This document shows, piece after piece, positions 1 through 64,000 of a stretch of 64,000 bases of DNA. Position 1 is the stretch's first letter. Each line of letters starts with the position of its first letter. Under the pieces are notes generated by a model that made no database searches, was not told where the DNA came from, and was given only the letters and a program-made list of their open reading frames with translations. The stretch covers positions 1,056,001 to 1,120,000 of the forward strand of contig CAXXOA010000002.1 in the NCBI GenBank assembly GCA_963666275.2. Direction: 5' to 3'. This stretch comes from Oceanispirochaeta sp. (GTDB lineage Bacteria > Spirochaetota > Spirochaetia > DSM-2461). Both the position numbers and the translations under genes were made by a program.

Positions 1-625
1 GGTTTTTGAAAGCTCCCTCTCACCCCTTGTTTTCACTTCAGCCGAACTGAAACAGGCCCCTCTCTCTGTTGTGAGAATGCAGGAAGCCTCGGTTCTTACC
101 GGTCTGGGCCCCATGGCCGCCGTAGCAGGAACAATGGCTCAGCTTGCCGCGGAGGAGTCCCGCCGCAGAGGTTCGGCCGAATCGATCATAGAGAACGGGG
201 GAGACCTTTTTCTTGACTGCCGATCCGATGTCACCCTGGGGCTCTTTACGGGAGATAACCGCCGCTTCGGATCTCTGGCTCTTCGGATTTCCCCGGAGAT
301 GATGCCCCTTGCGGTTTGCTCCTCTTCGGGGCGGATGGGGCACTCCCTCAGCCTGGGGGATGCGGATGTGGTCACGGTCTTCTCAGGCAATGCCTCTCTG
401 GCCGATGCGGCAGCCACTCTGGGAGGAAACCTTGTGGTATCGGAAGACACTATTGAACCGGCTCTGAATACTCTCATGGAGATTGAAGGTGTTACAGGCT
501 GCTTCATTATCCGGGATGACAGGTTCGGTTCTGCCGGACGGATTCCAGAACTGCTGCGCAGTCATGATGCCCGGCTGCCCGATAAGGTCTCCAGGGATGA
601 TTCTTCAAACTTTCCTCTTTTATGA
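1..625 (+). CDS. UPF0280 / ApbE-like family protein, 5'-truncated by window edge
   Basis: Frame is open from position 2. GPMAAVAG, IIENGGDLF, VCSSSG, ADAAAT motifs are typical of the UPF0280 (ApbE superfamily) proteins. Confidence 0.75.
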   Translation, partial: VFESSLSPLVFTSAELKQAPLSVVRMQEASVLTGLGPMAAVAGTMAQLAAEESRRRGSAESIIENGGDLFLDCRSDVTLGLFTGDNRRFGSLALRISPEMMPLAVCSSSGRMGHSLSLGDADVVTVFSGNASLADAAATLGGNLVVSEDTIEPALNTLMEIEGVTGCFIIRDDRFGSAGRIPELLRSHDARLPDKVSRDDSSNFPLL

Positions 626-721
626 GTCCCTGTTTCCCACTACAGGGGGAAGAAAGACATTTACGATTCGGGAAAGTCGATTATACTGTAAGGCCAGAAT
701 ATCAGATAGAAAGGACAAACC

Positions 722-2287
722 ATGTACAATATGATCCTTGTGGATGACGAGGCTATTATACGGGAGGGCGTCTCCAGCGTGATCCCCTGGGAAGAGAACG
801 GGTTCTCTCTGGCAGGGGTCTTTGAACACGGCCTGTCCGCACTGGAATACATCGAATCCCATCCTGTGGATGTGGTCCTTTCGGATATCAATATGCCCCG
901 GATGAACGGCCTGGAACTGAGCCGGATCCTGGGAGAACGCTATCCGGATATGACAGTCATACTCCTGACAGGGTACGATGATTTTGAATACGCCCAGGAA
1001 GCAGTCCGGAATCAGGTCAGGGAGTTCCTTCTTAAACCGATAACGAAAAAAGAACTTTCAAAGGTCCTTGGAACCATCCGGGAGGAACTGGACAGGAAGA
1101 GGGAGCAGAAGAAAGCCCAGGAGGTGCTGCTCGCCAAGCTGGAACAGAGTTTTCCCCTGCTGAAGGAACGGTTCCTCTGCCGGCTTCTCAACGGCAGGAT
1201 CAGCAGAGAGGAACTGGAGTCCCGCCAGGAGTTCACGGGATGGATCGATCTGAAAAGCTATTATGCCATCATCCTGATCCGGTCCCCTCAGGACTGGGAC
1301 GATCTTGACCGCCTCTCTCTCTCGGAAACTCTGAAGGAGAAAGTAAGAGAGGAGGATGAGGTTTTCTTCAACAGGAATGAGGATCTCATTATGCTGCTGC
1401 AGGATCAAAACCCGGAGGAGCTTGAAACCCGCACTATCCAGATGGCACAGGAGGCTTTCCGCTTTACCTCCCGCAATGAGGGAAAACAGGTCTCCATCGG
1501 CTGCGGAGAGGTGGTGGACGGGGTGGGGAAACTCGAACGATCCTATCTGGGGGCCCAGAATGCTGTGGAGTATGCCCGTCTTCTGGGGCTGTCCCATATC
1601 CTTTCGGTTCAGGATATCCGGAGCAGGGAAGCCATCTCTCCCGAACAGTTCAATGCCTACTGCGGCAGGATTATAAGCAGCCTGAAAGAGGGGGGGCTCG
1701 AGGACAGCCTTGAGGCTCTGGAGGAGCTGCTGGGGTATCTGGCCTCCCATTATCTGACTTCAGATCAGCTTGTTGTGGGATTTATGCATTTTTATCAGAT
1801 GCTTGATTCCTTTGCCCGGGATATGGACCTGCAGGAGGATGCCGGAGATAGTCTTATCTCCCATACCGGAGAGTTCGAATCGCTTGAAACAGCCACCCTG
1901 TTTTTCAGGAATCTCATACAGAGCCTGGATGAGAGGATCAGGAAAAGACGGAATGACATGCTTTTCTCCCGGATAGACAAGGCTAAACATATTATCCGGG
2001 AACGGTTCCGGGAGAGCCGTTTCTCCCTGCAGGATATCTGCGATGAACTCTACCTTTCCACAAGCCAGTTCAGTCTCCTTTTCAAGGACGGCACAGGCCA
2101 GACCTTTGTGGAGTATCTCACCGCTTGCCGGGTCGAGGAAGCCAAGAAACTTCTGGCCGGGACAGATCTCAAGGGCTATGAGATTGCGGAAAAAGTCGGG
2201 TATACGGACCCCCGCTATTTTACAATCATTTTCAAAAAGCAGACGGGAATGACCGCTATGGAGTACCGCAGGAGCCGGAAGACATGA
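722..2287 (+). CDS. YesN-type two-component response regulator (receiver + AraC HTH)
   Basis: N-terminal ILVDDE...LSDINMP...FLLKP receiver; C-terminal AraC HTH (YEIAEKVGYTDPRYF). Confidence 0.93.
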   Translation: MYNMILVDDEAIIREGVSSVIPWEENGFSLAGVFEHGLSALEYIESHPVDVVLSDINMPRMNGLELSRILGERYPDMTVILLTGYDDFEYAQEAVRNQVREFLLKPITKKELSKVLGTIREELDRKREQKKAQEVLLAKLEQSFPLLKERFLCRLLNGRISREELESRQEFTGWIDLKSYYAIILIRSPQDWDDLDRLSLSETLKEKVREEDEVFFNRNEDLIMLLQDQNPEELETRTIQMAQEAFRFTSRNEGKQVSIGCGEVVDGVGKLERSYLGAQNAVEYARLLGLSHILSVQDIRSREAISPEQFNAYCGRIISSLKEGGLEDSLEALEELLGYLASHYLTSDQLVVGFMHFYQMLDSFARDMDLQEDAGDSLISHTGEFESLETATLFFRNLIQSLDERIRKRRNDMLFSRIDKAKHIIRERFRESRFSLQDICDELYLSTSQFSLLFKDGTGQTFVEYLTACRVEEAKKLLAGTDLKGYEIAEKVGYTDPRYFTIIFKKQTGMTAMEYRRSRKT

Positions 2288-4080
2288 AAAACTCTCTCCG
2301 CTTCGGGACTCTGGACTCCCGTATCTATACCATTTTTACCCTGATGATCTTTCTGGCCATTTTCATTATGCAGCTTGTCTCCTTCCGGTTCACCATCAAT
2401 ACGGTCAGAAGCTCAACTCTGGAGAGCAACCGGGCAATGCTGGAACAGCTTGTCAATCAGATGGACACCTATATCGCCGGGATGGAGCAGATCTCCGTCT
2501 CGGTTACCACTGATCAGGAGATTCAGACTCTATTGAATATGGAGGCTCCTGTCCCGGCGGCGGAAAAAGAGCTGTTGAACGGGGTGATCCAGAACAGACT
2601 TTACAACTATATCCAGGCCAGGGAGGATATCTCGGATATCCTTGTGATCGGATACAACGGGGAAACCATTTCCAGCGACAAAACCGCACAGATCAATCCC
2701 TGGACCTCCATAGAGGATAAGGACTGGTATTCCGGTGCGGTCGAAGCCTTTGACAGAACCGTTGTCTCCACATCCTATGTCCAGAATCTCATAAAGAACA
2801 GGTATTCCTGGGTCGTTTCCCTCAGCAGAGCGATCCTCTCCCTGGAAGACCGGCGCATCATCGGCGTTCTGCTGGTGGACCTGAAGTTCAACAGGATCAA
2901 AGAGCTCTGCCAGTCCCTGGTGATCGGCAGGAAAGGGTACAATTTTATCCTGGACCGGCAGGGGAACTACATCTACCATCCCACACAGCAGCTGGTTTAC
3001 AGCAATATCAAAAAAGAACCGGTCCGGGAGATCCTGAGTCTGCTGGATCATCCCGGAAGAAACTCCTTCCAGCTGGATGAACGGTACTATCTTGTGGAAA
3101 CCTCGGATCTTACAGGATGGTCCGTTGTGAATGTCACCCATGACAGCGATATCGTCACCGAATGGAAGTCTGTGCAGATTATCTATGCTCTCATAGGGCT
3201 TATCCTTTTTCTGATTGTCGGCCTGGCCACGAACAGGATCTCCTCGGGCATCACCAAACCTGTCAGAAAGCTACAGGAGATCATGCAGGGGGTGGAAACA
3301 GGGGAGTTCCGGCAGGTGGGTCATATCAGGGCCACCGATGAGATCCGGGAACTGGCCCGGGAATATGATCTGATGGTGAGCCGGATCAGAGAGCTCATGG
3401 AAGCCAATATGCGGGAGCAGGAGCTGAAAAGGAAAAGCGACCTCAAAGCCCTGCAGGCGCAGATCAATCCTCACTTTCTCTACAATACCCTGGATTCAAT
3501 TATCTGGATGGGAGAAATGGGGCAGAGTGAAAAAGTGGTGCAGATGACCTCGGCTCTTTCAAAGCTGTTCCGTATAAGCATAAGCAAAGGGCGGGAGTTG
3601 ATACCCATCAAGGATGAGATGGAGCATGTCCTCTCCTATCTGACCATACAGGAGATGCGCTATAAAGATAAATTCACCTATGAAATGGATATCGATCCGG
3701 ATCTATACGATATGATCACCCTGAAAATCACGCTGCAGCCCCTTGTGGAGAATGCGATCTATCACGGGATCAAAGAGGTGGATTATCAGGGACATATTCA
3801 GATATCCGGCTGGCGGGAAGAGAACAATATGATTCTGGAAGTGATGGATAACGGCAGGGGAATGGATGAAGAGCAGCTGCAGGAGATGATCATGGGCCTG
3901 GAAACTCCCCTGGAAAAGCGGCCCCGTCTATCCCGTCAGGGAATGGGTGTGCGGAATGTGCATGAAAGGATCCGGCTCTATTTCGGGGAACAGTACGGGT
4001 TGAGCTGTACCAGTTCTCCCGGGGAGGGGACGGCTATCAGAGTGAAAATGCCCATATCCGAACTGGAGGCGTATATATGA
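2284..4080 (+). CDS. YesM/LytS-type sensor histidine kinase (Cache, HAMP, His_kinase, HATPase)
   Basis: Two TM segments around a periplasmic domain; LQAQINPHFLYNTL H-box; LQPLVENAIYHG, DNGRG and GMGVRNV boxes; 4-bp overlap with the upstream gene. Confidence 0.93.
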   Translation: MKNSLRFGTLDSRIYTIFTLMIFLAIFIMQLVSFRFTINTVRSSTLESNRAMLEQLVNQMDTYIAGMEQISVSVTTDQEIQTLLNMEAPVPAAEKELLNGVIQNRLYNYIQAREDISDILVIGYNGETISSDKTAQINPWTSIEDKDWYSGAVEAFDRTVVSTSYVQNLIKNRYSWVVSLSRAILSLEDRRIIGVLLVDLKFNRIKELCQSLVIGRKGYNFILDRQGNYIYHPTQQLVYSNIKKEPVREILSLLDHPGRNSFQLDERYYLVETSDLTGWSVVNVTHDSDIVTEWKSVQIIYALIGLILFLIVGLATNRISSGITKPVRKLQEIMQGVETGEFRQVGHIRATDEIRELAREYDLMVSRIRELMEANMREQELKRKSDLKALQAQINPHFLYNTLDSIIWMGEMGQSEKVVQMTSALSKLFRISISKGRELIPIKDEMEHVLSYLTIQEMRYKDKFTYEMDIDPDLYDMITLKITLQPLVENAIYHGIKEVDYQGHIQISGWREENNMILEVMDNGRGMDEEQLQEMIMGLETPLEKRPRLSRQGMGVRNVHERIRLYFGEQYGLSCTSSPGEGTAIRVKMPISELEAYI

Positions 4081-5069
4081 AAAACTGGTATCTCCTGCTT
4101 CTCAGCCTTGTGGCGGCTCTCCTTCTGTTTATGGCCCTCTCTTTTCTGTACAACACTTCGGGGACAGAGCTTCCCGAAATGGACGCTCCCGTGGAGATCA
4201 TTCTTAAATCCACGATCGGTCCTTCCATGGATTTCTGGGTTGAAGTGGAGCAGGGTATCTATGAGGCGGCAAAGGAATTCGGTGTGGCCGTGGAGATTTC
4301 CGGTCCCCGTTTTGAACGGGATATCAAAAGGCAGATCCATATCCTTGAAAATGTCATTTCCAAGAATCCCCCTCTGATTATTCTGGCGGCAAACGACTAC
4401 TCCCTCCTTGTGGAACCTGTCATGAAAGCAAGGGACGCGGGAATCCCTGTGATTTCCATCGATTCGGGTATCGATACTGATATCCCTGTCTCTTTCATTG
4501 CCACAGACAATATTATTGCCGGTCATAAAGCGGGGAGGGAGATGAAACGGCTGATTTCAGGTTCCTCCCGGAAGCAGGTGGCGATTGTCAGCCATATACA
4601 GGGAACAGCCACCGCCATTGACAGGGAGCTGGGAGTATCCAGCGCCCTTGAAGGAGAGGAGCTTATCGGTACCTGGTTCTGTGATGTGGACGAGAAGAAA
4701 GCCTATCTGATTGCAAAGGATCTTATGAAAAATCCCGATCTGGGGGGGATTGTCGCTCTGAACGAGGTATCCACCCTGGGGGTCTGCCGGGCAGTGGCCG
4801 AAGAGGATGCAGCTGACAGGATACTGGTTGTGGGATTTGATAATGCTGTAAAAGAGCTATCCTATCTGGAAGAGGGTGTACTGAAAGCGACGGTGGTACA
4901 GCGTCCCTACAATATGGGATACCTCTCGGTCAGGGTCGCTTCAGAGTTTCTTCGAGGCGAACAGGTCCCTCCGTTTATAGATACAGGATCGGTTCTCATT
5001 ACAAGGAAGAATATGTTTGAAAGAGAGTTTCAGGAACTGCTGTTCCCTTTTTCTCATAATAATGAATAA
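4077..5069 (+). CDS. RbsB-like periplasmic binding protein, probably a sensory partner of the kinase
   Basis: N-terminal TM anchor; GIPVISIDS, FIATDN, VVGFD, VVQRPYNMGY motifs; overlaps the kinase stop. Confidence 0.85.
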   Translation: MKNWYLLLLSLVAALLLFMALSFLYNTSGTELPEMDAPVEIILKSTIGPSMDFWVEVEQGIYEAAKEFGVAVEISGPRFERDIKRQIHILENVISKNPPLIILAANDYSLLVEPVMKARDAGIPVISIDSGIDTDIPVSFIATDNIIAGHKAGREMKRLISGSSRKQVAIVSHIQGTATAIDRELGVSSALEGEELIGTWFCDVDEKKAYLIAKDLMKNPDLGGIVALNEVSTLGVCRAVAEEDAADRILVVGFDNAVKELSYLEEGVLKATVVQRPYNMGYLSVRVASEFLRGEQVPPFIDTGSVLITRKNMFEREFQELLFPFSHNNE

Positions 5070-5110
5070 AAACTTTACTTTTTTATCCATCTGAATAAGT
5101 ATTTTTATGT

Positions 5111-6832
5111 ATGTATAAAATATTTTTTAAAATAGCTTTCTGTTTTATTCTGGTATTCTGTATTTCCGAAGCATTCTCCAATTCCATTCTGTTGCCGGAC
5201 AGTGAGGAATTTGTAGATCTGGATCCGATCACACGGGAAGACTGGAAGCTTTCGATTCCTGAGAAAGTCCGTAGCGGCTACAAGGCTCAGTATCTGTACA
5301 TTTCAAAATTGAACACAGATACATATCTGGCGGCTGCGGTTACGCCCTCTTCCGGGATTGGCCAATGGATACTGGAACTCCGTTATCAGTTTGAGCTTGT
5401 GGAAATTCACTACTATTCCAGTGATGAAAATCAGTGGATCAGTAGTATTTCAGGAGATCAGGTCCCCATGAACCACAGGGATCTGCCGCATACCGCCCTG
5501 GTTTTTCCTCTGGATCTTCCCCTCGGAGAGTCGACGGAAATCTATATTCATCTTCAGGATTATCAGAAAAAAGGGACATCCCTGCGGCTGGTCTCCCCCG
5601 GGAAGTTCTTTCTGCAGGCAGGAAGGAGCAATGCCTATCTTTCATTCTCGTTCAGTCTGATTCTGATTATAGGGCTGTACCATTTTTTTCTGTTCCTTAC
5701 GGGAAAGAAGCAGTTCTATCTCTATTACTCTCTGATTATGATCTCTCTGGTGGCGGCTCTGACTGGGAAGCATAGAATCCTCAGTTTCCTGCTTCTGCCG
5801 GGAAGACCCTATGGATACTTTGTCTATCTTTTCTTCAATTCCCTGGCCATTCTCTTCAGTCTGCTCTTTGCCGGGGTCTTTTTCCAGATACCCAAAAGAA
5901 GCCCCGAGAGCAGAATCCTGACAGCTTTCATATCCCTGTTCTCAGTACTGATCCTTCTGTCTCTCCTCATACCAACCCCTCTACTGGGGGATCTTATGAA
6001 TTTCATTATCATTCCCACACTGATTTTCATTCTTTTCCTGATTGTCAGGAAAAGCTTCAAAGGGGATAAGACCTCCCTGATCGTCCTGGTCAGTTTTCTT
6101 CCCCTTGTCCTGGGAGCTCTGCTTGAAAATATCCTTGTGTATTCGGATTTCTTCTTTCTGAACCATCAGGGAACTCTGATTTTGACCGGAACAATGCTCC
6201 ATACACTGATTATGAGCTACTCTCTTGCCATGCAGCAGGCAAAGCTTGATCTCCGTTACACCGCCCTCAGAAAGAACTTCCACAGGCATGTGAACAAGAG
6301 CGTCAGCGACAGGACAAGGGAACTGCAGGACAGTGTGTACAGAGATCCCCTGACGGGGGTGCTCAACAGGGCCTGCCTGGAAGATAAAATAAAAGAACTG
6401 GAAGCAGGGTGTCAGATGGAAATGAGCATTCTCTTTGCGGATCTGGACAATTTCAAATACTACAATGACAATTTCGGACACCCCGTGGGAGACGAGATCC
6501 TGTGCCGATTCTCCCGTTTTCTCCGGGAACATCTGCGTTCGGATGATCTGATATTCCGCTACGGTGGAGATGAGTTTCTGATCTTTATGCCCGATACGGA
6601 AGCCGATCAGGCTCAGAATCTGAGTTACCGCCTTCATCGGGAATTCCAGGAAATGGCTGAGACTCTGTGCCGGGATCTTGTCGAATCCGAGTGTCTTCTG
6701 GGGGTCTCCCTGGGCTACGCATTATGGTCCGGGAAAGAGCCTCTGAAGGGGGCTGTCGAAAAAGCCGACCAGGCTCTTCTGAAAGCAAAGGAGCAGGGAA
6801 AAAATAGAATTGTTCTGTCCTCAGAGCTTTGA
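5111..6832 (+). CDS. Membrane diguanylate cyclase (7TM-DISM-type sensor + GGDEF)
   Basis: Signal peptide, periplasmic DISMED2-like region, about 7 TM helices, DPLTG, DLDNFKYYND, I-site RSDD five residues before an intact GGDEF. Confidence 0.88.
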   Translation: MYKIFFKIAFCFILVFCISEAFSNSILLPDSEEFVDLDPITREDWKLSIPEKVRSGYKAQYLYISKLNTDTYLAAAVTPSSGIGQWILELRYQFELVEIHYYSSDENQWISSISGDQVPMNHRDLPHTALVFPLDLPLGESTEIYIHLQDYQKKGTSLRLVSPGKFFLQAGRSNAYLSFSFSLILIIGLYHFFLFLTGKKQFYLYYSLIMISLVAALTGKHRILSFLLLPGRPYGYFVYLFFNSLAILFSLLFAGVFFQIPKRSPESRILTAFISLFSVLILLSLLIPTPLLGDLMNFIIIPTLIFILFLIVRKSFKGDKTSLIVLVSFLPLVLGALLENILVYSDFFFLNHQGTLILTGTMLHTLIMSYSLAMQQAKLDLRYTALRKNFHRHVNKSVSDRTRELQDSVYRDPLTGVLNRACLEDKIKELEAGCQMEMSILFADLDNFKYYNDNFGHPVGDEILCRFSRFLREHLRSDDLIFRYGGDEFLIFMPDTEADQAQNLSYRLHREFQEMAETLCRDLVESECLLGVSLGYALWSGKEPLKGAVEKADQALLKAKEQGKNRIVLSSEL

Positions 6833-6844
6833 TTTTCCTGTAAT

Positions 6845-6903
6845 AATCTTCAATATCTTCCGAATTTAGGAAATATTTCAACATTCTCCGTAAAATCTTC
6901 AAT
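6845..6903 (+). promoter_or_regulatory. Direct repeats, candidate YesN/AraC binding site upstream of the ABC operon
   Basis: AATCTTCAAT at 6845 and 6894; ATATTTCAAC at 6873 (21 bp before 6894). Confidence 0.45.
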
Positions 6904-6975
6904 TTCGCGATTTCAAATTCGGGGGGATAATTTTCCTATCCTCACAGGAAAAATCCCAGAAAGGAGTGTGAGATT

Positions 6976-8475
6976 TTGGGAGAAGTTATCCTCTCGATGC
7001 AGAAAATCGATAAACGTTTTTCCGGAGTACATGCACTGAAAAGTGTAGACTTCGAGCTGCGCGCTGGAGAGATTCACGCGCTGATGGGTGAAAACGGAGC
7101 AGGGAAGTCTACACTGATGAAAGCCCTCACCGGTATATACCCTAAAGATTCAGGTGAAATATATTATCTGGGGAAACTCTATAACCCCCGGGACCCGAAA
7201 GAAGCCCTTGGCAGGGGAATCGGGATCATTCACCAGGAACTGAACATGATGGAGCACCTGACGGTAGCTCAGAATATCTTTATTGGCAGGGAATCAACAA
7301 AAGGCAAAGGTCTGTTTCTGGACGACAGGAAAGTGAATCAGAGGGCAGAAGCTCTGTTCAAACGTCTGAATATGGATATCGACCCGAAGGAGACCCTGGG
7401 GAATCTGACTGTCGGAAAGCAGCAGATGGTGGAAATCGCCAAAGCGGTATCACACAATCTTAAAATTCTCATCCTTGATGAGCCAACTGCGGCGTTAACC
7501 GAAACCGAGATCAATGAACTGTTTGCCATTATGCGCGACCTGGCGGCAAAAGGCGTGGGGATGATCTATATCTCTCACCGAATGGATGAAATAGGCCAGA
7601 TTACCGACAGAGTTACGGTCATGCGGGATGGTGAGAATGCTGGTGTGGGAAACACCAAAGAGCTCTCCAAGGAAGATATCATCAATATGATGGTTGGTCG
7701 GGTTATCTATGAAGAACCCAAACAGCAGAGCAATGTTCCCGCCGATGCGGAAGTGGTTCTGAAAGTGAACAGCCTCAATGCGGGAAAGCTTGTAAAAGAT
7801 GTCTCTTTTGAGCTGAGAAGAGGAGAAATCCTGGGATTCGCCGGACTCATGGGTGCCGGTAGAACCGAAACGGCAAGAGCTCTTTTCGGAGCTGATCCTC
7901 TGGATAGCGGATACATAGAAATCAATGGAAAGCCTGTAAAGATTTCCTCCCCGATGGATGCTGTACGGCATGGAATCGGCTATCTGTCGGAAGACAGAAA
8001 AAGATACGGTCTGGCTCTGGGACTGAGTGTTACGGAAAACTCCATCCTGGCGGCGTATGACGACTTTGAGCATGGTCTGTTTGTCCATAAAAAGAAAGTG
8101 GCAAAGATCACCAGCGAGTACGTGGACACCCTTAAGATCAAGACACCTTCGGTTGAACAGCTGCTGAAAAATCTCTCCGGAGGAAACCAGCAGAAGGTTG
8201 TTATTGCGAAATGGCTGATCAAAAACAGTGAAATCCTGATCTTTGATGAACCTACAAGAGGTATCGATGTGGGAGCGAAAAGTGAGATCTACACTTTGAT
8301 GAACGCTCTGGTCAAAGAGGGGAAATCCATCATCATGATCTCTTCCGAGCTCACTGAAGTCCTGCGTATGAGTGACCGGGTTCTGGTCATGTGCGAAGGA
8401 AGAGTTACCGGAGAACTGGATATCAAAGATGCCAGTCAGGAAGAAATAATGAAATACGCAACGAAAAGGGATTAA
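6976..8475 (+). CDS. Sugar ABC transporter ATP-binding protein (RbsA/MglA type)
   Basis: GENGAGKS Walker A, two ABC domains, LSGGNQQK signature, DEPTRGIDVG; TTG start after AAGGAG. Confidence 0.95.
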   Translation: MGEVILSMQKIDKRFSGVHALKSVDFELRAGEIHALMGENGAGKSTLMKALTGIYPKDSGEIYYLGKLYNPRDPKEALGRGIGIIHQELNMMEHLTVAQNIFIGRESTKGKGLFLDDRKVNQRAEALFKRLNMDIDPKETLGNLTVGKQQMVEIAKAVSHNLKILILDEPTAALTETEINELFAIMRDLAAKGVGMIYISHRMDEIGQITDRVTVMRDGENAGVGNTKELSKEDIINMMVGRVIYEEPKQQSNVPADAEVVLKVNSLNAGKLVKDVSFELRRGEILGFAGLMGAGRTETARALFGADPLDSGYIEINGKPVKISSPMDAVRHGIGYLSEDRKRYGLALGLSVTENSILAAYDDFEHGLFVHKKKVAKITSEYVDTLKIKTPSVEQLLKNLSGGNQQKVVIAKWLIKNSEILIFDEPTRGIDVGAKSEIYTLMNALVKEGKSIIMISSELTEVLRMSDRVLVMCEGRVTGELDIKDASQEEIMKYATKRD

Positions 8476-8481
8476 GAGATT

Positions 8482-9705
8482 ATGGAAACCAAACTGAACG
8501 AAAAAAGCATGGGAGACAAGATCCGCGAAATCGGCCTTCAGAAATTTCTGGCCCCTGCGGCCCTTGTTATCCTCTATATCTTTTTTGGAATCTTCGGAAG
8601 GAACTTCTTTTCCTACACCACCCTGGTGAATATCCTGGATTCCTCCTATTACATCGGATTCATTGCCATCGGTGTAACATTTGTTATTATCACCGGAGGG
8701 ATAGACCTCTCCTGCGGTACTGTCATGATGGCTGCCGCGATCATCGGAGGTACGGCCTATAAATCCTGGGGTTGGCCCATGTGGCTCTCTCTGGTTGTGA
8801 TTATGATTGTGGCCATCGCCTTCGGATTCTTCAACGGTATTATGGTCTCCAGGCTCAATCTGCCGCCCTTCATTGCCACTCTGGGAACCATGATGATCTC
8901 CATGGGTGTGGGATCTATTGTCTCTAACGTAAGAAGTGCCACATTCCCCACAAGAGCGAATGAAGACGGATGGTTCAAGAATATATTCAAATATATTACG
9001 GAAGACAATTTTTCCATTCCAACCGGAGCCATTGTCCTTTTCGGTACAGCCTTTATCTGCTTCATTATTCTGACAAAGACAAAAATGGGACGTTACATCT
9101 TTGCTGTGGGAAGCAACAAGGAAGCCGCCAGACTGTCAGGTGTGAATGTCAGAAAATGGGAAATGATGGCCTATGTGGTCAGCGGTGTTATGTCCGGTAT
9201 CGGCGGTATTGCCTTTGCAGCGGTATATACCACGGTTATGCCTGCACAGGGACAGGGATTTGAGCTGTATGCGATTGCCGGTGCAGTAATCGGCGGTACC
9301 TCCCTTTCCGGCGGTATCGGTACAATCTTCGGTACCATGATCGGTGTTTATATTATGAGTGTTCTGAGAACCGGACTTCCTTCCATGGATCTTCAGTCCC
9401 ACTATCAGACCTTCTTTACCGGTGTGGTTGTAATCGGTGCGGTTCTGCTGGACATCTACAGAAACAAAAAGGCTTCAGAAGTGAAGATTCTGGCTCCTTC
9501 GGATACATACAAAGAGAAGACAACCAGACAGATTCTGATGCTGAAACAGGAAGGCAAGGCAGAAGAAGCGGCCGCTCTGAAAGCCGAGATGAAAGAGACC
9601 TATGTGAAAATGAAAGCCCAGGAAAAAGCGGAAAAGCAGAGAGTCCTGGCAGAGGAAAAAGAGGCGGAAAGGCAGTTTGAACTGGAGATGAAATCCCAGC
9701 AGTAA
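8482..9705 (+). CDS. Sugar ABC transporter permease (RbsC type) with charged C-terminal extension
   Basis: GGIDLS, PPFIATLG, GRYIFAVGSNKEAARLSG, VIGGTSLSGG motifs. Confidence 0.93.
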   Translation: METKLNEKSMGDKIREIGLQKFLAPAALVILYIFFGIFGRNFFSYTTLVNILDSSYYIGFIAIGVTFVIITGGIDLSCGTVMMAAAIIGGTAYKSWGWPMWLSLVVIMIVAIAFGFFNGIMVSRLNLPPFIATLGTMMISMGVGSIVSNVRSATFPTRANEDGWFKNIFKYITEDNFSIPTGAIVLFGTAFICFIILTKTKMGRYIFAVGSNKEAARLSGVNVRKWEMMAYVVSGVMSGIGGIAFAAVYTTVMPAQGQGFELYAIAGAVIGGTSLSGGIGTIFGTMIGVYIMSVLRTGLPSMDLQSHYQTFFTGVVVIGAVLLDIYRNKKASEVKILAPSDTYKEKTTRQILMLKQEGKAEEAAALKAEMKETYVKMKAQEKAEKQRVLAEEKEAERQFELEMKSQQ

Positions 9706-9733
9706 AAGGCTTTTCACACAAAAAAGGTATATA

Positions 9734-9757
9734 CCCGGATCTGGGAACAGATCCGGG
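9734..9757 (+). other. Intra-operon RNA stem-loop upstream of the binding-protein gene
   Basis: CCCGGATCTG-GGAA-CAGATCCGGG: perfect 10-bp stem with GNRA loop and no U-tract on the + strand. Confidence 0.6.
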
Positions 9758-9777
9758 AAAAAATACAGGAGGATTTT

Positions 9778-10884
9778 ATGAGATTATCTAAGAAGCTAGC
9801 ATTAGCATTTTTGGCTGTTGCAGTAATTCTACCTACCTTAGGCTCATGTAAGAAAAAAGAGTCTGCAAAAGGTGGTGGGACACCTTACATCGCTGTTGTT
9901 TCAAAAGGGGAGCAGCATGACTTCTGGCAGCAGGTTAAACTGGGGTCAATGGATGCGGCTGAGAAATACAGTGTGGATGTAACTTTTGAAGGACCGCCCT
10001 CAGAAAGTGATGTCCAGATTCAGGTGGAAATGCTGAACAATGCCATGGCGAAAGCCCCGGTTGCAATCGCTCTTGCGGCGCTTGACACAACAGCAGTAAT
10101 GGATCAGCTCCAGCAGTGCAAAGACAACGGCGTTCCCGTTATCGGTTTCGACTCCGGTGTTCCCAATGCTCCTGCAGGATCTATCTATGCCAATGCTTCT
10201 ACTGACAACTTCAATGCTGCCGGTATGGCTGCTCAGGAGATGTTCAAAGTAATCAAAGCTGACATCGAAGCTGCTACTGCTGCAGCTCCTGTAAAAATTG
10301 TTGTTCTCAACCAGGATGCTTCAGGTGAATCTCTCCTGAGTCGTGGAAAAGGTTTCAGAGACACAATGGTTGACCTGATCGTTAAAAATACCGCTATGAG
10401 CGAAGCTGACATCAAAGTTATGGGTAACCCCGGATACATCGATGCCAAAAACCCCACCAGCGGTGACAAAGTAATGATCGAAATGGTTGTTCCTGCTTCT
10501 GCAGCCAACACCGACGCTATGGCTTCTGCTTCTGCTGTTCTCAACAAAGTAGCAGACGACAATGTTCTCGGTATCTTCTGCTCTAACGAAGCAACTGTAA
10601 AAGGTCTTCTGGCAGCTACCAATGACGGTGCTGATCTGCCCGCGAAATATCCCGGTCTGATCGCTATCGGATTTGATGCCGGTGAAGGACAGAAAAATGC
10701 CGTAAGAAACGAGTACTTCCTCGGTTCTATCACTCAGGATCCCTATTCCATCGGATACAAAGCTGTTGAACTGGCTTTCATGGCTTACGAAGGAAAACCT
10801 GTTTCTGACGTGGACACCGGTGCAAAATTCTACACCAAAGACAATATGGATGACGCTGATATCGCCGGACTTCTGTACGACTGA
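9778..10884 (+). CDS. Sugar ABC transporter substrate-binding lipoprotein
   Basis: LGSC lipobox; VSKG..HDFWQQVK, GVPVIGFDSG, STDN, IGFDAG, ITQDPYSIGY motifs. Confidence 0.92.
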   Translation: MRLSKKLALAFLAVAVILPTLGSCKKKESAKGGGTPYIAVVSKGEQHDFWQQVKLGSMDAAEKYSVDVTFEGPPSESDVQIQVEMLNNAMAKAPVAIALAALDTTAVMDQLQQCKDNGVPVIGFDSGVPNAPAGSIYANASTDNFNAAGMAAQEMFKVIKADIEAATAAAPVKIVVLNQDASGESLLSRGKGFRDTMVDLIVKNTAMSEADIKVMGNPGYIDAKNPTSGDKVMIEMVVPASAANTDAMASASAVLNKVADDNVLGIFCSNEATVKGLLAATNDGADLPAKYPGLIAIGFDAGEGQKNAVRNEYFLGSITQDPYSIGYKAVELAFMAYEGKPVSDVDTGAKFYTKDNMDDADIAGLLYD

Positions 10885-10914
10885 TATCTGCTGATTGGTA
10901 CATAAGTATTATAG

Positions 10915-10941
10915 GGGGCTCCGATGGAGCCCCTTTTTTTT
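10915..10941 (+). terminator. Rho-independent terminator
   Basis: GGGGCTCC-GAT-GGAGCCCC followed by T8. Confidence 0.9.
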
Positions 10942-10949
10942 CGTCCGAA

Positions 10950-10968
10950 ATTTCCCAATGTGGGAAAT
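10950..10968. promoter_or_regulatory. Palindrome, candidate operator upstream of the flavin reductase
   Basis: ATTTCCCA-ATG-TGGGAAAT perfect inverted repeat. Confidence 0.4.
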
Positions 10969-11051
10969 CCTGAAAATTTCACACTCAACTCTCCCATTCA
11001 TTACGGTAGAATCTCGTTAGATATTAATATATCGATAAATGGAGAACGAAT

Positions 11052-12809
11052 ATGAAGAAGTTTTTAAAAGTGCTGTTTTGGGCTGCGGCTGTTTTAAGCC
11101 TGTTTTCCTGCAAGGAAAAAACCGTGGGAGCCGATGGCGTCTATAAGGCCGAGTCTATGGGATTTCACGGGCCGGTTTCTCTGGAAGTTGAGATTGGCGA
11201 AGGAAAGATTCAGGACATCAGAATTCTGGAAAGCTTTGAGTCCGAAGGTCTGGGTGATGTAGCTTTTGACAAAATTACAGAACAGGTTCTGGAAAACCAG
11301 AGTCTGAATATCGATTCGATCAGTGGAGCCACTTTCAGCGCCTGGGCTGTTCGTAATGCCATTCAATCGGCTTTGGAGAGTGCAGGGGCAGACATTGAAG
11401 CCCTCATGTCCAGGGAAATTCCAAAAGAGACGGAGCCTTTGAACCTGGAAGCCGATGTGGTTGTTTTAGGGTCTGGTGCGGCTGGAATGTCGGCTGCTAT
11501 TGAAGCAGCAAAGGCGGGAGCAAAGGTAATTGTTCTGGAAAAGCTGAGTCGAACAGGCGGTTCTTCTCTCACATCCAGCGGAATGGTTCTGGCCGGAGGA
11601 TCCGCTTTTCAGAAAGCTGCAGGCATTGAAGATTCTCCTGAGGCGCTGCGTCAGTACTGGATTGACCGGGCTGGAGGGAATGCGGATGTCAATCTGATCA
11701 ACTATGCGGCATCCAATGCTCTGGAATCCCTGCAGTTCCTGGTGGACATGGGAATCAGTTATACGAAAGATTTTATCCTTACTTCAGGAACACAGACCGT
11801 CCGGAGAGCTCATCTCCCTCCTGGATATGGCAGAGAGTTCATGGGTAAAGTCATTGCTGCGGCAGAAAACCTTGATGTGGATATCTATACAGATACAAGA
11901 GCTATGAGTCTCAGCATGGAAAATGGTGAAGTGAAAGGTGTAAAAGCCGATAGGAACGGAGCGGAAGTCACAGTTGAATCCAGGGCCGTCATCATTGCAA
12001 CAGGCGGCTTTGATCATAATGAAGAACTGAAAGCCCTATATGCTCCTGAAGCTGTCGGAGCATGGGCTGTTTCTGCCCCTCAAAATACCGGTGACGGACT
12101 GATCATAGGGATGGATGCCGGTGCTGATACTGTGTTTAAAGGCGGAGTCATCGGTTGGAAAGTCGTATCTCCCCGGTATGGCCATACCACAATGATAGGA
12201 CGGCCTATTTACGGGCTTCCCAATCTGATTGTTGACAGCAGAGGCGAGCGGTTTGTTGATGAAAGTCTGGACTATCCCTTCATTTTCAATGCCATGGCTG
12301 CCAATGGAAGTGATAAGTTTTATTTTATATTTGACAGTAATGCCGGGGCAACTGAAACACTGGAAGCTGCAACCGGGACTCTGGAGTCCCTGGAAATGGC
12401 TGTAGAGGCAAACGTTGCTTTTAAGGCTGATTCCATTGAATCCCTTGCGGAAACGGCAAGTCTTCCCGGGCTTGCAGAAGCGGCATCTGACTTTAATGCG
12501 GCCTTTTTAAGGGGTGAGGATTCTGAATTCGGAAGAAATACTTCCACAATGGAAGAAATCAGTGAGGGTCCCTATTATGCTCTTCAGTGTCAGACAGCTA
12601 CTTTGGGAACCTTCGGCGGACTGAAGGTGAACGTGGAAGGGGAAGTCCTTGATAAATCCGGACAGCCTATCCCGGGTCTTTATGCTGCGGGAGAAGTGGC
12701 TAACGGGGATTTTTTCAGTGAAATATATCCTGCCAGCGGTTCCTCTCTCGGCATGAGTGTTATATTTGGCCGAAAATCGGGAATGTCCGCTGCAGCGTAT
12801 ATAAAATAG
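11052..12809 (+). CDS. Lipoprotein flavin oxidoreductase: FMN_bind domain + FAD_binding_2 (flavocytochrome c / KstD-like)
   Basis: LFSC lipobox; DSISGAT flavinylation motif; VVVLGSGAAG FAD motif; IATGGF; GLYAAGE. Confidence 0.88.
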   Translation: MKKFLKVLFWAAAVLSLFSCKEKTVGADGVYKAESMGFHGPVSLEVEIGEGKIQDIRILESFESEGLGDVAFDKITEQVLENQSLNIDSISGATFSAWAVRNAIQSALESAGADIEALMSREIPKETEPLNLEADVVVLGSGAAGMSAAIEAAKAGAKVIVLEKLSRTGGSSLTSSGMVLAGGSAFQKAAGIEDSPEALRQYWIDRAGGNADVNLINYAASNALESLQFLVDMGISYTKDFILTSGTQTVRRAHLPPGYGREFMGKVIAAAENLDVDIYTDTRAMSLSMENGEVKGVKADRNGAEVTVESRAVIIATGGFDHNEELKALYAPEAVGAWAVSAPQNTGDGLIIGMDAGADTVFKGGVIGWKVVSPRYGHTTMIGRPIYGLPNLIVDSRGERFVDESLDYPFIFNAMAANGSDKFYFIFDSNAGATETLEAATGTLESLEMAVEANVAFKADSIESLAETASLPGLAEAASDFNAAFLRGEDSEFGRNTSTMEEISEGPYYALQCQTATLGTFGGLKVNVEGEVLDKSGQPIPGLYAAGEVANGDFFSEIYPASGSSLGMSVIFGRKSGMSAAAYIK

Positions 12810-12826
12810 CAATATAATTCTGGTAT

Positions 12827-13843
12827 ATGGGGTCAAAAAAGCGAACGACCATATCAGATATTGCCAGGTTGACCGGGGTTTCCCGGTCAACTGTATCGCG
12901 GGTTATAACAGGAAAAGGATATGTGAGCCCGCATAGCAAAACTCTGGTATTGGATACTTTGAATAAATTGAATTACCTTCCTCAGAAAAAACACAAATCC
13001 AAAGGGGTTGGTGATCTTGTAATGATTGTATCAGGCCTATTGATGAGTCCTGTTCAGATCACAATTATTGAGAGTATTATTTCTACTCTGGATAAAGCCG
13101 GTTTGAAAGCTATGGTTTCCTATAACCAGTTTGATCCCCATCGGATGGAGGAGTATCTGGCCTATGCGGGAGAACGCCACTTTGCCGGCATAATACTGCT
13201 GGGGATTCTGGAAAGTCCCGGTGTATTACGGCAGTTGAAAAGGATGGATATCCCTGTTGTTATTCTGAATCAGGAAATCCAGGGCGTTCAAGGGGATCTC
13301 ATAATGCTGGATGACTATAAAGGTGGTTATATGGCTGCCGACTGTCTGATTCAGAAGGGGCACAAACGGATCGGTCTTCTCATGGGTTATGCTGACGCGA
13401 AAGCAGCAAAGAACAGGGAGCGCGGAATCCGTGATGCCCTGGAAAATGCCGGAATTGAATTGAAGGGCTCGGATGTCCATTACGGTGATTTCACTCAGAA
13501 AAGCGGGATAGATTACGCTGATATGCTGTTAAGACAGAAAAGCAGTATTACCGGTATCATCTCCTGCAATGATCTTATGTCTGCAGGGCTTATCTACCGG
13601 TTAACCCAGGCATCATCCAGAATACCTCTGGATTTCAGCATCATTGGTTTTGACAGCACTTTTGTAACCGGATCCTCCCGTATCAAGCTTGTTTCCATAC
13701 ATTATGATTTTCAGAGCATCGGTCAGGCCGCTGCCGAATTCGTTGTAAAAAGAAATCAGGAACCCTATGGGGAGCCCGGCAGGATAGTGTTTCCACCTGT
13801 TCTAATAGAAGGTAATACTGTTTCCGCTCCCCGAGGATGCTGA
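12827..13843 (+). CDS. LacI family transcriptional regulator
   Basis: TISDIARLTGVSRSTVSRVI HTH followed by a periplasmic-binding-type effector domain (CNDLMS, SIIGFD). Confidence 0.92.
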   Translation: MGSKKRTTISDIARLTGVSRSTVSRVITGKGYVSPHSKTLVLDTLNKLNYLPQKKHKSKGVGDLVMIVSGLLMSPVQITIIESIISTLDKAGLKAMVSYNQFDPHRMEEYLAYAGERHFAGIILLGILESPGVLRQLKRMDIPVVILNQEIQGVQGDLIMLDDYKGGYMAADCLIQKGHKRIGLLMGYADAKAAKNRERGIRDALENAGIELKGSDVHYGDFTQKSGIDYADMLLRQKSSITGIISCNDLMSAGLIYRLTQASSRIPLDFSIIGFDSTFVTGSSRIKLVSIHYDFQSIGQAAAEFVVKRNQEPYGEPGRIVFPPVLIEGNTVSAPRGC

Positions 13844-13958
13844 TTCTTTAAAATGGATATGCCGTTCTCTGACCGGGTTTCGAGCACAGCAAGCAGGAGA
13901 GAGGCCTTTTTCAAACAGACCTCTTTGATTTCTCTTCTCATTGATGTCGTTAGAATAT

Positions 13959-13992
13959 AAAAAAGGCGACTGAGTTTACTGACAGCCGCCTT
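13959..13992 (-). terminator. Rho-independent terminator of the uxa operon
   Basis: Minus strand AAGGCGGCTG...CAGTCGCCTT-TTTT just downstream of the uxaC stop. Confidence 0.75.
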
Positions 13993-14015
13993 GAATCCTA
14001 TATAGATCCGATTTT

Positions 14016-15410
14016 TCAGAATCCGAAATAGCTGTTGGCGTTGCGGAAACTGATGTCCTCCACCATGGCTCCCACCAGATCAAAGTCCAGGGGGATCAGG
14101 CCTTGTTCCATATCCTTACCCAGGACATTGCAGAGAATCCGTCTGAAATACTCATGTCTGGTGTAGGAGAGGAAAGACCGGCTGTCTGTGAGCATTCCCA
14201 CAAAACGGCGGAACAGTCCCAGCTGGGAAAGGGCTTCCATCTGACGCTCCATCCCGTCTTTCTGGTCCAGGAACCACCATCCTGAGCCCATCTGAATCTT
14301 CCCGGCGACGCTGCCGTCCTGAAAGTTGCCCAGCATGGTGGCGATCACCTCGTTGTCCCGGGGGTTCAGATTGTAGATAATGGTTTTGGGGAGTTTGTCC
14401 TCCCTGTCGAGCAGATCCAGGTAGGCCGCCAGGGGGCGGGCAAAGTTCTGGTCGTCAATGGAGTCGAATCCCGTATCGGGGCCCAGCTGTTTGAACAGGC
14501 GGGAATTGTTGCTTCTCAGCGCTCCGATATGAAGCTGCTTTGTCCAGCCCTTCTCCGCATCCATCCGGCCGAACTCCAGCATCATGGCAGTTTTGAACTT
14601 ATCCGCTTCTTCGGGAGTGACCGCACCGCCGGCTCTGGCCCTGTCAAAAATGGCTGTGATCTCCTGATCTGTAAAGGGAGAGGCGTAGACCGTATCCAGT
14701 CCATGGTCGGACAGGCGGCATCCCGCATCGTGGAAGTACTGATGTCTCAGGCGCAGGGCTTCAATCAGGGAGGGGTAGGAGTCTATGGATATATCTGACA
14801 CTTCGGAAAGCCGGTTCAGATAGTCGTTCCAGAAGTCCTTGTCTACGGCCATGGCTTTATCGGGACGCCATGTGGGGAGGATCTTTACGGCAAATCCCTC
14901 TTCCGCCAGGGCTTTATGGTGCTCCAGGCTGTCGATGGGGTCATCGGTTGTACAGGAGGCCACCACTTTGCTGTCTGTCATCAGTTTACGGGCGGACAGG
15001 CCGCCTGTGAGAACCTCTGAGGTTCTGTTCCAGACCTCCTCCGCTGTATCCCCTGAGAGCAGCACGTCGTCAATGCCGAAGTACCGGGCCAGTTCCAGAT
15101 GGCTCCAGTGGTACATGGGATTCCTCAGCAGGTAGGGCATGGTTTCGGCGAATTTCTGAAACTTCTCCCTGTCGGACCGGCTTCCGGTGCAGAACTCTTC
15201 TGCAATCCCGTTGCTCCGCATGGTTCTCCATTTATAGTGATCCCCGTAGAGCCAGACCTTTGTTATATTGTCCCAGCTGATATCGTCCCGGATCTCTTTA
15301 GGATTGAGATGGCAGTGGTAATCTATGATAGGCTGGTGCTCCGCATAATCATGATACAGTTTTACGGCAAAAGGATTTTCCAGCAGAAAATCTTCATTGA
15401 TGAATTTCAT
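14016..15410 (-). CDS. uxaC: Glucuronate/galacturonate (uronate) isomerase
   Basis: IIDYHCH, GDHYKWR, CTTDDP, GSGWWFLDQ, LTDSRSFLSY. Start reassigned to ATG 15410 (MKFINEDFLL) after GGAG. Confidence 0.96.
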   Translation of the reverse strand: MKFINEDFLLENPFAVKLYHDYAEHQPIIDYHCHLNPKEIRDDISWDNITKVWLYGDHYKWRTMRSNGIAEEFCTGSRSDREKFQKFAETMPYLLRNPMYHWSHLELARYFGIDDVLLSGDTAEEVWNRTSEVLTGGLSARKLMTDSKVVASCTTDDPIDSLEHHKALAEEGFAVKILPTWRPDKAMAVDKDFWNDYLNRLSEVSDISIDSYPSLIEALRLRHQYFHDAGCRLSDHGLDTVYASPFTDQEITAIFDRARAGGAVTPEEADKFKTAMMLEFGRMDAEKGWTKQLHIGALRSNNSRLFKQLGPDTGFDSIDDQNFARPLAAYLDLLDREDKLPKTIIYNLNPRDNEVIATMLGNFQDGSVAGKIQMGSGWWFLDQKDGMERQMEALSQLGLFRRFVGMLTDSRSFLSYTRHEYFRRILCNVLGKDMEQGLIPLDFDLVGAMVEDISFRNANSYFGF

Positions 15411-15455
15411 ATTTATCTCCCATGTTTTATTGAGCATCCCCGGTGGGATGTTTCT

Positions 15456-16961
15456 TTACAGAGTCACACCATCTTTGAAAATGGCAATTTCCCGAATCCC
15501 GCTTTTTTCGGCTGCGGTCTGTTCCCCGTTAACGACTTTCAGGATCTTATCCAGCAGAAGTTCCGTTGCTTCCGCCATATCGGAAGAGCCGTCCCCGATG
15601 ATCCCCGCATTAAAGTCGATCCACTTCTTTTTGTGTTCTGCCAGGGCGGTGTTGCTTGCAATTTTCAGAGTCGGGATGAATCCGCCCAGGGGGGTTCCCC
15701 GGCCGGTGGAAAAGAGGACAATCTGACATCCCGCCGTTCCCAGGGCTGTGGTGGCGACAATGTCATTGCCCGGGGCATACAGAAGGTTCAGTCCCTTCCT
15801 GCTGACCCGGCTGTCCATTTTTACAACATCCAGGATCTCCGACTTTCCGGATTTTCTGATACATCCCAGGGATTTATCCTCCAGAGTGGTAATCCCTCCG
15901 GCCTTGTTGCCCGGGGAAGGGTTCTCATAGACAGGCTGGTTATGGTCCTGATAGTACTTTTTGTAGCTCTCTATCATGTCTTTGGTTTTTTCGAAAACAG
16001 ATTCATCCGCGCACTGTTTCATAAGGACATTTTCGGCTCCGAACATCTCCGGTACCTCTGTGAGAACAGCGGTTCCCCCGGACTTTATAATTCTGTCGGA
16101 GACAGATCCGATCAGAGGATTGGCTGTTATACCGGAAAAGGCATCGGATCCGCCGCACTCCAGTCCCACAACAAGATCCGACCAGGAGCAGTCTGTCCGG
16201 CTGTCTCCTGAAGCCGCCTCCAGAAGTTCTTCCAGACAGGCTATGCCCGCCTCGATTTCATCTTCCACGTTCTGAGCCGCCAGGTACCGGATCCTTTCGG
16301 GGTCCGGCTCTTCGGGCATGGTCTCCCGGAAGGCCTTGATCTGATTGTTTTCACATCCCAGCCCCAGTACCAGGACTCCCCCCGCATTGGGATGAAGAGC
16401 CATGTTCTGCAGCAGACTGCGGGTCCTTTCGTGGTCATCTCCCAGCTGGGAACAGCCGTAGGGATGGGTAAAACAGTAGACGCCGTCAATACCGGCCAGT
16501 CCTTCCTGCCCCTTCCGCATCAGAAACTGCTGCAGGATCTGCTGGGCTGTTCCATTGACGCATCCCACGGTCGGGAGGATCCACAGTTCATTGCGGATAC
16601 CGGCTTTTCCGTTTTTCCGTTTGAATAAACGGGGAACCGATACAAGGGGGCTTATTTCTGAGCTGCCTTTTTCCGGTTCATATCGGTACTCGGTTTTCTC
16701 GGACAGACCGGTTTTGATATTGTGTACATGCACATGTTCACCGATCTGTATCTCCTTTCGGGCATAACCGATGACGGCGCCGTATTTCAGTACAGCTTCG
16801 CCTTCTTTTATGATCTTTACCGCAACTTTATGACCTTTGGGGATATCATTCAGGACCCTGATGGTATCCGGGCCGGCGGCTACCGCCGCGCCGGACTCCA
16901 GATCCGAGAAAGTGATTCCCACATTATCTTTTTCATCTAGAAAAAACAGTTCGGGATTCAA
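15456..16961 (-). CDS. uxaA: Altronate dehydratase
   Basis: SAF domain (IPKGHKVA, KYG), PTVGCVN, HPYGCSQLG, LGCENN, CGGSD, SPGNKAGG. Confidence 0.93.
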   Translation of the reverse strand: MNPELFFLDEKDNVGITFSDLESGAAVAAGPDTIRVLNDIPKGHKVAVKIIKEGEAVLKYGAVIGYARKEIQIGEHVHVHNIKTGLSEKTEYRYEPEKGSSEISPLVSVPRLFKRKNGKAGIRNELWILPTVGCVNGTAQQILQQFLMRKGQEGLAGIDGVYCFTHPYGCSQLGDDHERTRSLLQNMALHPNAGGVLVLGLGCENNQIKAFRETMPEEPDPERIRYLAAQNVEDEIEAGIACLEELLEAASGDSRTDCSWSDLVVGLECGGSDAFSGITANPLIGSVSDRIIKSGGTAVLTEVPEMFGAENVLMKQCADESVFEKTKDMIESYKKYYQDHNQPVYENPSPGNKAGGITTLEDKSLGCIRKSGKSEILDVVKMDSRVSRKGLNLLYAPGNDIVATTALGTAGCQIVLFSTGRGTPLGGFIPTLKIASNTALAEHKKKWIDFNAGIIGDGSSDMAEATELLLDKILKVVNGEQTAAEKSGIREIAIFKDGVTL

Positions 16962-18439
16962 AGGTATTCCTCCAGTGTGGCGGCCATGCCGTTGGTGATG
17001 ATCTTATAAATATCTTCTCCCACTTTCCTGTGAAGTCCTTCCAGGCTTTTAAGGGAAACTCCCCAGTGGTCGTCCAGAGAGAGGATCCGGTCTGCTATCG
17101 CCATGGCATCCTCTATGGAGGCGGGATCTTCCGCCCATAGTTCTTCATAAAGGTCCAGGAAGGGTTTGTCATCGTTCACAGGATACTCTTTTCCGTCCAG
17201 GGTCCCTCTGTAGAAACAGATCAGCGCCGCCAGAGAAAGAGACATCAGCGGGGGTACAGAGGCGTTGGATTTATAATATTCCAGGAACTGCGGGAGCAGA
17301 CGGGTTTTGAATTTGGTCATGGAATTCAGTGAGATGGAAAGGAGCTGATGGTTGATAAAGGGGTTTCTGAACCGGCCCAGTACTGTTTCAGCATAGTCTT
17401 TCAGGTAATCCTCAGGCATACCCAGATTGGGGATAATCTCCCTGTCCAGCAGGTTCTGAATGAACGCGGCGAGCTCTTTATTTTCCACAGCATCCTTCAC
17501 AAGCTCAATGCCGCACAGGTAGGCCACCGGAACCAGGGCTGTATGACAACCGTTGAGGATGCCGACTTTTCTCTGTTTGTAGGGTTTCAGATCTTCTACA
17601 AGCTTGATATTCAGGCCGCTGCCTTCCAGTTTCAGTTCTTTTCCAACAGATTCAGGTCCCTGAATTACGAAGAGATGGAAGTACTCGCCGGTGGTGATGA
17701 AATTGTCTTTGTAACCCAGCTCTTTCTCCAGTTCTTCCACTTCATCCCGGGGGTATCCTGTGACGATCCGGTCAACCAGGGTGGAACAGAAAGTGTTGTG
17801 ATTTTCAAGCCACGAGACAAACCCGGGTTCCAGGTTCCAGAGGGCCGCGTATTTAAGAACTATTTCCTTCAGTGCGTCTCCGTTGTAGTCAATCAGTTCA
17901 CAGGGGATCAGGATAAATCCGGAATCCGCAGAACCGCCGAATTTTTTAAATCTCTCATGGAGAAAACGGGTCAGTTTGCCCGGGTAGGCCGACTGGGGAC
18001 GATCTTCGTATTTGTCGTCGGGATTGTAGGCGATTCCCGCTTCGGTCGTATTGGAAACGATAAACCGCAGCTGGGGATTCTCCGCCTGGGAGAGAAACTC
18101 ATCATACTCTTTGTAGATGGGAATCTCCCGGTTGATACAGGAAATCAGGCGTTTCTCGTTTTTCAGTTCCCCCTGGTCATCGTATCCCCGTATGATAGAG
18201 GTATAAATCCCGTCCTGGGTGTCCAGCAGAGGGGGGAAGTCTGTATCGATGGGACGGACGACCACTACACCTGCATCCAGACCGTTTTTCTCGTTCAGGA
18301 TATCCACCTGCCAGTCGATGAAACAGCGGAGGAAGTTCCCTTCTCCGAACTGGAGGATCTTTACCGGCCGTTCCTGCTTTGTACAGCCGAATTCCGCAGC
18401 TGTCGATCTATTCATTGCTTTGCCTGTTGTATTGCTCAT
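16958..18439 (-). CDS. uxaB: Tagaturonate reductase (altronate oxidoreductase)
   Basis: QFGEGNFLR, SNTTEAGI, PCELI, TLVDRIVTG, RFRNPF, ISLNS; adjacent to uxaA and uxaC. Confidence 0.94.
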   Translation of the reverse strand: MSNTTGKAMNRSTAAEFGCTKQERPVKILQFGEGNFLRCFIDWQVDILNEKNGLDAGVVVVRPIDTDFPPLLDTQDGIYTSIIRGYDDQGELKNEKRLISCINREIPIYKEYDEFLSQAENPQLRFIVSNTTEAGIAYNPDDKYEDRPQSAYPGKLTRFLHERFKKFGGSADSGFILIPCELIDYNGDALKEIVLKYAALWNLEPGFVSWLENHNTFCSTLVDRIVTGYPRDEVEELEKELGYKDNFITTGEYFHLFVIQGPESVGKELKLEGSGLNIKLVEDLKPYKQRKVGILNGCHTALVPVAYLCGIELVKDAVENKELAAFIQNLLDREIIPNLGMPEDYLKDYAETVLGRFRNPFINHQLLSISLNSMTKFKTRLLPQFLEYYKSNASVPPLMSLSLAALICFYRGTLDGKEYPVNDDKPFLDLYEELWAEDPASIEDAMAIADRILSLDDHWGVSLKSLEGLHRKVGEDIYKIITNGMAATLEEYL

Positions 18440-18479
18440 TTCATACTCCTATCTAATATCCTATGTATATAAAGGGGAC

Positions 18480-19220
18480 TCATTCCCCCTGATCTCCTGA
18501 AAATACTCTCTTCATGGCCCAGTTCCTGTGCTGAACCATTTCCGCTTCCGCCTGATCCGCATCGCCCTGACGGATGGCTTCGAGAATCCGGATATGTTCC
18601 ATGGGGATCCGGGAGAAATCCTTGTCTTTCTGTTTCAGATGAGGCTGATCCTGCATGACAATCCGGGGGGTCAGCTGGCTGAAAAGGGATACAAGGACAT
18701 GGTTCCCCGTGGCATGGGCTATGGCCAGGTGGAAAAGATAGTCCTCTTCCAGGTAATCTTCCTTGCCGTAGAACCGGGCAAGAAACTCCTCCTGCCTCTG
18801 TTCTATCAGTTCCAGATCGGCGGGAGTTCTTCTTTCCGCCGCCAGTCTGGCGCACTGGACATCCAGGATAAACCGGGCTTCCATCAGATCCGCCATTTTC
18901 TGATCCCTGCTCACCGGTATCGACTGCATCAGCTGTTCCACTGTTCCGCTGTGCATATTGGCAATCCGTGTACCGCTCTGGGGAGATATCTCCACAAGAC
19001 CGTAGAAGTCCAGTTTCTGAAGAGCTTTCCTTATGGTTCCCCTGGTGGTCTCCAGCTTCTCCGCCAGTGCTCTTTCCGAGGGGAGTCTGGCTCCCGGCTG
19101 AAGCTGCCCCGAGACGACAAGCTCCCGTATTCTGGAAAGGATAAAATCCTCAGGTTCCCTGTCTTTGCTGCTGTTTTCAAAAAGTTCCAGAGATACTGCC
19201 GTATTTTTTTCTGATTCCAT
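18480..19220 (-). CDS. GntR/FadR family regulator (UxuR/ExuR-like)
   Basis: LQPGARLPSERALA HTH; FCD domain (DYLFHLAIA...EHIRILEAI); in the uxa operon. Confidence 0.9.
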   Translation of the reverse strand: MESEKNTAVSLELFENSSKDREPEDFILSRIRELVVSGQLQPGARLPSERALAEKLETTRGTIRKALQKLDFYGLVEISPQSGTRIANMHSGTVEQLMQSIPVSRDQKMADLMEARFILDVQCARLAAERRTPADLELIEQRQEEFLARFYGKEDYLEEDYLFHLAIAHATGNHVLVSLFSQLTPRIVMQDQPHLKQKDKDFSRIPMEHIRILEAIRQGDADQAEAEMVQHRNWAMKRVFSGDQGE

Positions 19221-19229
19221 CGAGTCCTC

Positions 19230-19823
19230 TTATTTCTTCTCTTCCGGCTGCTTTTCGCGGTTTTGTTTTATCGGGGCGGTGCTGTTTCCTGTACGGGAAG
19301 GGGACAATACCCATCGTCCTTCGGGCGCAGCCGATTGAACATACTCCCAGAAGTCATCTCCGGTGATCCCTTCCTGCAGGTCTCTTTCCGGCAGGATAAA
19401 AGCCCTTGAAGGGTTGATATAGAGGAAGAAATAGTTTTTATATCTGTAAATTCTATAGATCGAAGTCCATTCCAGAGACTGCCTTTCCTTCTGGTTTGCC
19501 ACTTCAATCCTCTTATTTTCAAAGCTGATGGTGTATACAAGACGCTTCTGATCCAGGTGATTCACCCTGATCTGGTTCCGCAGACTGATTCTGAAATACA
19601 CAAGGTAGAGGAGTGGCGCAGCCAGCGCAATGATCAGAAAAAGCGCGAAAAGGAAGGCGCTTCCGGTAACCAGATTCAAAACGGCGAAACCCGCTATAAC
19701 GAGGGGGAACATTATCAGACTTATCCAGCGGCGCTGAAAAAGAAAGCTGTTGAAAAAAGCAAAATCCCGAAAAATTTCAGCATCCATATGGCTCTTGAAC
19801 TTATAATTGTTATCCTTTTCCAA
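19230..19823 (-). CDS. YcxB-like 2-TM membrane protein
   Basis: Two TM helices, then a WTSIYRI...FFLYI...AFILP C-terminal pattern. Start likely TTG at 19823 after AGGGAG. Confidence 0.7.
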   Translation of the reverse strand: MEKDNNYKFKSHMDAEIFRDFAFFNSFLFQRRWISLIMFPLVIAGFAVLNLVTGSAFLFALFLIIALAAPLLYLVYFRISLRNQIRVNHLDQKRLVYTISFENKRIEVANQKERQSLEWTSIYRIYRYKNYFFLYINPSRAFILPERDLQEGITGDDFWEYVQSAAPEGRWVLSPSRTGNSTAPIKQNREKQPEEKK

Positions 19824-19843
19824 TAGAAATACTCCCTGAAAAT

Positions 19844-19896
19844 AATTGGTCAACCAGTGAATCTCATTAATATAACTGGTTAACCAATTGTGTCAA
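19844..19896 (-). promoter_or_regulatory. Sigma70 promoter with two UxuR/ExuR-type operators
   Basis: Minus-strand TTGACA (19896-19891), 16 bp, TATATT (19874-19869). Palindromes AACTGGTTAACCAATT (19874-19889) and AATTGGTCAACCAGTG (19844-19859). Confidence 0.8.
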
Positions 19897-20006
19897 TGAT
19901 TATTTTCCCCCTTTGAGGGATTGTTCCGGAGAAACGCCAATTCCTCCGGGAAAACAGAAAATCCGGATACTCAAAATTCCTGTAGTTGTGATATACTTGC
20001 CCGGGT

Positions 20007-21920
20007 ATGCCACTACTTGAAATCTTTGGAAATATACTCATACCGGCCTTCACCGGAATTATACTCTTCATCTACTTTCTCTATTTTGCCTTTATTGAAG
20101 AGTCAAAAACCAACTCGATCCGGTACTTTACGGTTTTCCTGATCTCCTTCAGCTTTTTTCTTTTCGGAAGGCCTGTGCAGATCCTTTCGGGAGCGCATCC
20201 GGCTCCTGTGATCATTAACAATATCCGAACCTTCATTTTCAGTTCCCTTACCATTCCCATGGTAATCCTGGCAGATTTCTCCCGGCCGGCAAAAGACCGG
20301 AGGTTCCTGTTCCGCCCGCTTATGACGGCAGGGGTTCTGACCGGGGTGATCTACTCCTTCTTCAATACCATAACAACTACAGGGTCTGAGGTCATTTTCA
20401 GAATAGGCAATATCAATGTGTATGACTCGGTGACTCCCAGCAGAACCGGTCCCTTTTACGGGAGGGAAGTCACCATTGCGATCTATCTTGTACTGGCCAC
20501 CATCCTGTTTCTGGATTCCATTGCAAAAATCCAGCGGGCCAGAGGGTATGGCGCCAGAGGGGAGGTAAACCAGAAAAAGGTCTACCTGTATAACATAGGA
20601 AAAATGGTTTTCGCTTTTACATTCTTTTTCGGTGCTCTGGCTCACCAGTGGTGGATCTACTATGTGGGGGCTCTGATAAGCGTTTCATTCCTTGGCTCCG
20701 GTATCGCCCTGGAGATACGGGAAAACAGGGTAAGAATGCAGAAAGTCATTGCCTATATCAGGGAGGACCTGATTCAGGACCTTTCTCTGGATGTTCAGAT
20801 ACATAAGCAGGTTTCGGATATGCTGAAGCTGCTCCAGATTCCCGAAGAAATCAACACATTCATTGTCCTGAAGGAAAATCCCCAGAAAAAGGGAAAAGGA
20901 AGGGAGAAGCCCTGTCTCAGCGATTCGGTGATCAAGGAGACATCTCTCCTCCTCGATAGGATCCTGGGAAGCAATCACTACATTCTCATGCCCATGGGAA
21001 CGGACATGCTGGGAATCTGTCTTCCCGTAGAATCGGCGGCGGATATCTGCCGAAGCGAAACAATACGGGTCTGTGAGACGCTGAAGGGCGTAATGGATAT
21101 CTTCAGTGACTTTGATTTCGGTATAGGACGGTCCTACAAGGGGCTGGAAGACCTGAAAAGCTCCTACCACGAAGCCGTCACGGCAGTGGAGTATGCCGGC
21201 AGGATAGAAGGGGGGCAGGTTGTTCATATTACGGATATCCATGACGAAGAGCCCCGGAGAGAGTATCCCCTGAAAGAGAAAAACGCCTTCCTGGCTGCCA
21301 TTCGCATGGGAGACGGGGTCAAAGCCCAGGAGCAGCTCCAGGCCCTTATGTCTCTTCTCTTCAGCTATGGGAACGAAACGGACAAACTCCAGAAGGTAAG
21401 AACCTATGAGCTTCTGGGGACCATGGTGGAATCCGCCATTGCCGGAGGGGGGGATGTGGATGAACTCCTGGATCTCAGTGAGAAGCTCTTCTCCGAGCAG
21501 GTCATGATCCGCAGTACCTCCCAGCTGGCTGAGTGGCTGAAGCTGCGCACCGATGAGATCATTCAGATAGTCTCCCGTTCCTATTCCAACAGATCAAAGA
21601 ATCTGGTGATCAAAGCGAAAGAGTATATCAGCAGTCATTATGCCGAGGCCATTTCCGTCAGAGATGTGGCAGATGCGGTCTGCATAAGCGAATCCTATTT
21701 TAAATCCATCTTTAAAAAGAGCAGCGGATACTCCTATTCGGAATATCTGACTGTGGTCCGTATCGACCAGGCAAAGAATCTGCTCAACACAACAGAGAAA
21801 TCTGTGACAGAAATTGCCCTGGATGTGGGCTATCAGACCCCGAATTCCTTCAGTTCCCTCTTTAAAAGAGAGACGGGACTCACTCCTACCCAGTGGAAAA
21901 ATCTTCAGAAAAAAGTCTGA
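20007..21920 (+). CDS. Membrane-anchored AraC family regulator (about 7 TM + CdaR/GGDEF-like domain + AraC HTH)
   Basis: Hydrophobic N-terminal ~235 aa; FGIGRSY..LEDLKSSYHEA; C-terminal VTEIALDVGYQTPNSFSSLFK. Confidence 0.85.
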   Translation: MPLLEIFGNILIPAFTGIILFIYFLYFAFIEESKTNSIRYFTVFLISFSFFLFGRPVQILSGAHPAPVIINNIRTFIFSSLTIPMVILADFSRPAKDRRFLFRPLMTAGVLTGVIYSFFNTITTTGSEVIFRIGNINVYDSVTPSRTGPFYGREVTIAIYLVLATILFLDSIAKIQRARGYGARGEVNQKKVYLYNIGKMVFAFTFFFGALAHQWWIYYVGALISVSFLGSGIALEIRENRVRMQKVIAYIREDLIQDLSLDVQIHKQVSDMLKLLQIPEEINTFIVLKENPQKKGKGREKPCLSDSVIKETSLLLDRILGSNHYILMPMGTDMLGICLPVESAADICRSETIRVCETLKGVMDIFSDFDFGIGRSYKGLEDLKSSYHEAVTAVEYAGRIEGGQVVHITDIHDEEPRREYPLKEKNAFLAAIRMGDGVKAQEQLQALMSLLFSYGNETDKLQKVRTYELLGTMVESAIAGGGDVDELLDLSEKLFSEQVMIRSTSQLAEWLKLRTDEIIQIVSRSYSNRSKNLVIKAKEYISSHYAEAISVRDVADAVCISESYFKSIFKKSSGYSYSEYLTVVRIDQAKNLLNTTEKSVTEIALDVGYQTPNSFSSLFKRETGLTPTQWKNLQKKV

Positions 21921-21933
21921 AAAATCGCCAATT

Positions 21934-21982
21934 AATACAATTGGGCCGTTTTAAAATACAATCGAATAGCAGAAAAATACAA
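21934..21982 (+). promoter_or_regulatory. Three AATACAA direct repeats at exact 21-bp period, candidate AraC sites for the TRAP operon
   Basis: AATACAA at 21934, 21955 and 21976. Confidence 0.65.
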
Positions 21983-22096
21983 ATTCATTGTTTTTCAGGA
22001 TCTTCCATAGAGCGGGTTCGCAAAACCCGTCATAGCATTTAACAGCCAATTGATAATCCTTTATCGAAAGGCGTAATTAACAAACGGAGGATTCTT

Positions 22097-23122
22097 GTGA
22101 AAAAAAGAATTGTTTTGCTATCTATTGTTTTAATGATGGCCAGTACCCTGGTATGGTCCAATGGTCAGAGTGACAGCGGTTCCGCTTCTGACGGCGCTAA
22201 AAAGAGCTACACCTTTAAATTTGCCGAACTCAACCCCAAAGGTCATATTATGGAACAGGTTGATTCCAAATTTGCCGAACTGGTTTACGAAAAATCAGAC
22301 GGACGGATCAATATCGAAGTATTCCCCGCAGGTCAGCTGGGTGATGAGAAAACCATGTATCAGTCTCTTCAGATGGGCGGCGGCGCCATCGATATGTGTC
22401 GTGGAAACACCAACTCTCTGGGTGACTTCGGCGTCAAGAAACTGACCCTTTTCGGTCTTCCCTTTATTTTCCGCGACAGAGAACACCTCTGGAATGTTCT
22501 GAACAGTGAAATCGGTCAGGAATTCCTGAAAGAACCCCAGGAAATCGGAACCGGTATGGTTGGTCTTTTCTACCTGGACGAAGGTGCCCGTCATATTTTT
22601 ACAAAGCCCGGAATCGAAATCAACAGTGTTGAGGATCTGGAAGGTCTGAAACTCAGAGTTCCCACTACTCAGCTGATGTCCGAAACCTTCCAGGCTCTGG
22701 GTGTTCAGCCCACTCCCATCAGTTTCGGTGAGCTCTACTCCGCTCTTCAGGCCGGTACAGTTGACGGTGCTGAACAGCCCTACTCCGGTTACTTTTCCAA
22801 CAACTTCTTTGAAGTAGCTCCCAACTATACCCTGTCCGGTCATACCTACAGCCCCTCTATCGTTCTTATGAGCGAAGCGGTATTCAACAAACTGGATGAC
22901 GAAGACAAAGCTATCATCATGGAAGCTGCGAAAGAAGCGGAACAGTACAACCTGGCTTCTATCGAAAAACTGGACGGCGAACTGATTGAAAAAATCAGAG
23001 CTACCGGAGCCACTGTTAACGACGTTGCCGACAAAGCTGCCTATGTCGACCTGGCTAAACCTGTTGTTATGAAATACATCAAAGGCCTGGAAAGCGACTA
23101 CGAAGCAATCCTCGCAAAATAA
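22097..23122 (+). CDS. dctP: TRAP transporter substrate-binding protein
   Basis: FPAGQLG, LFGLPFIF, GLKLRVP (carboxylate-binding Arg), ELYSALQAGTVDGAE; signal peptide; GTG start. Confidence 0.93.
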   Translation: MKKRIVLLSIVLMMASTLVWSNGQSDSGSASDGAKKSYTFKFAELNPKGHIMEQVDSKFAELVYEKSDGRINIEVFPAGQLGDEKTMYQSLQMGGGAIDMCRGNTNSLGDFGVKKLTLFGLPFIFRDREHLWNVLNSEIGQEFLKEPQEIGTGMVGLFYLDEGARHIFTKPGIEINSVEDLEGLKLRVPTTQLMSETFQALGVQPTPISFGELYSALQAGTVDGAEQPYSGYFSNNFFEVAPNYTLSGHTYSPSIVLMSEAVFNKLDDEDKAIIMEAAKEAEQYNLASIEKLDGELIEKIRATGATVNDVADKAAYVDLAKPVVMKYIKGLESDYEAILAK

Positions 23123-23142
23123 GTTCTGACAGGATTCAGCTT

Positions 23143-23179
23143 ATAGGGGCCAGAGCAGTTTCGCTTTGGCCTTATTTTT
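23143..23179 (+). terminator. Intra-operon hairpin / partial terminator after dctP
   Basis: GGCCAGAGC-AGTTTC-GCTTTGGCC followed by TTATTTTT. Confidence 0.6.
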
Positions 23180-23190
23180 CAGGAGTTAAA

Positions 23191-23766
23191 ATGAAAACTG
23201 TTACCAAGTTTTTCGATATGGTTTACTGGGTTTTACTTACAATCTGTAAGATCGGATTTGTAGGGATGATTGTAATAACCACCAGTGTCATCATTAATCG
23301 CTATTTCATAAAATCCCCCATGACCTGGGGGGAACCGGTCGTGCTCATGTTCATGGTGTACATGTCTCTTATCAGTGCTGCCCTGGCGATCCGGAAAGAT
23401 ACCCATATCCGTATGCAGATCATCGACTATATGGTGCCCGCAAAAGTCATGCCCGCCATACGGGCTTTCGGTCAGATCCTCATGTTCGGTTTCGGACTGT
23501 TTCTGTTTATATACGGTTGTAAATTTTTAAAAATTGCCAACAGGAATATCATCACGGGGATGTCCATCAAATCCAGCTGGCTGTTCATGGCAGGGCCTGT
23601 TTCGGGAGCCGCCATCATGCTTATGGAAATAGAACGTTTTATCAACTTCTGGCACCGCGTTGCCACCGGACAGAAGCTTGAGATAACCCGATGTCAGGAA
23701 GAGGAAGCCGAAGCCCTTGTGGAAGATGCGGCAGAAATCATCCAACACTGCGAGGATAATGAATAA
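23191..23766 (+). CDS. dctQ: TRAP transporter small permease
   Basis: Four TM helices, RYF....WGE, HIRM motif; between dctP and dctM. Confidence 0.9.
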   Translation: MKTVTKFFDMVYWVLLTICKIGFVGMIVITTSVIINRYFIKSPMTWGEPVVLMFMVYMSLISAALAIRKDTHIRMQIIDYMVPAKVMPAIRAFGQILMFGFGLFLFIYGCKFLKIANRNIITGMSIKSSWLFMAGPVSGAAIMLMEIERFINFWHRVATGQKLEITRCQEEEAEALVEDAAEIIQHCEDNE

Positions 23767-25076
23767 TGGATCATAATACTATCGCCACCCTCATTCTGGT
23801 GGGCTCATTTTTCGTATTTCTGGTTCTGAGAGTTCCTATTGCCTTTGCAATCGGAGTCTCAAGTATCGTAACAACAATCTATCTGGGCCTTCCCATCATG
23901 CAGATAGCCCAGCTCATGATCAAGGGTGTAAATGTCTACACTCTGATGGCTGTCCCTTTCTTTATTATCGCCGGTGAACTTATGGGAGCCGGAGGGATTT
24001 CAAACCGCCTCATCAATCTCTCCAATGCCATTATCGGCTGGATGCGGGGCGGTCTGGCCACTGTGAACGTCATGGCTTCCATGTTTTTCGGAGGGATCTC
24101 CGGATCATCTACTGCCGACACCGCCTCTCTGGGTACGATTCTTATCCCCATGATGGCCAAAGAAGGGTACGACAAGGAGTTTGCCACAAACATTACCATG
24201 GCCAGTTCTGTTCAGGGACTGCTTATTCCTCCCAGTCACAATATGGTAATGTACGCCATGGTTGCCGGAGGAGTTTCTGTAGGACGTCTGTTCCTGGGAG
24301 GGATCATTCCGGGAGTATTCCTCGGTATAGCCCTTATGGTGTTCAGTTATATTGAAGCTGTCAAACACAAGTATCCCAAGGGAGATCCCTTCAATTTCAA
24401 GACCCTCTTTGTAACTCTGGCCGACTCTATCTGGGGTCTCATCACCGTTCTTATTGTGGTCGTCGGGGTTGTCAGCGGTGTGTTCACGGCAACCGAGTCC
24501 TCTGCTATTGCCGTTGTCTGGGCCATCCTTGTGGGTATCATCGTCTATAAGGAACTGACACCTGTTAAAATCTGGCATCTCATGGAACGGTCTCTGAATA
24601 CTCTGGCCATCGTTATGATTCTGATTTCCACGTCCCAGGTATTCGGATGGCTTCTGACCTATCTTCATATGCCCGAACTGGTTGCCAGCGGTATCCTCGG
24701 TCTGACGCAGAATAAAATCGTCATTATGATCATTCTCAATATTGTTATGCTGATTCTGGGAACCATTATGGACATGTCTGCCATTATTCTGGTCGCCACA
24801 CCCATTCTGCTGCCCATTGCCAGAACCATAGGAATGGATCCTGTACACTTCGGAGTGGTTATGATTCTCAACCTGGGTATCGGTCTGATTACCCCGCCTG
24901 TAGGAGGAACCCTTTTTGTAGGTTCTGCTGTTTCCGGCGTTCCTATAGAGAACCTGGTAAAGAAACTGCTTCCGTTCTTTATGATTATGATTGCGGTACT
25001 GCTTGTCATTACCTATGTACCGGAGATCGTAATGCTGCTTCCGGATAGACTGATGCCACTGGCTGTGGGCAACTGA
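23766..25076 (+). CDS. dctM: TRAP transporter large permease
   Basis: LMAVPFF, FGGISGSSTAD, LIPPS, FTATES, GLITPPVG. Confidence 0.95.
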   Translation: MDHNTIATLILVGSFFVFLVLRVPIAFAIGVSSIVTTIYLGLPIMQIAQLMIKGVNVYTLMAVPFFIIAGELMGAGGISNRLINLSNAIIGWMRGGLATVNVMASMFFGGISGSSTADTASLGTILIPMMAKEGYDKEFATNITMASSVQGLLIPPSHNMVMYAMVAGGVSVGRLFLGGIIPGVFLGIALMVFSYIEAVKHKYPKGDPFNFKTLFVTLADSIWGLITVLIVVVGVVSGVFTATESSAIAVVWAILVGIIVYKELTPVKIWHLMERSLNTLAIVMILISTSQVFGWLLTYLHMPELVASGILGLTQNKIVIMIILNIVMLILGTIMDMSAIILVATPILLPIARTIGMDPVHFGVVMILNLGIGLITPPVGGTLFVGSAVSGVPIENLVKKLLPFFMIMIAVLLVITYVPEIVMLLPDRLMPLAVGN

Positions 25077-25099
25077 AGCTGCGGATAAAGGTTGATATT

Positions 25100-25879
25100 A
25101 TGCAGAACAATTCCCCTGCCGCCGACGGCCTCTCATCCTTTCCTTCTGTGCCGGATCCCCCGGGTGCTGTTGTGATCTGCCCGGGCGGCGGGTATCAGAT
25201 GCTGGCCGACCGGGAAGCTGAACCTGTGGCTGCGGCATTTGCCGCCCGGGGCTGGCAGCCGTTCGTGCTCCGGTACCCTATAAAGGATGAGACCCGTCAG
25301 GATCCTCTTCTGAGAGAGCCTCTTGAAGCTCTGGCCCGGGCTGTCTCCCGGGTAAGGGAGGAAGGATTCCCTTTTGTGGCGGTCTGCGGATTTTCCGCCG
25401 GAGGCCATCTGTCGGCTTCTCTGGGAGTCCATTGGGCCGAGATGGATGAACGTCTGGCTTCTGAATCTTCCGATGGACAGGCACCCCCCTCCTGTCGTCC
25501 CGATGCCATGGTGCTCAGCTATCCGGTTATTTCCATGATCAATGATGTACATCAGGGATCCATGGAAAATCTTACGGGACAGGATCCGGCGCTGAGGGAG
25601 TATTTTTCTCTGGAACTGCAGGCCGGTCCGGAATCCTCACCGGCCTTCCTCTGGCATACCGCTGATGACAGGGAGGTCCCCGTGGAAAACTCTCTGGAAT
25701 TCTTCTCTTCTCTCAGAAGAGCAGGTGTTTTCAGTGAGCTTCATATTTTTCCCCGGGGTGTCCATGGGCTGTCTCTGGCGACACCGGAAGTCGATCAGCC
25801 CGAAAAGGGTCGTCTCTCCGACCCGCATGTAGCGCAGTGGTTCTCGCTGGCTCTCAGCTGGCTTGATCAGCTCCGGTAA
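25100..25879 (+). CDS. Cytoplasmic alpha/beta hydrolase (carbohydrate acetyl/feruloyl esterase-like)
   Basis: CPGGGY oxyanion motif, GFSAGG nucleophile, DDREVP Asp, GVHG His; no signal peptide. Confidence 0.85.
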   Translation: MQNNSPAADGLSSFPSVPDPPGAVVICPGGGYQMLADREAEPVAAAFAARGWQPFVLRYPIKDETRQDPLLREPLEALARAVSRVREEGFPFVAVCGFSAGGHLSASLGVHWAEMDERLASESSDGQAPPSCRPDAMVLSYPVISMINDVHQGSMENLTGQDPALREYFSLELQAGPESSPAFLWHTADDREVPVENSLEFFSSLRRAGVFSELHIFPRGVHGLSLATPEVDQPEKGRLSDPHVAQWFSLALSWLDQLR

Positions 25880-25916
25880 TATGGCAAACTAATTTCTTGA
25901 GTGATGGTAAAAAACA

Positions 25917-27044
25917 ATGAAAGATGAATTTGATACAACATTAGCTGACTCCCAGGGAACTGCGGTTGCGCCTCTGGCAGCGAAAGACTTTGATCTGGGT
26001 GCCTATGAAGACTATGAGGCCTCTCTGCTGGAGGGATGCCGGAAATTCTGGGATGCCGAAGAAGGGATCGCCGTATACAGGCGATTCCGGGTCCCCGAGG
26101 TTTTCTCCTGGGCCGCCCGGGACAAAAAACTGTCTCTGGAACTGCAGCTGGCAGGTTTGACAAAAAGCCGGGACTATATTTCAGATATCCCCAACTTTCT
26201 GGAGCCCTGGTACGGTATCGGTGTGGTCTCCAGTGCTTTCGGTGTGCCCTATATCTGGCACGACGGGCAGGCTCCGGCTGTAGAGGGACCCTTCCTTTCC
26301 GCACGGGACGCATTGGATCATAGGGTTTCTTCTGTGGGAGAGAGTCCCGAAGGGAAACGGGTTCTGGAGATGATCGAGTATTTCCTGGACCAGACAAAAG
26401 GCCGGGTTCCCCTGAGCCTGGGAGATACCCAGTCTCCCCTGAATATTGTCTCCTCCTATCTGATGGAGTCCTCAGCTTTCATGTTTGAGATCTTCGACCA
26501 TCCGGAGGATTTGAAAGAACTGGTTGATACGGTTGCCACTATGGAGCAGGATTTTCTGGAGGAACAGCGCAAACTGATCGGGGATGCTCTGGCGAAACCG
26601 GGCCATGGTTTTGCCTCCTCCCGGGCCTTCGGCGGCGTCGGGTTCAGCGATGACAATATCCTTATGTTCAGCGATGACGATTACAGCTCTCTTGGAATTT
26701 CCTCCATGAAGACAGCGGCCCGTTCTTTTGAAGGTCCTGTCTTCCACTCCTGCGGCAACTGGGCCGACAGGGCGGAGCTTGTTAAAACGATTCCCGGTCT
26801 CATTATGGCCGACGGAGCGGTGGGAAAGCAGACCGATCCCTCTCCCAATGATCCTGAAGTTCTCGGGAAAGCCTTTGCCGGTTCCGGTGTGGTCCTTCAT
26901 GTCAGGATCGTCGGTTCTTCCGATACCGTTCTGACCTATACGGAAAAACTGAAGCACCCCGGCCTGAAGTGTATTGTCACTACCTACTGTGAGACTCCGG
27001 AAGATCAGGAGAAAGCCTACAGGGGCATTCATAACCTGGTCTAG
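25917..27044 (+). CDS. Uroporphyrinogen decarboxylase (URO-D)/MtaA-fold protein
   Basis: DTQSPLNI, FSDD, VFHSCG (H-x-C) pattern typical of URO-D-fold methyltransferase-like proteins. Confidence 0.7.
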   Translation: MKDEFDTTLADSQGTAVAPLAAKDFDLGAYEDYEASLLEGCRKFWDAEEGIAVYRRFRVPEVFSWAARDKKLSLELQLAGLTKSRDYISDIPNFLEPWYGIGVVSSAFGVPYIWHDGQAPAVEGPFLSARDALDHRVSSVGESPEGKRVLEMIEYFLDQTKGRVPLSLGDTQSPLNIVSSYLMESSAFMFEIFDHPEDLKELVDTVATMEQDFLEEQRKLIGDALAKPGHGFASSRAFGGVGFSDDNILMFSDDDYSSLGISSMKTAARSFEGPVFHSCGNWADRAELVKTIPGLIMADGAVGKQTDPSPNDPEVLGKAFAGSGVVLHVRIVGSSDTVLTYTEKLKHPGLKCIVTTYCETPEDQEKAYRGIHNLV

Positions 27045-27102
27045 GCCCGGAGGGGATCAAAGGGTCCATGGCATTATTAAAGAAGAAAAGAGGAAAAGAA
27101 CA

Positions 27103-28152
27103 ATGAAATTTGATGTTACCTTTCACCCGTCCTGGTGGAATCAGAACCTTGGTATCCGGTTTACAGAGGATTTTTTCAATAACCCCGAATACAGAATCGC
27201 TTCGGATGTGAAGATGAGGCGCTGTCTCTTTGAAAAATTCGGCGAGTGGGGAATCGGAGAAGAAAATCCCGAACCCCGGCCTCTTCTGGGGAGTGATCTT
27301 ATCGCCAGCGGCTACCTCTATTCCAGCCTGCTGGGATGCGATATCAGATACAGCGAGGAGGCGCCTCCCGAAGTTATCTGCGCGGCTCTCTCCGAGGAGG
27401 AGGCAGGCCGTTTCAAAGCTCCTTCTCTGGAGGATTGTCCTGACTGGCAGATTGTGGAGGAGCAGATCCGCTGGCTGCAGAAAGAGTACGGATCCGTCCA
27501 TTCCGCCCTGAACCTTCAGGGAGTCCTGAACCTTGCCCTGGATCTCCGGGGTGACTCCATTTTTATAGATATGTACCAGGATGAAGAGAAGGCCAGAAAC
27601 CTTTTCGATCAGTGTTTTGATCTTTCCGTCCAGGTGGGAAAAAGGCTCTCTCAGGTCTCGACCACTCTCTCCGGCGGTGTGACAGCTATTACCAATGTTC
27701 TGGATTTTCCGGGACTCTATGTCCACTCCAACTGTTCCGTTGAGATGATTTCACTGGATAACTACAGGGATTTTCTGCTGGAGTACGATAAAAAGCTGTC
27801 CGGCCTGTTTCAGCCCTATGGAATCCACCACTGCGGTCAGTCCATGGAGCATGTGGCAGAAGGCTATGCTGAGGTTCCGGGAATGGTTTTTGCCGAAGTG
27901 GGGGCCGGTTCAAAGATTGCGGAAGTAAGGAAAATGCTTCCCGACTGCTGGCTGAATCTGCGGTATTCCCCTGTAAAACTCAGTGATGTTCCCGAGAGTG
28001 AACTCAGGACGGAACTGCAGCAGATGGTTCTGGACGGGGGAGGGGTCGCTTCACCGGTTTCTCTTTCCTGTGTGGGGATCGACAAGTCTGTTTCCGATGA
28101 GCAGGTCTCTTTGTTTCTCAGGATCATGAAAGAGATAGATCAGCAGGGATAG
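27103..28152 (+). CDS. Second URO-D/MtaA-fold protein
   Basis: QGVLNLALDLRGDSIFIDMY, NCSVEMIS, GIHHCG (H-x-C). Start at ATG 27103 after GAGG. Confidence 0.7.
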   Translation: MKFDVTFHPSWWNQNLGIRFTEDFFNNPEYRIASDVKMRRCLFEKFGEWGIGEENPEPRPLLGSDLIASGYLYSSLLGCDIRYSEEAPPEVICAALSEEEAGRFKAPSLEDCPDWQIVEEQIRWLQKEYGSVHSALNLQGVLNLALDLRGDSIFIDMYQDEEKARNLFDQCFDLSVQVGKRLSQVSTTLSGGVTAITNVLDFPGLYVHSNCSVEMISLDNYRDFLLEYDKKLSGLFQPYGIHHCGQSMEHVAEGYAEVPGMVFAEVGAGSKIAEVRKMLPDCWLNLRYSPVKLSDVPESELRTELQQMVLDGGGVASPVSLSCVGIDKSVSDEQVSLFLRIMKEIDQQG

Positions 28153-28197
28153 CCCGGGGATTCCCGGGCATAGCGGGGGGAGAGAGAGCCGCAGGAA

Positions 28198-29469
28198 CTA
28201 CCGGAATTTCTCCTCCAGCGCCCACAGCCCCAGTGAGGGGTTGGAGACATAAAAAATCTCCTCCCCGCCGGGCAGAATGTTCCAGCCTTCTTTCAGGGTT
28301 TCCGGTCTGTATCGGGACCGGTACTCCTCCAGGTCTCCATAGGCATATCCTATCTGCTCAATATCCTCCCGGCCCAGTCCTCCCGGACAGTAGGTGACCC
28401 TGAATCTATCGTCGGTTGACCCATGGATCAGATGGGCCGCCGCGCTGAGATTTTCTGCCAGTTCCGGATCTTCTTCCACCATCTTCAGTGTGTGATCAGT
28501 CCCTTTGTATCCGAATTTCCGGATAATTCTGTCTATCCTTTCGCTCTCGCCGAAACTGTGAACCTCCGGAGCGAGGATGATCAGCTCTCCCTGATCCGCC
28601 AGGGCCATACGGGTTCTGTAAATTCCCTTGTTGGCCAGCCATGTGCTTCTGAAGCCTTCCTCTTTCAGAGAGACGAGAATTTTTGAAGGGGCTCTGTCGA
28701 GGAGAGTTATATTCACCTGCCGGGAAAGCTCTGCCGCTTTTCTGTAGCACTCTTCATCGTCTCCGATGAAAATTCCCCTGGTAACAGGATTCCCGCTGCT
28801 GTCGGAAGTGATCACAGTCAGGACATAGAGAATAGGCAGGTTCCGGCAGAACTGATCCACTCCCCGGTTGAAAAGCTGCCGGACCGGCGTGTTGGTCCGC
28901 CCCATGATCCCTTCCATTCCGCAGACAGCTCCCAGGAAATGGCTTTTATCAATGGCTTCCTTTCCTCCGACACCGATGACAATGTTTTTGGAGTAGTTAG
29001 CCATCCCGGCAATCACATGGGGAACCACCTGACCTATGGAAAGGATAAGATCCCATGGTTCATCTACCATGGTTCTATTGATTTCCACAGGCCAGTCAAA
29101 GGAGAGTCTGCCCTGGGATATCTCTTCGATAAAGGCGGTATCGACACGGCCCAGCTCTATGAGCTCATCCTTCCAGTTGTGGTCCGTAATGAGGTGACCC
29201 GGTAGATCTCCGAACATCTTCTGTTTCTCTTTTTCCGACATGGGAGTGTGGGTTCCCAGGGCGGGAATGACTTTTTTTACCCTGCTGCCCAGTTTCTGCC
29301 AGGTCAGTTCTGTGATTTCCCCCGCCCGGGAGTGATGCCGGGTAAAATCCGGAGGTATTATAAGGGTGTTTTCCTTCTGAGGGATTCTGTCCAGAACTGA
29401 AAAAAGGATATCTCTGATATCCTGGTGGGAAAGGTCCGTTGTTTTGGAACCTACAGCAGCGTAGAGCAT
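28198..29469 (-). CDS. LarA (lactate racemase) superfamily nickel-pincer alpha-hydroxyacid epimerase, D-mannonate/gluconate 2-epimerase-like
   Basis: PDFTR, ALGTH, DHNW, VPH-x9-K (PHVIAGMANYSK), SHFLG, WLANK. Confidence 0.82.
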   Translation of the reverse strand: MLYAAVGSKTTDLSHQDIRDILFSVLDRIPQKENTLIIPPDFTRHHSRAGEITELTWQKLGSRVKKVIPALGTHTPMSEKEKQKMFGDLPGHLITDHNWKDELIELGRVDTAFIEEISQGRLSFDWPVEINRTMVDEPWDLILSIGQVVPHVIAGMANYSKNIVIGVGGKEAIDKSHFLGAVCGMEGIMGRTNTPVRQLFNRGVDQFCRNLPILYVLTVITSDSSGNPVTRGIFIGDDEECYRKAAELSRQVNITLLDRAPSKILVSLKEEGFRSTWLANKGIYRTRMALADQGELIILAPEVHSFGESERIDRIIRKFGYKGTDHTLKMVEEDPELAENLSAAAHLIHGSTDDRFRVTYCPGGLGREDIEQIGYAYGDLEEYRSRYRPETLKEGWNILPGGEEIFYVSNPSLGLWALEEKFR

Positions 29470-29526
29470 GAATATAATCCTTCTGTAATATCCCTACACC
29501 TTAGTTGTCCCTAAGGAATGTGTCAA

Positions 29527-30954
29527 TCATTTGTTTCTCCCCTGACAGGACTTCGCTGCCAGGGGAAGGAACAGGGCGAATTCAGACCCTTCTCCCACCT
29601 GGGAGGATACTGTGATCGTCCCTTTGTGAGTCTCCAGCATATTATAGACTCCTGCCAGTCCCAGACCCGTCCCTTTGCCTTTTTCTTTGGTTGTGAAAAA
29701 GGGATTGAAAATCTTCTCTTTCACTTCAGGGGGGATCCCCTGGCCTGAATCTTTCACGGCTATCTTTGAAAAACATCCCGGCTGAACCGGCAGGAGTGTA
29801 TTCCGGCAGGATTCCCCGTCCAGTTCGACCACAGACACTGACACAGTGATTCTGCCACGGTCCGGCCCCATGGCGTCCCTGGCATTGAAGATCAGATTGA
29901 GAAGGGCATTCTGGAGCTGGGATTTCTCTCCTTTGACAATGCACTCCGCCCGGGGGATCTCCAGCTCCAGTGTCAGTTCCTGCTGGATAGATCTCCGGGC
30001 AAGAAGGATGGTATCTTCAATCACATCCGGAATATTCATGGGCCGGGAGTCAAACTCCTCTTTTCTGCAGAACGAAAGGAGCCGGGATGTCAGATCCTCC
30101 GCACTGTCCATTGCCTGGTATACGATATCAAGGAGATCCTGATTTTCCGGAGTATCTGATTTTTCCATCCTCATACGGAGCGTGTCAGTGGTACTTCTGA
30201 TTCCGGTGAGGATATTGTTCAGATCATGGGCCACCGTTCCCGCCAGCTGCCCCAGGGCGTCCATCTTCTGTGCCTGATTCAGCTGTTCCATCAGCGAGTT
30301 GTACCGGCTGATATCCTGGAATATGCTTATGATCCCCAGAGTCCGGTCCTGCGTGTCTTTGATCAGGGAGGATTTGACAAGCACCAGAGTCCTGCCCCCC
30401 TTCCTGGATTTCAGTAGGATTCCCCCGGGGTTGTCATCTCCGCCGCTGATAATGCGGTTCTGATTAAAAAGCTGTGATTGCCGGTCGGCCCTGTTCTGCA
30501 GTTTTATGACCTTGTGGCAGTCGGTTCCTTTCGCCTCCTCCCTGGACCATCCTGTCATCTCCTCCATAACCCTGTTCATGGACAGAATCCTGCCTACCGG
30601 ATCGGTGGTCATTATCCCGTCTTTCAGGGATTCAAATGAGGCTTCCATCCAGCTCTCATGGCGGGAAATGGTTTTGCGTTCCTCCTCTTTATTCCAGTTG
30701 TTAATAAAGAAAATAAAGATAGAGAGGTAAAGAACCTCTATCATATCCTCCATCGGATCCAGATAGTTGGTAATGCCCTGATGCTCCAGAAGGTTTGATA
30801 AGGAGGTTATAAGGTAGATGGAAACGGATAGCAGCAGAGGGATTTTTATACTGGTTCGGAGGGATTTGGCATTTTTATGAAGTATCAGTACCAGCATGCA
30901 GGAGAGGAGAAACACCGAGGAGAAAAAGCTCAGGACAGCAATATTGTTGATCAA
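29527..30954 (-). CDS. PAS-domain sensor histidine kinase (3 TM, no receiver)
   Basis: PAS (DGIMTTD...MTGWSREEA); [14 protein letters not shown]-box; [28 protein letters not shown] start. Confidence 0.9.
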
Positions 30955-30955
30955 T

Positions 30956-31222
30956 TCACGCTCCCGAGCCTTTTGTTATTCTGATAATCCCCAGTAGAGT
31001 GAAGATCGCTCCGCACAGCATCATGAAATGTTCCAGAAAATTCATGGTGCTATAGAGGTAAAAGGCTTCTGTCACAGTAAATATATTGGAAAGGAGAAAC
31101 GACAGATAGGCAAAAAAGAAAAAGAGCTTTCCCGGCAGATCTGCTTTTTGAAGCAGTATTCCGATAATAGGTAAGCCTGCGAGGAAGCTTATCATGACAA
31201 AAATTTCATTCGATACCTGCAT
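30956..31222 (-). CDS. Small 3-TM membrane protein coupled to the kinase
   Basis: 88 aa with three hydrophobic segments; stop lies 1 nt before the kinase start codon. Confidence 0.7.
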   Translation of the reverse strand: MQVSNEIFVMISFLAGLPIIGILLQKADLPGKLFFFFAYLSFLLSNIFTVTEAFYLYSTMNFLEHFMMLCGAIFTLLGIIRITKGSGA

Positions 31223-31274
31223 ATACTCAGTTTAATCGATTTTTTTGCGGTTTTGTCCCGTCCGTATGGTATTT

Positions 31275-31811
31275 TTATGGGTTTTTGATGGTTCTCTCTT
31301 CTGCCTTCATAATATCCAGATTCTCCAGGAGCGAATAGAGCCGGGAACTGTCCAGTTCCTTCCGGTTCAGGAACAGATCTGCCCATTCCAGGATCAATCC
31401 ATACTCTTTCAGTTCTGACAGGTGGGGCCGTCTGGTCAGCCATTTCTGTAAAGAGAGTATTTCGGCCCGGTAGATTTTTCTGTCCATCAGAATGCCCTGT
31501 ATATAGCCCTGAAGCCGGAGAGTATCGCAGGTCAGAGGAGATCCATTCTCATCGGAGGCACCGAATTCGGTACAGAAATGCCTGATAAAAGCCACTTCCT
31601 CCTCTTTGAGGATATGACTGTGTGTAAAGGAATCTATAATGGCGAGAAGTTCGCTGACAGGATGATGCCTGATGGCTTCATAGTGCCGTGACTTCCAGTC
31701 TTTGAGCTTCTCCAGTTCCTTTTGATTGATGATTCCATCCGAGGATATTCCATAGAGAAGCCCTTCCAGGGTCAGAATTGCCCGGGCCAGTTCCGATGTC
31801 TCTTGTTCCAT
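31275..31811 (-). CDS. Hypothetical protein with two TerB-like helical repeats
   Basis: LEGLLYGISSDGIINQKE..LKDW and LQGYIQGILMDRKIYRAE..LQKW. Start likely ATG 31811; the longer upstream frame overlaps AT-rich promoter DNA. Confidence 0.6.
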   Translation of the reverse strand: MEQETSELARAILTLEGLLYGISSDGIINQKELEKLKDWKSRHYEAIRHHPVSELLAIIDSFTHSHILKEEEVAFIRHFCTEFGASDENGSPLTCDTLRLQGYIQGILMDRKIYRAEILSLQKWLTRRPHLSELKEYGLILEWADLFLNRKELDSSRLYSLLENLDIMKAEERTIKNP

Positions 31812-31979
31812 ACTTATAATATAGCAAACCAGATCTCCGCAGGATACAAAAATCCTTGTTTTTAGTAAAAATATATCAATTAATGCTTGATTTGAAAGGG
31901 ATATTGAAATACAATCGAAAGCAAAAAGAAAGTTAATTGTAAAGCAATTAAAGGAAATATACAATTTAAGGAGAGGTCC

Positions 31980-33359
31980 ATGGCGGAAATTGTTGTCATG
32001 CCGAAAGCAGGAAATTCTGTTGAATCCTGTATTATTCTAGAGTGGTCGAAGCAGGAGGGAGATACTGTCGCTGTCGGTGACATCCTCTGTGAAGCAGAAA
32101 CAGATAAAACTACTGTCTCGGTGGAATCTACAGCAGAAGGTGTTCTGCTGAAGCAGTTGTACAAGATTGACGATGACGTTCCCGTTATGCTTCCTCTGGC
32201 TATTGTAGGCTCGGAAGGGGAAGATATTTCAGCTCTTCTGGCAGAGGTTCAGTCCGGTGATCAGAGCGCGGAAACGGAAGCCGCCCCGGCGGAGGAAAAT
32301 GCCGCTCCGGCGGCCCCTGCCGCTGTTTCCGCAGCTGCCGCTCCAGCCGCCTCTGTTGAAGTCTCCGGTGAAACCGGAGGATTCGCTTCTCCCAGAGCCC
32401 GAAATCTGGCTGCGGCCAAGGGAGTCAATCTCTCCTCCCTTCCCGGGACCGGTCCCGAAGGCAGGATCATAGAAAGGGATGTCCTTGCGGCGATGGAAGG
32501 TCAGGCTCCCCTGACACCGGCAGCCCTAGAAGAGATGATCAGAACCGGTAAAACCGCTCCCGCTAAGGGAACAGGACTGGGAGGACGGGTTCTGAAATCC
32601 GATCTGACCAGTGTCGCTCCCGCTCCGGCGGCTGTTTCTGCCGCAGTCTCTGCCGATTTCCCCGGACCTGTGGAAGAAATAAAAGTCAAAGGCGTGAGAA
32701 AAGTCACAGCTTCGAGAATGCTCGAATCCATCACACAGACCGCGCAGCTGACAATGAATACCAGTGCCGATGCCACCCGCATCCTGGCCCTGAGAAAACG
32801 GCTGAAAGAGTCTCCCGAAGAGATGGGCCTCCAGAAGGTGACCATCAACGATCTGGTCATGCTTGTGGCAGCCAGAACTCTCCGGGACTTCCCCGAAATG
32901 AACGCCCACTGGCTGGGTGATACGATCCGTCAGTTTTCCCATGTGCATCTGGGATGCGCCGTCGATACGCCCCGGGGTCTGATGGTTCCCGTGATCCGCT
33001 TTGCGGATACTCTCAGCCTGAAAGCGCTGGGTCAGGAGTCCAAAAGACTTTTCAGCAAATGTCTGGAAGGACAGATCGAAGCGGAAGAGCTCTCGGGCGG
33101 AACCTTTACCATTACCAACCTGGGTGCCATGGGGATTGAAAGCTTCACCCCTGTTCTGAACAAACCGGAAGTGGGGATACTGGGAGTCTGCACTGTGCAG
33201 CCCAAGCCCGTAATGAAAGGGGAGGATGTCTCCTTTGTTCCCCATATGGGACTCTCTCTGACCTTTGACCATCAGGCAACCGACGGCGCTCCTGCCGGCA
33301 GGTTTCTGAAGGCTCTTGTAAATAATCTGGAAAATATTGATCTGGTTCTGGCACTGTAA
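31980..33359 (+). CDS. 2-oxoacid dehydrogenase E2 (dihydrolipoamide acyltransferase)
   Basis: Lipoyl ETDK motif, Ala/Pro linkers, E3-binding ASPRAR...GTGPEGRI, catalytic FDHQATDG. Confidence 0.93.
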   Translation: MAEIVVMPKAGNSVESCIILEWSKQEGDTVAVGDILCEAETDKTTVSVESTAEGVLLKQLYKIDDDVPVMLPLAIVGSEGEDISALLAEVQSGDQSAETEAAPAEENAAPAAPAAVSAAAAPAASVEVSGETGGFASPRARNLAAAKGVNLSSLPGTGPEGRIIERDVLAAMEGQAPLTPAALEEMIRTGKTAPAKGTGLGGRVLKSDLTSVAPAPAAVSAAVSADFPGPVEEIKVKGVRKVTASRMLESITQTAQLTMNTSADATRILALRKRLKESPEEMGLQKVTINDLVMLVAARTLRDFPEMNAHWLGDTIRQFSHVHLGCAVDTPRGLMVPVIRFADTLSLKALGQESKRLFSKCLEGQIEAEELSGGTFTITNLGAMGIESFTPVLNKPEVGILGVCTVQPKPVMKGEDVSFVPHMGLSLTFDHQATDGAPAGRFLKALVNNLENIDLVLAL

Positions 33360-33376
33360 GGAGAAGGGTAGCTTAT

Positions 33377-34714
33377 ATGGATAAATACGATCTGATAGTT
33401 ATTGGAGCCGGTCCCGGCGGATATATCGCCGCTGAAAGGGCTGGTCATGAAGGGCTGAAAGTCCTTCTGATAGAAAAAGATAATCTGGGAGGGGTTTGTA
33501 CCAACTGGGGGTGTATTCCCACCAAAAGCCTTCTGAATTCCTCCAAGCTCTATAAAAAAGCCAAGTACAGCGAGTCTTTCGGTGTGACTGCGGAAAATGT
33601 CCAGTTCAGCCTGGAAAAAGCTATGGCTCACAAACAGGATACCATTGATACCCTGCGGAAAGGCATCGCCTTCCTTATGAAGAAAAACAAGGTCGATGTG
33701 GTTATGGCCGAAGCGGAGGTAACCGCAGCTGATACGGTTGTGGCCGACGGAAAGACCTACAAATGCGACAATCTGATTGTAGCCACAGGATCCACGGCCT
33801 TTGTTCCCCCCATTCCCGGATCAGATCTTCCCCATGTTCTTGATAACAAGGGAATCCTCAATGTCGAGAGGATCCCTGAGAATCTGGTCGTGATCGGCGG
33901 CGGCGTGATCGGCGTGGAGTTTGCTTCTTTTTTCAGCAATATCGGTGTGAATGTCTCAGTAGTGGAGATGATGGATGAAATCATCCCCCTGATGGATGCG
34001 GATTTTTCCGTTGCTCTGAGAAAGAGTCTGGACAAAGTGGATTTCCATCTGAAAGCCAGGGTAACCAGAATTGACGACAAGAAAGTTTACTTTGAAAAAG
34101 ATGGTAAAGAAACCGCTCTTGAGGCAGATATGGTCCTGATGGCCGTAGGCCGCCGTCCCATTACCATGGGACTGGAGAAAATCGGTCTGGATGTGGCTCC
34201 CCAGGGGATTCGGGTGGATGAACAGATGAAAACCAACCTTCCCGGTGTTTATGCCATCGGGGACGTAAACGGAAAGTCTCTCCTGGCGCATTCAGCCTCC
34301 CGTATGGCCGAAGTGGCAGTGAACTCCCTTCTGGGCAAGCAGGACCGGATGCGCTACAGCGCCGTGCCCTGGGCCCTTTATACCGAACCGGAAGCTGCGG
34401 GATGCGGTCTGACCGAGAAGGATGCAAAAGAGCAGGGATTCAGCGTGAAAACCGGGGTTATGCAGATGCGGGCCAACGGCCGCTTCCTGGCGGAGCAGGG
34501 TAAAAAGGCTCCGGGAATGTGCAAGGTTGTGGTAGATGCCGACAGCAATGAGATCCTGGGAGTTCATCTTCTGGGTTCCTACAGCTCCGAGATTATCCAC
34601 AGCGCCGCGGCTATGCTGGAGATGGAACTGCGGGTTCAGGATGTGAAAGAGATGATCTTTCCCCATCCTTCCATATCGGAAATTATTAAGGACGCCCTCT
34701 GGGAGATCGGTTGA
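33377..34714 (+). CDS. lpdA: Dihydrolipoyl dehydrogenase (E3)
   Basis: GAGPGG, GGVCTNWGCIPTK disulfide, GGGVIG, HPSISE. Confidence 0.95.
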   Translation: MDKYDLIVIGAGPGGYIAAERAGHEGLKVLLIEKDNLGGVCTNWGCIPTKSLLNSSKLYKKAKYSESFGVTAENVQFSLEKAMAHKQDTIDTLRKGIAFLMKKNKVDVVMAEAEVTAADTVVADGKTYKCDNLIVATGSTAFVPPIPGSDLPHVLDNKGILNVERIPENLVVIGGGVIGVEFASFFSNIGVNVSVVEMMDEIIPLMDADFSVALRKSLDKVDFHLKARVTRIDDKKVYFEKDGKETALEADMVLMAVGRRPITMGLEKIGLDVAPQGIRVDEQMKTNLPGVYAIGDVNGKSLLAHSASRMAEVAVNSLLGKQDRMRYSAVPWALYTEPEAAGCGLTEKDAKEQGFSVKTGVMQMRANGRFLAEQGKKAPGMCKVVVDADSNEILGVHLLGSYSSEIIHSAAAMLEMELRVQDVKEMIFPHPSISEIIKDALWEIG

Positions 34715-34854
34715 TTTTTTGCTCCATATCCTGCGTTGGAAAATACTCAGGTACATACGTACCTTCCGTTTTTCCTGCCCTGTATATGAAACAAATCCTT
34801 CAACCTTAAAGCAAAAAGAATTTAAGCGGCCCACCGGCCAAAGGAGATAAACAT

Positions 34855-37314
34855 ATGGCACAGCAAATTACGGTAGATCCCAAAAAGATCAGAGAATCTG
34901 GAGTGGTCAAACTGAAAGATATTCCCGTTAACCAGTACAAAGGGGATATCAAGGACGAGATCAAGAAATATGGTAAAGACGGCCTGAAACAGGCCTATTA
35001 CGATATGCTCGTGATCCGTGAGTTCGAATCCATGCTCAACTCTATTAAAAAAGAGGGGCATTACCAGGGAATCGAATACAATCACAGAGGTCCCGCCCAC
35101 CTGGCAATCGGTCAGGAGTCCGCCTATGTCGGTCAGGCACTGGCTCTGGATACGGATGACTTCATCTTCGGCTCTCACAGGTCTCACGGAGAGATCCTGG
35201 CCAAGTGTTTCAAAGCGGTTCACGCCATGAAAGAAGCCGACCTGACTTCCGTAATGGAATCCTTTATGGACGGTGATACTCTCAAGGTTGTTCAGGATCA
35301 CAATAACGGAAAGTCTGTACGGGACACGGCGGAAAACTTTGTCCTCTATGGTGCTCTTGCGGAAATCTTCGCCAGAAAAGCCGGTTTCAGCCGGGGGCTT
35401 GGCGGTTCCATGCACACCTTCTTCGCTCCTTTCGGAAGCATGCCCAACAATGCTATCGTCGGTGGTTCCGGAGATATTGCCCTGGGGGCGGCCCTCTTTA
35501 AGAGAGTGAACAGAAAGAACGGTATTGTCATTGCCAATATCGGTGACGGATCTCTGGCCTGCGGACCCGTATGGGAAGGTCTGATGATGGCCGCTATGGA
35601 TCAGTACAAGACCCTCTGGGACAAGGATCTGGGCGGTATGCCTCCCTATCTGCTCAATGTTTTCAATAACTTCTATGCCATGGGTGGTCAGCCTATCGGT
35701 GAAACCATGGGATTCGGAACCACCGCCCGCCTGGGTGCCGGTGTGAACGAAGACAATATGCATGCAGAACGGGTGGACGGATTCAATCCTCTGGCTGTCG
35801 CGGAAGCCACAGCAAGGAAGAAAGAGATCCTGCTGAAAGGACAGGGACCTGCCCTGCTGGATACAATCACCTATAGAATTTCCGGTCACTCTCCTTCGGA
35901 CGCCTCTTCCTACAGATCCAAAGAAGAGATCGATGCCTTTACTCAGATGGACTGCATCGTTGAGTTCGGTGACTACCTGAAAGCCGGTAAAGTGGCTACC
36001 CAGAAAGAACTGGATGCTATGAAAGAAACTGTTGTTGAGAAGATCACCACCACCATGAAGCTGGCAATTGATGATAAGATCAGTCCCCATGTGGATGGAC
36101 AGTTTATCGAGTCTGTTATGTTCTCCGGCGGAAATATTCCCAAGATGGAAGACAGGGAAGCCGAAGTCCTTCAGCCCCTGGAAGAAAACCCCCGGGTTAA
36201 ACAGCTCAAAAGAAAAGCCCGCTACGGTTACGATGAGAACGGCAAAAAACTGCCTGCCTCCAAAACCTATGCCTTCAGAGACGGTATCTTTGAAGCTATG
36301 GCTCACCGTTTTACAGAAGATCCCACTATGATTGCCTACGGAGAGGATGTGAGGGACTGGGGTGGTGCTTTTGCCTGCTACAGAGGTCTCACCGAGCTCC
36401 TTCCCTACCATAGATTTTTCAATTCACCCATTTCCGAAGCGTCCATTGTAGGGGCCGCTGTAGGATACGCCATGGCCGGAGGCCGGGCTGTTGTGGAGCT
36501 CATGTACTGCGACTTCCTGGGAAGAGCGGGAGACGAAGTCTTCAACCAGATGCCCAAATGGCAGTCCATGTCCGCAGGTGTTCTCAAAATGCCCCTGGTT
36601 CTAAGAGTTTCTGTCGGTGCCAAGTACGGCGCCCAGCACTCCCAGGACTGGTCGGCTCTTGTGGCCCATATCCCCGGACTGAAAGTCATGTTCCCCGCTA
36701 CTCCCTACGATGCGAAAGGAATGCTGAACCTGGCCCTGAGAGGAACCGATCCTGTGATCTTCCTGGAAAGCCAGAAGATTTACGGTGAAGCTGAACTCTT
36801 TGTGAAAGAGGGGGTTCCCGAAGGATACTATGAAGTGCCCGAAGGAGAACCTGCAGTACGGAAAGAGGGAAATGATCTGACTATCATGTCCATCGGTGCA
36901 ACCCTGTATCCTGCTATGGATGCAGCGAAAGAGCTGGAAGAGAAGTACGGCCTTTCTGTGGAAGTGATCGACCTGCGGTTCCTGAATCCCCTGAACTATG
37001 AACCTCTTGTGGAATCTCTGAAAAAAACAGGCCGCTGTCTTCTGGTTTCGGACGCAACAGAACGAGGTGCTTTCACTCATAACATCGCATCCAATCTGAG
37101 CCGTCTGGCCTTTGACTATCTGGATGCTCCCATTACAGTACTGGGATCCAGAAACTGGATTTCCCCCCCTGCAGAAATGGAAGAGATATTCTTTCCCCAG
37201 GTTTCCTGGATCGTCGATGCCGTTCATGAACAGATTATGCCGCTGGCAGGGCATAAGGTTGAAACAGTTCAGACCAATGGCGACTGGATCAGACGCCTGA
37301 GAGCAGGAGTATAA
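34855..37314 (+). CDS. Fused E1alpha-E1beta 2-oxoacid dehydrogenase, substrate unknown
   Basis: [21 protein letters not shown]...NN, YRISGHS; beta half GEDV, SPISE, GAQHSQ, IDLR. Confidence 0.9.
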
Positions 37315-37350
37315 CCTTTTAAACTTTTTAGAATAGATTTGTGATTTTTT

Positions 37351-37390
37351 GCGGCCCCGGTTCTCCTCCTTTTCCGGGGCCGCTCCTTTT
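37351..37390 (+). terminator. Hairpin terminator between convergent genes
   Basis: GCGGCCCCGG-(13 nt)-CCGGGGCCGC then TCCTTTT. Confidence 0.7.
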
Positions 37391-37421
37391 ATATCAAATC
37401 TGTTGTTTAAAGACTTATGAG

Positions 37422-38738
37422 CTACCTGTAACTCATCATGATTTTTTCTATATCTTCCCTCAACTCTTTTATGCCCGTCTCGGTATCCCTGTCCTCTACT
37501 ACTATCTGAAAAAGGCTTTGTCCGATAAAGTCGTCCATAGATCTATACCATTTGAAATCCGGATCAAGATAGCTGTTCTGTATCAGCGAGGTGAGCAGAG
37601 GATAGTTCAGAAGGTTCATCTCCTCCAGGTCCGAATCGCTGCTGTTGTAGATGGTATTCACCACATTCCTGTTGGCAGGGAGCGTATTGGTTTTGTTCCA
37701 TATCTCAGTCTGGAACTCTTCGTCACTTGTCAGGAATTTTAGAAAGGCGAAAGCCTCCTCTTTATGCCGGGACCGGGAACTCATCCCCACCTGGAGGGTA
37801 TAGAGCTTGGAAGAGCTTTTTCCGGAAGGGCCAGCCGGGAGGGGGATGGCGTCCCATTCAAAGTTTTCATATTTCAGAATCCTGTAGGGGTAGGTGCCGT
37901 ACACCTTGTATTCTGAAAAATTGAAACTCTTGAATCCTACATTTCCTGCTTCAAAATCCTCCTCCCTGACTATCTGTCCCTGATTCAGTTTGTGCATTTT
38001 TTTGAGATACTCCAGAGTCTGGGTCATCCTGCCGTTTTCAAAACCGATTTTCGGTTTGTCAGGATAAAACAGGTAGTCTTCGTTGGTATAGAAAGCATGG
38101 TGCCAGTCATATCCGAAAATTCCGAAAGTATCCGGTTCGCCGTCTCTGTCGCTGTCCTGTGTCAGAGCTCTGCAGATTCTGTATAACTGATCCCAGTTCC
38201 AGTTGTTCCTGTCTATCTCAATACCGGCATCGGAGAGAAGCGTTTTATTCACTGCCAGGAATGAGGGGACAACCGACAGGGGGAGCGAGTACTGTCCTCC
38301 GTTGAATACTCCTGCCTCCAGGGCCCGGGAGTAGTAGGAGTCCCAGGGGAAATCTCTGTCCTCCGAGATAAAGTCATCCAGGTTCTGAAGGAGTCCGATG
38401 GAGGCGTAGGTGTTGAAGTCTTCCTCCACAAGAAGAAACAGGTCCGGTTCCTGACCTTTCAATACCCTCTGGGCCAGCCATTCGGAGTAGTAATTGTACA
38501 TGGTTCCCGTTTTCAGTCGTATCTGTATATTCCGGTTTTCCGGACGGCTGAGAAAAATCTCAATGGCTCTGTCATAAACCGAATAGACAAAGGCCTGGGG
38601 AATACCCCAGCTGTTTCCCGAGTAGACAGACATTTCCAGAACTACTGTCCGGGAAGGGATATACAGGGCCCAGAAGGACGCTGTCCCTAGTACCCCCAGC
38701 AACAGGATCAGGCTGAGTCTCTTATACCTGTTCTTCAT
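37422..38738 (-). CDS. Extracellular solute-binding protein (SBP_bac_1 type) co-transcribed with a two-component system
   Basis: N-terminal TM; EPDLF, GQYSLP, WNWDQL, EAFAFLKFL. Start ATG 38738 overlaps the regulator's 3' end. Confidence 0.82.
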   Translation of the reverse strand: MKNRYKRLSLILLLGVLGTASFWALYIPSRTVVLEMSVYSGNSWGIPQAFVYSVYDRAIEIFLSRPENRNIQIRLKTGTMYNYYSEWLAQRVLKGQEPDLFLLVEEDFNTYASIGLLQNLDDFISEDRDFPWDSYYSRALEAGVFNGGQYSLPLSVVPSFLAVNKTLLSDAGIEIDRNNWNWDQLYRICRALTQDSDRDGEPDTFGIFGYDWHHAFYTNEDYLFYPDKPKIGFENGRMTQTLEYLKKMHKLNQGQIVREEDFEAGNVGFKSFNFSEYKVYGTYPYRILKYENFEWDAIPLPAGPSGKSSSKLYTLQVGMSSRSRHKEEAFAFLKFLTSDEEFQTEIWNKTNTLPANRNVVNTIYNSSDSDLEEMNLLNYPLLTSLIQNSYLDPDFKWYRSMDDFIGQSLFQIVVEDRDTETGIKELREDIEKIMMSYR

Positions 38739-39399
38739 GAAAACTCTTGAGCATGATACCGGACTGAATGGCAAAAATAGCAATCTGGGTCCGGTCCCGG
38801 AGATCCAGTTTTTTCAGAATCATGCTGATGTAGTTCCGAACGGTCCCTTCGGAAAAGTTGATCTCGCTGACAATCTCCTTATTGGAGTATCCTCTCCCTA
38901 TGAGTTGAATAATCTTCAGTTCAATTTCATTGAGCTCTTCAATCTCCTCCTGCTTCTGATTAATGAAGAAGGATTTTGCCATTTTACCGAAAATACTGAA
39001 AACTTTGCTGGCCGTATCAGGTTCGATAGATGCTCCTCCCTGATAGACCGTTTCTATGCTGTTGATAAGGTCGGATTTGGATATTCCCTTAAGCAGAAAT
39101 CCGTCGGCACCGTTCTTCAGAGCATTATAGATGTACTCTTCACTGTCGAATGTGGTCAGCATAATGATTTTAATTCTGCTGTCCTTCTCTTTTATCAGAT
39201 TTACACACTCTATGCCGTTCAGTTCGGGCATACGGATGTCCATCATGATAATATCCGGCTTCATTTCCAGAGCTTTCTGAACCGTCTCTCTGCCGTTGCC
39301 TGCGGTTCCGATGACCTCAAAACGGCTGTCTGAACTTATTAGAAGTTCCAGGCTGTCCCGGATAATTTCCTGATCATCTGCAATCAAAACCTTAATCAT
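38722..39399 (-). CDS. NarL/LuxR family response regulator
   Basis: LIADDQ, MMDIRMP, LTTFD, GYSNKEI...SEGTVRNY...KLDLRDRTQ. Confidence 0.95.
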   Translation of the reverse strand: MIKVLIADDQEIIRDSLELLISSDSRFEVIGTAGNGRETVQKALEMKPDIIMMDIRMPELNGIECVNLIKEKDSRIKIIMLTTFDSEEYIYNALKNGADGFLLKGISKSDLINSIETVYQGGASIEPDTASKVFSIFGKMAKSFFINQKQEEIEELNEIELKIIQLIGRGYSNKEIVSEINFSEGTVRNYISMILKKLDLRDRTQIAIFAIQSGIMLKSFHEEQV

Positions 39400-40697
39400 A
39401 TCAGGGACTCTCTCCTCAATGGGATCCGGGCGATTGTCCGGAATCCTTTTTCCTTTTCTGTGATAAACCGGAGGTTTCCTCCCAGCATATTCACCTGCTC
39501 CTCCATATGGGAGAGGCCGAAATTCTTCAGAATTTTAGGGCAGCCGACTCCGTCGTCAGATATTTCTACAAACAGCGATGATTCCTGAAATTTCATGACG
39601 ATTTCAATATGCCGGGCCTTTCCATGTCTGATGGAGTTGGTGGTGCTCTCCTGGATCAGCCTGTATACGGTCAGTTCCTCGTCATGCTGCATGGCCGGGT
39701 ACTCCCCGACTATTGTCAGTTGAGCGTCCTGCTTTCCCAGGGAGTTGATATTCTCCACCATATCCCGGACCGCCTTCAGCAGGGAGGCTTCGTCAATCAC
39801 ATCCGACTTCAGCTCTTTTACGGATCGTCTGATATCCAGCAGTCCCTTGTCCGATACATCCTTGATTTTTTTCAGCTGCTTACCCAGGGGGGATGCGGTC
39901 TGACCGGCAATTTCCATGCAAGCCTCCAGACCTGTGGAAATGCAGGTGAGCGAGTGTCCCAGAATATCATGGATTTCATGGGCCAGTCGGTTCCTTTCCT
40001 TCATCCGGCCTGCTTCCTCCAGTTTCTCATTGGCCAGTTTCAGTTCTGCCAGGTTGTTTTTCAATCTGCTGTTCAGCTGGATGAACTCCTTGTTTTCCCG
40101 GATTTTACTCTGAATGAACAGGTAGAAGAAGGCCATGACCAGAATCAGATTAATTGATTCCAGGAAGCTTTTGATTCCGAAAAGGTAGAATTGGGTCGTC
40201 GGGTGATAGTAGTCCATATACTCCTGGAACGGTACCATATTGACCTGGACAGTGAGCAGATCATAATCAAAAAGGATATAACAGCTCAATGTCACAATCA
40301 GGATCACCAGACGGAGCGTCATTCCCTGGATATGCAGGAAAAGGCCGGCGCAGACAAAGAGAAAAAATCCTTTATAACTGAAGTTCAGAGTATAGGTGAT
40401 CAGTCCGAAGAGAATCAGATCCGTCAGGTAGAGAATTATGATTTTTGTTGTCTGCCCGTAAAAAACCTTATGTTTCAGTATATTGGATATTCCGATGGCC
40501 GACAGCAGAGCCAGGCTGTATGTGGGAACCTTCCAGGCCACATGGGGTAGGTACCTTGCCATCTCCAGAAAATCCCTGGCCTGATAGTCATTGCAGATCT
40601 TGTAGATCGTAAGGCAGATTGTCATGGACAGGAAGGCAGTAATAATATAATTCAAACCATAAAGGGCGTTGTAAATCTGTTTTACCCGAAGTTGCAT
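39396..40697 (-). CDS. HisKA_3 multi-TM sensor histidine kinase
   Basis: ERNRLAHEIHDILGHSL, QESTTNSIRHG, DDGVG, FGLSHM. Confidence 0.92.
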   Translation of the reverse strand: MQLRVKQIYNALYGLNYIITAFLSMTICLTIYKICNDYQARDFLEMARYLPHVAWKVPTYSLALLSAIGISNILKHKVFYGQTTKIIILYLTDLILFGLITYTLNFSYKGFFLFVCAGLFLHIQGMTLRLVILIVTLSCYILFDYDLLTVQVNMVPFQEYMDYYHPTTQFYLFGIKSFLESINLILVMAFFYLFIQSKIRENKEFIQLNSRLKNNLAELKLANEKLEEAGRMKERNRLAHEIHDILGHSLTCISTGLEACMEIAGQTASPLGKQLKKIKDVSDKGLLDIRRSVKELKSDVIDEASLLKAVRDMVENINSLGKQDAQLTIVGEYPAMQHDEELTVYRLIQESTTNSIRHGKARHIEIVMKFQESSLFVEISDDGVGCPKILKNFGLSHMEEQVNMLGGNLRFITEKEKGFRTIARIPLRRESLI

Positions 40698-40747
40698 ATC
40701 CGCTCTATTGTAACCCTGTTTAATGAAATTCCATAAAAAGATTTTTC

Positions 40748-40803
40748 TGGAATTTTGTCATTTTGAAAATGACATTTGTCATTTTAATTGTGACATTTTA
40801 TTC
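40748..40803. promoter_or_regulatory. Array of ATGACA-N2-TGTCAT-type sites at 21-bp period, candidate NarL-family operator
   Basis: Perfect AAAATGACA-TT-TGTCATTTT (40766-40785); TGTCA at 40756 and 40777; TGACA at 40770 and 40791. Confidence 0.7.
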
Positions 40804-40906
40804 GTTGTGATATCAGTATATCCCCTATATCCTGATTTCAGGTTTGATGATTGGTACCACTCAAGCGAAATTGTTTAAAACTCAAAAATGTGAAAAGGGA
40901 GTAGAA

Positions 40907-41842
40907 ATGAAAAAACTGTTAACTGTCCTTCTTGTTCTGCTGATGGCGGCGTCCGCTGTAATGGCTAACGGCCAGCAGGAAGAGTCCTCCGGATATACAT
41001 TCGGATATACATGTATGACCATGAACAATCCGTTCTTCATCGCTTTGGAAGGTTCCATTCGTGATGCTGTAGAGTCCAACGGCGATAAACTGATCACAAT
41101 GGATCCCGCCATGGATGTAGCGAAACAGATCAATCAGATTGATGACCTGATTATTCAGGGAATCGACCTTATTTTCCTGAATCCTGTAGACTGGGAAGGT
41201 GTCAGACCCGCCCTTGTCGCTCTTGAACGAGCCGGAATCCCCATTGTGAATTTCGATACGGAAGTGAAAGATATGGAGTATGTGACAGCCTATGCCGGTT
41301 CGGATAACAAGAATGCCGGTTTCGTCTGTGGTCAGGACCTTGTGGAAAGGTATCCCGACGGAGGCAATATCGTTGTTCTTGATTCTCCCACTATGAACTC
41401 CATCAATGACAGAATCGCCGGTTTTATGGACGCCATTGAGGGCAAAGGTTTCACTATCGTTGCTCAGCAGGATGCCAAAGGTGACCTTCCTACTGCTATG
41501 GAGCTGATGGATGACATCCTTCAGGCACATACTGATATCATAGCCATTATGGGTGGAAACGATCCCACCGCACTGGGAGCCCTGGCTGCCTGTAAATCTG
41601 CCAATAGAACAGACATCCTGATCTACGGTGTAGACGGATCCCCCGAAGCCAAATCCGAGATTGCTTCCGGAAGTCAGTTCGTCGGATCAGGAGCTCAGTC
41701 TCCTATCTCTATCGGACTGGAATCTGTAGATCTGGGATACAAAATCCTGGCGGGAGAATCCTATCAGGAAAGAGTTCCTGTAAAAACCTTCCTTATCAAT
41801 GAAGAGAATGTGGGTGAATACGGAACAGACGGCTGGCAGTAA
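40907..41842 (+). CDS. Sugar ABC substrate-binding protein (RbsB-like)
   Basis: Signal peptide ...VMANGQQE; NNPFF, GIPIVNFD, GSDN, YGVDG, AQSP. Start ATG 40907 after AGGGAG. Confidence 0.92.
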   Translation: MKKLLTVLLVLLMAASAVMANGQQEESSGYTFGYTCMTMNNPFFIALEGSIRDAVESNGDKLITMDPAMDVAKQINQIDDLIIQGIDLIFLNPVDWEGVRPALVALERAGIPIVNFDTEVKDMEYVTAYAGSDNKNAGFVCGQDLVERYPDGGNIVVLDSPTMNSINDRIAGFMDAIEGKGFTIVAQQDAKGDLPTAMELMDDILQAHTDIIAIMGGNDPTALGALAACKSANRTDILIYGVDGSPEAKSEIASGSQFVGSGAQSPISIGLESVDLGYKILAGESYQERVPVKTFLINEENVGEYGTDGWQ

Positions 41843-41923
41843 GCCCTGTTAATTTAAGGAAAATTTGAACTCCCGTCCTCCCTGGGCGGGGGTTGTTTTA
41901 TCAAATAATGAGAGGCGGAAATT

Positions 41924-43441
41924 TTGAGCGCTACGACTTTACTGGAGATGAAAAATATCCGGAAAGAGTTCCCCGGTGTACTGGCTCTGAAAGATGTCAG
42001 CCTGCAGGTCTGTGCAGGAGAAGTCCATGCTCTTCTGGGGGAAAATGGAGCCGGGAAATCGACATTGATCAAAGTCCTTGGGGGGATCTATATTCCCGAA
42101 GAAGGCGATATTTATATCAATGGAGAACCCGTCAGAATAGGGAATGTTCATGACTCCCAGCACTGCGGCGTCAGTGTTATCCATCAGGAGCTGGTTCTGG
42201 TTCCCAAGATGACAGTGGCAGAGAATATTTTTCTGGGCAGGGAGCCAATGCGCCACGGGGTCGTTGATCACGAGAAGATGAACCAGCAGGCTATGGAGCT
42301 TCTGGACTCGTTCGATCTTGATATCTCCCCTGAAGTGAATATCGAGGAGCTGACCATCGCCCAGCAGCAGATGGTGGAGATCACAAAGGCTCTTTCGTTC
42401 AATTCCCAGATTCTGGTGATGGATGAGCCGACCTCATCTCTGTCCGAGAAGGAAGTCACTTTCCTTTTTCAGACTATCAGGAAGCTGAAAGAACAGGGCG
42501 TGGGAATTATCTATATATCCCATAGGATGTCCGAACTCTTTGCAATAAGCGATAAAGTAACGGTTCTGCGGGACGGGGAGTACATCGGAACTGTTGAGAC
42601 TCCTGAAACCACCCACGATGAACTTATCTCCATGATGGTGGGAAGGCAGCTGACAAACTACTACACCAGAACTTTTTCCGATTCAAAAGAAAAAGTTCTG
42701 GAAGTGAAGAATCTGAGCGACGGGAAACTCCTTAAGAATGTGAGTTTTGACCTTCATAAAGGGGAAATCCTGGGATTCGCCGGCCTGGTCGGAGCCGGAA
42801 GAAGCGAGGTCATGAAATGCCTCTTCGGACTGGATCCCATTACCGAAGGGGAGTTTTTTCTGGATGGAAAAAAAGTGGATATCCAGCACCCCAGTGATGC
42901 TATGGATCTCGGGATAGCCCTGGTTCCGGAGAGCAGGAAAGAGGAAGCCCTCTTTATGGCTCAGAGTGTGAAATTCAATACTTCCATCAAGGTTCTGAGC
43001 AAGTTTATCCGGGGCATATTTGTCAACCAGAAAAAAGAAGAGGAGATTGCGTCCTCTTATATCAATAAAATGTCCATCAAGACTCCTTCTTCCCTGCAGA
43101 TTGTCGAAAACCTGTCAGGGGGGAATCAGCAGAAAGTTGTTATAGGACGATGGCTGGCTACGGAGCCTAAAATCCTCATCCTTGACGAACCCACCCGAGG
43201 TGTCGACGTGGGAGCCAAAGCGGAGATCTATGCCATTATGAATCAGCTGGCATTGCAGGGGATGGCGATCATTATGATCTCTTCAGAACTGCCTGAAGTT
43301 ATAAATATGAGTGACCGGGTTATCGTCATGTGCAATGGCGCGGTTACAGGCAGTCTGACCCACCAGGAGATGGATCAGGAAAAAATAATGCACATGGCAA
43401 CATTACACGATATTGAGTCCGATGGGGGAGGAACGTCATGA
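41924..43441 (+). CDS. Sugar ABC ATP-binding protein (RbsA-like)
   Basis: GENGAGKS, LSGGNQQK, DEPTRGVDVG. Confidence 0.95.
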   Translation: MSATTLLEMKNIRKEFPGVLALKDVSLQVCAGEVHALLGENGAGKSTLIKVLGGIYIPEEGDIYINGEPVRIGNVHDSQHCGVSVIHQELVLVPKMTVAENIFLGREPMRHGVVDHEKMNQQAMELLDSFDLDISPEVNIEELTIAQQQMVEITKALSFNSQILVMDEPTSSLSEKEVTFLFQTIRKLKEQGVGIIYISHRMSELFAISDKVTVLRDGEYIGTVETPETTHDELISMMVGRQLTNYYTRTFSDSKEKVLEVKNLSDGKLLKNVSFDLHKGEILGFAGLVGAGRSEVMKCLFGLDPITEGEFFLDGKKVDIQHPSDAMDLGIALVPESRKEEALFMAQSVKFNTSIKVLSKFIRGIFVNQKKEEEIASSYINKMSIKTPSSLQIVENLSGGNQQKVVIGRWLATEPKILILDEPTRGVDVGAKAEIYAIMNQLALQGMAIIMISSELPEVINMSDRVIVMCNGAVTGSLTHQEMDQEKIMHMATLHDIESDGGGTS

Positions 43442-44436
43442 GTGAAGGCTCTACTAAAGCGATAAAATCCAAATCGCAGCATAACAGGCTTCTGCATAAC
43501 GGAGCTGTGCAGTTCTTAAGGGAAAATATGGGAATACTCATAGGGTTGATGATTCTCTGTGTCATTATCTCTCTGCAATCCCATGTGTTCCTGTCCAAGG
43601 CTAATATTCTGAATGTCCTTCGTCAGGTGGCGACCAATCTTTATATGGCCTGCGCCATGACTATGATCATTATCCTGGGGGGAATCGACCTTTCCGTCGG
43701 TTCTATTGTGGCTCTTTCAGGGGTTGTTACAGGCGGCATGATCGCTTTTGACGGCGCATCCCTGGTGGTTGCAGTAATCTGCGGGCTTCTGGCAGGAATA
43801 GCCATTGGGGCTTTTAACGGGTTTGTGGTTTCTACAACCACAATCCCCCCGTTTATTGTCACTCTGGCAACCATGAACATCGCCAGAGGAGCCGCCTATG
43901 TCTATACAGGCGGTCAGCCTATCCGGGTTATGTCCGACAGCTTCAACTTTATCGGTGCGGGATACCTGGGAGATATTCCCATGCCGATCATATATCTTGT
44001 CATAATCGTTGCTGTCTCTGTATTTATTATGGGCAAGTCCAAGCTGGGAAGGCACATCTATGCAGTGGGGGGAAATCATAAAGCCGCCCTGTTTTCCGGT
44101 ATCAAGACAAAAAGGGTGACATTCTTTGCCTATTTCTTTTCCGGTCTTCTTTCTGCCATAGCCGGTATTGTTCTGGCTTCCCGGATGTTTTCAGGGCAGC
44201 CGACAGCCGGTCAGGGGGCTGAGCTTGATGCCATTGCCGCGGTCGTTCTGGGGGGAACCAGTATGAGCGGCGGGGCCGGTAAAATCGGAGGAACCGTAAT
44301 CGGAGCTCTTGTTATCGGTGTTCTGAGTAACGGTCTCAACCTTATGGGGATCAACTCGTTCTGGCAGTACATTGTCAAAGGCGTGGTGATTCTTATTGCC
44401 GTCTATGTGGACTATTTCAAGAAAACCTCGAAATAG
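43438..44436 (+). CDS. Sugar ABC permease (RbsC-like)
   Basis: GGIDLSVG, PPFIVTL, ELDAIAAVVLGGTS. Confidence 0.94.
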   Translation: MSEGSTKAIKSKSQHNRLLHNGAVQFLRENMGILIGLMILCVIISLQSHVFLSKANILNVLRQVATNLYMACAMTMIIILGGIDLSVGSIVALSGVVTGGMIAFDGASLVVAVICGLLAGIAIGAFNGFVVSTTTIPPFIVTLATMNIARGAAYVYTGGQPIRVMSDSFNFIGAGYLGDIPMPIIYLVIIVAVSVFIMGKSKLGRHIYAVGGNHKAALFSGIKTKRVTFFAYFFSGLLSAIAGIVLASRMFSGQPTAGQGAELDAIAAVVLGGTSMSGGAGKIGGTVIGALVIGVLSNGLNLMGINSFWQYIVKGVVILIAVYVDYFKKTSK

Positions 44437-44451
44437 TTTCTGTCCGGCATG

Positions 44452-44492
44452 AAAAACAAGGGGATCCTCTTCCGGGGATCCTCTTTATTTTT
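44452..44492. terminator. Bidirectional terminator
   Basis: AAGGGGATCCTC-TTCC-GGGGATCCTCTT flanked by an A-run and a T-run, between convergent genes. Confidence 0.75.
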
Positions 44493-44496
44493 ATCC

Positions 44497-45717
44497 TCAA
44501 TACCGGATCAGCCGGGTCTCCCTCTCCATGATGAGTTTCCCTTTAAGAAAAATATGTGTCTTTTCTCCCTGATTGATCAGAGCTTCTTCAGGACTCTCTC
44601 CCTCTATGAGAACCAGATTCGCCTCTGAACCGGCAGTTAAACCGTAGTTTTCAAGGCGGAGAGCCATGGCGGGATTATCTGTAATCATCTCCGACAGGGG
44701 CCGGAGTTGTGAAGGGGTTCCTCTTTGGGTCAGCTGGGCTGTCAGAAGGGCCTCCTCCATAAGGTCGCCCCGTCCGAAGGGGCGGAAAGGATCCCTTATG
44801 TTGTCGGAGGACAGGGAAATATTCACACCCGCCTGCAGGAATTCATTGATCCTTGTGGTGCCGCGGCGCTGTTTCAGAGCATCATTGCGTCCCATGAGAA
44901 AGAGATTGCACGAGGGGAGTGTGACAATGTGTATCCCTGCCTGACGGACTTTTTCTATAACCCTTGCCGCTTCCTCCGGAGGAAGGGCATTTAAAGAGGT
45001 GCAGTGACCTGCTGTTACTTTTCCCTGCATCCCGGTTTCTATTGTTTTTTCGGCAATATATTCCAGGGCCCGGGCGCTGGGTTCGTCACTCTCATCCACA
45101 TGCAGGTCCAGAAGAAGATCATATTTCAGAGCCGTCTCAAAAAGGATATCCGTATAGTTTCTGTAATCGGCGCTTAGGGTCGGGCACCCTCCCAGGATTC
45201 GGCCCCCCTTCTGAATAGCCTGATGGACAAGCGAGTAGACAGGGTCGGACAGGTCGGCCCTCTGCATGTCTCCCGGAAACATGACAAGCTGAATCTCAAG
45301 GGGATGGGTCAGTTCCTTTTTGAATCTTAGCGCCGTATCCCAGGCTTTCAGCTGGAGCTCCGGAGAGAGGGTTATGTGGGTTCTTATGAAACCGGTTCCA
45401 TTGGCAAGGCACAGGTCCGCCATCTTCTGAGCCCTGAGAACAAAATCCTCTTCGGGGGCTTCACTCATATATTTGGTGGATTTTACAATCGCATCGATAA
45501 GACTCTCCGCGGGAGAGGAAATGCAGTCTTTGGTGAAGGTTTTATCCAGATGGGTATGAAGATCAATAAAAGAAGGATAGGCAATTTTTCCCTTTCCTTC
45601 AATAACTGTAAATGACCGGCTGCTGTCGGGAGTCTCTGTGATGAAGCCATCGCATATATAAAGATCTCTCTGCTGTCCCTTATAGTCTGTAATATCTTTT
45701 ATACAATAATTATTCAT
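44497..45717 (-). CDS. Metal-dependent amidohydrolase, cytosine-deaminase (CodA)-like N-heterocycle deaminase
   Basis: DLHTHLDK, LDLHVDES, TAGHCTSL, LSSDNIRDPFRPFG. Confidence 0.85.
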   Translation of the reverse strand: MNNYCIKDITDYKGQQRDLYICDGFITETPDSSRSFTVIEGKGKIAYPSFIDLHTHLDKTFTKDCISSPAESLIDAIVKSTKYMSEAPEEDFVLRAQKMADLCLANGTGFIRTHITLSPELQLKAWDTALRFKKELTHPLEIQLVMFPGDMQRADLSDPVYSLVHQAIQKGGRILGGCPTLSADYRNYTDILFETALKYDLLLDLHVDESDEPSARALEYIAEKTIETGMQGKVTAGHCTSLNALPPEEAARVIEKVRQAGIHIVTLPSCNLFLMGRNDALKQRRGTTRINEFLQAGVNISLSSDNIRDPFRPFGRGDLMEEALLTAQLTQRGTPSQLRPLSEMITDNPAMALRLENYGLTAGSEANLVLIEGESPEEALINQGEKTHIFLKGKLIMERETRLIRY

Positions 45718-45889
45718 AGTTTATTCCTGAATTTGTGTTAAGGGAATCTTAGATTGTTCGGAAAATTAAAACAATAAGGGAGAAACGGAATGGGGAAAAA
45801 CAGGAACCTTTACAGTATGAAACGGAAAAACAGACCAAAAAACATACAAAAATGTAGTTATAAGAAAAAATAAGTTAGGATATTATAGA

Positions 45890-45988
45890 ATTTGTACGTA
45901 TAAATCCGCATTTGAAGGGTTCTCTGCGAAAAACAGGAAAATACGGATTGTGATTTTTATCAGAAAATGAATAAATATACTTACACAA
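45890..45988. promoter_or_regulatory. Candidate GntR/HutC operators in the divergent deaminase/BMP promoter
   Basis: Near-perfect palindrome ATTTGTACGTATAAAT (45890-45905); related TATACTTACA core at 45976-45985. Confidence 0.5.
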
Positions 45989-46022
45989 AACAGGAAAGTT
46001 CTATTTTAAGGAGAGAACACAA

Positions 46023-47024
46023 ATGAAAAAAATTTTAACGGTATTGTCCTTTCTGGTCATTTCAGCAGCCCTTTCTGCTTCTGGAGCCCAGGATGCAGCC
46101 GGGGATTCTTCCAGTTCCCTGAAGGTGGCAGCTCTGCTGCCGGGACCAATTAACGACGGAGGATGGAATACTTCCATGTATGAATCTCTGAAACATCAGG
46201 AAGAAGTTTTAGGTGCGGAAATCGCCTATACAGAGAATACTCCTGAATCTGACTATGAAGAGATTTTCAGAACCTATGCTGAAAGCGGTTTCACTGTGAT
46301 TTTCGGACACGGATTCCAGTTCGGAGAGGCTGCCAAAAAAGTAGCTCCCAACTATCCCGATACTGTATTTATTGTAAACAGTTCCACCTTCACTCAGGAG
46401 CCCAATCTGGGATCTTTCCTGGTCAATGACTTCGAGTGCGGATTTGCCCAGGGAGCTATTGCAGCTCTGACATCCGAGTCTGACCTTGTCGCATTTATCG
46501 GTGGTGTGGAAATTCCCCCTATTGCAGCTCAGGGCGCCGGATTTGTTGCGGGTGCCAAATACATCAATCCCGACATTGATGCCCGTTTGATCATGACAGG
46601 CAGTTTTACCGATATTGCCCGGGCCAAAGAGGTTGCCTCTTCTCTGATCGAAGAAGGTGCGGATGTTCTGATCGGTGATGCCAATGAAGCGGGTCTCGGT
46701 GTTGTGGAAGCTGCTGAAGAAGCCGGTGTATATACCATGGGTTGTTCCAGTGACCTCTATGAAGCGGCACCTGATATGAAAGATGCCATCCTTGCCAGTG
46801 TTGTAGAAGACACTGCCAGAGGACATGAACTGATTATCCGGGATGTGATGAGCGGGAATTTTGTTCCCAAGAACTACCTGATCGGATTCAAGGACGAAGG
46901 CGCCGTGACTCTGACCTCTTTCAGGGATAAGGAATCTCTCTACACCGCTGAAGAGATGGAGACCATTATGGGAATCATCGAAGGCCTGTCTGACGGTTCT
47001 ATCGATGTGGAACAGTACAAATAA
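46023..47024 (+). CDS. BMP/PnrA family nucleoside/nucleobase-binding protein 1
   Basis: INDGGWN, IFGHGFQF, FIGGVEIP, GFVAGAKY, GSFTD, GADVL. Confidence 0.9.
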   Translation: MKKILTVLSFLVISAALSASGAQDAAGDSSSSLKVAALLPGPINDGGWNTSMYESLKHQEEVLGAEIAYTENTPESDYEEIFRTYAESGFTVIFGHGFQFGEAAKKVAPNYPDTVFIVNSSTFTQEPNLGSFLVNDFECGFAQGAIAALTSESDLVAFIGGVEIPPIAAQGAGFVAGAKYINPDIDARLIMTGSFTDIARAKEVASSLIEEGADVLIGDANEAGLGVVEAAEEAGVYTMGCSSDLYEAAPDMKDAILASVVEDTARGHELIIRDVMSGNFVPKNYLIGFKDEGAVTLTSFRDKESLYTAEEMETIMGIIEGLSDGSIDVEQYK

Positions 47025-47052
47025 ATATTGAACTAACAGGAACAAGGAACAT

Positions 47053-48039
47053 ATGAAAAAACTGACATTGACTTTAATGGTTTTACTTCTGTCTGCCGCT
47101 GTTTTTGCTGGCGGACAGTCTGAAGGTTCAGCAGATGATACGCTGAAAATCGCCTGTCTTCTGCCCGGTCCCGCCAACGACGGAGGCTGGAATACTCTGA
47201 TGTACAATTCTCTGAAACATCAGGAAGAAGTGTATGGTGCAGAGATCGCCTTTACAGAAAGGACCCCCGCCTCGGATTATGAAGAGATTTTCAGAGGATA
47301 CGCTGAAGCGGGATTTGATGTTATTTTCGGTCACGGCTTTGAATTCGGTGAACCCGCCACAAAAATAGCCGAGATGTATCCGGATGTAACTTTCATAATC
47401 AACAGTACCAATATCTCACAGGGACCCAACCTGGGATCTTTCCTTGTATACGATTTTGAGAGCGGATTCGCCCAGGGGGCTATTGCCGCTACTGTTTCCA
47501 AAAGCGGTATTGTCGGTTTTGTCGGCGGTATTGAGATTCCCCCCATTGTAAACCAGGCTGCCGGATTTGTCGCGGGTGCCAAATACGTGAATCCCGATAT
47601 TGAAGTCAAATCCATCCTGACAGGAAGTTTTGACGATATTGCCAAGGCTAAAGAAGTAGCTCTTTCCATGATTTCCGAGGGCGCGGACGTCCTTGTAGGT
47701 GATGCGGATGAAGCCAGCCATGGTGTGTTTGAAGCCGCAGAGGAAAACAGTGTCTATGTGATCGGATGTTCCACCGATCTGTACGAAACAGCACCCGATT
47801 ACAGGGATATCATCCTGACCAGTGTGACCGAAGACATGGCGAAAGGCCATGAACTTATAGTCAAAGGGATTCTGGACGGAACTTTCACAGCCAAAAACTA
47901 CCTTGTAGGATTTGAAAGCGGAGCTGTTGCTCTGGCACCCTACCGTGAAATGGAGTCTGTCTTTTCTGCCGAGCAGCTGGCTGCCATTGATGAAGTTATT
48001 GAAGGATTGAAAAGCGGTTCTATTGAACTGGCGCAGTAA
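47053..48039 (+). CDS. BMP/PnrA family binding protein 2 (tandem paralog)
   Basis: Same motifs as 46023; identical 23-bp DNA block at 46185 and 47209. Confidence 0.9.
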   Translation: MKKLTLTLMVLLLSAAVFAGGQSEGSADDTLKIACLLPGPANDGGWNTLMYNSLKHQEEVYGAEIAFTERTPASDYEEIFRGYAEAGFDVIFGHGFEFGEPATKIAEMYPDVTFIINSTNISQGPNLGSFLVYDFESGFAQGAIAATVSKSGIVGFVGGIEIPPIVNQAAGFVAGAKYVNPDIEVKSILTGSFDDIAKAKEVALSMISEGADVLVGDADEASHGVFEAAEENSVYVIGCSTDLYETAPDYRDIILTSVTEDMAKGHELIVKGILDGTFTAKNYLVGFESGAVALAPYREMESVFSAEQLAAIDEVIEGLKSGSIELAQ

Positions 48040-48049
48040 TTAGAAAATT

Positions 48050-49135
48050 ATGAAAAAATATCTTATTGGTCTTAAAAAAAACAAATCGTTCCTGCTGCAG
48101 TTCAGCGCTGTACTCTGCGCTTTTCTGCTGGGAGCAGTTATTCTGAAAATGATAGGCATCTCTCCCCTGAGAGCCTACGCCGCCCTGTTTCAGGGGGCCT
48201 TCGGAAGTAAAAACGGTCTGGCTGAAGTCTTCGTCAAGGCAACGCCTCTGATCCTGACAGGTCTCTCCTATGCCTATGCATCAAAAGCGGGACTGGTCAA
48301 TATCGGAGCGGAGGGACAGTTATATATGGGCGGTATGGCGGCCACTCTGGTTGGATCCCATTTTGCCGGGATGCCTATGATCATCCATATTCCCTTTGCT
48401 CTTTGTGCCGGTTTTCTGGCCGGCGCCCTCTGGGGGCTTCTGGCAGGATGGCTGAAAGTGACTTTTAAGGCCAATGAGATTATTACAACAGTCATGCTGA
48501 ACTATGTGGCCATGCTGTTTATCAGCTATCTGGTGACGGGCCCCATGAAGAACCCCGCCGGGAATATGCCCGAGAGTTCTCCCGTCCTGGAAAGTGCCAC
48601 CCTGTTCCGGATCTTGCCTGGGACCAGGCTTCATCTGGGCTTTGCTGTCGCCCTGGCGGCTCTTCTGTTCTATTACTTCTTTATATGGAAGATGAAACAG
48701 GGCTTTGAAATCCGGGTTGTGGGATTCAACAGAGAAGCGGCCCGGGCTGCGGGTATGTGGCCCGAAAAGACCCTTCTGCTGACCATGTTTCTGGCCGGCG
48801 GTATGGGGGGGCTGGCCGGGACTGTGGAAATCCTGGGGATCCAGGGGCGTCTGCTGCAGGCATTCAGCCCCGGGTACGGATTTGACGGCGTCGCCGTGGC
48901 ACTGGTGGGGATGAATCATCCTGCCGGGATCGGCCTGGGAGCCTTCCTTTTCGGAGTTCTCCGGGCTGGAGGAAACAGGATGCAGCTGATAGCGAAAGTG
49001 CCTGTTTCTGTTATCTATATTCTTCAGGGACTTGTTATTGTCTCTGTCATTGTGGGAATTCATCTGAAAAATCTGAATATTCCCTTGCTGAAAAAATTTG
49101 TCCGGAAAAATGAGGAAAAGGAGGCTGCCCTATGA
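48050..49135 (+). CDS. Nucleoside-type ABC permease 1
   Basis: KATPLILTGL, NIGAEGQ, NEIITTVMLNY, GYGFDGVAVAL. Confidence 0.92.
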   Translation: MKKYLIGLKKNKSFLLQFSAVLCAFLLGAVILKMIGISPLRAYAALFQGAFGSKNGLAEVFVKATPLILTGLSYAYASKAGLVNIGAEGQLYMGGMAATLVGSHFAGMPMIIHIPFALCAGFLAGALWGLLAGWLKVTFKANEIITTVMLNYVAMLFISYLVTGPMKNPAGNMPESSPVLESATLFRILPGTRLHLGFAVALAALLFYYFFIWKMKQGFEIRVVGFNREAARAAGMWPEKTLLLTMFLAGGMGGLAGTVEILGIQGRLLQAFSPGYGFDGVAVALVGMNHPAGIGLGAFLFGVLRAGGNRMQLIAKVPVSVIYILQGLVIVSVIVGIHLKNLNIPLLKKFVRKNEEKEAAL

Positions 49136-50061
49136 ATTTAGGATTTATGGATCTGTTGAACTACCTTTTAAATGCGGATCTGAGAATGGCGGCGCCTATC
49201 CTTATTGCCGCTCTGGGACTGCTGATTATGGAAAAGAGCGGTATTGTGAATATCGGATGTGAAGGCATGATGCTTCTCGGATCCTTTGTGGGTGTCTTTT
49301 TCGCCCGTGCCTTCGGTTCCCCCTGGATGGGGATCCTTTTTGCCGGTATGAGCGGTATGGTTCTGGGTCTGATCTATGCCGGGATCGTTGTTTCTCTGGG
49401 AGCCAATCAGATCGTGACGGGTATTTCCTTCAATCTGATCATTCTGGGCCTCACTTCTACACTGAACCGGGTCGTTTTCGGAGTATCGGGGCAGACAGCC
49501 AGAGCTCCGGGTTTTGAGAAAATTACAATTCCTTTTCTCAGTGATATCCCCATCCTGGGATCTCTTTTCAATCTGCCCGGACCGGTCTATCTGATACTGC
49601 TGTTTGTACCGGTTCTGAGCTATTTCTTTAAAAAAACGACCATCGGACTGAAGATCCGTTCGGTGGGAGAGTATCCCAATGCGGCAGATGCCGCCGGGAT
49701 CAATGTGTATAGAGTCAGGTATCTGTCCATTCTGGCGGGAGGATTTCTGATCTCCGCCGCGGGAGGTTTTCTGTCTCTGGGAGTTCTCAGCCTTTTTACT
49801 GAAAACATGGTCAGCGGCCGGGGCTATATTGCCATGGCTGCGGTGATCTTCGGAAACTGGAATCCCTGGGGCGTTCTGGCTGCCACTCTGGTTTTCGGTA
49901 TGGGAGAGGCTGTGCAGATCAAAATGCAGACAGCCAGCAGCGCTATTCCCTATCAGCTGCTGATGATGATTCCCTATATCCTGACCATTCTGGCCCTTTC
50001 CGGATTCGTGGGAAGATCCAATGCCCCCGCTTCATCGGGAAAACCTTTTAAGAGCCAATAG
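49132..50061 (+). CDS. Nucleoside-type ABC permease 2
   Basis: EKSGIVNIGCEG, GLKIRSVGE, GRGYIAMAAVIFG, PYILT. Confidence 0.92.
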   Translation: MNLGFMDLLNYLLNADLRMAAPILIAALGLLIMEKSGIVNIGCEGMMLLGSFVGVFFARAFGSPWMGILFAGMSGMVLGLIYAGIVVSLGANQIVTGISFNLIILGLTSTLNRVVFGVSGQTARAPGFEKITIPFLSDIPILGSLFNLPGPVYLILLFVPVLSYFFKKTTIGLKIRSVGEYPNAADAAGINVYRVRYLSILAGGFLISAAGGFLSLGVLSLFTENMVSGRGYIAMAAVIFGNWNPWGVLAATLVFGMGEAVQIKMQTASSAIPYQLLMMIPYILTILALSGFVGRSNAPASSGKPFKSQ

Positions 50062-50074
50062 GGAGAGAGTGAAT

Positions 50075-51580
50075 ATGTTGAAAATGCGCGGAATCACCAA
50101 GGTCTATCCGGCGGTGGTTGCCAATAAAAATATCAATCTGGATCTGGCTCCCGGGGAAGTCCACTCCCTGCTGGGAGAGAACGGCGCCGGAAAGAGCACC
50201 CTTATGAATATCCTGGCGGGAGTTATAAAACCGACCGAAGGGGAGATAGAGCTGGAGGGAAAGCCTGTTCAGTTCAGTTCCGCCAAGGATGCGATCCTTC
50301 AGGGGATCGGCATGGTGTATCAGCACTTTATGCTGATCCCGAAACTGAGTGTAGCTGAAAATATTGTTCTCGGTATGAAACGGGAGAAGGAACCCTTTCT
50401 TCAGATCCATAAAGTGGCAAAGGAGATTGAAAAGTTCGCCAGACAGTACAATATGAATCTGGATCCCTTTGCCCGGGTGGACAGTCTGTCCGTAGGAGAG
50501 CAGCAGAGGGTGGAGATTGTGAAAGCCCTCTACAGAGGAGCGAAAATCCTCGTTCTGGACGAACCCACAGCCGTACTGACTCCCCAGGAGATCGACGAGC
50601 TTTTCAATATGATCCGCCTTTTCATTTCGGAAGGACGGTCTGTAATCTTCATCAGTCATAAGATGGATGAAGTCCTTGAAATCAGCGACAGAATTTCCAT
50701 TCTCCGGAAAGGTGAGATGATAGAAACTCTGGTGAATGAGGACATCTCGAAAGAAAAGCTGGCAGGCCTGATGGTGGGACGGGATGTCTCATTCAGTATC
50801 GAGAAAACAGGATGCAAACCCGGAAAGGAGATGCTCAAGCTTGAAAATGTTTCCGTTTCCAAGAGCAAGGGAGTCGATGCCCTGGCGGAGCTCTCTTTTT
50901 CTGTCTCCCAGGGAGAGATCCTGGGGGTCGCCGGGGTTGATGGAAACGGGCAGAGCGAGCTTCTTGAGGTTATTACAGGCCTGAAAAGGGTCAGAAACGG
51001 CAAAGTAATGCTGGCGGGAAAAGAGATCCATCACAGATCTCCCCGGGATATTCTGGAGATGGGACTGGCCCATATTCCCGAAGACAGACATGTCCGGGGG
51101 CTTGTCCTTGATCTGGATATTAAAGAAAACTTCATGGTGAACGACTATCATAAGAGCCCCCATACAAAGGGAAGTCTCATCGACTGGGCTTTTATTGCCG
51201 AGCATGCCAGGGAATATGCGGAACATTTCGATGTACGGACTCCCTCTCTGGAAGTCCCTGTATCCAGCCTTTCCGGAGGAAACCAGCAGAAGCTGGTCCT
51301 GGCCCGGGAACTCCACGGAGAACCCAAAGTCATTGCGGCGATGCATGCCACCAGGGGGCTTGATGTAGGGGCTATCGAGTATGTTCATACAAGGATTCTG
51401 GAGCAAAGGGAGCGGGGAGCTGCCATCCTCTATATCTCTACAGAGCTGGAGGAACTGATGAATCTTTCCGACAGACTCATGGTCATGTGCCGTGGTAGAA
51501 TTATCGGCATAGTTGATCCAAGGGAGGTGACAGTGGAGCAGGTCGGGCTGATGATGGCCGGCCATCCTCTGGAAGACTGA
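50075..51580 (+). CDS. Nucleoside-type ABC ATP-binding protein
   Basis: VVAN, GENGAGKS, GMVYQHF, DEPTAVLT, GVDGNGQ, LSGGNQQK. Start ATG 50075. Confidence 0.93.
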   Translation: MLKMRGITKVYPAVVANKNINLDLAPGEVHSLLGENGAGKSTLMNILAGVIKPTEGEIELEGKPVQFSSAKDAILQGIGMVYQHFMLIPKLSVAENIVLGMKREKEPFLQIHKVAKEIEKFARQYNMNLDPFARVDSLSVGEQQRVEIVKALYRGAKILVLDEPTAVLTPQEIDELFNMIRLFISEGRSVIFISHKMDEVLEISDRISILRKGEMIETLVNEDISKEKLAGLMVGRDVSFSIEKTGCKPGKEMLKLENVSVSKSKGVDALAELSFSVSQGEILGVAGVDGNGQSELLEVITGLKRVRNGKVMLAGKEIHHRSPRDILEMGLAHIPEDRHVRGLVLDLDIKENFMVNDYHKSPHTKGSLIDWAFIAEHAREYAEHFDVRTPSLEVPVSSLSGGNQQKLVLARELHGEPKVIAAMHATRGLDVGAIEYVHTRILEQRERGAAILYISTELEELMNLSDRLMVMCRGRIIGIVDPREVTVEQVGLMMAGHPLED

Positions 51581-51581
51581 T

Positions 51582-52325
51582 ATGGGAAATATTATCGAAC
51601 CCCTGACTCTGAAAGACACCGGGGCACCCAAATATAAGATTATAGCCGATGAGATCAGGGAACAGATCCGTTCCCTCACTCCCGGTCATAATAAGCTGGA
51701 AACGGAAGAAGTCCTGGCGGAAAGGACCGGTACCAGCCGGTCCACTATCCGTCAGGCCATCACCCAGCTCATCGAAGAGGGATATATTACCCGGATTCAG
51801 GGAAAGGGAATGTTCGGTCATCCCATGGTGCATGATCTGAAAATGCGCGTGGATATGGATATGAACTTCCGGCAGATCCTCGGGGTGGGGGGGTACCGTG
51901 TCTCCGTCTCCCAGTCTGACGGATATGTAACGGGAGCTTCGCCCCGTTTGTGCAAAAGGTTCCCTGAATATGAATCCGCCAGGGTTTTCGAGTTTCACTG
52001 GACCTACTTCGCAGACAACAGGGAGGCTATTTTCTGCCGGACCCAGGTGCCTCTGGAGCTGATGAAAAAGAATCTCAGTCCCATTCCGGCAGTCTCTCTC
52101 AAGGACCTTCTGAAGGATATCTGCGGAATGGAGGTGGCTTTTACCACTGCCTGGACAAAGGCTGTTCTGGACAGGGAGGCCATGGGGATTTTCGGACTTC
52201 CAGAGAATGATCCTGTTCTGGCATGGGACGAATTCTTTTTTGATCTGAATGATTATTTTATCTGTTTTAATGAAATCTTGTTTAATCCCGAAATAGTGGA
52301 TATGGCCAGAATCACCCGATTCTGA
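51582..52325 (+). CDS. GntR (HutC/UTRA-type) transcriptional regulator
   Basis: PKYKII...LETEEVLA...SRSTIRQAI...QGKGMF winged HTH with a UTRA-like C-terminus. Confidence 0.85.
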   Translation: MGNIIEPLTLKDTGAPKYKIIADEIREQIRSLTPGHNKLETEEVLAERTGTSRSTIRQAITQLIEEGYITRIQGKGMFGHPMVHDLKMRVDMDMNFRQILGVGGYRVSVSQSDGYVTGASPRLCKRFPEYESARVFEFHWTYFADNREAIFCRTQVPLELMKKNLSPIPAVSLKDLLKDICGMEVAFTTAWTKAVLDREAMGIFGLPENDPVLAWDEFFFDLNDYFICFNEILFNPEIVDMARITRF

Positions 52326-52337
52326 AACAGGTGGTGT

Positions 52338-54647
52338 ATGAGTTATTCTGAAATCGGGAGCAGTACGCCCGTTCACGACGGTTATTCCAAGGTTACCGGG
52401 GCTCTCCTTTATACGGGTGACCTGCAGAAGCCGGGAACCCTCCATATGAAATTTCTTCTCTCCCCCCGGGCGCACTGCCGGATCCTCTCTTTTGATCTGT
52501 CCGAGGCGGAAAAAGTTCCAGGTGTCAGGAAGATCTATACCTGTTTTTCCACTCCCTCCCGGCTCTATAACAGTGCCAAACGCTTCGACGGGCATGATAT
52601 TGTGGAGGATGAATCCCTCTTTCCCCGGACCCTCAGGTTCAAAGGGGATTTTGCCGCGGCCGTGGCGGCGGATTCGCCCGAAGCCGCTGCTAAAGCGGTC
52701 AGGCTTATCCGGATGGAAACGGAAGATCTTCCGGCAGTCTTCTCTCTGGATGACGCTCTGAAACCGGGCGCTCCCGCCGCCAATGATGCGGTGCTCGGGA
52801 GCAACCGCATTGCTGATATCACCGTGGGTTACGGAGAACCAGAAAGTGAGCTGGCCCGGGCGAGTAAGGTTTATGAGGATGTGAAGGAAACCCCGGCTAT
52901 CCACCATCTGGCACTGGAACCCCATACAGTTCTGGCCAAGTACAGGGAAAGGAGAAAGCTGGTTATTCAGAGTTCCACCCAGAACTCCTTCGGCGTCCGA
53001 CTGCTCCTTTCGGAGCTGCTGGATATGCCCCGCAGCCGTATTCAGGTGATAAAACCTGCCATGGGGGGAGCCTTCGGGGCAAAAATTCCCATGATCCTGG
53101 AACCCTATGCCGCTGTCGCCGCCCTGGAGCTGGGAGCTCCTGTCCGGATTGAACTGACCCGGAAAGAGGTTTTTCTCTGCACCAGGACCCGGCATGCCTC
53201 AAAAACGCGGATAAGAACATCCGTCTCCCGGGACGGGAAGATCCTGGCTCAGGAGATCGATTACCTCATTAATGCAGGGGCCTACTGCACCCAGAGTGTG
53301 AACGTGGCAGCCGCGGCGGCCCATAAGGCGGTCAAGCTCTATCGAATTCCCCATTTCCGCATCACCGCCACACCGGTGTATACCAATCTCCCTGTGGCGG
53401 GAGCCATGAGGGGCTACGGTTCTCCCCAACTCTATTTTGCCGTTCAGACCCATCTGAAGAGAATCGCCGATGATCTGGGGATGGATTTTGTGGCGTTTCA
53501 GAAACAGAATCTCATCCATCCCGACAGCACCGAGCCTGTGTACGGATCTCCTATCGGAAATCCCCGTCCCCTGGACTGTGTCCGGACCGGGGAGGAGCTT
53601 TTCGGATGGGAAGAGAAATCCCGGTCCGTTCCGCCGGAAGGATTCCTCCGGGGGAGCGGCATGGCTGTGGGAATGCATGGCAACGGGGTTTTCAAGGTTC
53701 ATGTGGATTTTACGGGGATCCATATCAAGCTCAACGAGGATGGAACCCTTGTATTCTTCACGGGGAGTCATGATATGGGGAACGGCTCGGTAACCCTGCA
53801 GAAGATGATCCTGGCGGAGGAACTCAAAATTCCTGCGGAGAAGATGGAGGCCATCGAGACCGATACGGACAGCTGCCCCTGGAATCTGGGGGATTTTGCC
53901 AGCCGGGGGGTCTTTGTCTCAGCCCAGGCGGCCAGGAAGTCGGCTCTTCTGATGAAGGATCTTCTGCTGAATGAAGCGGTTCTCTACTGGGAGTCCCGGG
54001 ACTGGCCCTGTCAGCCCGGGGAACTGGCTCTGGGAAAAGAGCTGATCCTGCAGACAGGGACAGACCGCTCTGTCTCTCTGCAGGAACTGCTGCTGTTTAT
54101 TTATCAGGTCAGGCAGTTCTCCCCGGAAGTGACAGGCAGTCATGCCAATGAAGCCGACAGGACCTCCTACGGAGCCCATTTTGCCGAAGTGGAGATCTGC
54201 CGGAAGACGGGAGATCTCAGAATTACCGATTATGCGGCTGTCCACGATGTGGGAAAGGTTCTGAACCGGATGGGGATCGAAGGCCAGCTGGAAGGGGCTA
54301 TTCAGATTTCCACTGGTTTCGCCTTGTGTGAAGAGATGGTTTTTGATGAGATGGGAGCCCTGAAAAACGGGAATCTGAAGAAGTACAGGACCATTGATGC
54401 GGCCACTATGCCCCGGAAGATCCGGATGGCTTTTATAGAAGAGGGAGATGAACCGGGCCCCTACGGAGCCAAAAGCATAGGGGAATGTTCGGTTGTGCCC
54501 GGCGCCCCGGCCATTGCCAATGCGGTGGCCTCCGCTCTGGGATGCTATCCCGACAGGCTCCCCGTATCGAAAGAATGGATTATTGAGAAACTGAAAGAAA
54601 AGGACCTGTTTCTGGGAGATCCGGAAGAGGACGTTACAGGAGTATAA
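52338..54647 (+). CDS. Xanthine dehydrogenase family molybdopterin-binding (large) subunit
   Basis: STQ, GGAFGAK, AMRGYG, FASRG, GQLEG, GAKSIGE (catalytic Glu). Confidence 0.93.
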   Translation: MSYSEIGSSTPVHDGYSKVTGALLYTGDLQKPGTLHMKFLLSPRAHCRILSFDLSEAEKVPGVRKIYTCFSTPSRLYNSAKRFDGHDIVEDESLFPRTLRFKGDFAAAVAADSPEAAAKAVRLIRMETEDLPAVFSLDDALKPGAPAANDAVLGSNRIADITVGYGEPESELARASKVYEDVKETPAIHHLALEPHTVLAKYRERRKLVIQSSTQNSFGVRLLLSELLDMPRSRIQVIKPAMGGAFGAKIPMILEPYAAVAALELGAPVRIELTRKEVFLCTRTRHASKTRIRTSVSRDGKILAQEIDYLINAGAYCTQSVNVAAAAAHKAVKLYRIPHFRITATPVYTNLPVAGAMRGYGSPQLYFAVQTHLKRIADDLGMDFVAFQKQNLIHPDSTEPVYGSPIGNPRPLDCVRTGEELFGWEEKSRSVPPEGFLRGSGMAVGMHGNGVFKVHVDFTGIHIKLNEDGTLVFFTGSHDMGNGSVTLQKMILAEELKIPAEKMEAIETDTDSCPWNLGDFASRGVFVSAQAARKSALLMKDLLLNEAVLYWESRDWPCQPGELALGKELILQTGTDRSVSLQELLLFIYQVRQFSPEVTGSHANEADRTSYGAHFAEVEICRKTGDLRITDYAAVHDVGKVLNRMGIEGQLEGAIQISTGFALCEEMVFDEMGALKNGNLKKYRTIDAATMPRKIRMAFIEEGDEPGPYGAKSIGECSVVPGAPAIANAVASALGCYPDRLPVSKEWIIEKLKEKDLFLGDPEEDVTGV

Positions 54648-54651
54648 GAGT

Positions 54652-55320
54652 ATGAAAGTATTGGGTATTTGCGGCAGCCCCCGAAAAGGGGCCACCGAAT
54701 GGTCTGTGAAAAAAGCTCTGGAGGTTCTGGAAGGGTATCCCGGGATTGAAACGGTCTACTGGTCCGTCCGGGGAAAGAAAATAGGTCCCTGTATTCACTG
54801 CGACCGCTGTATCCGGGAAAATTCCATGTGTACCATTCAGGACGATTACAAAGAGGTGGAAGCCCTGATCCTGGAAGCCGATGCGATTCTGGTGGGAAGC
54901 CCTGTCTATGATATGAATGTGACCGGCCAGCTGGCCATGGTGTTCAACAGAACGCGGCCTCACTATCTTGTTCATGCGGGAGGCCTGAAGAACAAAGTCG
55001 GTGCCGCTCTCTCTGTGGGGGGAACCCGTCACGGGGGGCAGGAAATGACCAATATGGCTATTATCAACTTTTTCCTGATGCATGAAATGCTTGTCACCGG
55101 AGGACTGGGGGGCTGCTACAACGGCGGAACCGTCTGGTCCAGAGATGACAGGGTGGCAGGAGCCGAAAAGGACGGCCCCGGAGCCGATACGGTCATCCGG
55201 CTGGCCCAGGGTATGGCCGAAGCGGTGATCACAATAGAGCATGGCCGGAAAACCGCCTACGAAATCATGGAGAAGGCTGAAAAACTCCAGGGATCCAACT
55301 CTCCCATCAGAGATCATTAA
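54652..55320 (+). CDS. Iron-sulfur flavoprotein (Isf)-like flavodoxin family protein
   Basis: GSPRKG; Cx2Cx2Cx6C (CIHCDRCIRENSMC); GSPVY; GGQE. Confidence 0.85.
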   Translation: MKVLGICGSPRKGATEWSVKKALEVLEGYPGIETVYWSVRGKKIGPCIHCDRCIRENSMCTIQDDYKEVEALILEADAILVGSPVYDMNVTGQLAMVFNRTRPHYLVHAGGLKNKVGAALSVGGTRHGGQEMTNMAIINFFLMHEMLVTGGLGGCYNGGTVWSRDDRVAGAEKDGPGADTVIRLAQGMAEAVITIEHGRKTAYEIMEKAEKLQGSNSPIRDH

Positions 55321-55339
55321 GAAAGGAACGCAATCAGTC

Positions 55340-55825
55340 ATGGAGATCCGTTTTACCCTCAACGGCCGGAGCGTCACTGCCGAGGTAGAAAAAAGACAAA
55401 CCCTTCTCTCCCTTATCAGGGATCACTTCCATCTGACCGGAACCAAATACGGCTGCGGAACAGGAGACTGCGGGGCCTGCAAGGTGCTGCTGGACGGGCA
55501 GGCTGTGACCTCCTGCAATCTGCCCTCCTACAGGGTGGACGGCCGGTCTGTGGTGACTATTGAAGGGATAAACGGGGAAGACGGCTCTCTCCATCCTGTT
55601 CCGCAGGCTTTTCTGGACGCCGGTGCGGTTCAGTGCGGCTTCTGCACACCCGGCATGGTGATTCAGTCCATCGACCTTCTGGGCAGGAATCCCGATCCCC
55701 ATGAAGAGGAGATCCGGGAGGCTCTGAAGCACAATATCTGCCGCTGTACGGGGTATGTAAAAATTGTTCAGGCCGTTCAGAATGCGGCAGAGCTTATGAA
55801 AGGAAAGGATGGGCTCCATGGCTGA
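55340..55825 (+). CDS. 2x[2Fe-2S] small subunit (CoxS/XdhC-type)
   Basis: GTKYGCGTGDCGAC, QCGFCTPG, NICRCTGY. Start ATG 55340. Confidence 0.93.
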   Translation: MEIRFTLNGRSVTAEVEKRQTLLSLIRDHFHLTGTKYGCGTGDCGACKVLLDGQAVTSCNLPSYRVDGRSVVTIEGINGEDGSLHPVPQAFLDAGAVQCGFCTPGMVIQSIDLLGRNPDPHEEEIREALKHNICRCTGYVKIVQAVQNAAELMKGKDGLHG

Positions 55826-58574
55826 TAAGCAGATCTCTTTAAAAATAAATGGATCCGGGCATTCTGTCCTGGTTCGGCCCGGTCTGACTCTCATGAAATT
55901 CCTCCGGGAGGATCTGGATCTGACCGGAACCAAATGCGGCTGCGGCGCCGGAGACTGCGGAGCCTGCAAGGTCCTTGTCAACGGACAGGCTGTAACGACC
56001 TGCAATCTGCCTCTCTCCCGTCTGGACGGAGCGGATATCGTCACCGTGGAGGGCCTGGCCGAGTCCGCCCTCGATGGAGGAGCTCTGCATCCGGTACAGC
56101 AGGCATTTATCGATGCCGGTGCGGTTCAGTGCGGCTTCTGCACCCCCGGTATGGTCATCACCACTGTGGATCTTCTCTCCCGCCATTCCCGCCCCTCCGT
56201 GTGGGAAATCCGGAAGGCCTTTGAGAACAATCTCTGCCGCTGTACGGGATACGCTAAAATTATCGATGCGGTCAAAATCGCTTCGGGCCAGATGACCCCT
56301 CCTGAAAAAAGTGACGGAGTGGGAGGATTTTCTCCTGTGACCCGGGTTTCTTCCAAGGTAACTGGCCGTCTGAAGTATACAGCGGATATGAAATTCTCCG
56401 GAGCCCTGAAGGGAAAGATCCTCTATGCTCCGGCTCCTCACGGGATTGTAACGAAAATCGACACCGAAAAGGCCCGGGCTCTTCCGGGGGTTGTGGATGT
56501 GGTGACCTTTGAGGATATTCCCGACAGGACATTCAACAGCCATATTACGGTTCCCTATCAGGACGTCCGGAAGAACGACAGGATTTTCAACAGCCATTTC
56601 CGCTACAGAGGGGACAGGATCGCCGCGGTAGCCGCTGTAGATGAGGCCACCGCCCGGAAGGCCCTGAAGCTGATTGATGTGGAGTATGAGGCTCTCCCTT
56701 TTCTGAGAACGCCGGAAGAGTCCCTTCAAGAGGGGGCCCCTCCCATCCATGAAGAGGGCAATGCTCCGGCGGAAATCTCCGACTCCTCAGGAACTCTGCC
56801 CGACAGCCGGGAGGACTGGTTTGTCTATGAAGATACCTTCCGGACCGGCCGGGTTACCCATGCGGCCATGGAGCCCCATGCGGTCACAGCCCTCTACGAA
56901 GAGGAGGTACTTACAGTCTACAGCTCCTGTCAGAATGTTTTCTGTTATCAGGCTATGCTGGCCGAACTGTTTGAACTGCCCTTTAACAGGGTCCGGGTGA
57001 TCAAACCCCCTGTGGGAGGAGCTTTCGGCGGCAAGTCCGAGATGGTTCTGGAACCGGTAGCCGCTCTCCTGGCCCTGCGGACAGGCCGTCCCGTGGCCAT
57101 GGAAATGACAAGGAAAGAGGTGTTCAGTTCCACAAGGACCCGAACCCCTGTGAAGATAGAGCACAGGATCTGTGTGGGGGCTGACGGGCTTTTCCGGGAG
57201 CATGACTATCAGGCTGTTATGGACAGAGGCGCCTACTTCGGCAGCGGGTTCGATCTGGGCTATGCCTTTATGGACAAAGCCTACCGCCTGTACCGGGTTC
57301 CCCGTATCGCTACAGAAGTTAAACTGGCCTATACCAATAATCAGCCCCCCGGTGCCATGAGGGGCTATGGGAATCCCCAGCTCTCCTTTGCCAGAGAGGT
57401 TCTTATAGACAGAATCTGCCGGGACAGGGGTTGGGATCCCGTGGAATTCCGTCTGGCCAATCTGATTCAGCCGGGGGATAAAAACCCCTCGACAGGAGAC
57501 GATCTGGGGGCAGCCCATCCTGCGGAGTGTCTGAAAGCAGGGGCGGAAAAGTTCCGCTGGGACGAGAGGAAGAGGCTCTGTCATGAACACAACAGCATTC
57601 CCGGTCAGACTCTTCTCCGGGGGATCGGTGCTGTCTCGGGGGTCCACGGCGCGGGAATCTATCCGGGCTGTGTGGACTATTCTACCGCTTCGGTAAAACT
57701 GTTCCCCGACGGTTCGGCTGTGCTTACAATTTCGGCCCATGAGAACGGCCAGGGAAGCAGCATCCTTATGAAGAAAATCCTCTCCTCCTGTCTGGATATT
57801 CCGGAGGATAAAATCTCACTGGCCGAGACGGATACCCTGATGACGTTCTACGATAATGGAAGTTACGCCAGCAGGGAAACCTGGGTATGTGGACAGGCTG
57901 TTCTGAAAGCCGGAGAAACCATGAAGAGGCTCCTTCTGGAAGAGGGGGCCCGGATGTTCGGCTGTGCCGCAGCTGATGTGGAGTTCTGTGACGGCAGTGT
58001 CCGTTTTAAATACGCCGAAGGAAAATCGGCCTCTCTTACCGAGCTGGTCAGGCATGCGCAGACAAGCTATCCCTTCCGGGATATGGCTGTGATTGAGAGC
58101 GTTCCCTGTCCTTTTGATCCGGGAGCCTACTTTTCCAACTTTGCCGAAGTGGAAGTCAACAGGGAAACCGGTGAGGTCAGGGTTCTGGACTTTCTGGCTG
58201 TGCACAATTCGGGTACACCCATTAATCCTGTCATGCTGGAGGGTCAGGTGGAAGGAGGCCTTCACATGGGTCTGGGATTCGCCCTTTCCGAAGAGCTGGA
58301 TGTGGACCCCGAAACAGGGGATGTGAAGAACGGAAACTTCAGGAAATACGGATTTTTCCGGGCTTCCGAGATGCCTGAGACGGATGTGCTCTTTCTGGAT
58401 AACCCGGAAGAACCCGGTCCCTACGGGGCGAAGAGTATCGGAGAAGCCACAACCGGAGGGGTCGCTCCGGCGGTTATCAATGCCATCAGTCATGCCACGG
58501 GGGTGGATTTTTCCACCCTGCCTGTGCGGGCGGAGGATGTTCTGGCGGGGTTATCCGCTTCAAATAATAAGTAA
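55818..58574 (+). CDS. Molybdenum hydroxylase with fused 2x[2Fe-2S] domain (Mop/aldehyde oxidoreductase architecture)
   Basis: GCGAGDCGAC, QCGFCTPG, LCRCTGY, then GGAFGGK, AMRGYG, YASR, GAKSIGE. Confidence 0.93.
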   Translation: MADKQISLKINGSGHSVLVRPGLTLMKFLREDLDLTGTKCGCGAGDCGACKVLVNGQAVTTCNLPLSRLDGADIVTVEGLAESALDGGALHPVQQAFIDAGAVQCGFCTPGMVITTVDLLSRHSRPSVWEIRKAFENNLCRCTGYAKIIDAVKIASGQMTPPEKSDGVGGFSPVTRVSSKVTGRLKYTADMKFSGALKGKILYAPAPHGIVTKIDTEKARALPGVVDVVTFEDIPDRTFNSHITVPYQDVRKNDRIFNSHFRYRGDRIAAVAAVDEATARKALKLIDVEYEALPFLRTPEESLQEGAPPIHEEGNAPAEISDSSGTLPDSREDWFVYEDTFRTGRVTHAAMEPHAVTALYEEEVLTVYSSCQNVFCYQAMLAELFELPFNRVRVIKPPVGGAFGGKSEMVLEPVAALLALRTGRPVAMEMTRKEVFSSTRTRTPVKIEHRICVGADGLFREHDYQAVMDRGAYFGSGFDLGYAFMDKAYRLYRVPRIATEVKLAYTNNQPPGAMRGYGNPQLSFAREVLIDRICRDRGWDPVEFRLANLIQPGDKNPSTGDDLGAAHPAECLKAGAEKFRWDERKRLCHEHNSIPGQTLLRGIGAVSGVHGAGIYPGCVDYSTASVKLFPDGSAVLTISAHENGQGSSILMKKILSSCLDIPEDKISLAETDTLMTFYDNGSYASRETWVCGQAVLKAGETMKRLLLEEGARMFGCAAADVEFCDGSVRFKYAEGKSASLTELVRHAQTSYPFRDMAVIESVPCPFDPGAYFSNFAEVEVNRETGEVRVLDFLAVHNSGTPINPVMLEGQVEGGLHMGLGFALSEELDVDPETGDVKNGNFRKYGFFRASEMPETDVLFLDNPEEPGPYGAKSIGEATTGGVAPAVINAISHATGVDFSTLPVRAEDVLAGLSASNNK

Positions 58575-58587
58575 GGTGATTAAATAA

Positions 58588-59196
58588 ATGAAAATACTCG
58601 TATTATTAGCCCATCCATCGGAAGGAAGTCTGAATTCCGCCATCGCCCGGAGGGCTGTCGCGTCTCTGGAGAGGATCGGACATGATGTTGTATTTCATGA
58701 TCTCTACAGGGAAGATTTCAGTCCCCTCATGACTGAGGAAGAGCTGGCTGAAAACTATACACCTTCCGGCCTGGTCGGCCGGCATTGTGATGAACTGAAA
58801 TCTGCTGACGGTATCGTGGTGGTGCATCCCAACTGGAGGCATCAGGCTCCGGCTGTTCTGAAGGGCTGGGTAGATCGGGTAATCCGTTCGGGAGTTGCCT
58901 TTGAATATGCCGGGGAGGACGGCGGGGAAGGCCGTCTTGTTCCTCTGTTAACGGGCAAATCGGTCACTGTATTCAATACAGCAGACTGCCCTGAAGAGGA
59001 GCTTACAGCGTTGGGTGATCCTTTGAAGCAGTTCTGGGGGCAGATTGTATTCGGGAACTGCGGGGTGGATCAGTTTGTAAAAAAAGATTTCTGCAGTGTT
59101 TTTCTCAGTACACTGGATCAGAGAGAAGCCTGGCTGGAAGAGGTGGAAACTCTATTGAAAGAGCAGTTTAAAGTAGAATCATCCATATTTATCTGA
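58588..59196 (+). CDS. NAD(P)H dehydrogenase (quinone), Flavodoxin_2 family
   Basis: LAHPSEGSLN, HDLY, HPNW...PAVLKGWVDRV. Confidence 0.88.
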   Translation: MKILVLLAHPSEGSLNSAIARRAVASLERIGHDVVFHDLYREDFSPLMTEEELAENYTPSGLVGRHCDELKSADGIVVVHPNWRHQAPAVLKGWVDRVIRSGVAFEYAGEDGGEGRLVPLLTGKSVTVFNTADCPEEELTALGDPLKQFWGQIVFGNCGVDQFVKKDFCSVFLSTLDQREAWLEEVETLLKEQFKVESSIFI

Positions 59197-59201
59197 TTTT
59201 A

Positions 59202-59245
59202 TTGCATCTTTTGTACAAAAAAGACACAATAGTCATCAGATGACT
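59202..59245 (+). promoter_or_regulatory. Internal sigma70-like promoter with a palindromic operator upstream of the UbiD gene
   Basis: TTGCAT (59202), 17 bp, CACAAT (59225); AGTCATC-A-GATGACT (59231-59245); TTTTGTACAAAA in the spacer. Confidence 0.55.
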
Positions 59246-59265
59246 TAATGAATAGAGGTGTGTTG

Positions 59266-60600
59266 ATGATAAATGATCTGAGATCCTATATGAACGTACT
59301 CAGGGAGCAGGGAGAGCTGAATCTTCTGGAATCACCTGTTGATTTGAATAGAGAGCTGGGAAGCATACTGGCTTCTGTAGAGAAGAAAGGCATGCCGGCT
59401 GTCCACTTTACCAACCTGAAAGAACGGGAAGGAGAAGTGGTGGGAGGGCTCCTTTCCAGCCATAGGAAAATCGCCCTGGCTCTGGGATGCAAAACAAAAG
59501 AAATTTCCAACGTGCTTATGAAAGCGTATGAGAATCCCATCAAACCGGTGAAAGTGAAAACGGCGGATTTTCATAAGAATATCAAAACAGGGAAAGAGGC
59601 TTCCCTTATGGAACTGCCCATTCCCATCCATGCTCCCGAGGACGGCGGCCCCTTTATCACCGCCGGCGCCTGTATTTCAAGGGATCCCGAAACGGGCAGA
59701 CAGAATGTTTCCTTTCAGAGAATGCATATAAAGAGCGATAACCGTTCGGGGATCATGATCAACGAGTGGCGCCACCTCCGGGAGATGATGAAAAAAGCAT
59801 GGGCCAAGGGGGAAGGACTTCCCATTGCCATTGCGGTGGGAGTTGATCCGGCGGTTCTGATCGGGGCGGGGTTCCGTTATGACGGGGATGAGATGGAAAT
59901 TGCTTCGGCGATCCGTCAGACTCCCATCGAGGTCGTAAAGTGCCAGACCAGCGATATCCTGGTTCCGGCCCATGCGGAATATGTTATTGAAGGACAGATC
60001 CTTCCGGACCTTCTGGAAAAGGAAGGCCCCCTGGCTGAGTTTACCGGTCACTATGGAAAGCTCTGGGACAGCCCTGTGTTCGAACTGGAAGCCATCTGCC
60101 ACAGGGATAAGCCGATCTGGCAGACCATGAACGGCGGGTCCTTCGAACACATCAATCTGGGGAATGTCCTGCCCCGGGAACCTCTGCTGGAAAATTACAC
60201 CCGCTATGTCTCCAAAAATGTGGTGGATGTGCATATTCCTCCCTACGGGGGCGGATTCCTGGCACTGATTCAGATGAAGAAGACCAATCCGGGAGAACCG
60301 AAAAATGTCGCCATGGCGGCCATGACAAGCCATGTGAACATAAAAAATGTTATTGTTGTAGATGAAGATACGGATATCTACAACGCCTCCGAGGTCTGGT
60401 GGGCTGTAACAAACCGGGTGAATCCCCGGGAGGATGTTTTTGTGGTTCCCAATTCCCAGGGGCATGAACTGGATCCCTGCAGTGATCCCGTGGGAGTCCA
60501 GAACAAGACAGGTATAGATGCCACTTCCAAAGCGCATATGAGTGATCTGAAGAAAGTGGTTTATCCTGATTATGATCTGACTCAGCTCGCTTTTTCGTAA
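59266..60600 (+). CDS. UbiD family prFMN-dependent (hetero)aromatic decarboxylase
   Basis: DGGPFIT, NVSFQR, WRHL, AEYVIEG, EGPLAEFTGHY, VVDEDTDI, LDP, GIDAT. Confidence 0.92.
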   Translation: MINDLRSYMNVLREQGELNLLESPVDLNRELGSILASVEKKGMPAVHFTNLKEREGEVVGGLLSSHRKIALALGCKTKEISNVLMKAYENPIKPVKVKTADFHKNIKTGKEASLMELPIPIHAPEDGGPFITAGACISRDPETGRQNVSFQRMHIKSDNRSGIMINEWRHLREMMKKAWAKGEGLPIAIAVGVDPAVLIGAGFRYDGDEMEIASAIRQTPIEVVKCQTSDILVPAHAEYVIEGQILPDLLEKEGPLAEFTGHYGKLWDSPVFELEAICHRDKPIWQTMNGGSFEHINLGNVLPREPLLENYTRYVSKNVVDVHIPPYGGGFLALIQMKKTNPGEPKNVAMAAMTSHVNIKNVIVVDEDTDIYNASEVWWAVTNRVNPREDVFVVPNSQGHELDPCSDPVGVQNKTGIDATSKAHMSDLKKVVYPDYDLTQLAFS

Positions 60601-60643
60601 TGCCGGGGATGTGATTTTTTATTGATAGGAGTGAAGAGATAAA

Positions 60644-62128
60644 ATGATGGAGATATATGATTCAGTAAAAGCCTTTCTGAGTGAACCGAAAGGGAATCTG
60701 ATCGACGGCGCTTTTGTTCCTGCTGTTTCCGGAGAGCGGGCCAATGCCAGAAACGCTTCGGACGGGACAACCCTCGGACAGACTGCCGCCTCGGGAAGTG
60801 CGGATGTGGATGCGGCTGTAAAAGCCGCGGCCGGAGCGTTTCCCTCCTGGTCGGCTTCGGCTCCAGGATACCGGGAAGGGGTTCTGCGGAAGTTCGGGGA
60901 GCTGATTCAGGCTCACAAAGAGGAACTGGCTCAGCTGGAGTCCCTGGAAACCGGGAAACCTGTGGATCATACCATGAAAATTGATGCTCCTGTCTCCTCA
61001 TTCAACATGCTCAATGCCTCGGGGATTCCCAGTCGGATCACCGGGGAAACCATACCGGTTTCCGCGCCGGGAATGTTTGTCTATTCTCTCCGGCAGCCTC
61101 TGGGTACCATCGGGATCATTCTGCCCTGGAACTATCCGCTGATCCACTTTTCCCAGAAAGCCGGACCGGCTCTGGCGGCGGGAAACTGTGTGATCATCAA
61201 GCCCGCCTCGGTGGCGTCCCTTTGTATTCTCAGACTGGGAGAACTGGCCTGTGAAGCGGGGCTTCCCCCGGGAGTTCTCAATATCCTGACCGGAAGCGGC
61301 AGTGTTATCGGCAGTGCCATTTCCTCCCATCCGGGAATCCGGAAGGTTCAGATCACCGGTTCCACTGCTGTGGGAAAAGGGGTGATCAAAGCGGGGGCGG
61401 AAAATCTGAAGCGGGTGACCCTGGAACTGGGTAGCAAAGCGCCGAATATTATTTTCGATGATGCAAACCTGGAGAAAGCCATTGAGGGCGCCTTTGACGC
61501 GGCCTTCGGCAACACAGGACAGAGCTGTGTGGCGGGAAGCCGCCTTTATGTACAGGACAGGATCTACGATGCAGTTCTGGCGGGACTTCTGAAAAAAATC
61601 GAGACAGTGAAAACAGGACCCGCCATGGATGAAGAGACCCGGTTGGGGCCGATCGTGGATGAAAATCAGTTCAATACCATTATGAAATACATCGAAACCG
61701 GTAAATCCGAGGGAACTCTGCAAACCGGTGGTTTCCGTATGACAGGGGGGAATCTTCCGGAGGGAGGATTCTACATCGCCCCTACTGTTTTTACTGATGT
61801 GGCTGATGATGCGGTGATCTCCCGGGAGGAGATATTCGGTCCGGTAGTCTGTGTCTATCCCTTTAAAACAGAAGAGGAAGTGATTGCTCGTGCCAATGAT
61901 ACCCGGTATGGCCTGGCCGCCGCAGTCTGGACCGGGAATCTGGGCCGCGCAAGCAGAGTCTCGGCAGCTCTGGAGTCGGGAGTGGTCTGGGTGAATACCT
62001 ACGACAGATTCTCCTCCAATGTGCCTTTTGGCGGTTTCAAAGAGAGCGGTTACGGCAGAGACAATGGAACAGCGGCGATTGAGGCTGTGACAGAACTGAA
62101 GTCCGTCTGGATCAATACAGCAGAATAG
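60644..62128 (+). CDS. NAD(P)+-dependent aldehyde dehydrogenase
   Basis: PWNYP, ITGSTAVG, LELGSK (Glu), GQSCVAG (Cys), EEIFGP, PFGGFKESG. Confidence 0.95.
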   Translation: MMEIYDSVKAFLSEPKGNLIDGAFVPAVSGERANARNASDGTTLGQTAASGSADVDAAVKAAAGAFPSWSASAPGYREGVLRKFGELIQAHKEELAQLESLETGKPVDHTMKIDAPVSSFNMLNASGIPSRITGETIPVSAPGMFVYSLRQPLGTIGIILPWNYPLIHFSQKAGPALAAGNCVIIKPASVASLCILRLGELACEAGLPPGVLNILTGSGSVIGSAISSHPGIRKVQITGSTAVGKGVIKAGAENLKRVTLELGSKAPNIIFDDANLEKAIEGAFDAAFGNTGQSCVAGSRLYVQDRIYDAVLAGLLKKIETVKTGPAMDEETRLGPIVDENQFNTIMKYIETGKSEGTLQTGGFRMTGGNLPEGGFYIAPTVFTDVADDAVISREEIFGPVVCVYPFKTEEEVIARANDTRYGLAAAVWTGNLGRASRVSAALESGVVWVNTYDRFSSNVPFGGFKESGYGRDNGTAAIEAVTELKSVWINTAE

Positions 62129-62137
62129 GGAGTACTT

Positions 62138-63268
62138 ATGGATATTACAAGCTTTTATCTACCAGTAAAAATACTGGAAGGTCCCGGGTCTTCCCGGCAG
62201 ATCGCCGATCATCTGGGCAGGGGGAAAACCCTTCTTGTCACAGATAAGGGCCTTGTTTCGGCAGGTCTTGCGGGCACCATGGCCTCGACTATGCAGTCCT
62301 CGGGGCTGGAAACTGAGATCTATGACGATGTGCTTCCCGATCCGGACGAAGCCATGGTCATGAAACTGGTGGAAGTTCTGAGAAAAGAGTCGTTCCGGCA
62401 GGTTGTGGCTCTGGGCGGAGGCAGTGTCATCGACACGGCCAAAGCCGCCTGCTGTCTGGCTGTGAATGAAGGCCCTATGGAGGCGTATCAGTGGGATAAC
62501 AGGATCTTTGAAAATCCCCCCCTGCCTCTGGCTGCTGTTCCCACCACATCCGGGACGGGCAGTGAAGTTTCCGGTGTGGCTGTTATCGGCAGCCGGAATA
62601 CCAAAAAGGGGATCAAGCAGGACGCCATCTTTCCGAAACTGGCAGTGATAGATCCCGAGCTGATGACAGGGCTTCCTCCTTTTCTGACTGCCATAACAGG
62701 AATGGATGCGCTGACTCACGGGATAGAAGCCTATACGGGCAAGAACCGGAATCCCCTGATCCTGAGCCTGGCGGAATCTGCCATTAAACTGACTGTCAGC
62801 GCCCTGTCCGAAGCGGTTCATAACGGATCGGATATCCAGGCCCGCTGGGATATGGCCAAAGCTGCCATGATGGCGGGAATCGCCATGGATCTGGGAGGAC
62901 TCGGTATTGTTCACTCTATTTCCGCTCCCTTCTGTACGGCCCTGCATGTCTCCCATGGCCTGGGAAACACATTCCTTCTGCCCTATGCTCTGGAATTCAA
63001 TATTGCCGGAAACGAAGAACTTTATGATGATCTGGCCCGACTTCTGGGAGGAAGCTCTCACAGGGACTGTATCCCTGCCATTCTGAACTGGCAGAAAGAG
63101 CTGGGACTGGAAGAGGCTCTGGGAAAAGTCCGGGATCAGCTGGCCTCTGAGGGAGACCTTGAGATGATCGGAAAAATCGGTTCGGGAATGTTTCTTATGA
63201 AGAATAATGTAAAACCCGCTTCTCCCGGGGAGTGTACGGCTCTTCTGAAAAAAGCCGCAGGCCTTTAA
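62138..63268 (+). CDS. Iron-containing alcohol dehydrogenase
   Basis: GGGSVIDTAK, PTTSGTGSE, DALTHGIE, VHS, HVSHG. Confidence 0.93.
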   Translation: MDITSFYLPVKILEGPGSSRQIADHLGRGKTLLVTDKGLVSAGLAGTMASTMQSSGLETEIYDDVLPDPDEAMVMKLVEVLRKESFRQVVALGGGSVIDTAKAACCLAVNEGPMEAYQWDNRIFENPPLPLAAVPTTSGTGSEVSGVAVIGSRNTKKGIKQDAIFPKLAVIDPELMTGLPPFLTAITGMDALTHGIEAYTGKNRNPLILSLAESAIKLTVSALSEAVHNGSDIQARWDMAKAAMMAGIAMDLGGLGIVHSISAPFCTALHVSHGLGNTFLLPYALEFNIAGNEELYDDLARLLGGSSHRDCIPAILNWQKELGLEEALGKVRDQLASEGDLEMIGKIGSGMFLMKNNVKPASPGECTALLKKAAGL

Positions 63269-63864
63269 GGCTCCTCAATCAGCTCTTCCCCTGCCCAGGA
63301 CTTCAGCCTGTCAGAGCTGATCCCCAGGGATTTCAGTATCCTTGCGGAGATCTGCTGGAGCAGATCGTCGATGGTTTCCGGGTTGTGATAAAACGAAGGG
63401 ATCGGCGGGAGTATAACAGCTCCCGCATCGGTCAGATTCAGCATGTTTGTCAGATGTATTCTATTGAAAGGGGCTTCCCGGGGAACAAGGACCAGAGACC
63501 TTTTCTCTTTGAGTGAAACGTCCGCAGCTCTCTCTATGAGATTCCGGGATATTCCGGCGGAAATCCCACCCAGAGTTCCCATGGAGCAGGGGGCAATGAT
63601 CATGCCGTCATAGAAGGAGGATCCGCTGGCAAGAACGGAGGCCATATTATTCCACTGTTCCCGGAGGATCTTCCCCCTCTGGCCTTTGAGCCAGTTTTCC
63701 CAGGATATTCCGGTTTCGTGTATAGCCACCTGATCAGCCCAGTTGGATATGATCAGACTGATTTCCGCCTCCCGGTCCTGCAGGTCTGTTATAAGCTGCC
63801 GGGCAATAGCCGTTCCCGAAGCGCCGGTTATGCCCAGAATAATTTTTTTCGGTTTCTGTATCAT
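63265..63864 (-). CDS. ubiX: Flavin prenyltransferase
   Basis: GITGASG, APCSMGTL, RAADVSLKE, VPREAP, PSFYHNP. Confidence 0.93.
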   Translation of the reverse strand: MIQKPKKIILGITGASGTAIARQLITDLQDREAEISLIISNWADQVAIHETGISWENWLKGQRGKILREQWNNMASVLASGSSFYDGMIIAPCSMGTLGGISAGISRNLIERAADVSLKEKRSLVLVPREAPFNRIHLTNMLNLTDAGAVILPPIPSFYHNPETIDDLLQQISARILKSLGISSDRLKSWAGEELIEEP

Positions 63865-64000
63865 AGCTTGAATTGTAATGATAATCCGGGGAAACTGAAA
63901 GAGGGATGCCCTGTTTGTAACAGGTCCCTGTTTGTGGTAGTTTAGTTCTCAGGAGAGTATATGGCGTCCAGAATACAGGTCGGAGCATCACGTACAGAGC

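Follow-up and report, generated by a model that had tools for sequence, protein, structure and literature searches.

What do two divergent URO-D-family proteins contribute to an operon that also encodes a TRAP importer and an esterase, and that lies beside the genes of hexuronate catabolism? In the 64,000-nt stretch of DNA analysed here (the window), from a free-living spirochaete, six plus-strand genes, all intact open reading frames, encode DctPQM, a Ser esterase and the URO-D-family proteins A and B, and adjoin uxaCAB (Table 1), in agreement with the gene content given in the original prediction. The explanation that we favour, at slightly less than an even chance, is that the operon carries out corrinoid-dependent O-demethylation of methyl-etherified hexuronates by methyltransferase I (MT I) chemistry, the likeliest substrates being the O-methyl-galacturonates of RG-II.

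Gene layout, importer and esterase

Table 1. Features of the locus, with positions in the window.
Feature	Position	Strand	Evidence
uxaC, uronate isomerase	14016..15437	-	NF002794 636 bits, cut-off 387
uxaA-family altronate dehydratase, galacturonate branch	15456..16961	-	PF04295, PF20629, PF08666; assigned by family and context
uxaB, tagaturonate reductase, galacturonate branch	16958..18439	-	NF002969 667 bits, cut-off 359
GntR/FadR-family regulator, head of uxaBAC	18480..19220	-	Several GntR-family models, each below cut-off
YcxB-like membrane protein	19230..19853	-	PF14317
Membrane-anchored AraC-type regulator	20007..21920	+, upstream of dctP	C-terminal HTH_18/AraC
DctP, TRAP solute-binding protein	22097..23122	+	TIGR00787 216 bits, cut-off 175
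DctQ	23191..23766	+	PF04290
DctM	23766..25076	+	TIGR00786 410 bits, cut-off 268
Cytoplasmic Ser-Asp-His alpha/beta esterase	25100..25879	+	GFSAGG 97-102, HTADD 186-190, HGLS 222-225
URO-D family protein A, 375 aa, candidate MT I	25917..27044	+	PF01208 34.7 bits, cut-off 23.9
URO-D family protein B, 349 aa, candidate MT I	27103..28152	+	PF01208 23.1 bits, just below cut-off
LarA-family putative hexonate epimerase	28198..29469	-, convergent	NF052594 604 bits, cut-off 500

The genes for UxaC, the UxaA-family protein, UxaB and the GntR-family regulator span positions 14016-19220 and are divergent from the TRAP-esterase-A-B operon. The YcxB-like family accompanies the TRAP-A-B module elsewhere, adjoining TRAP, A or B genes in loci L013, L014, L297 and L302 and likewise in L145 and L160. 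The AraC-type regulator, which the original prediction does not mention, is equally placed in L013-L015, L017, L019, L297 and L299, and we infer that it probably activates the operon. A promoter and terminator scan gave promoter-like sites at chance level (7 against 9.2 expected). The LarA-family epimerase was considered as a member of the module and rejected; its gene is convergent and the family adjoins A in only one of 80 loci, so that it probably lies outside.

The nearest solved relatives of DctP are 4n8y and 4x8r (E about 1e-51), whose ligands we take to be uronates; both galacturonate and glucuronate binders are presumed to be among its closest solved relatives. Judged by sequence, the ligand of DctP is probably a (methyl)hexuronate. 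The esterase matches PDB entry 6a6o (E 1e-40), and inspection of its N-terminus found no hydrophobic run. Its best models are the lp_1002 arylesterase (NF052620, 160 bits) and the pectin acetylesterase PaeX (NF041902, 113 bits against an equivalog score of 550), both under cut-off; the triad motifs are present, and the putative target is an acetyl or methyl ester.

Sequence, fold and putative metal site of A and B

A and B are 21% identical and each has an invariant H-x-C…C site. The originally noted motifs FHSCG (A residues 276-280) and HHCG (B residues 242-245) are both present and do not vary among homologues. Scored over 51 homologues of A and 53 of B, the invariant residues are H277, C279 and C358 in A and, among close homologues, C211, H242, C244 and C323 in B. 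The three residues of A align with the H-x-C and distal Cys of MtaA-like proteins, as do H242 and C244 of B with the H-x-C, while C323 is aligned only approximately. In MT II enzymes such as MtaA, H-x-C…C is the thiol-activating site. The longest open reading frame for B opens at 26974 (TTG); since homologues of about 345-350 aa align from the ATG at 27103, this is its likely start.

The AlphaFold2 models of A and B have pLDDT values of 95.6 and 96.5, respectively, and comparison with Foldseek and VIA-align places MtaA (4ay7/4ay8) and UroD on top (Z 19.8-22.4; next unrelated fold about 10). The models thus assign both proteins to the UroD/MtaA/MetE superfamily, with a predicted UroD-type TIM barrel. 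When A and B profiles were compared with the sequences of solved structures no match was significant (best E 0.33 for A, none for B), and the clusters returned by an ESM Atlas search with A were all unnamed or URO-D-named. Against TIGR01463 (MtaA/CmuA, cut-off 235.4) B scores 30.7 bits and A has no match at E 0.01; neither matches TIGR01464 (HemE) at that threshold. Among solved folds the MtaA/MtbA/CmuA group (TIGR01463; 4ay7) comes first or shares first place (Z 19.8 and 22.4, with 14-15% identity), and its His/Cys/Cys ligands align with those of A and B, but A and B have no CoM context, and the genes they are linked to encode importers and glycosidases, not methylamine or methanol functions. 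HemE (PF01208) shares the fold with a weak Pfam match; unlike HemE, A and B have no tetrapyrrole genes among their annotated neighbours, and to our knowledge HemE does not have the H-x-C…C motif.

Distribution of A and B

A and B form a conserved pair across several phyla. Of 80 loci, 32 contain both, and the 58 long homologues include 56 A-B fusions. Linkage to uronate genes recurs in at least five phyla, whereas a lack of such linkage was among the outcomes that the original prediction named as speaking against it. A B match is absent from 11 of the 50 A-carrying genomes; at many loci A without B adjoins a transporter and GH28, and B without A adjoins GH138. Random sampling of the host phylum gave one distant A match in 250, a result that is uninformative because A is rare; the family was found in just 4/200 random Bacteroidales. 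Two complete cassettes in congeners (L297 and L299) have no uxaCAB link. Four further neighbour families recur (about 465, 621, 633 and 857 aa), unannotated or weakly GH30/59-like.

Candidate corrinoid partners

The window itself contains no corrinoid protein or activator, as had been noted originally, and genome-wide searches located both elsewhere in the genome. A stand-alone corrinoid protein (211 aa, DLHDIG motif) is encoded in trans to A and B at C2:2265534-2266169 of the host genome (G000) and is a candidate partner. A RACo activator (PF14574, 251 bits; C2:2267879) lies two genes away. Candidate methyl acceptors or MT II enzymes are an MtaA-like protein (C2:158604), a stand-alone homocysteine methyltransferase (C1:1808317) and the pterin domain of a split MetH. 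A PF00809 search of the genome returned two frames of 277 and 824 aa, read as FolP and the split MetH, and no stand-alone pterin-binding MT II; the genome search also found no MtaB (methanol MT I).

Across genomes, a non-MetH corrinoid protein (counted in A genomes at E<=1e-44) is present in 49 of the 50 A-carrying genomes, compared with 42 of 200 random Bacteroidales. Within this unbiased Bacteroidales sample (n=200), all four A genomes and all seven B genomes are corrinoid-positive (naive P of 1.7e-3 and 1.2e-5, respectively), as are 9/10 GH138 genomes. In six Bacteroidales genomes the sole non-MetH corrinoid domain is fused to a different URO-D protein, so that the co-occurrence may partly mirror shared RG-II use. 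RACo was found in 31 of the 50 A genomes; the other 19 are without it, as is the B. thetaiotaomicron control. In G046, a fragmented 2.5 Mb MAG with A and B', MetH is the only corrinoid match.

Corrinoid-system genes lie inside just five of 80 A loci and two of 80 B loci, and in L124 and L274. L059 combines A, B', a corrinoid protein, a methyl-THF:corrinoid transferase (NF005719, over cut-off) and MTHFR, and L039 and L067 are similar. L167 holds uxaC, A, B, RACo, a corrinoid protein and an MtaA-like protein; L171 holds B, A, uxaBAC and a corrinoid protein; L124 holds GH138, GH2, B' and a corrinoid protein; and L089 has MtaB and a corrinoid protein beside A. In protein P0260 a B-clade barrel (31% identical to B) is fused to pterin-binding (methyl-THF-transferase) and B12-binding domains; a quick tree places it inside the wide B clade and outside the narrow B/B' clade.

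Proposed function and substrate

Under the MT I explanation the TRAP system would bring in a decorated hexuronate, the cytoplasmic esterase would take off its ester group, and A and B, as substrate-specific methyltransferases I, would take off the O-methyl ether group or groups. Zn held by the His/Cys/Cys site would polarise the bond between methyl and oxygen, allowing methyl transfer to the stand-alone corrinoid protein, whose cob(I)amide the adjacent RACo would hold reduced. A second transferase (the MtaA-like protein, the homocysteine methyltransferase or the split-MetH pterin domain) may then unload the methyl group, and the released galacturonate would enter uxaC-uxaB-uxaA. A and B may cover separate methyl positions or methylation states of RG-II galacturonates, and we infer that both are probably substrate-side enzymes rather than MtaA-type acceptor-side ones. 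Anaerobic O-demethylation of a methylated uronate, as originally suggested, is best supported in its corrinoid-dependent form, and candidate partners are present in the genome.

The neighbouring genes point to galacturonate. Galacturonate or pectin genes occur in 33/80 A loci and 12/80 B loci (20 with LplD-like GH4), and GH28 is the commonest glycosidase neighbour of A (20/80 loci). Of 21 Bacteroidota genomes with A, 17 have GH138 (BPa0997 family), against a background of 10 of 200; GH138 also adjoins B' at several loci, this RG-II enzyme thereby tracking both families. In the available text of the cited work, BT0997 is an RG-II alpha-galacturonidase (PMC7939467) and RG-II bears methyl-etherified galacturonate (PMC8218411). 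Against an RG-II substrate, the host genome has no GH28, GH138 or GH141 match. On balance O-methyl-galacturonate is the most likely substrate and is favoured over 4-O-methylglucuronate.

Alternative explanations

The same chemistry might instead act on 4-O-methylglucuronate from xylan or arabinogalactan, as first proposed, or on any O-methyl hexuronate, with the product reaching uxaBA through UxaE; we consider this unlikely, though it is the strongest of the alternatives. The host has two UxaE genes, which could channel glucuronate in this way, and the solved relatives of DctP include presumed glucuronate binders. In two spirochaete relatives A sits in a mannonate (glucuronate-branch) operon, which speaks for this substrate: the G506 copy of A (64% identical) is the first gene of a TRAP-uxuA-uxuB-like operon, a UxaE search finding none in that genome, and in G529 A closes a similar one. 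GH115 is also present in all four unbiased A genomes, but with a background of 38/200 it is a less specific marker than GH138. Glucuronate or xylan genes (GH67, GH115, UxuA) occur in only one of 80 A loci and in none of 80 B loci, profile searches of the host found no UxuA, GH67 or GH115, and G040 has A and B' but matches neither GH115 nor GH67. Both uxuA-linked loci also encode a third URO-D family, 'C', which may be the enzyme that acts on glucuronate. It appears very improbable that the methyl group has another origin, either galacturonate methyl-esterified at C6 or methanol that the esterase sets free, and is salvaged into C1 metabolism. Esterases of three unrelated families in 19/80 A loci, the GH28 neighbours and the MtaB of L089 are consistent with it, but an esterase alone suffices for methyl esters, methanol's own MT I is absent here, and methyl-esterified homogalacturonan is common, whereas A and B occur rarely and track GH138.

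As to chemistry, A and B might be corrinoid-independent Zn enzymes of uronate catabolism (an isomerase, epimerase, lyase, hydrolase or decarboxylase), and the original prediction had allowed for such a reaction. Corrinoid genes seldom share a locus with A or B, G046 has no non-MetH match, and the fold includes the cofactor-free UroD. The genome-level corrinoid association well above background, the P0260 fusion and the complete clusters nevertheless make this improbable, and A is too rare in Bacteroidales for core uronate catabolism. Replacement of uronate isomerase by A was rejected: UxaC is present in 42 of the 50 A genomes, often within A's operon, so A is no stand-in for it. A somewhat smaller chance still is given to a division of roles between MT I and an MtaA-type MT II that moves methyl from corrinoid to thiol, with A the more likely of the two to be the MT II. 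Both proteins keep the MtaA-type site and are frequently paired or fused; against this, separate MT II genes stand beside A and B' in L059, L039, L067 and L167, and each protein occurs without the other.

Relation to known systems

MT I O-demethylases of the UroD superfamily are established (OdmB and VdmB of Acetobacterium dehalogenans, MtvB of Moorella thermoacetica and archaeal MtoB), as is CdmB, a haloalkane MT I; in the available text they have the UroD-type barrel modelled for A and B (PMC13222342). Their three- or four-part logic of MT I, corrinoid protein, MT II and RACo is predicted for A and B, all the parts occurring in the host genome or in homologous clusters. They are known to act on aryl methyl ethers or haloalkanes, whereas A and B occur in the context of sugar acids (an alkyl ether), and the partners of A and B are, unlike those of known MT I O-demethylase systems, encoded in trans. 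CdmB and MtvB are set apart by their descriptions as zinc-free (PMC13222342, available text), whereas A and B keep the MtaA-type H-x-C…C.

A marine Bacteroidota P450 faces the same problem of a methyl ether that blocks sugar catabolism; this haem-fold enzyme demethylates 6-O-methyl-galactose oxidatively with O2 (PMC6292453, available text). By prediction, the A/B system would instead work anaerobically and retain the methyl group. The P450 was the only carbohydrate demethylase found in the literature searched, which lay mostly outside subscription papers and yielded no study of the A or B families or of corrinoid-dependent sugar demethylation. The accessible text also notes evidence that methylated sugars resist gut degradation (PMC6292453), and B. 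thetaiotaomicron is described as accumulating a methylated RG-II disaccharide (PMC7939467). Should the proposal hold, A and B would open an anaerobic way of using methyl-etherified uronates, carry corrinoid MT I chemistry beyond aryl ethers to sugar acids and couple the degradation of pectin to C1 metabolism that depends on B12. Candidate partner proteins are named here, and the possible substrates are narrowed to a few.

B. thetaiotaomicron BT_0340, BT_0342 and BT_0343, annotated as methylamine-type corrinoid methyltransferase proteins and described as uncharacterised, likewise place a URO-D-type protein in a glycan locus, there with a corrinoid protein (PMC8941943, available text). Many A genomes have a cluster arranged in this way (GH141, GH31, SSF, URO-D-like, corrinoid); its URO-D protein belongs to a different family, about 25% identical to B' and provisionally labelled 'BT0342-like'. 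A broader scheme, speculative and less probable than the MT I explanation itself, is that A and B belong to a set of URO-D proteins, each with its own transporter and glycosidase, that would remove all three RG-II methyl ethers anaerobically: MeGalA by A and B, MeXyl by the GH31/GH141-linked family and MeFuc by a FucP-like-linked family. One shared corrinoid protein would serve the set, so that anaerobes of gut and sediment would channel methyl groups from plants into folate or methionine. Cultured isolates are among the carriers of A or B genes (L019, L074 and L087).

The operon and its genomic setting

The TRAP importer, esterase and two URO-D-fold genes of the original prediction were confirmed as an operon of six intact genes, all on the + strand, preceded by a membrane-anchored AraC regulator (see table). 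DctP and DctM score above curated cut-offs. The esterase is a 259-residue α/β protein with GFSAGG, HTADD and HGLS motifs and an N-terminus that is not signal-like. The two URO-D/MtaA-fold proteins, A (25917-27044, 375 residues) and B (27103-28152, 349 residues counted from the ATG at 27103, the start at 26974 probably being too long), each give a weak match to PF01208 and are 21% identical over 203 residues. The predicted position beside uxaCAB also holds: gntR, uxaB, a uxaA-family dehydratase gene and uxaC lie divergently upstream. UxaB and UxaA belong to the galacturonate branch. The source genome, G000, is 5.27 Mb in size and 97% complete, with Oceanispirochaeta and further Spirochaetales as its nearest named relatives.

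The complete cassette of regulator, TRAP importer, esterase, A and B is also present in L013, L297, L299 and L302, of which only L013 and L302 have adjoining uxa genes, and A was found in eight of ten further genomes of the genus. TRAP–esterase–A–B is a real, conserved module. A YcxB-like protein travels with TRAP–A–B in spirochaetes and in metagenome loci L145 and L160. Downstream, the putative LarA-family epimerase sits in a genome without a UxuA match and may bypass mannonate dehydratase. The 2-oxoacid dehydrogenase cluster scores below every equivalog cut-off, with synteny kept in L013. The FMN/FAD fusion, a probable extracellular flavin reductase, is unrelated to this module.

Features of the window (bare coordinates) and of the G000 contigs C1 and C2
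Feature	Position	Remarks
FMN-binding domain fused to FAD oxidoreductase	11052-12809	N-terminal lipoprotein-like signal
YcxB-like membrane protein	19230-19853	Companion of TRAP-A-B module
Membrane-anchored AraC regulator	20007-21920	Precedes operon
LarA-family putative hexonate epimerase	28198-29469	Convergent, downstream of operon; NF052594 above cut-off
2-Oxoacid dehydrogenase cluster: E2, E3, fused E1 alpha-beta (819 aa)	31980-37314	
211-aa corrinoid protein, AraC regulator, RACo activator	C2:2265534-2269705 (corrinoid protein 2265534-2266169, RACo 2267876-2269705)	
Conserved MtaA-like protein (thioredoxin-like tail), two CobW-like genes	C2:156532-159968	
Homocysteine methyltransferase	C1:1808317	Stand-alone
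URO-D-like gene and GH31 (L280)	C2:1804661-1807992	With ABC importer
Five URO-D paralogues	C1:248882, C1:601673, C1:631483, C2:1657010, C2:1668932	Adjoin sugar ABC importers and genes resembling (by eye) inositol-catabolism enzymes
URO-D paralogue	C1:631145-632382	One of the five paralogues above; stops within match

Fold and putative metal-site residues of A and B

A and B each represent a conserved family: searches at E ≤ 0.001 gave 1888 homologues of A and 603 of B. The predicted models (pLDDT of 95.6 for A and 96.5 for B) had the MtaA structures 4ay7/4ay8 as top Foldseek matches, and their best likeness is to MtaA and UroD (VIA-align Z of 19.8 for A and 22.4 for B against 4ay7, and 21.2 and 22.0 against UroD), with Z of 14–15 against MetE and about 10 against glycosidase barrels. 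His277, Cys279 and Cys358 of A are invariant across 51 A sequences, as are Cys211, His242, Cys244 and Cys323 of B across 53 B sequences; among 81 more distant B-clade sequences His242 and Cys211 are kept in 100% and Cys244 in 85%. In a profile alignment the three residues of A fall on the H-x-C motif and distal Cys of MtaA-like proteins, and the distal Cys of B matches the corresponding position only approximately. By profile score neither protein belongs to TIGR01463 or the HemE family. Published members of the UroD superfamily include O-demethylases acting on the substrate side and MT I enzymes for haloalkanes (PMC13222342). MT I denotes the methyltransferase that loads the corrinoid protein.

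A and B as a pair

By record title, Spirochaetota, Bacteroidota, Planctomycetota, Bacillota, Atribacterota and KSB1 are represented among the best 80 of 382 A-encoding genome stretches. In 32 of these 80, A shares its locus with B or the sister family B'; for the genome as a whole the figure is 39 of 50, these 50 being hand-picked from the 80 for long contigs and taxonomic spread. Of 58 long A homologues, 56 are B'–A fusions, all retaining both H-x-C-G motifs; these fusions may derive from few events. A and B function as a pair. Isolates of Phocaeicola coprophilus, Butyricicoccus pullicaecorum and Geosporobacter ferrireducens have both. A transporter of the scored types is present in 59/80 A loci and an esterase, from one of three unrelated families, in 19/80.

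Corrinoid partners

The proposed genome search for corrinoid partners was borne out, with a corrinoid protein and a RACo activator found in trans, outside the window, in G000 (see table). This genome has 12 PF01208 matches, many adjoining sugar ABC importers, versus one such corrinoid protein. A TIGR02370 match (E ≤ 1e-44) within short or non-MetH fusion frames is present in 49 of the 50 A genomes, the sole exception (G046) having MetH only. In a background of 200 evenly drawn Bacteroidales 42 genomes are corrinoid-positive, two of them in frames of about 800 residues that may be MetH-type. The same sample has A in four genomes and B in seven, every one corrinoid-positive (naive P of co-occurrence 1.7e-3 for A and 1.2e-5 for B, values that ignore kinship and the link through shared use of pectin rhamnogalacturonan II, RG-II), as are 21/21 of the Bacteroidota within the 50 A genomes. 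RACo is absent from 19/50 A genomes, mainly gut Bacteroidales, and likewise from the B. thetaiotaomicron control.

Direct linkage, with a corrinoid-system gene inside the locus in 5/80 A loci and 2/80 B loci, is rarer than genome-level co-occurrence, yet telling. L059 combines A, a third URO-D family, B', a corrinoid protein, a methyl-THF:corrinoid transferase (above the NF005719 cut-off) and MTHFR; in L167 uxaC, A and B stand with genes for RACo, a corrinoid protein and an MtaA-like protein; in L124 a corrinoid gene immediately follows B'; and L066 has A together with an MtaA-like/CobW module. In the fusion protein P0260, domains that bind pterin and B12 are attached to a barrel of the B clade (292 bits, 31% identity to B); in a quick tree this protein falls inside the wide B clade (support 98) and outside the B/B' subclade. 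We consider it highly probable that A and B are corrinoid-dependent. The MtaA-like/CobW module, also seen in L066, L107, L108 and L135 and clustered with a corrinoid protein and RACo in genomes other than G000, is a candidate shared methyl acceptor module.

Proposed mechanism

Directly observed are the genes, the fold, the conserved ligand residues, the partner genes within the genome and the co-occurrences; the steps of the scheme itself are predicted. An O-methyl hexuronate, possibly also esterified, would be imported by the TRAP system and its ester group then removed. A and B would catalyse Zn-assisted transfer of the ether methyl to Co(I), a second transferase would unload the corrinoid, and the free uronate would feed into uxaCBA. 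The system is predicted to work like MT I O-demethylase systems, for which activity is the defining criterion. A full-text literature search, with most subscription papers outside its scope, returned nothing on the A and B families or on cobamide-dependent sugar demethylation, and in bioRxiv 2026.03.13.711244 the terms 'demethyl' and 'cobalamin' do not occur as far as the main text extends.

Substrate

Galacturonate/pectin markers [GH28 (20), UxaE (12), UxaA/UxaB, PL1-like, GH105/88, KduI and GH138] occur in 33/80 A loci versus 1/80 for glucuronate/xylan markers (GH67, GH115 and UxuA), the loci being unequal in length and the labels assigned by BLAST against annotated representatives. For the 65 A loci of at least 10 kb the counts are 26 versus 1. 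The 80 B loci retained from 137 metagenome matches, several of them near-duplicates, gave 12 versus 0, or 20 versus 0 with GH4 genes nearest the α-galacturonidase LplD included. An MFS neighbour in 17 loci, labelled 'ExuT-like' here, matches the TIGR00893 family below cut-off.

RG-II has three methyl-etherified sugars, MeFuc, MeXyl and MeGalA, and its side chain A bears 0, 1 or 2 methyl groups (PMC8218411); the founding member of GH138 is an α-galacturonidase of this side chain (PMC7939467). GH138 is present in 17/21 Bacteroidota A genomes versus 10/200 of the background and in all four A-positive genomes of the evenly drawn sample (3/3 once the source of the query is removed), and adjoins B' in G304, G425 and G490. 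O'Neill reportedly placed the methyl ether in 2020 on the β-GalA of RG-II, at O-3, O-4 or both, in which case the releasing enzyme would be a GH2 β-galacturonidase and not GH138; a GH2 gene, possibly of this kind, adjoins B' in L124, L271 and L272. The genome search of G000 gave no GH28, GH138 or GH141 match, and the organism would therefore scavenge monomers freed by others, which would agree with its TRAP importer.

Other results speak against O-methyl-galacturonate. A homologue of A with 64% identity is the first gene of a TRAP–uxuA–oxidoreductase–uxuB-like operon in the congener G506, where a search for UxaE found none; G529 has a similar operon plus uxaC, with UxaE in the genome. GH115 is present in 4/4 of the A-positive sample genomes (38/200 in the background) and GH67 in four of five genomes tested. 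UxuA, GH67 and GH115 matches are absent from the G000 genome, which has two UxaE genes that could route glucuronate into uxaBA. Given the uxuA operons, GH115/GH67, UxaE and the cassettes without uxa genes, A may accept more than one O-methyl hexuronate. An O-methyl hexuronate is the probable substrate; the narrower assignment to O-methyl-galacturonate is tentative, at slightly under even chances. The third URO-D family, designated 'C' and marked by a YHNCG motif, repeatedly accompanies A and B (L016, L019, L028, L032-L034, L050, L059, L171, L173, L179, L298, L303 and L305), is present in both uxuA-linked loci and is a possible 4-O-methylglucuronate enzyme.

Related URO-D modules

A sister module (L093-L097, L122, L133 and L134) comprises another divergent URO-D-like protein, often fused to a corrinoid domain (~600 residues) or to homocysteine methyltransferase and corrinoid domains (945–1249 residues), with GH31, GH141, SSF and corrinoid protein genes; in L122 fucI and fucP adjoin. 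Of this module G000 has the URO-D-like gene and GH31, with an ABC importer (L280). It is a candidate route for 2-O-methyl-xylose(-fucose), which may yield methionine directly. A fourth URO-D family, encoded divergently from A, occurs in L031, L039, L055 and L067 with a FucP-like permease (269 bits, slightly below cut-off) and a small ORF that has no Pfam match and presumably resembles rhamnose/fucose mutarotase; this family is a candidate 2-O-methyl-fucose demethylase on a shared corrinoid module. In L020, L029 and L052 a DapA-like aldolase, an Fe-alcohol dehydrogenase, a four-carbon acid-sugar kinase and a PdxA-family gene adjoin A/B' and could form a pathway for Dha, a sugar of RG-II. In L018 (13333-15171) a Gfo/Idh/MocA (GH109-like) oxidoreductase domain is fused to B'.
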